DNA from: Phycisphaerae bacterium
Lineage (GTDB): Bacteria > Planctomycetota > Phycisphaerae > UBA1845 > Fen-1342
Reading direction: 5' to 3'
NCBI GenBank assembly: GCA_050115495.1
Contig: JASFQK010000058.1
Coordinates: 1-21,674 of the forward strand
DNA length: 21,674 nucleotides
Part shown: one piece after another, positions 1-21,674 of the stretch
Position numbering within the stretch: the stretch's first letter is position 1
Layout of the letters: each line of letters opens with the position of its first letter
Program-made: the position numbers and the translations under genes
The notes under the pieces: generated by a model
Database searches by the model: none
Told to the model about the DNA's origin: nothing
The model's input: only the letters and a program-made list of their open reading frames with translations

Positions 1-170
1 TCGCGTCGTTACTCTCGTGCATCGGCGTACTCCTCTGCCCAGCGTGGGCGGCTCGGAACCAATCTTGATCCCGAGAGTACGCCGCCTTTTTTCATCCCGC
101 CATCAACGAAATTCGGTTATAGCTCCCTGTCGTCCGCTTGATCTGTCAATCGTTCTTCCGCAGAAGTCGC

Positions 171-266
171 GGGGCGATTCTGTGTAAGTGGGTTGAGCAG
201 TACGATCCTGAATTGTCCGAGCAGCTGCGCAAGCCGGTCAAAGCCGGCAAGTGGCACATCATGGGC
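171..266 (+). pseudogene. Fragment of a GH38 alpha-mannosidase N-terminal catalytic domain
   Basis: Translates GAILCKWVEQYDPELSEQLRKPVKAGKWHIMG, resembling the GH38 segment (E)AILYxWVEEYEPELFxxIxxLVKxGxWHIMG. The expected continuation GWxxxPD is absent and a putative IS end follows at 278. Confidence 0.6.
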
Positions 267-277
267 AGTAGCAGCGC

Positions 278-322
278 TGACCTGCCCCCATTTCATGTAC
301 CAGTGGTCGTGAGAGTCTGGCC
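278..322 (-). mobile_element. Probable orphan terminal inverted repeat of an IS3-family element
   Basis: TGACCTGCCCCCATTTCATGTACCAGTGGTCGTGAGAGTC resembles IS3-family (IS407-group-like) ends beginning TGACCTGCCCCC. It lies 11 bp after the point where GH38 similarity stops. No transposase ORF is recognisable next to it. Confidence 0.45.
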
Positions 323-490
323 GTGTTCGATCCCGGCTGGGGGGGCCTCCGGTGCTCTCCGGTTGGGGCTTTGAAGCCGGGTGTTTGGGGGCAGCACCTT
401 CTGCCAACGCGAGTCGCCCGTGCGTGGCGTGAACCTCGCACGGGCGACCTGGAGGAGGGGACGCTTCAATGCGTCGCATTCAGACCATGA

Positions 491-1531
491 CTATCGTCGG
501 CGCAGCAAGCTCAGACCGCCCAGCGCCAGCAGCGTGAGCGTGGCGGGCTCAGGAACCTGCGCGACGCGAAAGCCCATAACTTGTGAGATCATACCTCCCC
601 AGCCGGCCGACATGCGACACCCTGCCAACATCGCCGCGGCGTTGGCGTCCAGCCAGAAAGAGCAAAAGCCCCGGATAGCGGGCTCGGAACCGTAGGGGCT
701 GTACTTCAGGGTCTCGACGAATTCCCATGCGTTCCCGCCCTGGTCATACGTGCCGTAGGGGCTGGCGGACAGAGAGAAATACCCGACCTCCGAGGTCCAG
801 TACGGTGCGCCGATCGTGACATCGCCGTCATAGTAGTTCGCCGAGTGCCCGGTATCACCTTCTGGATTCCCATTGTTCGGGAGATCAGGCAAAGAGAATT
901 GCATAGGCCACTGCCAGTAGTTCCCCGTCACGCCATCGTTCTTGTGATACGCGCTCTTGTACCACTCATCCTCGTTCGGAAGCACCCACGTGGCGTCCGG
1001 CTGACGCGTAACCTGCCGCAGTTGATCCGGCTCCGTGGCACCGTTCAGGTAGTACGAGCCGTCCTCCGTCGTGGACAGACCCTGCGCACCCGACGGCTGG
1101 CCGTTGTGCATCCAGTTCGCGAATCTGAGCGTGTCCTCCCACTGGATGTGCACTACGGGGCGCTTCGCCCAATCCTCTCCTACGCTGTACGTGTAGCTGC
1201 CGGGCGAGCCACTGCGGTGAATCCCGCATTGGAACTCGCCGCTACCCATGCCGGAGCTGTACAATCCATACGTGTCCGTCTGGGCCACGGCGTTCAGGAA
1301 CTCTGTGTACTCACTCGCCGTAATCTCATACGTGCCCATCTCGAACACGTAGTCCACCCCGCCACAGATGCGGTCTGGACCGAAGCCCCAGTAGGCACTC
1401 TCGCCAGACAGCTCTCCGGGGTTGCCCGGGTTGCCCACAGTGACGGTGTCAACGACGATCGTCGCCGACGCGCTGAGCACGCATCCGAAGACCGCCGCGA
1501 GCGTCACGAGACTGCCGATACACTTGAACAT
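491..1531 (-). CDS. FGE-sulfatase (SUMF1/CLec-fold) domain protein with signal peptide and PEP-CTERM anchor (FGE-1, type B core)
   Basis: 346 aa. Signal peptide ends ASA. Motifs TVGNPGN, MGTYEIT, RPVVHIQW, LPNEDEWYKSAY, YGTYDQGGNAWE, GFRVA, then VPEP-hydrophobic-RRR. SD GGAG precedes the ATG. Confidence 0.93.
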   Translation of the reverse strand: MFKCIGSLVTLAAVFGCVLSASATIVVDTVTVGNPGNPGELSGESAYWGFGPDRICGGVDYVFEMGTYEITASEYTEFLNAVAQTDTYGLYSSGMGSGEFQCGIHRSGSPGSYTYSVGEDWAKRPVVHIQWEDTLRFANWMHNGQPSGAQGLSTTEDGSYYLNGATEPDQLRQVTRQPDATWVLPNEDEWYKSAYHKNDGVTGNYWQWPMQFSLPDLPNNGNPEGDTGHSANYYDGDVTIGAPYWTSEVGYFSLSASPYGTYDQGGNAWEFVETLKYSPYGSEPAIRGFCSFWLDANAAAMLAGCRMSAGWGGMISQVMGFRVAQVPEPATLTLLALGGLSLLRRR

Positions 1532-1565
1532 GAGTTTCTCCTCTCCTCAAACATCATTCGACCAG

Positions 1566-1583
1566 TGGCTGGGCACCCAGTCA
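1566..1583. promoter_or_regulatory. Conserved palindrome 35 nt upstream of the FGE-1 start
   Basis: TGGCTGGG-CA-CCCAGTCA (one mismatch). Same motif and spacing as at 5815, 7006 and 11251. Confidence 0.6.
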
Positions 1584-1645
1584 TGCTGATCGGACTCCTC
1601 CGCTCGTACGCCCGGCTCAGCCGCCGGCGGCGTACGGTCCAATCC

Positions 1646-1680
1646 ACAGCACACGGCGCCTTCCCTACGCCGTGTGCTGT
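1646..1680 (-). terminator. 13-bp stem-loop just downstream of S8-a (terminator or mRNA-stabilising hairpin)
   Basis: ACAGCACACGGCG-9 nt-CGCCGTGTGCTGT, a perfect inverted repeat with no U-tract. Homologous to 7087-7115. Confidence 0.55.
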
Positions 1681-1691
1681 CTTGCTGTACA

Positions 1692-4535
1692 TCAACCGCC
1701 CGTGATCAGAGCCACGAACGGGCCGATGTCGAAGTTGTTCACTTCGCCGTCGCCGTTGACGTCGCCTGCCAGGCGATTGCAGTCCGGATACTGCTCGGCG
1801 TACCCGGCGGGGTCGGTAATCGCCAGCACGAACGGGCCGATGTCGAAGTTGTTCACGTTGCCGTCGCAGTTCAGGTCGCCCGGCGTGTAAGGGCATTCCT
1901 CCTCGATCAGCAGCGTCATCTGCTTCGCATCAGCCCGACCGAACGAGTCGATCACACGGAAGTATGGCTGATACGTACCGAACGCAGTCGGCGTACCCAT
2001 CAGACAACCGTCGGTTGTCAGATACATGCCCTCCGGCAGCGGATTCGGCTGGACGATCTCGAGCGAATCGGCATCGGTGAGGTTGGCGGCACCATCGTAC
2101 GCGCTGAGCAGATAGTGCACGCCGTCGCCGGCGGAGATGCCGACGGTGGGCGTCATGTTCGTGTTGCTTGAGCCGTAGTGGAAGTAGATGGCGCCGGTTT
2201 CGGTAAGCGTGCACGAGAAGTCGGCCTGGTTCGCGCACGGGTAGTGCCGGGCATTCCATCGGAAAGTGACCTCGCCAGCCACCGATGCGTCGATGTAGAT
2301 GCCGGTGTCGACGGTACAGTCGGTCTCCCAGTCATCCCACAACGGGGCGATGCGAATGTTGCTGAGCAGCTCGGTCGTGGTGTTGCTGCCGTCGCTGCTC
2401 GCGTCCGCACTGAAGTCGAGGTAACCGTTGCTGCTCGCGTACACCCCGCTGTACGGCTGGTTGAAGAACCAGAACGTAAACGGCAGCGCATATGGCCATT
2501 TGCCGTCATCCGCGTGCCACTCCATGGCCATACCGACCTCGGCGAAGAGGCTGGTGCCAAGATCGTGTTCCACATACGCGTCGCCCACGGCGGAGAACGT
2601 CAGCGCGGGCTGCCCCTGATCCACCTCGATATGGATGGGCGCGTATGGGGCGTTCAGACAACCGCTCGGGATACTCTCGGTCGTGATGGTCGGCGGACCG
2701 TACGCGGTAAGGATGGTCACCGTCGCCGGCTCGGACTCGCCGCCGTCCGGCGGCACGCCACCGTCATCGGCGGCGAACTGGAAGTCCTCGATGCCGTAGT
2801 AACCGCCGCTCGGGGAGTAGATCACAGCATTGCCGTGGTCGGACAACGTGTAGGGCAGATCCGCAGGCTGAATCACATAGCTGTTGCCGGCGTCGATCAG
2901 GTCCTGGCCGGGTAGTGAGTGGATGATGTAGGTCAGCGGGCCGCCGGGTTCACCATCCCGGTCAATCGCTACCAGCTCGATCTCCAATGCGGTATCGACG
3001 GAGGTGTCGTGGCTTGCGTCGTAAGCCGTCGGGGGCCTCAGGCCACAGCGCGACTCGGCCAGCCGCACGGCCTCGTAGGCATCGACAAGGCCGTGGCCGT
3101 ACCACGCGGGCGGGCCCTCCAGATCCAATGCGCTGTCGTACATGACCTGTTTGACCTCTTCGGGGGTGAGGTAGGGACAGGCCTGGAGTATCAGCGCCAC
3201 AACGCCCGCGACGTGCGGCGTGGCCATTGACGTGCCATCGTAAGAGTCATAGCCACCCGGCACGCTGGAGCGCACCTGCACACCCGGCGCTGAGAGTTCC
3301 GGCTTGGAGGCCACACTGCCATCGGGCGTGCAGTAGCTCGGGCCCTTCGACGAGAAGCTCGCCAGCGGATAGCCTTCCGTGTTGGCGTCGATCGCAGCTA
3401 CCGCACACGTTCGGTATCCGTCTGTGGCGCGGTCCGCCGGACGGCGGAGCGAGTAATAGTCGGGTCCTTCATTGCCGGCCGCGAATAGGATCACACATCC
3501 GGCCGCCTCGCAGGCGTCCAGGTAGGCCCAGAAGGCGTCGTTGCAGGGCTCATTGTACGGCGGGACGTCGTGATACGAGGCAATGCCCCACGAGTTCGAG
3601 CAGACCTGTGGGACATCCCAGGCGGTGGTCGGGTCGCCATCGGGGTCGATCAGCCACTCGTAAGCCTCCATTACGTTCTCGGCCATCTCATAGCCACCGA
3701 CGCCGGTGCGATCGATGACGGCGGCTTGAATCCACTCTGCACCTGGGGCCACACCGATCTCATCGCCCGGCGCGCCGCCGCAAAGCGTGCCCATCGTGTG
3801 CGTTCCGTGTCCATTCCAGGCGAGATCCTGCGGGAAACTCCAACCGGTCACGGGATCGAAGAGCGCCCACTCGGGATGGTAGGCATAGCGAGCATCCAGC
3901 CCCCGCCAACGGCTGGCCAGCGCGTCGTGAGTGCCGTCGACGCCGGTATCGAGCGTCGCGACGAGGATGCCTTCGCCCGTGTAACCCAGGGCCCAGGCCT
4001 CCGGCGCGCGAATGGCCACCAACCCCGGCTCGGGCGTCCGCGGGCCGCACGGCTCGGGTCCGCCGAACTGCTCCTCAGTATTCAGTGAGGGCACGGGTTC
4101 GATCAACTCGATCGGGAAATTGGAGTATACGGTATCGACGTCGGGGTGCCGGGCGAGTTCGAGGAGCTCGGACTTCGTGGCGTCAACCGCGAACGCGTTG
4201 ACGATCCAGAAGGACCTGAAGCGCTCGACCTGACCGGCTGCCTCGAGCTGCGTGAGGTGGTCGAGCAGGTTCCCGCGGGTGGCCGTCGCCGTTTGCTGTA
4301 GCGCGGTCACCACCAACTCGTGTCGCTCCTGTCGCGACATCCGCTCGACGCGGAACTGCTGCATCATGGTGTCGAGATCGACCTGGTCCTTCAGGTAGAC
4401 CAGGGCCGAGATGGTATCGTCGGGGCCGGCGACATCCAGGACGTCCTGAAGACCTGGGTGGATGTCCCCAGCCCACACGGGCGTGGCCAATGCTGATACT
4501 ACCAGCAGCCCGCATAGGATTCGGCTTATTCTCAT
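1692..4535 (-). CDS. Secreted S8 subtilisin-like serine peptidase with propeptide, Ig-like and nidogen-like modules and C-terminal dockerin-like domain (S8-a)
   Basis: Catalytic motifs ATLDTG, HGTHTMG, AAGN, GTSMATPHVAG. Signal peptide MRISRILCGLL..PVWA. Start placed at ATG 4535 because GGAG lies 7 nt upstream (ORF track starts at 4580). C-terminus GDLNCDGNVNNFDIGPFV..GDVNGDGEVNNFDIGPFV. Confidence 0.93.
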   Translation of the reverse strand: MRISRILCGLLVVSALATPVWAGDIHPGLQDVLDVAGPDDTISALVYLKDQVDLDTMMQQFRVERMSRQERHELVVTALQQTATATRGNLLDHLTQLEAAGQVERFRSFWIVNAFAVDATKSELLELARHPDVDTVYSNFPIELIEPVPSLNTEEQFGGPEPCGPRTPEPGLVAIRAPEAWALGYTGEGILVATLDTGVDGTHDALASRWRGLDARYAYHPEWALFDPVTGWSFPQDLAWNGHGTHTMGTLCGGAPGDEIGVAPGAEWIQAAVIDRTGVGGYEMAENVMEAYEWLIDPDGDPTTAWDVPQVCSNSWGIASYHDVPPYNEPCNDAFWAYLDACEAAGCVILFAAGNEGPDYYSLRRPADRATDGYRTCAVAAIDANTEGYPLASFSSKGPSYCTPDGSVASKPELSAPGVQVRSSVPGGYDSYDGTSMATPHVAGVVALILQACPYLTPEEVKQVMYDSALDLEGPPAWYGHGLVDAYEAVRLAESRCGLRPPTAYDASHDTSVDTALEIELVAIDRDGEPGGPLTYIIHSLPGQDLIDAGNSYVIQPADLPYTLSDHGNAVIYSPSGGYYGIEDFQFAADDGGVPPDGGESEPATVTILTAYGPPTITTESIPSGCLNAPYAPIHIEVDQGQPALTFSAVGDAYVEHDLGTSLFAEVGMAMEWHADDGKWPYALPFTFWFFNQPYSGVYASSNGYLDFSADASSDGSNTTTELLSNIRIAPLWDDWETDCTVDTGIYIDASVAGEVTFRWNARHYPCANQADFSCTLTETGAIYFHYGSSNTNMTPTVGISAGDGVHYLLSAYDGAANLTDADSLEIVQPNPLPEGMYLTTDGCLMGTPTAFGTYQPYFRVIDSFGRADAKQMTLLIEEECPYTPGDLNCDGNVNNFDIGPFVLAITDPAGYAEQYPDCNRLAGDVNGDGEVNNFDIGPFVALITGG
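1713..1856. repeat. Identical 30-bp repeat encoding the two dockerin-like loops (copies 1713-1742, 1827-1856, 7147-7176, 7261-7290)
   Basis: CACGAACGGGCCGATGTCGAAGTTGTTCAC occurs four times and encodes VNNFDIGPFV on the minus strand. Confidence 0.9.
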
Positions 4536-4660
4536 GACTTCACTCCATCTGTGTAACGGCACTGCCGGAGACGCTGACATGAGAATGCGTCATCCAGCGA
4601 GATCGTGATTGTCTCGAACGGCTACGTTGAGCGAGCTTTGAAGTGTCACCCGCGCCCGCC

Positions 4661-4722
4661 CACCGCTGTTGGTCGGAGCAGCGGTGAGCAGGCGGCGAGC
4701 GACTCGGAGATGGACATTCTGC
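4661..4722. repeat. Intergenic hairpin-containing repeat downstream of FGE-2 (homologous to 5870-5931; hairpin related to 10107-10140)
   Basis: CACCGCTGTT-GGTCGG-AGCAGCGGTG stem, followed by AGCAGGCGGCGAGCGACTCGGAGATGGACATT, which closely matches the copy at 5870-5931. Confidence 0.75.
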
Positions 4723-4738
4723 GACGATCAGACGCGCG

Positions 4739-5782
4739 CTAGCGCCGACGCCACACAGCGACGCCGGCCAGCGCCAGCAGCGTGAGCGTAGCGGGCTCGG
4801 GAACCTGCGCGAGGCGGAAGCCCATAACGTCTACGGACGCACCCGACCAGCCGCCTTCGAAGCGAACCCCCGCCAACATCGCCGGGGCACCGAAGTCCAG
4901 CCAGTAGAAGCAGAAGCCCCGCATGATGGGGATTTCGTGCCCGGGGTCGCCTTCCAGGGTCTCGACGTATTCCCATGCGTTCCCGCCCTGGTCATACGTG
5001 CCGTACGGACTGGCGGACAGTGAGAAATACCCGACTTCCGAGGTCCAGTACGGCGGGCCGATCGTGGCATCGCCGTCACAGTAGTTTGCCGAGTGTCCGC
5101 TATCACCGTCTGGATTCCCATTGTCCGGGATATCAGGCATGGAGCATTGCACAGGCCACATCCAGTAGTTCCCCGTCACGCCATCGTTCTTGTGATACGC
5201 GGACTTGTACCACTCATCCTCGTTCGGAAGCACCCACGTGGCGTCCGGCTGACGCGTAACCTGCCGCAGTTGATCCGGCTCCGTGGCACCGTTGAGGTAG
5301 TACGAGCCGTCCTCCGTCGTGGACAGACCCTGCGCACCCGACGGCTGGCCGTTGTGCATCCAGTTCGCGAATCTGAGCGTATCCTGCCACTCGATGTGCA
5401 GTACGGGGCGCTTCGCCCAATCCTCTCCTACGCTGTACGTGTAGCTGCCGGGCGAGCCACTGCGGTGAATCCCGCATTGGAACTCGCCGGTACACATGCC
5501 GGGGCTGTACAACGCATACGTGTCCGTCTGGGCCACGGCGTTCAGGAACTCTGTGTACTGACCCGCCGTGATCTCATACTTGCCCATCTCGTACACGTAG
5601 TCTACCCCGCCACAGATGCGGTCTGGACCGAAGCCGTAGTAGCCTACTCCCGCCCCAGACAGTTCTCCGGGGTTGCCCGGGTTGCCCACGGTGACGGTGT
5701 CGACGACGATCGTTGCCGACGCGCTGAGCACGCATCCGAAGACCGCCGCAAGCGTCATGAGCCTGCCAACACACTTCAACAT
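4739..5782 (-). CDS. FGE-sulfatase domain protein with PEP-CTERM anchor (FGE-2, type B core)
   Basis: Start at ATG 5782 (MLKCVG..) after SD AAGGAG. Same FGE motifs as 491-1531. Ends VPEPATLTLLALAGVAVWRRR. Confidence 0.93.
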   Translation of the reverse strand: MLKCVGRLMTLAAVFGCVLSASATIVVDTVTVGNPGNPGELSGAGVGYYGFGPDRICGGVDYVYEMGKYEITAGQYTEFLNAVAQTDTYALYSPGMCTGEFQCGIHRSGSPGSYTYSVGEDWAKRPVLHIEWQDTLRFANWMHNGQPSGAQGLSTTEDGSYYLNGATEPDQLRQVTRQPDATWVLPNEDEWYKSAYHKNDGVTGNYWMWPVQCSMPDIPDNGNPDGDSGHSANYCDGDATIGPPYWTSEVGYFSLSASPYGTYDQGGNAWEYVETLEGDPGHEIPIMRGFCFYWLDFGAPAMLAGVRFEGGWSGASVDVMGFRLAQVPEPATLTLLALAGVAVWRRR

Positions 5783-5814
5783 GGATTTCTCCTTTCCGCT
5801 AGTGCCACACGACC

Positions 5815-5836
5815 AATGGCTGGACACCCAGCCATT
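5815..5836. promoter_or_regulatory. Conserved palindrome upstream of FGE-2
   Basis: AATGGCTGG-ACAC-CCAGCCATT, a perfect 9-bp inverted repeat at the same spacing to the ATG as the other copies. Confidence 0.6.
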
Positions 5837-5869
5837 CTGACCAGAATCCTTGCACCGCCCATGCCCACC

Positions 5870-5931
5870 CACCGCCGTTGATTACAACAGTGGTGAGCAG
5901 GTGGCGAGCGACTCAGAGAAGGACATTTGTG
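5870..5931. repeat. Intergenic hairpin-containing repeat downstream of FGE-3
   Basis: CACCGCCGTTG-ATTA-CAACAGTGGTG imperfect stem, plus a tail matching 4661-4722. Confidence 0.7.
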
Positions 5932-5948
5932 CAGTGGTCAAGTCGACG

Positions 5949-6971
5949 TTACCGTCGACGCCACACAGTGATGCCGGCCAAGGCGATCAGGGCAAGCGAA
6001 CTCGGCTCAGGCACCCGGGCCAGGCGGAACCCGACTTCGCAACGACCGTCATTCTGACCGTCAAGGTGAAAGGCAGACCACAGTGCGTACCAGTAGAAAT
6101 CGATCAGCATCGCAGCTTGTCCCCGAATGACTAGAGTCCCGGCTTGGGCCCCGTCGGAGATGATGCTCATTTCGAAGACATTGCCGCCTTGGTCGTATGT
6201 GCCGTAAGGGCTGGCAGATAAACTGAAATACCCGGCGGGTGTCGTGTAATACGGGGCCCCGATCGTCGCATCATAGCCGTCGATGTAGTTCGCCGAATTC
6301 CCGGTATCACCCTCAGGGTTTCCGTTATCCGGGATCGAGGGGAGGTCAGTGCCCATGGGGAAATCCCAGTAGTTCCCCGTCACGCCGTCGTTCTTGTGAT
6401 ACGCCGCCTTGTACCACTCATCCTCGGTTGGGAGCACCCACGTGGCGTTCGCCTGCCGAACGAGCGTAGTCGGATACTCGACCCCGTTCAGATAGTAAGA
6501 ACCATCTTCAGTGGTCGAGAGATCCTGTCCCCCGGTCGGCTGACCGTTGTGCATCCAGTTGGCAAACCGGGCGGCGTTTCCCAGAGTCAACCAGTTTACC
6601 GGCCGCATTGCCCAATCGTCCGAAACACTGTAGTGATACATGCCCTGCACCGTGTAGCGATTGATTCCGCAAGGGCACTCGGCGTTCCACATGAGCTCGT
6701 TGTACAAACCGTACGTGTCGAATCTCGCCACGGCGTTGAGGAACGCGGTGTACTGACCGGCGGTGATCTCGTACTTGCCGATGTCGTACACATAGTCCAC
6801 GGCGCCACAAATGCGGTCCGCCCCCAATCCGCCTGCACTCTCGCCGGACAACTCGCCGGTGTTTCCCGGATTGCCCACGGGGACGGTGTCAATGACGACC
6901 GCCGCCGACGCGCTGAGCACGCACCCGAAGACCGCCGCGAGCGTCACGAGCCTGCCAATACGCTCAAACAT
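5949..6971 (-). CDS. FGE-sulfatase domain protein with PEP-CTERM anchor (FGE-3, type A core)
   Basis: 340 aa. Signal peptide, IGKYEIT, RPVNW, LPTEDEWYKAAY, YDQGGNVFE, VGFRLARVPEP..WRRR. SD GGAG. Confidence 0.93.
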   Translation of the reverse strand: MFERIGRLVTLAAVFGCVLSASAAVVIDTVPVGNPGNTGELSGESAGGLGADRICGAVDYVYDIGKYEITAGQYTAFLNAVARFDTYGLYNELMWNAECPCGINRYTVQGMYHYSVSDDWAMRPVNWLTLGNAARFANWMHNGQPTGGQDLSTTEDGSYYLNGVEYPTTLVRQANATWVLPTEDEWYKAAYHKNDGVTGNYWDFPMGTDLPSIPDNGNPEGDTGNSANYIDGYDATIGAPYYTTPAGYFSLSASPYGTYDQGGNVFEMSIISDGAQAGTLVIRGQAAMLIDFYWYALWSAFHLDGQNDGRCEVGFRLARVPEPSSLALIALAGITVWRRR

Positions 6972-7005
6972 GAGTGTCTCCTCTCCGCTAGTGCCACACG
7001 ACCAG

Positions 7006-7023
7006 TGGCTGGGCTCCCAGCCA
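7006..7023. promoter_or_regulatory. Conserved palindrome 35 nt upstream of FGE-3
   Basis: TGGCTGGG-CT-CCCAGCCA, a perfect inverted repeat. Confidence 0.6.
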
Positions 7024-7086
7024 TGCTGACCGCAATCCTCAGCTCGTACGCCTCGCTCGGCCGTCGGTGACGCACTGTCCGGTCCA

Positions 7087-7115
7087 GCACACGGCGCTCC
7101 ACGAGCGCCGTGTGC
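7087..7115 (-). terminator. 13-bp stem-loop downstream of S8-b
   Basis: GCACACGGCGCTC-CAC-GAGCGCCGTGTGC, a perfect inverted repeat with no U-tract. Confidence 0.55.
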
Positions 7116-7125
7116 GACCTCGGGC

Positions 7126-9969
7126 TTAGCCGCCCGTGATCAGGGCCACGAACGGGCCGATGTCGAAGTTGTTCACTTCTCCGTCGCCGTTGACGTCGCC
7201 CGCCAGGTGGTTGCAGTCTGGATACTGCTCGGCATACCCGGCGGGATCGGTGATCGCCAGCACGAACGGGCCGATGTCGAAGTTGTTCACGTTGCCATCG
7301 CAGTTCAGATCGCCCGGCGTGTAGGGGCATTCCTCCTCGATCAGCAACGTAATCTGTTTCGTGTCGGCGCGGCCGAACGAGTCGACCACGCGGAAGAACG
7401 TCTCATACAGACCGCTCGAGGTCGGCGTGCCCGTCAGGCAGCCGTCGGTCGTCAGATGCATGCCATCAGGCAGCGGTATCGGCCTCAGCTCGAGCGAGTT
7501 GGCATTCGTAAGGCTGGTGGCCCCGTCGTACTGACACAGCAGGTAACGCTCGCCGTCGCCGGCGGAGATGCCGACCGTGGGCGTCATGCCGGTGTTGGTC
7601 GGGCCGTAGTGGAAGTAGATGGCGCCGGCCTGCGTGAGGGTGCACGAGAAGTCGCCCTCCTCGTCGCACGGGTATTGCTCGGCCTGCCAGCGGAACGTGA
7701 CCTGGCCTGCGACCGAGTCGTCGATGTAGATGTCGTCGCCACCACCGCACTCGGTCTCCCAGTCGTCCCAGAGCGTGGCGATCCGCACGTTGCTGAGCAG
7801 TTCGGCCGTAGTGTTCGTGCGGTCGCTGCCCATGCCGGACGCGAAGTCGAGGAAACCGTTGGTGTGCACGTATACGGTGCTGTACGGCTGATCGAAGAAC
7901 TGGAACTCGAACGGCAGCGTGTACGCCCAGTTAGCATCGTCCATGTGCCACCCCCGGGCGATACCGACCTCGGCGAAGAGGCTGGTGCCCAGGTCGTTCT
8001 CTGCATACGCGTCCGTCGCCACGCTGAAGGTCAACTGCGGCTGGCCTTCGCTTACCTCGATCCAGAAGGGCGTATACGGTGCATTCAGACAGCCGTTCGG
8101 GAAGCTCTCGGTAACGATCACCGGCGGACCGTAGAAGGTCAGGACGGTTACCGTGCCCAGGTCGGACTCGCCGCCTTCCGGCGGGGTGCCGCCGTCATCG
8201 GCCGTGAACTGGAAGTCCTCGACGCCGTAGTAACCGCCGGCGGGAGAGTAGACCACGACGTTGCCATGGTCGGAGAGCGTGTAGGGTAGCTCTGTGGCCT
8301 GAATGACGTGGCTGTTGCCGGGGTCGATCAGATCCTGAGTGGGCAGCGACTGGATGATGTACGACAGCGAGCCGCCGGGCTCACCGTCGCGGTCGACGGC
8401 AACCAGTGCGATCTCGAGTGGGGTATCGACGGCGGTCTCGAAGCTGCCGTCGTAGGTATACGGCGGGGCTGGGCTGCACGCCAACTCGGCCAGCAGCACG
8501 GCTTGGTACGCATCGATCATACCGTAACCGTAGGTGTTGTCCTTGCCCGCAGGGCCCAGGTCGAGTGCGCTATCGTAGAGAATCTGTTTCACGTCGTCGG
8601 GGAAGAGCTGAGGACAAACCTGGAGGATGAGCGCCACAACGCCGGCGACGTGCGGCGAGGCCATCGACGTGCCGTTCATGTTGCCGTATCCGCCACCAGG
8701 CACGCTGGAACGTACATTCATGCCGGGTGCGGCGATGTCGGGTTTGATGGCGATGCTGCCGTCGGGCGTGCAGTAGGTCGGGCCACGCGACGAGAAGTAC
8801 GCGATGGGAAACTCGGCGTCGTGGGCGTCCACGGCGGCGACGGCGCACGTCCGGTAATCGTCGGAAGCGCGGTCCCCCGGACGTCCAACGGTGTTGCTGC
8901 CTGGGCCCGAGTTGCCGGCGGAGAAGAGGATCACGCAGCCGGCTGTCTCGCAGGCATCCAGGTAGGACCAGAAGCCGTCGTTGCAGGGCTCGTTGTACGG
9001 CGGAACGTTGTGGCCCAGGACGATGCCCCACGAATTCGAGCAAACCCACGGCACATCCCAGACAGTCGCCGGGTTGCCATCGGGGTCGATCAACCACTGG
9101 AAGGCCTCGATCGCATCCTCGATGGTCTCCCAAAGACCGACGCGGTCGATGACGGCGGCCTGAATCCATTCGGCTCCCGGGGCGACACCGACCTCGTCGC
9201 CGGGGGCGCCGCCGCAGATCGTGCCCATGGTGTGCGTGCCGTGTGTATCGCCGTCATGCGGGAAGGTCCAGGAGGTTACGGGATCGAAGAACGCCCACTC
9301 GGGATTGAAGGCGTACCGTTCATCGAGACCACGCCAGCGACTGGCCAGCGCCGGGTGCGTGCCGTCGACGCCGGTATCGAGCGTCGCGACGAGGATGCCT
9401 TCGCCGGTGTAGCCCAGGGCCCAGGCCTCAGGTGCGCGAACAGCGACCAGCCCAGGCTCGGGCGTTCGCGGACCGCACGGCTGAGGTTCCTCAGGCTCCA
9501 CTTCCGCGTCACCTGTCGGCACGGGTTTGATCAGTTCGATCGGGTAGTTGAAGTAGATCGTGTCGACGTCGGGGTGGTTGGCAAGCTCGACGATCTCGGC
9601 CTTCGTGGCGTCGACCGCGAAGGCGTTGACGATCCAGAAGGACCTGAAACGCTGAATGCGGCCCTCGGTCTGGAGCTTCGCCAGATGGTCGCGCAGATTG
9701 CCGCGAGTGGACGTCGCCGTCTCATGTAACGCCGTCACGGCCAACTCGTGCCGCGCCTGTCGGGATGCCCGCTCCGCTTTGAGCTGCGCGGTCATGAGAT
9801 CGAGGTCGACCTGGTGGTTGAGGTAGACCAGGGTGGAGACGGTTTCATTCGGGTCGGCGGCATCCAGGACGTCCTGAAGACCGGGATGGATGTTACCCGC
9901 CCATGCCGGGATGGCCATTGCCGACAACAACACCAACAGCCGTACACAGACGACACTTCCTGTACGCAT
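7126..9969 (-). CDS. Secreted S8 subtilisin-like serine peptidase with dockerin-like C-terminus (S8-b), full-length paralog of S8-a
   Basis: ATLDTG, HGTHTMG, SAGN, NGTSMASPHVAG; colinear with 1692-4535. ATG 9969 is preferred over GTG 9978 because of the spacing from GAGGAG. Confidence 0.93.
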   Translation of the reverse strand: MRTGSVVCVRLLVLLSAMAIPAWAGNIHPGLQDVLDAADPNETVSTLVYLNHQVDLDLMTAQLKAERASRQARHELAVTALHETATSTRGNLRDHLAKLQTEGRIQRFRSFWIVNAFAVDATKAEIVELANHPDVDTIYFNYPIELIKPVPTGDAEVEPEEPQPCGPRTPEPGLVAVRAPEAWALGYTGEGILVATLDTGVDGTHPALASRWRGLDERYAFNPEWAFFDPVTSWTFPHDGDTHGTHTMGTICGGAPGDEVGVAPGAEWIQAAVIDRVGLWETIEDAIEAFQWLIDPDGNPATVWDVPWVCSNSWGIVLGHNVPPYNEPCNDGFWSYLDACETAGCVILFSAGNSGPGSNTVGRPGDRASDDYRTCAVAAVDAHDAEFPIAYFSSRGPTYCTPDGSIAIKPDIAAPGMNVRSSVPGGGYGNMNGTSMASPHVAGVVALILQVCPQLFPDDVKQILYDSALDLGPAGKDNTYGYGMIDAYQAVLLAELACSPAPPYTYDGSFETAVDTPLEIALVAVDRDGEPGGSLSYIIQSLPTQDLIDPGNSHVIQATELPYTLSDHGNVVVYSPAGGYYGVEDFQFTADDGGTPPEGGESDLGTVTVLTFYGPPVIVTESFPNGCLNAPYTPFWIEVSEGQPQLTFSVATDAYAENDLGTSLFAEVGIARGWHMDDANWAYTLPFEFQFFDQPYSTVYVHTNGFLDFASGMGSDRTNTTAELLSNVRIATLWDDWETECGGGDDIYIDDSVAGQVTFRWQAEQYPCDEEGDFSCTLTQAGAIYFHYGPTNTGMTPTVGISAGDGERYLLCQYDGATSLTNANSLELRPIPLPDGMHLTTDGCLTGTPTSSGLYETFFRVVDSFGRADTKQITLLIEEECPYTPGDLNCDGNVNNFDIGPFVLAITDPAGYAEQYPDCNHLAGDVNGDGEVNNFDIGPFVALITGG

Positions 9970-10106
9970 GGCTTTCACTCTCCTCTTGTTTCGCAGACGC
10001 CACCCGAGATCCTCAGGCCCCTTACGCGGCCGGCCCCGGGGGCGGTGACAGTGTCCCCCTCGCTACCGCCCGCGGCCCGCGGATGTCCGAGCCTTTCACC
10101 TCGCCT

Positions 10107-10140
10107 CACTCACCGCTGTCGGCTGGGACAGCGGTGAGTG
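10107..10140 (-). terminator. 14-bp stem-loop downstream of FGE-4
   Basis: CACTCACCGCTGTC-GGCTGG-GACAGCGGTGAGTG, a perfect inverted repeat with no U-tract. Confidence 0.55.
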
Positions 10141-10167
10141 GGGCTACGGGTCCCGGTGCAGAACGTG

Positions 10168-11214
10168 CTACCGGCGACGCAACAGACTGAGGCTGGCCAG
10201 GCCCAGAAGGGCGAGCGAGCTCGGCTCAGGCACCCGGGCGAGGCGGAAACCAACCTCGGAACGCTCGCTGTCGTTGTCCATCCCATTTCCGACGCGCATC
10301 CATGAGATCAGTCCGGCATTGAAGAAGTCCAAGAGAGCGGCGCTCTGACCTCGCACCACCATCGAGCCGAGAGTGGAGTCAGACTGTTCGCACATCTCGA
10401 ACACGTTGCCGCCCTGGTCGTACGTGCCGTACGGGCCGGCGGACAGTCCGAAATAGCCGACCTCGGTCATCCAGTACGGAGCGCCGATCGTGGCGTCGCC
10501 GTCAACCACGTCGAGGAAGTTCCCCGAGCGTCCGGAGTCACCACCCGGAACGCCGTTGTCGGGCAGTTCAGGGTAATCAAAGCCATCGCGGAAGGGGAAA
10601 TCCCAGTAGTTCCCCGTAGCGCCGTCGTTCTTGTGGTATGCGGCCTTGTACCATTCGTCCTCGCTGGTGACCACCCACGTGGCGTTCGCCGTGCGCGTCA
10701 CCACGCCCAGCTCCTCGCGCGTCATGGCACCGTTCAGGTAGTACGAGCCATCTTCGGTGGTCGCGAGCCCCTGCGGGCCGGTCGGCTGACCGTTGTGCAT
10801 CCAGTTGGAGAATCGGGCAGCATCTCCCCATGAGACCCAGTTCACCGGCCGCTTCTCCCAGTCTTCCCCTACGCTGTAGGTGTAGTTGCCCGGCGTACCG
10901 CTACGCGAGATTCCACAGCGAACGTCGCAGGTCCACATCGTCGGGCTGTACAGGCCATACGTGTCCGTGGCCGCGACGGCGTTCAGGAACTCAGTGTACT
11001 GGCCGGCGGTGATCTCGTACTTGCCGATGTCGTACACGTAGTCCACGGCGCCGCAGACGCGGTCATCGCCCATCCCGCCGACACTCGAGCCGCTGAGCTC
11101 TCCTGTGTTCCCCAAATTCCCTACGGTGACCGTGTCGACGAGCACGGTTGCCGACACACTTCCGACACAAAGGCAGACGGCCGCGAACATCATCAGTCTT
11201 CCAACGCACTTCAT
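10168..11214 (-). CDS. FGE-sulfatase domain protein with PEP-CTERM anchor (FGE-4, type A core)
   Basis: Start at ATG 11214 (MKCVGRLMM..) after GGAG. RPVNWVSWGDAARFSNW, SEDEWYKAAY, YDQGGNVFE, VGFRLARVPEPSSLALLGLASLSLLRRR. Confidence 0.93.
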   Translation of the reverse strand: MKCVGRLMMFAAVCLCVGSVSATVLVDTVTVGNLGNTGELSGSSVGGMGDDRVCGAVDYVYDIGKYEITAGQYTEFLNAVAATDTYGLYSPTMWTCDVRCGISRSGTPGNYTYSVGEDWEKRPVNWVSWGDAARFSNWMHNGQPTGPQGLATTEDGSYYLNGAMTREELGVVTRTANATWVVTSEDEWYKAAYHKNDGATGNYWDFPFRDGFDYPELPDNGVPGGDSGRSGNFLDVVDGDATIGAPYWMTEVGYFGLSAGPYGTYDQGGNVFEMCEQSDSTLGSMVVRGQSAALLDFFNAGLISWMRVGNGMDNDSERSEVGFRLARVPEPSSLALLGLASLSLLRRR

Positions 11215-11250
11215 TGTGGATTTCTCCATTCCGCTAATACCGTTGGGCAA

Positions 11251-11270
11251 GCGGCTGGACACCCAGCCGC
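11251..11270. promoter_or_regulatory. Conserved palindrome upstream of FGE-4
   Basis: GCGGCTGG-ACAC-CCAGCCGC, a perfect inverted repeat. The outer pairs differ from the other copies but remain complementary. Confidence 0.6.
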
Positions 11271-11381
11271 ACAAACTGCCCATATCTGGCTTCTCAGTGC
11301 CGCCGGGCTCAGCCGACAGCGAGGCAGGCCGCACGTCAGCGTAGGCACGGCTCTCCAGCGCACGCCCTCTTCCGCCCGTGA

Positions 11382-11537
11382 TTGCCGGCGGCGGAGCGGA
11401 GCTAGACCGGCCACGGCCCGGAGGGGCGGGGAGGCTGGCTCAGGAGCGCGGGCGAGGCGGCGGGTTTTGGCAAGGGGTACTCTTCTCCCCGTGCGTTGCT
11501 GTCCACCGAGCGGGCGCCCAGCCAACGACGTGATCAT
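11382..11537 (-). pseudogene. Internally deleted, decayed PEP-CTERM gene relic at the head of the operon
   Basis: Strong SD AAGGAGGAGG and ATG 11537. RLARAPEPASPPLRAVAGLAPLRRR-Q aligns without gaps to RLARVPEPSSLALLGLASLSLLRRR-stop. The position of the stop codon now reads CAA, so the frame runs on to 11211. Confidence 0.7.
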
Positions 11538-11615
11538 CTTCCTCCTCCTTGGTTGCCAGGGTCCGGCGGCGGATGGCGAGGGCCAGTTACGCCGGGAACC
11601 GGTAACACGAGCTTC

Positions 11616-11644
11616 ATCCTAGTTGCATTGAGCGTTTATGTCAA
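11616..11644 (-). promoter_or_regulatory. Sigma70-type promoter for the FGE/S8 operon
   Basis: Minus strand TTGACA (11644-11639), 17-bp spacer, TAGGAT (11621-11616), within the only AT-rich patch of the region. Confidence 0.75.
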
Positions 11645-11646
11645 CG

Positions 11647-11658
11647 GTTTTTAAAAAC
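11647..11658. promoter_or_regulatory. AT-rich palindrome between divergent -35 boxes (operator or shared UP element)
   Basis: GTTTTTAAAAAC, a perfect 12-bp palindrome. Confidence 0.45.
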
Positions 11659-11663
11659 GACTA

Positions 11664-11692
11664 TTGTAATTACCGTCGCCCCCCCGTATCCT
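11664..11692 (+). promoter_or_regulatory. Sigma70-type promoter, probably giving a leaderless mRNA for the gene at 11700
   Basis: TTGTAA (11664-11669), 17-bp spacer, TATCCT (11687-11692). The ATG follows after 7 nt and there is no SD. Confidence 0.6.
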
Positions 11693-11699
11693 GTTATGT

Positions 11700-12908
11700 A
11701 TGGCACAGGGAAAGCCCATTTCGACCGGCCCCGCATCATTCGAGCAGCAGACGGCCGAGACGATTGCCCGTGTTCGCCGAGCGTTCGCCGACATTGTCCG
11801 GGCTCTGCCCCAGCCGATCACGCGGGCCTGCGAACTTCATCAGACGCTCCAGATCGACAAAGTGCTCGGCTGGCGGGTCTATAACGTGATTCGCTGCTCG
11901 GATCCGTTCGCGGCTGCCCGCTACGTGCCGGGCACCAGCGGCGTGAAGATCTTCCTGCGGGCCGCCCAGAAGCGGGGCGTGCCGCCGGCCCTGACCGAAA
12001 CTGCCACGGCTGCGTTATCGGACTACCAGAAGCTGCAACGTGTGCACGCCGGCAACCGCAAGCGTCTCGACATGCTGCTGGCCGCCCACTCGGACGAAGG
12101 ACGGGCGGAAGTGGACATCGCGCATCGCCGACTGGCCTTCGAGGGTAACTGCTACATCTGGGGCGCGTCGGCCGATGTGCAGTTCCGAACGACGTTCATG
12201 GGGTTCTCGCAGACGTCCGGCGAATTGGATATCGCCACGTTGGGTGGCTTGATCGGGTTGCAGCGTCTGCGTCCCGACGTGCGCTGGCCGCTGGGTAAGG
12301 CCACCTGTACGAATGATGCGGGGGAGGCGATACCGGCGTACACGAACGAGCCGATCTACGACGTGCAACACCCGGACGAAACCGCCCTGAAGCTGTTCAT
12401 GAGTCATCCCCAGCCACGGATCGAGTGCCGCCGCACGGAGCAGGTGCTGAAATGGGAGCTACTGCCCGGTCCCGTGGGCAAGACGGGGGCAGTGAGCTGT
12501 GTCACCGGGGAGATCATGCGGCGCTGCGGCCCCATTCGTCGGCGCGAGGGTGAGGCTTCGGCCACGTACGTTACGCGCGTTCACACGCCGGCCGAGCTGC
12601 TCATCGTCGACCACATCGTTCACCGGGATTTGTTTGGCCCGTTGCAGCACTCTGTGTCGGTCTACGGCGGCATCGTCGACGGCACACGAGGCGAGAGCGA
12701 CCGCGTGGAGGTCCGAGAGACGGTTCAGCTCCTGGGCTCAGTGGACGACCTGCTGCATACGCCGGAGATCCCGCGGTATACGGAAATGACGGGGCATGTG
12801 TTCGAGCGACTCGGCTGGGACCCCGGCCAGTTCGACATCTACCGCCTTCGGCTGGAATTCCCCATTATGCTGAGCGAAGTCCGTCTGACTCACCCGTTGC
12901 GCGGATAG
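11700..12908 (+). CDS. Hypothetical protein, putative transcriptional regulator (N-terminal HTH-like segment)
   Basis: 402-aa ORF with GC3-rich codons and no signal peptide or TM segment. RACELHQTLQIDKVLGWRVYNVI resembles a helix-turn-helix. Divergent from the operon. Function is inferred. Confidence 0.7.
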   Translation: MAQGKPISTGPASFEQQTAETIARVRRAFADIVRALPQPITRACELHQTLQIDKVLGWRVYNVIRCSDPFAAARYVPGTSGVKIFLRAAQKRGVPPALTETATAALSDYQKLQRVHAGNRKRLDMLLAAHSDEGRAEVDIAHRRLAFEGNCYIWGASADVQFRTTFMGFSQTSGELDIATLGGLIGLQRLRPDVRWPLGKATCTNDAGEAIPAYTNEPIYDVQHPDETALKLFMSHPQPRIECRRTEQVLKWELLPGPVGKTGAVSCVTGEIMRRCGPIRRREGEASATYVTRVHTPAELLIVDHIVHRDLFGPLQHSVSVYGGIVDGTRGESDRVEVRETVQLLGSVDDLLHTPEIPRYTEMTGHVFERLGWDPGQFDIYRLRLEFPIMLSEVRLTHPLRG

Positions 12909-12941
12909 CGGCACGCCGCGAGAGCAGGGGGGCCAGCGAGC

Positions 12942-13103
12942 GTTGCCGGGGGTACGCTCGAAGATGTCTCCTGTCCACATTGCGGTTACGATCTCCGGCA
13001 GTCGCCCATCGATTCAAGTGATGGGGCCGCGGTGCGTTCGGCGTGTGGCTGCACCTGGCGAATGCCCGCGGCCCTGTTCGTCGCAGGTCAGACCGATGGA
13101 TGA
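12942..13103 (+). pseudogene. 3' relic of a zinc-ribbon membrane protein gene (paralog of 13096-13593)
   Basis: Frame not in the ORF track: VAGGTLEDVSCPHCGYDLRQSPIDSSDGAAVRSACGCTW aligns without gaps to VAAAMLSHQRCPHCGYDLRMLPADSDDGATICPECGCAW. The third Cys is replaced by Arg and there is no start codon. Confidence 0.75.
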
Positions 13104-13593
13104 AGGGACGCCGGCACAACTCGGGCGGGCCGGGCGTATCCGGGACGCCCGCGGGCGCTCCGTGACACAGCTCGACCCGGTGGCGCTCTGCTTGTTGCGC
13201 CAGCACAATGTGATCGAGGCCGACACGCTGCGCGCGATCGCCGATGCGAAGGGCGTGAGGGTCGCGCTTGTGGAACGCGTGGCCTTGATCTGCGGCCTGT
13301 GCGGCGCACTGGCCGTGATCAGCCTCTTCACGTTCGCCCTGGTCACCGGGGACATCCGCGACGCCCCTCTCGCGAAATCCGCCGGCTTGGTGTACCTCTG
13401 CTCCCTGCCGTGGATCATGTGGTACGGCATCAAACGTCGGCGGTTCGGCTACGTCGCGGCGGCGATGCTCAGCCACCAGCGCTGCCCGCATTGCGGCTAC
13501 GACTTGCGCATGCTGCCGGCCGATTCGGACGATGGCGCGACGATCTGTCCCGAGTGTGGATGCGCCTGGCAATTGGGCGAGGAGCGGGGATGA
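13096..13593 (+). CDS. Membrane protein with two TM helices and C-terminal zinc ribbon (CPHCGYDL..CPECG)
   Basis: Start at ATG 13096 (MDEGTP..); the longer ORF-track extension overlaps the relic. Two hydrophobic segments and a CxxC..CxxC motif. Confidence 0.8.
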   Translation: MDEGTPAQLGRAGRIRDARGRSVTQLDPVALCLLRQHNVIEADTLRAIADAKGVRVALVERVALICGLCGALAVISLFTFALVTGDIRDAPLAKSAGLVYLCSLPWIMWYGIKRRRFGYVAAAMLSHQRCPHCGYDLRMLPADSDDGATICPECGCAWQLGEERG

Positions 13594-14051
13594 GCTGGAT
13601 ATGGCCTGACTACATCCATCCGGGCTTGCCGCTCAGCAGGGGGGAGCGCGTGGCGATCCACCGCGCCGCCTGGCGGCTGTGGTGGTCGGACAAATGGAAT
13701 CTCGCGCTGCACCTGCTGGTTTGTGCCGGTTGCACGGTTGCCCTGCTGAACGCGGCGGACCTGGGCGGCCGGGCGGCGGGGGCGCTGGGCATCGGCGGCA
13801 TTCTGTACAAGGTCTGTCGGGCGGGATCGCTGCTGCTCGTGCTGATCTCTGCGGTCATCATCATTCGCGCCGTGCTCGGTCGCTGCCGCTTCGCCCCGTA
13901 CATCTATGAAGCGATACGGCGGCAGGGCTACGACGTCTGCACGAAGTGCGGATACTGGCTGAAGGGGCTGCACGACGACGTCGACCGCTGCCCGGAGTGT
14001 GGCGCGGAACGCCCGCCTCCGCTCGATGCAAGTCCACAAGCTGGCGGTTGA
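13590..14051 (+). CDS. Membrane protein with C-terminal zinc ribbon (CTKCGYWL..CPECG)
   Basis: ATGA overlap with the upstream gene and GAGGAG SD. MSWIWPDY.., two TM segments, CxxCGYxLxGL..CPECG. Confidence 0.8.
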   Translation: MSWIWPDYIHPGLPLSRGERVAIHRAAWRLWWSDKWNLALHLLVCAGCTVALLNAADLGGRAAGALGIGGILYKVCRAGSLLLVLISAVIIIRAVLGRCRFAPYIYEAIRRQGYDVCTKCGYWLKGLHDDVDRCPECGAERPPPLDASPQAGG

Positions 14052-14099
14052 AGTTCGCTCGTCGCGGCGGGGCAGGGGCTCGGCGCTTCGTGCCGTTGC

Positions 14100-15788
14100 C
14101 TACGTTGCCGGCGGGTTCCCGCCGTAGGCGAGACTGCCCAGGTACATCAGCAGGCTGATTCCCATAAGGCCCAGGACGCCGCCGGCTACGGCGAAGACGA
14201 CATAGAGCATGCCGGAGAGGCGGGTGTTCCGAGTGACCAGCACGTAGACGACGTAGGGGCAGCCCGCGGATACGAAACCGATCGGATAGGCAATCAACCG
14301 GTAGAAGTTGGTGAACAGCTCGGCGAAGCCGCGCGGCGCGCGGAATATGATGCTGAACATCCACTCGATCGGGTATAGCGGCAGACAGAGAGCCTGAATG
14401 ATCTTGTCCAGCACCTGGTGTCCGCCGCCGGAGTAGGCTGCGATCCGCCCCCAGCGGAACGACGCGCCGACAAACGCACCGGCGAAGACCCATAGGATGA
14501 AGACGACCACCTTGCCGAAGAAGCCCGGCGCGCTGCCGGCGGAGTTCAGGCCGAAAAGCACACCGACCACGCCGCCGCCGATGGCCCAGCGAACGCCCTC
14601 GCCCAGCAGCGCTTCCATGTCGGAGGGCATTGAGGCAGGCCGGTTGGTAAGGCGTCGCCACCAGGCCGACTTCTGGCGCGGGAACTTCTCGCGATGCTCG
14701 GCGGCTCGGGCAGGATCGAAGGAGAAGGACTGCAGGGCGGCGAAGGCTTCGCGCTTGAGGGCGCTGAACGTAATGGGGTTGCCGATCGCGATCGCCTGGA
14801 AGAGCGTCTTGCCCTGGACGAAGACATGCGAGAGCATCCGCATGGGCTCGTCGCTCTCCGGGTCGAGGCCTTCGTACTCGATGGCCATGGCCGGCAGGCC
14901 GGCCACGGTGACGCGGGTGGTGTTGATGCGGTGATACTGCTTCACCTCCTGCCGGTAGGCTTCGTCGATGCCCTCGCACAGATCCTCGAAGCTCAGGTTC
15001 CATTCGCTGGTGACGATCTTGAGCACGCCGAGGTTTCCGTGCTCGACGGCGACGTCGGCGCCGAACTCCTTTTCGGAAGCCTGGTTCATGCGGATCCAGC
15101 CGCCGGTCGGCAGGGCGAGGGAGTAGTCGAGGCTGTCGCTGGCCACGATCGCTCCCGGCTCGCTCACGCTGGGCGTGGCGGGTGCTTCGGTTGTGGAGGT
15201 AGTGCCGGTCGGCCCGGCCGATGATGTGGTCTTGGTCTTTGTCGTGCCCGCGTTCCCGGTAGTCTGCGTGGTGTCGCGCGAGGCGTCGTCGGCCGGCACG
15301 TCGAACTCGGCGTCGCAGCAGAGGCAGACGACGCGCTGAGCGCGAAGCAATGGGGGGCCGTCATACGACTCGCCGCAGGCCGGGCAGGCGAGCTTGATCA
15401 CTTCGGCGTCGGCCCGCTGCGCGAGGCTTCGCAGTCGTTCGGCGGTCTGGTCGGCCAGGGCCTGCTCGCCCGCAACCCGTTTGAGAAAGTCGAGGATCCG
15501 AACGAAGACCGGGCTCTGGTCGTTGGCGCGACGGCGCTCGGCATCCAGCGCGCGGCGGAGCCGCAACTCGGCCCGCAGCTTGTCCCCGGCCTTGAGATAG
15601 ACGATGCCGAGGTTGGCCTGGGCCTGGATGGTGGCGGGATGTTCCTCGCCGAGCGCGCTGGCCGTCACGGCTGCGTGCTTCTCGGCAAAGAGGAGCGCCG
15701 CCGCGTAGCGCTGCGCCTTGACCAGCTTTGCCACGCGCGCACTCAGCGTGTTGGGGTCCATCGTCATCGATTCACCCGTTGACTCCAT
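14100..15788 (-). CDS. Multidomain membrane protein: N-terminal TPR, zinc ribbon, Thr-rich linker, PsbP/DcrB-like domain, C-terminal TM helices
   Basis: LGEEHPATIQAQANLGIVY is a kinesin-light-chain-type TPR. CPACG..CLCC. TVAGLPA..EY resembles the PsbP/DcrB fold (tentative). Four or five hydrophobic C-terminal segments. SD AAGGAG. Confidence 0.8.
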   Translation of the reverse strand: MESTGESMTMDPNTLSARVAKLVKAQRYAAALLFAEKHAAVTASALGEEHPATIQAQANLGIVYLKAGDKLRAELRLRRALDAERRRANDQSPVFVRILDFLKRVAGEQALADQTAERLRSLAQRADAEVIKLACPACGESYDGPPLLRAQRVVCLCCDAEFDVPADDASRDTTQTTGNAGTTKTKTTSSAGPTGTTSTTEAPATPSVSEPGAIVASDSLDYSLALPTGGWIRMNQASEKEFGADVAVEHGNLGVLKIVTSEWNLSFEDLCEGIDEAYRQEVKQYHRINTTRVTVAGLPAMAIEYEGLDPESDEPMRMLSHVFVQGKTLFQAIAIGNPITFSALKREAFAALQSFSFDPARAAEHREKFPRQKSAWWRRLTNRPASMPSDMEALLGEGVRWAIGGGVVGVLFGLNSAGSAPGFFGKVVVFILWVFAGAFVGASFRWGRIAAYSGGGHQVLDKIIQALCLPLYPIEWMFSIIFRAPRGFAELFTNFYRLIAYPIGFVSAGCPYVVYVLVTRNTRLSGMLYVVFAVAGGVLGLMGISLLMYLGSLAYGGNPPAT

Positions 15789-15864
15789 GCTCTGTCTCTC
15801 CTTCCGTTGCCTTTGCCGCAGGCCACGCCGTGCATCGTGAGCTTCGTCCTACCGGCGAGCCTCC

Positions 15865-17055
15865 TCAGTCGTCGTTATGGCCACCGTCGTCATAGCCCCC
15901 GTCGTCGTATCCACCTGTGTCGTATCCGCCGGCATCGTAGGAGTCGTCCGGTTCGCAGCCGTCGTAGCTTCCCTCGTCGGCGCCGCCTGCTTCCTCGTCG
16001 TGGCCGCTTTCGTAGCCACCATCGAAGCCATAGCCCCCATCGTCGCCCGCGGGCCCCTCGACATCGCCACCGTGGAACTCCTCCTCCTCCGCGGAGTCCT
16101 CTTCGAGCGGCTGATCCCATTCACAGCCGACCTCGTCGGTCTCCGCGTCCCCGTCGTCCTTGGGTCCGAAGCCCTCATCGTCATACTCGGCGTCGTCCTC
16201 GACCTCGCCCGCCTCATCGTCCTCGTCACCGTCGTCGTCGAAGCCCACCTCGAGGCTCTCATCGTTCTCCTCGAGTTCCTCGTCCTCCAACTCATCGGCG
16301 TCAGGATCGAGGAAGCCGGTCAGCTCCTCCTCATCCGCCTCGTCGTCGAGGTCCTCGCCGTCTTCTCCGTGTTCCTCGTCGCCGTCCTCGTCCGGGACAT
16401 CCTCGTCTTCGTCGTCCGTGGCGGTCTCTTCATCATCGGCGTCGTCCTCATCCTCCAGCGACTGCTCATCGCTCGCAGCCTCTTCGGACACTTCGACGCC
16501 GAGGTCGGCAGCCAGATCCTCAAGGCTGCTCACACCGGCGGCTTCCAGGACGGTCGGCAGTATTGCGGGATCCTGATGCAGGTTGGCCAACAGCGCGGTG
16601 GCCTCTTCGTGGCTGTACCCTTGTTGTTCCAGGCCTTCGAGCAACGCGTCGGCCATCCGGCGACCGTCTTCGCAGCGAACGATGCGCTGGCCGTAGTATT
16701 CGTCCGTCAGCAGTTCGGTGAGACCCTCCTCCAGGTTGCCGATCGGCAACTGCTCGCTGAGCTCGTTCCACTCCTGAATATCACCGTGGTAGTGGACCAG
16801 CTCGTGGAACAACGTGTCCGCCTCGTGATGCCGCCCCATAGTGATTTCGTCGGCGTCGTCGTATTCCGAGTGGTACCAGCGGTAGAAGCCGTTGAGGCCG
16901 TCCAGGTCCGAGTCACTCCAATTGACGGTTGGCGAGTTCGAGTCGTCAGAGGGAACGTCAAGGAACTGGCGCACTTCGTCATCCACCTGACGCACCCGGT
17001 CATCGAGGTGCTCCAGGATCCGCCGCTCGCGATCCTCGAGGGATTCCTCGCTCAT
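15865..17055 (-). CDS. Highly acidic protein with HEXXH zinc-metallopeptidase-like motif and D/E-rich tail
   Basis: Start at ATG 17055 (MSEESLED..), ATGA overlap with the upstream gene. TLFHELVHYH followed by LEEGLTE. About 200 aa of D/E low-complexity sequence ending in GGYD repeats. Confidence 0.8.
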   Translation of the reverse strand: MSEESLEDRERRILEHLDDRVRQVDDEVRQFLDVPSDDSNSPTVNWSDSDLDGLNGFYRWYHSEYDDADEITMGRHHEADTLFHELVHYHGDIQEWNELSEQLPIGNLEEGLTELLTDEYYGQRIVRCEDGRRMADALLEGLEQQGYSHEEATALLANLHQDPAILPTVLEAAGVSSLEDLAADLGVEVSEEAASDEQSLEDEDDADDEETATDDEDEDVPDEDGDEEHGEDGEDLDDEADEEELTGFLDPDADELEDEELEENDESLEVGFDDDGDEDDEAGEVEDDAEYDDEGFGPKDDGDAETDEVGCEWDQPLEEDSAEEEEFHGGDVEGPAGDDGGYGFDGGYESGHDEEAGGADEGSYDGCEPDDSYDAGGYDTGGYDDGGYDDGGHNDD

Positions 17056-18002
17056 GCTGTCTCGCCTCCACGCTGCGGCTTTGGCCGCAACCTCAGCAGC
17101 TCCGCGAGCCGCGCCGCGAGCTCGCTTCTCCGTTGGGCAACGACGCGGTCGCCGGGACGGATCATCTGGAACAACTGCGCGGCGCGATTGGCCTGTGCCA
17201 GTTGGCCTGGCGTGGCCTGAGCGTCGGTCCAGGCGACCAGCAAGCGGCGGGCCTCGCCAAGGGTCCCGGGCGACCTGCCCGTCAGTCGACCCAGTACCAG
17301 CCGCAACGACCGCTGCGGTGTGGCGCTGCGCAGCGCACTGCACACCAGCGCCAACCCCTCTTCGCCGGCGGCGGCGCTTTGGTAGCGCAAGCCGAGCAAC
17401 TGCCGGCGTGCCTCGCGCAGGTCTCCCACGCGCAGAAGCCCCTCGACCACGATCAGCCGGAGGTTCAGGCGCTCCAGGTCGCAGCCCTGTTCCCGGCAGA
17501 CGCGGTTCAGCCCGCTGAACACTGCCGGATCCGGCGGCTCCAGGTTGCCGTCCACGCGCACGGCCATGAGCGCGATGTTGCAGCTCAACCATGCTTGCAT
17601 CCGGCCCTGCGCGCGCAGCAGCCGGAGCCCCTCGGCCAGGGCGTCGATCGCAAACGGCGTGTTGCCGAGATACCCTGCCGCCAGCCCCGACAGATACAGG
17701 GCATCGGCCAGGTCGTGGTCGCGGCAAGCGCCGGCGGCGCGGTATTCGCGAACGGCCCGCCGCAGACGTTTCGATGCGGTGCGGTAACGCCGATCGCGAA
17801 GGTCCTCAGCGGCGCGGTCCATGAGCTCGTCGGCCTCGTAGCAGCCGGCGGTCGAAGGGCCGAACGCGGCCTCAGCATCCACGCCCGCGGTAGCCGAATG
17901 CTCCCTGCCCCGGCCGAACAGCAGCGCACGCCGGGCGTAAGCGTCGGCGCGGGGCTCGTAGCGCCAGCACAGCGGAACCGCAGGTGTAGCGCGATTCCTC
18001 AT
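17052..18002 (-). CDS. Hypothetical basic helical protein with TPR-like repeats
   Basis: The ORF fills the gap between coupled genes. LADALYLSGLAAGYLG..AIDALAEGLRL is TPR-like. Start uncertain (ATG 18002 or GTG 18023). Confidence 0.65.
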   Translation of the reverse strand: MRNRATPAVPLCWRYEPRADAYARRALLFGRGREHSATAGVDAEAAFGPSTAGCYEADELMDRAAEDLRDRRYRTASKRLRRAVREYRAAGACRDHDLADALYLSGLAAGYLGNTPFAIDALAEGLRLLRAQGRMQAWLSCNIALMAVRVDGNLEPPDPAVFSGLNRVCREQGCDLERLNLRLIVVEGLLRVGDLREARRQLLGLRYQSAAAGEEGLALVCSALRSATPQRSLRLVLGRLTGRSPGTLGEARRLLVAWTDAQATPGQLAQANRAAQLFQMIRPGDRVVAQRRSELAARLAELLRLRPKPQRGGETA

Positions 18003-18026
18003 AACGGGTCCATCGCAACACACTCC

Positions 18027-19436
18027 TCAGGCCAGGCCGAGTGCTCGCTTGAACTGCGGCAGGCGTGGGTCACGCGCCCCCGCCGCCTCAGCGCGGGCCA
18101 GATAGTGCCGGGCCTGCGGGATTCGTCGCCAGCAGTGGTGAATCGCCGCCAGATTCCATAGTGCGTCAGTGTGGTTCGGGGCGAGATTGATCGTGTGCAG
18201 GAAGTAGGCCGCCGCCCGGCGATAGAACTTGCGGCCGCGCTGCATGAGCAGATCGCCGGCGAGGTAGGCGGCTTCCGCGTGATTCGGGTCCCTTCGCGAA
18301 ATGCGGGCGAAGATGCGCTGTGCTTCGACCGGACGCTGCTGGCCGACGTACGTCAGACCGAGGTGATACGCGAGCTCCAGATTGTCGGGCCAGCGGACCA
18401 GGCTGCGACGGAGCAAACGGGCGGCATCGTGGGGACGGCCGGCCTTGCACAGCAGGCGACTGTGGCTGAGGTACAGCCACGGCTCGTGTAGCCCCAGACG
18501 GCGGGCGCGCCCGTACGCAGCGTCCGCTTTGTCGTAGTGGTTCAGATCGTGCAGCGTCATACCCGCCACGGCGTGGAGCAGCGGCCAGCGACGATGGATC
18601 TTCAGCAGTCGCGTCAGGCGTCGCAGGAGAGCAGCGCGGTCGCCTACCTTCTCGCTGGCGTCGCGCAGAGCCAACAGCACACGTTCATCGGGCGGCCCGA
18701 TGTGCAGCGCGCGTTCGAACACGTCCAGGGCCTGCTCCCGTCGACCGGCGAGGAGCTGCACGTCGCCCATCAGCCGCCAAGCCACAGCCTCGCGCGGAAT
18801 CGACCGGATCGCCCGGCGGAGCAGCGGCTCGGCTTCCCGGGAGCGGTTCAGGTTCATGAGGGCGGCGGCGGCATTGACCGCGGCACCGAAATGGCCGGGA
18901 CTGGCCTGAAGTGCCATCTGATTACACAGTAGCGCTTCCGCGTAGCACTTTCGATGATTCAGCAGGATGCAGCCCAGTTCGAAATACGCCTCCGTACTCG
19001 CAGGGTCGAGCTGACATGCTCGGCGGAGCTCCGCCTCGGCCGCCTCGAGTTGCCCCAGGACGACGCAGGTCACGCCCAGTTCGTACGCCGCGTCAGCCGA
19101 TGTCGGCGCGAGTCGGACCGCGCTGCTGAAGGCTTCGTACGCCTCGTCCCAGGCTTCCGCGGCACGAAGACACTTGCCTAACGCCAGCAGCAGTCGTGCG
19201 TTGCCCTGCACACGCTCGCCCACGCGCTCGAGCCACGGTCGGGCCCGAGTGAACTCGCCGAGCTCGACGTAGGCCAGGCCGATGGCGGCGGCTGCGAGTG
19301 GGTCCGTTACGCCCAGCGCCTGGCTGCGCTTGGCTTCCACTACCGCGCCGACCCACTGCTGACTGTGGAGATACACCAGGGCGAGTTCCAGGTGACAACT
19401 CCCGTCGGCAGGACATTGGCCAAGCGCTCGGGCCAA
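18027..19436 (-). CDS. Tetratricopeptide repeat protein (tandem TPRs over its whole length)
   Basis: Repeated patterns such as AVRLAPTSADAAYELG, LDPASTEAYFELG and LAPNHTDALWNLA. The TTG start is uncertain; an in-frame TAG lies at 19446-19448. Confidence 0.85.
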   Translation of the reverse strand: MARALGQCPADGSCHLELALVYLHSQQWVGAVVEAKRSQALGVTDPLAAAAIGLAYVELGEFTRARPWLERVGERVQGNARLLLALGKCLRAAEAWDEAYEAFSSAVRLAPTSADAAYELGVTCVVLGQLEAAEAELRRACQLDPASTEAYFELGCILLNHRKCYAEALLCNQMALQASPGHFGAAVNAAAALMNLNRSREAEPLLRRAIRSIPREAVAWRLMGDVQLLAGRREQALDVFERALHIGPPDERVLLALRDASEKVGDRAALLRRLTRLLKIHRRWPLLHAVAGMTLHDLNHYDKADAAYGRARRLGLHEPWLYLSHSRLLCKAGRPHDAARLLRRSLVRWPDNLELAYHLGLTYVGQQRPVEAQRIFARISRRDPNHAEAAYLAGDLLMQRGRKFYRRAAAYFLHTINLAPNHTDALWNLAAIHHCWRRIPQARHYLARAEAAGARDPRLPQFKRALGLA

Positions 19437-19624
19437 CAGCCGGACCTAGCGCCCGAAGCGGGCAAATGAGGTCCTTGACCGTCATATCGCCCACGGTAGG
19501 ATGATCTCGTCATACACAGGGGCGTAGCGATGGCATGGTTGTCTTGGTTGTCGATCATCGGTCCGATGTGCGAGCGTCTCTTCAAGGGCACGAAGGACGT
19601 TGTTGAGGTCAATCAGCATCTTGC

Positions 19625-20453
19625 GTGTCCGTTGAGCGAACAGCACCGCGGCTGTCGGCGGCGTAGCGGGCGGTCAGGGTTGCGCGGGGGATGACGGTAC
19701 GGGCGGGGTGGCCGACGTTTTCTTCCAGCGGTCGGGCAGCCACTCGTCAACACGGCTGATGGGGGTGTTGGGCAGGTTCGCCAGGAGCTGCGTGAGGTAG
19801 GCCTGCGGGTTGATGTCGTGGCGGCGACACGTGCTGGTCAGGCTGCTGAGGATGGCGGCCGTCTCGCCGCCGCGGGGTGAGCCGGCGAACAGGGCGTTCT
19901 TGCGCAGCAGCGCGATACGCTTCATCTGCTGCTCGGCCAGGTTGTTGTGGAGCGGCACCGCCGGATCGCTGGTGAACAGCGTCAGTTCACGCCACTGATT
20001 CAGCGTGTAGCCGATCGCCTCGGCCAAGGGATGCTTGGGCAGCAGCTTAGCCTTTTGCTCGATCAACAAGGTGTGCAGCTTGTCGAGCAGCGGTACGGCC
20101 TCGGCCTGCCGCCGGCGCAGACGTTCGTCGGCCCGGCGCCGCCGTTCGGCCGCGAGGGACTCGGCGTCTGTCAGCCCGTCGGCGAACGCCGCGTCGCCAT
20201 ACGGTTCCAGGTCCGGTAGCCGCTTCTCCAGAGCGAACAGACGATTGATCAGCTTCAGGATGGCCCGCGCGACCTGGGGCGCCGCCTTCTCGTGATCCAC
20301 GAACTTGCGGCGCGCATGGGCCCAGCAGCCCGCCCGCGGCAGTTCCTGCTGAAGCACGATCCCGTCATACCCGCCGTACGCATCCGCCAGCAACGTGCCG
20401 CGGAAGCCCTTCAAAAACGCCGCCGGCCCGTCGCGTTTGCGGCTCTCCGTGAA
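19625..20453 (-). mobile_element. IS66-family element remnant (3' part of tnpC plus probable right end)
   Basis: Contains the TnpC fragment. GTGTCCGTTGAGCGAAC at 19625-19641 loosely resembles IS66 terminal repeats (GTAAxCGT..GCGAAC). No tnpA, tnpB or left end is present. Confidence 0.7.
19674..20453 (-). pseudogene. tnpC: 5'-truncated IS66 transposase TnpC
   Basis: FTESRKRDGPAAFLKGFRGTLLADAYGGY, GCWAHARRKF, AIGYTLNQW, HNNLAEQQMK, RKNALFAGS, INPQAYL, WLP. The N-terminal half is missing. Confidence 0.9.
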
Positions 20454-20542
20454 CGTGCCTCGGGCTGAAACCGCGCCCCACTACCTGCCGCTCTTGTAGG
20501 GGAGGCTGCTCAGATCACTCGGTTCGTCCGGAGCGTGGCGAC

Positions 20543-21487
20543 ATGGCCTTTCGACTTGGTGGTTCTGACATGGAGATTCTCGCCGCAATCGCAGAGCACC
20601 GAGTCTTGAACGTCCATCACCTTGGAGTGCTGCTCGAACGCAACACGGCTGCCTTGCGGCGGCGATTGAAGCTGCTCAGAGAGCAGAACCTGATTCGCGT
20701 TTCCACGCGCGCGTTCGGGAGCGGACGCGGACGACCTGAGCACATGCTCTCGCTGCACGAGGACGGCGTGGATCTATTGAGAGCGAAGGGCCTCATCGAC
20801 GTGTCGCTTCCATACGATGTAATCACCGCCAAGAACCTACACTGCGTCGAGCACGAACTCGTGATCAGCGACTTCCGAGTTCAGCTGGTGCAGATGGGGC
20901 GGATTTTGCCGGTGCTGTCGGTTCGGTTCTTTTCGTCCACATCGCCGGGGCGACCGGGAAAACGGGAGTATCGGCCGCTCATCCGCGAGAGGATCCCAAC
21001 CGTCGGCGGCCGGCACGACGACGTTGAATTCGAACCGGACGGCGTCTTCGCGATCACCTATGCAGAGCGGGAGAAGACGCTCCTCTTTTTCCTCGAGGTT
21101 GATATGGGAACGGAGCCGCACAGGAGTTCTCAGAATCCGCGACGGTCTGTCCGTCAGAAGATCATCAACTACCAGGCGTACTTCCAGCTCGAACGCTACC
21201 GCCGGTACGAGAAGATCCTGCAGTGCGCGCTGCAGGGTTTCAGGCTGCTGTTTCTGACGGCGACCACGACTGGTCTGGTGGCGCTTTCCCGGCTCGTGCG
21301 TAGCACGCCACCTTGCGATTTCATCTGGTTGACTGCCCGCGACAAACTGCTGTCCCAAGGTGTGTGGGCGCCGATTTGGGTGCGAGGGGGCCAACCGGAG
21401 TCCGTACGACTGCCAGCCTGGAGAGCTGGACGTCGTCGGGGCAAGGCGGACATGCCTCACCGCGCCCCGGGCGCCGCGCGTCATTGA
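20543..21487 (+). CDS. Replication-relaxation (Replic_Relax) family protein
   Basis: N-terminal wHTH-like segment (ALRRRLKLLREQNLI), HELVISDF, PDG..LFFLEVDMGTE, KIINYQAY, FRLLFLT. SD GGAG. Confidence 0.82.
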   Translation: MAFRLGGSDMEILAAIAEHRVLNVHHLGVLLERNTAALRRRLKLLREQNLIRVSTRAFGSGRGRPEHMLSLHEDGVDLLRAKGLIDVSLPYDVITAKNLHCVEHELVISDFRVQLVQMGRILPVLSVRFFSSTSPGRPGKREYRPLIRERIPTVGGRHDDVEFEPDGVFAITYAEREKTLLFFLEVDMGTEPHRSSQNPRRSVRQKIINYQAYFQLERYRRYEKILQCALQGFRLLFLTATTTGLVALSRLVRSTPPCDFIWLTARDKLLSQGVWAPIWVRGGQPESVRLPAWRAGRRRGKADMPHRAPGAARH

Positions 21488-21548
21488 TGACGTTGCCGGG
21501 AGGCGCGGGTAAGATGACCTTTGCTATCGGTTTCCCGGTGGGCGGCAC

Positions 21549-21674
21549 TAGTGTAGTGCCTCATTAGTTCGATGACTTATCGAACGCTGCGTGCGTGCGC
21601 GTGATTTTCGGCAAGATATCCTGGAGGTCGGCAGTCCAGACGAATGGCTTGGGGTCGTCATTGTGCGTGTCGAT
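21549..21674 (-). mobile_element. Right end of an IS630-family element
   Basis: The transposase stop is followed by TGAGGCACTACAC-TAG on the minus strand. The TA at 21549-21550 lies in a CTAG context typical of IS630 targets. Confidence 0.75.
21564..21674 (-). CDS. IS630-family transposase C-terminus (partial, runs off the window)
   Basis: Manual translation: IDTHNDDPKPFVWTADLQDILPKITRTHAAFDKSSN-stop. HNxxPKPFxWT is the characteristic IS630 C-terminal motif. Confidence 0.85.
   Translation of the reverse strand: MDTHNDDPKPFVWTADLQDILPKITRTHAAFDKSSN

Follow-up and report, generated by a model that had tools for sequence, protein, structure and literature searches.

Probable orphaned targets of a diversity-generating retroelement in a tandem array of PEP-CTERM proteins from a Phycisphaerae-like genome

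Two genes of one tandem array, F1 and F2, are probably orphaned former targets of a diversity-generating retroelement (DGR). Their core has probably been converted, and the former variable repeat has apparently gone on changing through ordinary mutation, with diversifying selection as the probable driver. F1 and F2 would be recent duplicates in the array F4-S8b-F3-F2-S8a-F1, which appears to encode exported, PEP-CTERM-tagged binding proteins of the FGE/C-type-lectin (CLec) fold. A DGR cassette of the form target-avd-RT-TR apparently diversifies this family in Planctomycetota, as intact cassettes, remnants and a fossil of AAC codons indicate, and such cassettes would often be truncated or deleted, leaving the mutagenised target behind as an orphan, provided that the order of events has been read correctly. 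After the F1/F2 split (dS ~0.15), the ~330-nt core would have been re-homogenised, probably by gene conversion, and point mutations and small indels would have accumulated faster than synonymous changes in the codons once under DGR mutagenesis, the ones that make up the ligand-binding site of the fold. Selection for different ligands may be responsible, the likeliest candidates being a glycan or protein outside the cell, a phage or a neighbouring cell. The window, referring to the whole stretch of 21,674 nucleotides analysed, contains the following features.

403..490, minus strand: hairpin-bearing 3' trailer of F1, with homology to two places on C53
491..1531, minus strand: F1, 346 aa, signal peptide + FGE-sulfatase (CLec fold; PF03781, E 6e-17) + PEP-CTERM (PF07589)
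494..559, minus strand: PEP-CTERM sorting signal of F1, immediately following the former repeat
548..682, minus strand: putative former variable repeat of F1, residues 284-328, homologous by codon alignment to the DGR variable and template repeats of L015, L070, L184 and L187
674..706, minus strand: loop of F1 that precedes the repeat, residues 276-286 (F2 4922-4954), mostly outside the known template repeat
875..913, minus strand: F1 variable patch, residues 207-219 (F2 5123-5161)
914..1241, minus strand: F1 near-identical core
1241..1255, minus strand: F1 variable patch, residues 93-97 (F2 5489-5503)
1388..1402, minus strand: F1 variable patch, residues 44-48 (F2 5636-5653, with one extra codon)
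1532..1600, minus strand: hairpin-bearing leader of F1 (counterparts F2 5788-5850, F3 6972-7041)
1692..4535, minus strand: subtilase S8a, bearing an I9 propeptide and lying between F2 and F1
4739..5782, minus strand: F2, 347 aa, sister paralog of F1 (82.5% aa; sister support 1.0 in the tree)
4796..4930, minus strand: putative former variable repeat of F2, by codon alignment
5162..5489, minus strand: F2 near-identical core
5949..6971, minus strand: F3, older paralog
7126..9969, minus strand: S8b subtilase, between F4 and F3
10168..11214, minus strand: older paralog F4, with which the array begins
11700..12908, plus strand: divergent gene, 402 aa, without Pfam or NCBIfam match

The Phycisphaerae-like genome that holds the window (G000, assembly 92% complete) contains 15 paralogs of the F1/F2 family, F1 and F2 included. 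F1-F4 form a single clade (support 0.994), and the intact DGR target L184 lies closest to them by tree distance, with modest support above the clade node for the placement of the clade within the family. No ortholog of the clade was found, the best outside identities being ~55-62%. The two subtilases share 72% of their amino acids (dS 0.61), and the F1-type hairpin leader is weaker in F4 and the C53 paralog than in F2 and F3.

Comparison of F1 with F2 revealed a sharp clustering of differences. The earlier note had described a near-identical scaffold with hypervariable loops; its core differs at 7 of 328 nt, exactly as claimed, but residues 24-97 and 207-275 differ at 21/222 and 21/207 nt, so the description suits the core better than the rest. 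All five codon pairs named there (ATG/GCG, ATC/TCC, TCA/GTA, GCC/TTC, TGT/GTT) are present, as are the fixed anchors RG, WLD, R, GW and GFR of the C-terminal segment and three further patches (ESAYW/AGVGYY, SSGMGS/SPGMCT and QWPMQFSL/MWPVQCSM). The proposed rule that codon positions 1-2 change with position 3 retained is not general and describes a selected subset of codons, as the segment differences number 19/18/15 at codon positions 1/2/3; among the 25 changed codons, seven are of the 1+2 type and eight differ at all three positions. Residues 276-317 (581-706 versus F2 at +4248) differ at 52/126 nt, a clustering reached by 0 of 10,000 codon permutations, and the variable positions coincide with high-entropy positions family-wide (p 4e-9). 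Within the loop of residues 276-286, where F1 and F2 differ at nine of 11 residues, a pair of compensating 3-nt indels probably accounts better for some of the all-three-position changes.

Synonymous changes were found in 3/106 codons of the core versus 24/180 outside it, and a conversion test returned scan-corrected p values of 0.03 at 100 codons and 0.21 at 80, reaching significance at one of three window sizes. The 98% core was probably homogenised by gene conversion, a cause missed by the earlier note.

The C-terminal segment, which the earlier note assigned to the part that DGRs mutate, corresponds to what relatives mark out, on separate evidence, as the DGR variable repeat (VR). In four other genomes, family members are followed by complete DGRs (target-avd-RT-TR), with cassette Avd proteins above the NCBIfam cut-off and TR/VR mismatches at template adenines in 19/21 (L015), 15/16 (L070), 15/18 (L184) and 21/22 (L187) cases; most non-adenine exceptions are located at the 3' end, which would be expected of IMH/IMH*. 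DGR parts stand directly behind 12 of 155 distinct family VRs, with the full set in only two. Family members without a DGR appear to retain a fossil of AAC codons, for at AAC columns the third letter of 4-fold codons is C in 247/352 cases (70%) versus 41% in scaffolds (106 protein-anchored genes). P0064 and P0076, compared as proteins, are identical outside the repeat and different only within it.

Traces of cassettes were also uncovered in G000 itself, where the leader of the C29 paralog is 88% identical to that of L015 and the C53 paralog has kept the cassette trailer (81% over 42 nt). The C53 locus and the window have in common the divergent gene, whose closest paralog (75%) adjoins this remnant-bearing family gene, and the F1 trailer, one C53 match of which falls just behind the same gene; in the tree, the C53 gene is not sister of F1-F4. 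At non-A sites the match of F1-F4 to the family TR reaches only 0.55-0.58, with NNC at 6-8 of 14 codons, and an equally low match was observed in three of the 155 other VRs. Part of the best explanation would be that F1-F4 are old orphans with lost template homology. The suspicion of a DGR in the earlier note was sound as to ancestry, the family being a DGR target elsewhere, which could not be seen from the window; its less favoured option, action in trans, is not supported.

Diversifying selection on a binding surface, as inferred earlier, is the best reading and a probable one. Template-variable codons are changed at 10 or 8 of 14 (pN 0.56 or 0.41; p 3e-6 or 0.0015 versus a pS of 18/127, or 0.14), anchor codons at 4/22 (pN 0.12), and the local synonymous divergence of the segment, 3/18, is at background level, but the segment-only Nei-Gojobori dN/dS between the two sequences is 1.45 with p 0.21. 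The age of the segment is calibrated by only these 18 local synonymous sites, whose 95% interval is 0.04-0.41 (p 0.11 at a pS of 0.33). VR pN exceeded scaffold pS in only four of 33 close family pairs at uncorrected p<0.05, and of these pairs F1/F2 offers the clearest post-DGR case. The former variable repeat probably diverges by ordinary mutation under diversifying selection.

The same DGR ancestry without positive selection is unlikely, albeit deserving of some weight; here the repeat would be older than the scaffold and under relaxed constraint, either spared by repeated conversion or acquired from a sister copy missing from the assembly. The array does show conversion and mosaic flanks, the tail and 3' flank of F2 resembling F3; F1 sits 490 nt from the contig end, so array copies may be missing; the local synonymous sample is small; and VR pN approximates pS in other orphan pairs, the ratio in low-NNC pairs being ~1 in the L170 pair and L055/L145 and <1 in L134/L079. 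On the other hand, the F1 and F2 repeats have common derived anchors absent from F3, F4 and every other paralog, no donor copy was found among the 15 paralogs, and 3/18 synonymous changes are improbable for a segment of the age that the template-variable codons imply (p 0.03 at 0.41, 0.0007 at 0.56).

Improbable, too, is a DGR acting in trans, now or recently, with a co-evolved template in the unassembled part of the genome, whereby the differences would be DGR output plus drift. The family is a real DGR target, the assembly is short of complete at 92%, remote targets are documented in passages of PMC5758913 and PMC7517822, and a target-avd-RT array is present at L222 in G346, of the same GTDB family. 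However, the check named in the earlier note, a genome search for a reverse transcriptase and a template repeat, recovered neither a DGR RT nor a template in the 92%-complete assembly. Three RVT_1 matches turned out to be a group II intron, a retron-like RT and a plant-type LTR contaminant; the family's DGR RT as query matched only the group II intron, and no TR/VR repeats were found around the three. A genome-wide ungapped scan with six windows of either gene detected no A-only template (best non-self match, 19-25 non-A mismatches per 93 nt), with a planted control recovered, and TR-peptide, TR-DNA and AAY-run searches of the assembly likewise yielded no template. The best NF033474 match for Avd in the assembly scored 22 bits versus a cut-off of 80, with neither RT nor TR beside it, and the family's Avd gave 0 matches. 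The weak Avd-like match, at C16, looks like a four-helix-bundle protein and was rejected.

The codons point in the same direction. Differences involving A make up 23/52 in the segment versus 25/49 in the scaffold, without adenine bias, and both members of a changed codon pair end in a pyrimidine in 7/14 cases. Purine-ending codons account for 12 of the 28 changed. A template able to yield the observed codons would have to contain AAA five times as well as an in-frame TAA, unlike the family TR with its 14 AAC codons. The divergent loop residues upstream of the TR span also speak against a DGR, and so, weakly, do contigs of run X1, which span both repeats without other letters, although contigs drop rare variants. 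Judged by sequence, the F1/F2 differences are not DGR output, because DGR RT, avd and template were not found in the 92%-complete assembly, adenine bias is absent and only 4/14 changed pairs both end in C.

The structure model of F1 (pLDDT 87.2) aligned with TvpA at Z 21.8 (rmsd 3.3, 236 aligned residues), with CarF at a tied Z of 21.4 and with PvdO at 20.7 over residues ~22-328, and Foldseek assigned a probability of 1.00 to the FGE-type CLec fold match; the modelled fold is TvpA/FGE-like. PF07589, comprising a C-terminal PEP motif, hydrophobic helix and basic tail, is above cut-off in F1-F4, the signal peptide was judged from sequence and the modelled helix 5-16, and one exosortase is encoded in G000 (PF09721, E 5e-49). 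With N-terminal signal, C-terminal PEP-CTERM and an exosortase in the genome, F1-F4 are predicted PEP-CTERM/exosortase substrates. At least 5,115 relatives were detected at E<=0.001 among 8,000 scored, carrying the public annotation 'formylglycine-generating enzyme'; names of the FGE / SUMF1-EgtB-PvdO kind are probably valid at domain level only.

Catalytic formylglycine-generating enzyme has a conserved copper-binding cysteine pair after RGGS. That F1 and F2 act as enzymes of the FGE family, of an oxidase or sulfoxide-synthase-like kind, and vary because their active-site pockets have adapted to new substrates, is very doubtful in spite of the Pfam FGE-sulfatase match, of FGE, CarF, PvdO and EgtB structures within ~1-2 Z units of TvpA and of array subtilases suggestive of an extracellular metabolic unit: the cysteine pair is absent, with no invariant cysteine there among 106 aligned members, the pocket-forming segment shows no conserved catalytic residues across the same 106, and family members are targets of a DGR that randomises this site.

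The identity of the core looks real, because the depth of a Logan contig over 914-1387 from run X1 (23.1 versus 15-16 in single-copy neighbours) fits the 22.7-25.1 predicted from its two-copy share of 201/444 31-mers common to F2; X1 may be the source sample, runs X2 and X3 have small shares only, and no RNA run is listed with the sequence. An artefact in which a collapsed or bubble-popped repeat makes the core look identical is scarcely credible, for although the assembly is short-read, identical runs reach 90 nt and no F2-specific Logan contig is listed over part of the core, seven core differences persist, both repeats lie on separate exact contigs and the C-terminal divergence could not arise in this way.

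As a tentative extension, rather less than probable, the cassette may work as a gene-birth device: it would arrive at or recombine into surface-protein loci, randomise an exosortase-anchored lectin-fold binder and lose avd, RT and TR, leaving a fixed repertoire of different binders (15 in G000, scattered over the family tree). Old orphans such as F1 and F2 would then evolve in the manner of multigene immune-receptor families, the scaffold being kept uniform by conversion and the former variable repeat being pushed by selection beyond the 15 DGR-writable residues.

The F1/F2 pair alone is a modest finding. A very large, probably misnamed protein family is now tied to a DGR, with a probable role as variable surface binders, and PEP-CTERM sorting is an added way of displaying DGR products. 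As the template is nearly constant across genomes, each orphan is datable by its decay from the template, and therefore the fate of DGR-made variants after DGR loss (fixed, decayed or further selected) becomes testable.

A PEP-CTERM-anchored DGR target was not found in the literature searched, nor was a paper combining DGR with PEP-CTERM, DGR with Phycisphaerae, or PEP-CTERM with formylglycine and Planctomycetes. Matches for DGR with VPEP, exosortase or PF07589 showed no such target by title or abstract start, the searched portion of the Roux 2021 supplements gave no PEP-CTERM match, and in passages of the Dore 2024 supplements PEP-CTERM occurs only as a neighbouring gene label. DGR RTs from Planctomycetota, one of them from a Phycisphaerae isolate, do appear in the Dore 2024 tables, and the family cassettes may already sit, undescribed, in published DGR catalogues.

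Among known systems, DGRs with FGE-type CLec targets (Treponema TvpA, Bordetella phage Mtd and surface-displayed Legionella LdtA) have the same fold and the same RG...GFR repeat, and the relatives' cassettes resemble them in the target-avd-RT-TR order, AAC-rich template and A-specific mismatches. Unlike these, the window contains no DGR part and F1 and F2 no longer obey the template; unlike lipoprotein or tail-fibre targets, the family target has a PEP-CTERM sorting signal at its end, behind the repeat. The FGE / SUMF1-EgtB-PvdO family has the Pfam domain and fold in common with the window family, which differs in its pocket segment as described above. PEP-CTERM/exosortase proteins (Haft 2006, PMC1569441, in the passages available) share the signal peptide, the C-terminal PEP-CTERM, lineage-specific paralog expansion and an exosortase in the genome, and those passages make no mention of a retroelement source of diversity, unlike the window family. 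In passages on cyanobacterial DGRs (Vallota-Eastman 2020, PMC7517822), dispersed CLec paralogs with remnant TR-VR homology are described, and the removal of diversification parts once a variant is selected is suggested. As far as those passages go, the cyanobacterial remote targets and paralogs are mostly cytosolic signalling proteins in genomes still bearing a DGR, whereas the window family is exported, G000 has no detectable DGR, truncation remnants are graded and the orphan repeat diverges outside the NNC code.

The array on the minus strand interleaves F-family and subtilase genes, and the window holds the following features.

1-100: contig end, with a short palindromic repeat
491-11214, minus: array F4-S8b-F3-F2-S8a-F1; F1-F4 (340-348 aa) begin with a hydrophobic leader, continue with an FGE-sulfatase domain and end in a PEP-CTERM tail (sorting signal)
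491-1531, minus: F1
1692-4535, minus: subtilase S8a
4739-5782, minus: F2
7126-9969, minus: subtilase S8b
11700-12908, plus: 402-aa gene divergent from the array, without Pfam or NCBIfam match
14100-15788 and 18027-19436: TPR genes neighbouring the IS66/Replic_Relax end
15865-17727, minus: ORF with a HELVH (HExxH-like) motif, then a strongly acidic low-complexity tail, without Pfam match
19674-21487: C-terminal part of an IS66 transposase (minus) and a Replic_Relax gene (plus) at the far contig end

The first bin showed very high summed depth in X1, a sequencing run that may derive from the source sample, suggesting that the repeat at 1-100 is dispersed and broke the assembly next to F1. The family has 15 members in the genome (5.97 Mb, 85 contigs, 92% complete), which encodes one exosortase, and named relatives come mainly from Phycisphaerae and other Planctomycetota, which makes Phycisphaerae the probable class of the host. 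The AlphaFold model of F1 (pLDDT 87.2) matches FGE-type C-type-lectin folds, among which TvpA, a variable protein of DGRs (diversity-generating retroelements; Z 21.8), and CarF (21.4) share the top rank. The final ~60 residues of S8a and S8b (1692-1900 and 7126-7330) are 98% identical, against ~70% for the remainder, and their twin GD.N.DG-type tail, which we take to be dockerin-like, recurs on many proteins of the genome.

The earlier note's count of 7 differences in 328 nt between the F1 and F2 cores (914-1241 and 5162-5489) was correct, as were its codon pairs, fixed anchors and other variable patches, while its near-identical scaffold is confined to this core (2%), other scaffold parts being ~10% divergent. 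Same-residue codons differ at 3/106 positions in the core versus 24/180 elsewhere (p 0.003, with tract boundaries picked post hoc; scan-corrected p 0.03 at a 100-codon window and 0.21-0.34 at shorter windows). The core codons are not constrained, since other pairs differ there at 23-31 of ~50 synonymous sites, and homogenisation by gene conversion is therefore likely, although not certain. Residues 276-317 accumulate 52 differences in 126 nt, far beyond chance clustering. The proposed pattern of changed first and second positions with the third retained fits 7 of the 25 changed codons but not the segment generally, as differences are distributed 19/18/15 by position and eight codons differ at all three.

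Among relatives, cassettes of diversity-generating retroelements (DGRs) have rewritten the binding site of this PEP-CTERM-tagged lectin-fold protein. Of the loci examined around relatives, four possess the ordered set of target, avd, reverse transcriptase (RT) and template repeat (TR), with mismatches located at template A in 19/21 cases for L015 (plus one 3-nt indel), 15/16 for L070, 15/18 for L184 (genome G076, single contig) and 21/22 for L187. Avd scored above the NCBIfam cut-off in both cassettes tested, and the TR, near-identical in three of the four, contains 14 AAC codons; its span opens just upstream of the RG anchor and closes with the PE of PEP-CTERM. This corresponds to F1 residues 284-328, bearing out the suggestion that the C-terminal segment is the DGR-mutated part of the fold. 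Family proteins P0064 and P0076 differ nowhere outside the repeat. A further target-avd-RT array, L222 in a genome of the same GTDB family as the present one, was left out of the cassette count. Behind the TR, L015 (12695-12900), L070, L184, L027, L040 and L187 all have a conserved non-coding segment that is probably structured, and similar segments occur in L026, L058 and L077.

Orphaned family genes, including some in the present genome, retain template fossils, and cassette remnants are frequent. Broken cassettes, with a shortened avd, an internally deleted RT or a lone TR 3' of the gene, outnumber intact ones. After removal of duplicates and rows with <13 aligned AAC codons, 164 rows gave 155 distinct repeats, followed within the fetched, often short flank by a full DGR set in 2, parts in 10 and none in 143. 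In a class-wide sample, Avd matched in 20/301 genomes at 21 loci. Eight of these loci follow a family gene: two are complete, five have a truncated avd and one runs off its contig. Adenine-only mutagenesis of AAC leaves a third-position C (NNC), and at least 12 NNC codons were found in 64/155 repeats versus 1.2 expected, a figure inflated by an alignment score that itself counts those C's; when alignment relied on protein anchors alone, a third-position C occupied 247/352 four-fold codons at AAC columns, versus 41% in scaffolds. At L027:5113-5550, L040:11020-11206 and L067:11019-11355, internal deletions have joined the target's trailer with the end of the RT or straight with the TR, leaving target and TR without RT, possibly as trans-dependent mini-DGRs. 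Across genomes, the well-supported orphan clade of L012, L055, L079, L119, L134, L145 and L167 has an almost uniform former repeat, which ends SSD.FSD.GFR and may represent a domesticated variant maintained by purifying selection. Genes at L072, L048, L010, L143, L060 and others end just past VP without the PEP-CTERM helix, a loss that in some reflects a one-base frameshift at the 3' end of the repeat.

A DGR acting in trans on F1 and F2 was not borne out, as the assembly yielded no DGR RT, Avd or template and the differences lie outside the DGR code. Relatives' RT, Avd and TR used as queries matched only an intron and the paralogs' repeats, and an ungapped scan of both strands with six windows of each gene, which recovered a planted control, found no template with A-only mismatches. 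Three RTs were rejected as DGR RTs: a group II intron maturase, a 348-aa retron-like RT (C8:78930-79973) below every NCBIfam cut-off (best retron St85, 117 of 235 bits), and a plant-type LTR retrotransposon on the small contig C79, probably contamination. An unusually A-rich purine tract lies at C55:9400-9580. Against the TR, F1 and F2 match at 0.57 of non-A sites with 6-7/14 NNC codons, among the lowest values in the set. Both codons end in C in 4/14 changed pairs, 12/28 changed codons end in a purine, and several encode M, E or Q, unobtainable from AAC/AAT under the rule and its 15 residues given in Wu 2018 (PMC5758913). The differences lack A bias and reach upstream of the TR span. Judged by four tested features, F1 and F2 do not belong to an active DGR; their sequences are best read as those of old DGR-target orphans.

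In a FastTree phylogeny of 172 rows (scaffold only, repeat omitted, unrooted), F1-F4 form a single clade (support 0.994) whose nearest sequence by distance is the intact target L184, deeper nodes being modestly supported. The genome's other paralogs are dispersed over the tree, which suggests several arrivals. One paralog on C29 has a leader 88% identical to that of L015 over 98 nt. One paralog on C53 carries the cassette trailer (81% over 42 nt) and a leader hairpin similar to the window's, then a decayed F1-like tail and F1 trailer. Its neighbour is the paralog most similar to the 11700-12908 gene (75%, against 55% for the runner-up); these common elements show that the C53 locus and the window's are sister loci. 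At C53:6823-7095, a DGR trailer remnant precedes the decayed PEP-CTERM tail and F1-type trailer, an arrangement suggestive of in-place replacement of an F1-like gene by a younger one made by a DGR. The 11700-12908 gene gave 54 tblastn matches in the genome at E<=1e-10, many adjoining family genes.

F1 and F2 split recently (18/127 synonymous sites outside core and tail, versus ~0.5-0.6 for other F pairs and 0.40 for S8a/S8b). With the repeat delimited independently by the TR, pN was 0.27 over residues 287-326 (p 0.012), 0.12 at anchors, and 0.56 (p 3e-6) or 0.41 (p 0.0015), by placement of an insertion, at the 14 template-variable codons. The diversifying selection proposed earlier is favoured by these last values but not by segment-only dN/dS (1.45, p 0.21). 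On balance, we consider it probable that the array descends from a DGR-made orphan, that its products would be exported and anchored via exosortase, as outlined in Haft 2006 (PMC1569441), and that core conversion accompanied selection for different surface ligands. An older, unconverted repeat evolving under relaxed constraint is a distinctly weaker contender; counted against selection are the repeat's local synonymous divergence (3/18, wide interval), the low yield of close pairs at uncorrected p<0.05 (4/33, F1/F2 strongest), and other low-NNC pairs with ratios ~1 or <1. A co-evolved DGR in an unassembled part of the genome is improbable, and the template implied by F1 and F2 would have to contain a stop and five AAA codons. 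Despite their FGE-sulfatase domain, F1 and F2 are very unlikely to be enzymes. An artefactual contrast is hardly credible, and contig depth over the core in X1 matches the share predicted for two copies.

A PEP-CTERM-anchored DGR target was not found in the literature or the parts of the Roux 2021 and Dore 2024 supplements covered, a search that took in few subscription papers and lacked two Roux files; as coverage was partial and Dore 2024 (PMC10907252) lists Planctomycetota DGR RTs, the family's cassettes may be catalogued without description. Roux 2021 (PMC8144416) describes membrane anchoring as common among cellular targets, and the repeat is the ligand-binding site of the FGE-type C-type-lectin fold (Handa 2016, PMC5006420; Wu 2018). 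For cyanobacteria, both paralogs that retain traces of template homology and the loss of DGR parts have been described (PMC7517822). F1 and F2 resemble the after-life of a DGR target.

What the first reader, a model, noticed from the sequence alone, without database searches (positions are those of the whole stretch)
491..12908. Candidate cell-surface system: PEP-CTERM CLec-fold proteins interleaved with dockerin-bearing subtilases, opposite a dedicated putative regulator
Seen: six co-oriented secreted-protein genes form two triplets (FGE-S8-FGE) behind one TTGACA-17-TAGGAT promoter. Each protease is flanked by its own closely related FGE pair (type A cores at 10168 and 5949 around S8-b; type B cores at 4739 and 491 around S8-a). 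Established: PEP-CTERM is an exosortase anchoring signal, the FGE-sulfatase domain has a C-type-lectin fold, and dockerin-like repeats bind Ca2+ and mediate attachment. Inference: the FGE pairs are cognate partners of each protease (substrate-capture proteins, surface docks or inhibitors), forming a modular surface proteolysis unit that I do not recognise as described.
Basis: partly seen in the sequence, partly recalled or inferred. Interest (0 to 1): 0.8.

Follow-up and report, generated by a model that had tools for sequence, protein, structure and literature searches.

The report
Surface-protein array under a private regulator
The six surface-protein genes are real but are likely a local duplication rather than matched lectin-protease pairs; the notable part is the gene facing them, one of 57 copies of an unnamed family that sits opposite secreted-protein genes and likely switches each set through its own short palindromic DNA site.

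Summary
The anatomy is right: four FGE/CLec-fold PEP-CTERM genes and two intact S8 proteases with dockerin-like tails lie behind a TTGACA-17-TAGGAT site. Cognate pairing is not supported. None of 40 fetched S8 or FGE loci from other genomes held both genes. The four FGE genes form one local clade. The "type B" pair is a recent copy (88% silent-site identity) that differs most in the lectin-type binding segment. The "type A" pair is barely closer than cross pairs. No DGR template was found.

The facing ORF (11700-12908) is the find. It belongs to an unnamed family (3,115 clusters, no Pfam) with 57 copies in this genome. Of 56 copies with an upstream neighbour, 38 face a PEP-CTERM or dockerin-tailed gene (background 59 of 3,662). 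The model has an HTH, XRE-like N-domain and a ribophorin/aminopeptidase-N-like beta domain, and is predicted to dimerise. Back-to-back sigma70 promoters flank a palindrome. The window's 12-mer occurs four times in the genome, always beside a family member, and operator likeness weakly tracks recognition-helix likeness. Binding, sign of control and signal are untested. An earlier scan note had flagged this family.

The parts
491..1531 (-). FGE/CLec-fold PEP-CTERM protein B2 (signal peptide; no CxxxxC pair in the C-terminal variable segment)
1692..4535 (-). Subtilase S8-a: signal peptide, I9 propeptide, intact catalytic motifs, Ig-like domain, dockerin-like tail
4739..5782 (-). FGE/CLec-fold PEP-CTERM protein B1, a recent copy or conversion product of B2
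   Evidence: 88% DNA identity with B2 including upstream DNA; 140 of 159 four-fold sites identical
5949..6971 (-). FGE/CLec-fold PEP-CTERM protein A2
7126..9978 (-). Subtilase S8-b, 72% identical to S8-a; duplicated together with the following FGE gene
   Evidence: 6181-9924 matches 732-4496 at 76%
10168..11214 (-). FGE/CLec-fold PEP-CTERM protein A1, first intact gene after the promoter
11385..11460 (-). Decayed PEP-CTERM-coding remnant in the 398-nt leader, inside a 108-aa ORF (11211-11537) whose stop overlaps the A1 start; likely the relic of a deleted FGE gene
   Evidence: matches 10171-10246 at 74%; the leader aligns with the promoter and FGE start of the closest paralogous locus C53
11616..11644 (-). 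Predicted sigma70 promoter of the array (TTGACA-17-TAGGAT)
11647..11658 (.). Perfect 12-bp palindrome GTTTTTAAAAAC between the two -35 boxes; predicted operator
   Evidence: 4 matches with at most 1 mismatch in 5.97 Mb, all beside a family member
11664..11692 (+). Predicted sigma70 promoter of the regulator (TTGTAA-17-TATCCT), 7 nt before its ATG (predicted leaderless mRNA)
   Evidence: ATG/GTG 6-7 nt after the -10 at 18 of 33 paralog promoters
11700..12908 (+). 402-aa predicted one-component regulator R: HTH (res 43-65) in an XRE-like helical domain, dimerisation helix (132-154), beta-sandwich C-domain

Best explanation
The window holds six secreted-protein genes that likely grew by local duplication, facing a gene whose product is predicted to be a dimeric helix-turn-helix regulator that would bind the palindrome between two back-to-back promoters and switch the array. 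SHOWN: gene content, the duplication pattern, 57 paralogs and their linkage to secreted cargo, the promoter-palindrome layout. PREDICTED: the HTH/XRE-like N-domain, the beta-sandwich C-domain and the homodimer. INFERRED: DNA binding; control of both promoters; one transcript; ligand sensing by the C-domain; exosortase anchoring of the FGE proteins as non-catalytic binders with diverging C-terminal binding faces; docking of the proteases by the genome-wide tail, not by the FGE proteins. I favour repression relieved by a ligand (about 50%), because the target promoter is near consensus and the site abuts its -35, over activation from the -43 position (about 35%). On this reading the FGE and S8 genes are co-regulated cargo, not obligate partners.
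For: LINKAGE: 38 of 56 R copies with an upstream neighbour face a PEP-CTERM or dockerin-tail gene, vs 59 of 3,662 other genes. The 38 targets fall in 28 families. In other genomes 17 of 42 R genes face such cargo, and 10 more face proteins with another conserved C-terminal tail, picked by eye afterwards.
PROMOTER AND OPERATOR: a divergent promoter call at 37 of 57 loci vs 250 of 1,130 control regions; palindromes of at least 7 of 9 pairs at 22 of 37 vs 43 of 250 (p 9e-8). The window 12-mer occurs 4 times in the genome, all beside R genes, two of them the closest paralogs at 75% and 55%. Recognition-helix similarity predicts operator similarity (Mantel r 0.11, p 0.001; 0.088, p 0.008 after controlling for the C-domain), while the C-domain does not (-0.03 after controlling for the helix) (67 loci).
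STRUCTURE: model pLDDT 91 with helix-turn-helix at 43-65. About 12 of the 50 top rows for the N-domain are XRE-type or other DNA-binding domains; the top row is the ChiS DNA-binding domain (Z 6.8, rmsd 3.6, 93 aligned) and BldD aligns over 71 of 71 residues (Z 5.6, rmsd 2.7). Homodimer score 0.78 vs best control 0.00; this mark was reached by 20 of 30 solved homo-pairs and 1 of 23 monomers; contacts agree at least 91%, pLDDT at least 83; the HTH is not among the listed contacts.
DUPLICATION. NO FGE-S8 LINKAGE ELSEWHERE.
Against: The N-domain Z scores (5-7) are in the range of unrelated helical bundles, which are mixed into the same list; Foldseek gave nothing meaningful. The window palindrome alone scores 6 of 9 pairs, which 32% of shuffles reach. 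In other genomes only 14 of 42 loci got a divergent promoter call and the palindrome excess was small (mean 6.29 vs 5.66; 5 of 14 at 7 or more). The Mantel r is small and the loci are related. AT-rich promoter DNA favours such palindromes. 15 of 42 outside loci showed no recognisable tailed cargo. There is no expression, start-site or binding evidence.
Confidence: 0.7

Rival explanations
1. One reading: each protease works with its own flanking FGE pair (dock, substrate catcher or inhibitor), as a modular surface proteolysis unit.
For: The FGE-S8-FGE order occurs twice and the FGE genes pair by triplet in the tree (B 100, A 85). A PEP-CTERM gene precedes this S8 type near an R gene in three other loci (own C8, L157, and L035 at 2.4 kb).
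Against: 0 of 40 outside loci hold both genes. The PEP-CTERM proteins before S8 in those other loci are not FGE and are unrelated to each other. The B pair is homogenised at silent sites (140 of 159) more than the proteases are (244 of 378), and differs most in the putative binding segment (pN 0.38 vs 0.05 in the core), the opposite of a shared partner. The closest R paralog faces an FGE gene with no S8 beside it.
Confidence: 0.08
2. The array is co-regulated for a shared task, such as capturing and digesting one class of extracellular protein, without direct FGE-protease contact.
For: One promoter, a shared orientation and no intergenic U-tract terminator. Proteases and binders share the surface destination. 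A peptide-degrading cohesin-dockerin 'planctosome' has been proposed for related bacteria (PMC6461901, passage).
Against: Compatible with the best explanation but adds a purpose that no call tests. PEP-CTERM and dockerin-tail genes neighbour each other generally (23 adjacent co-oriented pairs).
Confidence: 0.3
3. R is not a transcription factor but a cytoplasmic chaperone, export factor or antidote for the neighbouring secreted proteins, and the palindromes are a by-product of AT-rich promoters.
For: The C-domain's best match is the ribophorin I luminal domain of oligosaccharyltransferase (Z 10.6, rmsd 3.7, 184 aligned), a protein-handling fold. The N-domain matches are middling.
Against: Divergent rather than operonic placement (48 of 56), leaderless starts, cargo in 28 unrelated families, palindrome excess over control promoters and helix-operator covariation.
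Confidence: 0.15
4. The FGE proteins are targets of a diversity-generating retroelement.
For: They carry the FGE-type CLec fold with variation concentrated at the C-terminal segment, as in Mtd and TvpA (PMC5006420, passages). The genome has three RT genes.
Against: No template repeat with adenine-specific differences was found for any of the four 3' ends or near the short RT. Differences include all bases and indels.
Confidence: 0.03

Closest known systems
One-component regulators with an XRE/Cro-C1 HTH and a C-terminal sensor domain (MmyB-like 3pxp, BldD 2ewt; structures, their biology recalled)
   Same: N-terminal five-helix HTH domain, predicted dimer, palindromic site, gene divergent from its target.
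   Different: No Pfam, NCBIfam or PDB sequence match. The C-domain resembles the ribophorin I / M1 aminopeptidase N-terminal / VIT beta-sandwich. It is expanded to 57 copies and tied to secreted cargo.
PrsK/PrsR/PrsT control of PEP-CTERM genes (Haft et al. 2006, PMC1569441; abstract and passages read)
   Same: Dedicated transcriptional control of PEP-CTERM genes through an upstream DNA motif.
   Different: That system is one global sigma-54 two-component activator in Proteobacteria. Here the promoters are sigma70-like, each locus has its own predicted regulator and site, and no PrsR reaches the TIGR02915 cut-off (best 393.5 vs 502.6).
'Planctosome' hypothesis (Andrei et al. 2019, PMC6461901; one passage and a figure legend read)
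   Same: Phycisphaerae peptidases with dockerin modules, proposed to act at the surface.
   Different: It involves M12B/M14 metallopeptidases and cohesin scaffolds, not S8 or FGE proteins. This genome has 180 dockerin-like tails and 2 cohesin-like hits, neither near the window.
FGE-subclass CLec-fold binders Mtd and TvpA (PMC5006420; passages read)
   Same: FGE-sulfatase domain with a variable C-terminal segment.
   Different: No template repeat or adenine-specific variation; the variation arises between paralogs; PEP-CTERM anchor.

Membership tests
XRE/Cro-C1 one-component regulator (R) | Sequence match to an HTH family model | tested here: not met
   0 of 42 members hit an HTH family at E<=0.1; no NCBIfam hit
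XRE/Cro-C1 one-component regulator (R) | Cro/C1-type helical fold | tested here: inconclusive
   Many XRE-type rows at Z 5-6.8, mixed with helical bundles
XRE/Cro-C1 one-component regulator (R) | Homodimer | tested here: met
   Prediction only: 0.78 vs best control 0.00; mark reached by 20 of 30 solved pairs and 1 of 23 monomers
XRE/Cro-C1 one-component regulator (R) | Palindromic site at the adjacent promoter | tested here: met
   22 of 37 vs 43 of 250 in this genome; 4 of 4 genome matches lie beside R genes; weaker in other genomes
XRE/Cro-C1 one-component regulator (R) | Sequence-specific DNA binding and effect on transcription | not testable with these tools
   Needs EMSA and a reporter
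Catalytic formylglycine-generating enzyme (SUMF1) | CxxxxC catalytic pair in the C-terminal segment (motif recalled, from no call) | tested here: not met
   Absent from the four window proteins; present in 1 of 115 homolog segments
FGE-subclass CLec fold | FGE-sulfatase domain | tested here: met
   PF03781 above cut-off in all four; weak profile match to SUMF2 1y4j, E 4e-4; not folded here
DGR target protein | Template repeat differing at adenines, with a nearby RT | tested here: not met
   assembly 92% complete
PEP-CTERM/exosortase substrate | Signal peptide, PEP motif, hydrophobic helix and basic tail; exosortase in the genome | tested here: met
   PF07589 in all four; one exosortase
Subtilase S8 | Asp/His/Ser motifs, oxyanion Asn, I9 propeptide | tested here: met
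Type I dockerin | Pfam Dockerin_1 match and cohesin binding | tested here: inconclusive
   No Pfam hit for the window tails; a relative's tail hits below cut-off (E 8e-4); two cohesin-like genes elsewhere in the genome; binding untested
PrsR/sigma-54 PEP-CTERM regulon | PrsR above cut-off | tested here: not met
   0 matches over the TIGR02915 cut-off

The most novel reading that the evidence does not exclude
R is a large undescribed family (over 3,000 clusters at 50% identity) of one-component regulators that pair a diverged XRE-like HTH with a ribophorin/aminopeptidase-N-like sensor domain. Planctomycetes use it as a switchboard of private, largely orthogonal on/off switches for individual surface-protein loci, whatever C-terminal sorting tag the cargo carries, with a recognition-helix-to-operator code that can be read from genomes.
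Probability: 0.5. Interest if true: 0.72.

Novelty: new variant of a known kind. Interest (0 to 1): 0.52.

Why it matters
How planctomycetes control their hundreds of PEP-CTERM and dockerin-tailed surface proteins was not described in the papers I found; the described PrsR/sigma-54 route is proteobacterial. A family with one regulator, one short operator and one sigma70 promoter pair per locus gives directly testable predictions in E. coli, assigns a function to thousands of 'hypothetical proteins', points to a new candidate sensor domain, and may supply dozens of orthogonal switches. The FGE-S8 arrangement itself is ordinary local expansion.

Tried and rejected
DGR origin of the FGE variation: rejected.
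Catalytic FGE: rejected on the motif.
Conserved FGE-S8 linkage: not found. The metagenome scan with the S8 alignment returned 24 loci matching only a middle domain at 26-42% identity and was uninformative.
Foldseek on whole R gave TM-scores of 0.25 or less; on the N-domain, nothing at E<=0.001.
PDB sequence search with the R profile gave only two weak rows, E 0.42 and 0.81.
ESM Atlas: only unnamed clusters, and no usable named hit.
A genome-contig scan with R confirmed no relative, so no organism names came from it.
No RNA holder was listed. No Rfam match in 1-14000.
An FGE-S8 complex was not folded; the one complex job went to the R dimer.
The tree is the quick one; the careful search did not finish.
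Literature: seven searches showed no description of the R family or of an FGE-S8 unit. I saw listings for most and passages of three papers; no supplements were read, subscription journals are not covered, and the planctosome paper's supplement may hold dockerin domain lists.
Full report
OBSERVATION. The window is contig C58 of a 5.97-Mb, 92% complete assembly. Homolog labels point to Planctomycetota, class Phycisphaerae. Six minus-strand genes run FGE-S8-FGE-FGE-S8-FGE from 11214 down to 491. All four FGE genes carry PF03781 and PEP-CTERM; both proteases carry S8 and I9 with intact catalytic motifs, and the genome has one exosortase. The promoter-like site at 11644-11616 is the best of 3 found against 2.6 expected. 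Intergenic gaps are 154-203 nt, each with a GC-rich hairpin. Co-transcription is plausible but not shown.

PAIRING. In a quick tree of 57 proteins (15 from this genome, 42 close homologs) the four FGE proteins form one group (99), with the B pair at 100 and the A pair at 85. DNA 6181-9924 matches 732-4496 at 76%, and the B genes match each other at 88% including upstream DNA. Four-fold silent sites are identical at 140 of 159 for the B pair, 244 of 378 for the two proteases, and 44-53% for all other FGE pairs, including the A pair. The B pair is therefore a copy or conversion younger than the protease duplication. Between B1 and B2, pN is 0.05 in the core and 0.38 in the C-terminal segment; pS also rises, from 0.11 to 0.30, so either a conversion boundary or relaxed or diversifying selection. 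That segment forms the ligand-binding site in FGE-type CLec proteins (PMC5006420, passages). A CxxxxC pair (motif recalled) is in 1 of 115 homolog segments, so these are likely binders, not enzymes. No DGR template exists for them in this assembly. A decayed PEP-CTERM tail in the leader suggests another copy was lost.

LINKAGE ELSEWHERE. In 40 relatives, 7 had both families, never on one contig. In 300 class-level genomes, 11 had the S8 and 76 the FGE; 3 had both, on different contigs (few candidates scored per genome). Of 40 fetched loci, 21 held S8, 18 held FGE and none held both; S8 tandem arrays without FGE (5 loci) and FGE tandems without S8 occur. Many loci end at contig borders, so this is 'not found', not absence. 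The dockerin-like tail is on 180 of 4,096 proteins called by my own gene finder, 167 of them at the C-terminus; two cohesin-like genes lie elsewhere. The cognate-partner reading has no support.

THE FACING GENE (R). 11700-12908 has no Pfam or NCBIfam match. It has 57 paralogs here and 3,115 clusters at 50% identity with E<=0.001; every name returned for the 10 clusters looked up was 'hypothetical protein'. It was found in 21 of 24 same-family genomes and 19 of 300 phylum-level genomes. Of 56 copies with an upstream neighbour, 48 are divergent and 38 face a PEP-CTERM or dockerin-tail gene, against 59 of 3,662 other genes. The 38 targets belong to 28 families. Among 42 R genes in 40 loci of other genomes (best hits, not independent), 17 face PEP-CTERM or dockerin-type cargo, 10 face proteins with another shared C-terminal tail (recognised by eye afterwards), and 15 neither.

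DNA SIGNALS. My sigma70 scan called a divergent promoter at 37 of 57 R loci, against 250 of 1,130 control divergent regions. The 44 nt upstream of the -35 hold a palindrome of at least 7 of 9 pairs in 22 of 37, against 43 of 250 controls (p 9e-8), with centres near 10 and 20 nt from the -35. ATG/GTG follows R's own -10 by 6-7 nt in 18 of 33. The window's site scores only 6 of 9 in that test, but it is a perfect 12-mer at 11647-11658. With one mismatch allowed it occurs 4 times in the genome, each beside an R gene, including the 75% and 55% paralogs; one of these faces a lone FGE gene and the other unrelated PEP-CTERM proteins. Across 67 loci with a promoter call (45 of 57 own copies, 22 from 29 fetched loci; the rest lacked a call or upstream DNA), recognition-helix similarity tracks operator similarity (r 0.11, p 0.001; 0.088, p 0.008 controlling for the C-domain) and the C-domain does not. 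The effect is small and kinship is not fully removed. In the 42 outside genes the signal is weaker: 14 promoter calls, mean 6.29 vs 5.66.

STRUCTURE. The model (pLDDT 91) has a helical N-domain with a helix-turn-helix at 43-65 and a beta C-domain. The C-domain matches ribophorin I (Z 10.6, rmsd 3.7, 184 aligned), then M1 aminopeptidase N-terminal and VIT domains; a shared fold shows no function. The N-domain folded alone gives the ChiS DNA-binding domain first (Z 6.8) and about 12 XRE-type or other DNA-binding rows in 50, mixed with bundles, which is inconclusive. Two copies are predicted to dimerise symmetrically through helix 138-155: 0.78 vs best control 0.00, a mark reached by 20 of 30 solved pairs and 1 of 23 monomers; contacts agree at least 91%, pLDDT at least 83.

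MECHANISM. Inferred: an R dimer binds the palindrome, centred about 43 nt upstream of the array's predicted start and about 47 nt upstream of its own, and so controls both promoters; the C-domain likely senses a ligand. Repression is somewhat more likely than activation because the target promoter is near consensus. The FGE proteins would be exosortase-anchored binders with diverging faces, and the proteases would be held by the general tail.

KNOWN AND NEW. It works like an XRE-type one-component regulator but fails the sequence test for that family. It differs from PrsK/PrsR sigma-54 control of PEP-CTERM genes (PMC1569441, abstract and passages; no PrsR over cut-off). The planctosome proposal (PMC6461901, passage) is the nearest idea for the proteases. 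Seven literature searches showed no account of R or of an FGE-S8 unit. I had found it before reading that note, which is not independent support; its short listing does not mention the operator, covariation or dimer results.

VERDICT. Observation mostly right; cognate-pair idea not supported; regulator idea supported and broader than proposed. New variant of a known kind, interest 0.52.

Noticed in passing
L111, L114, L116, L117, L121, L124, L129, L130, L131, L134 (divergent genes): Proteins of other planctomycete lineages end in a shared C-terminal tail of about 70 aa (ending near an S-N-G motif), perhaps another sorting or attachment tag; Pfam named no such domain in the 8 scanned.
   Followed up: partly
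window:11211-11537 (-): 108-aa leader ORF with a strong RBS and a decayed PEP-CTERM motif, whose stop overlaps the A1 start (ATGA); relic gene or translational coupling.
   Followed up: partly
window:15865-17727 (-): ORF with an HExxH motif followed by a very long Asp/Glu-rich tail; no Pfam or NCBIfam hit. The true start is probably internal.
   Followed up: no
window:12943-14051 (+): Two small membrane proteins ending in double CxxC zinc ribbons, directly downstream of R; one has a paralog on C51.
   Followed up: no
window:14100-15788 (-) and 17052-19436 (-): TPR-containing proteins, one with a zinc ribbon and a membrane C-terminus.
   Followed up: no
window:19674-21487: IS66 transposase fragment and a Replic_Relax gene at the contig end, suggesting a mobile-element edge.
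   Followed up: no
L003 (G000:C8:78700-80250): Short reverse transcriptase downstream of a small XRE-like gene, with no DGR template nearby; retron- or defence-like.
   Followed up: partly
G000:C25:69359-72502 and C3:23058-26012: Two related proteins of about 1,000 aa with cohesin-like domains, one also dockerin-tailed: the only candidate docks found for about 180 tails.
   Followed up: partly
L149, L152, L153, L154, L155: The same S8 subfamily forms tandem pairs or triplets with differing C-termini in five other genomes.
   Followed up: no
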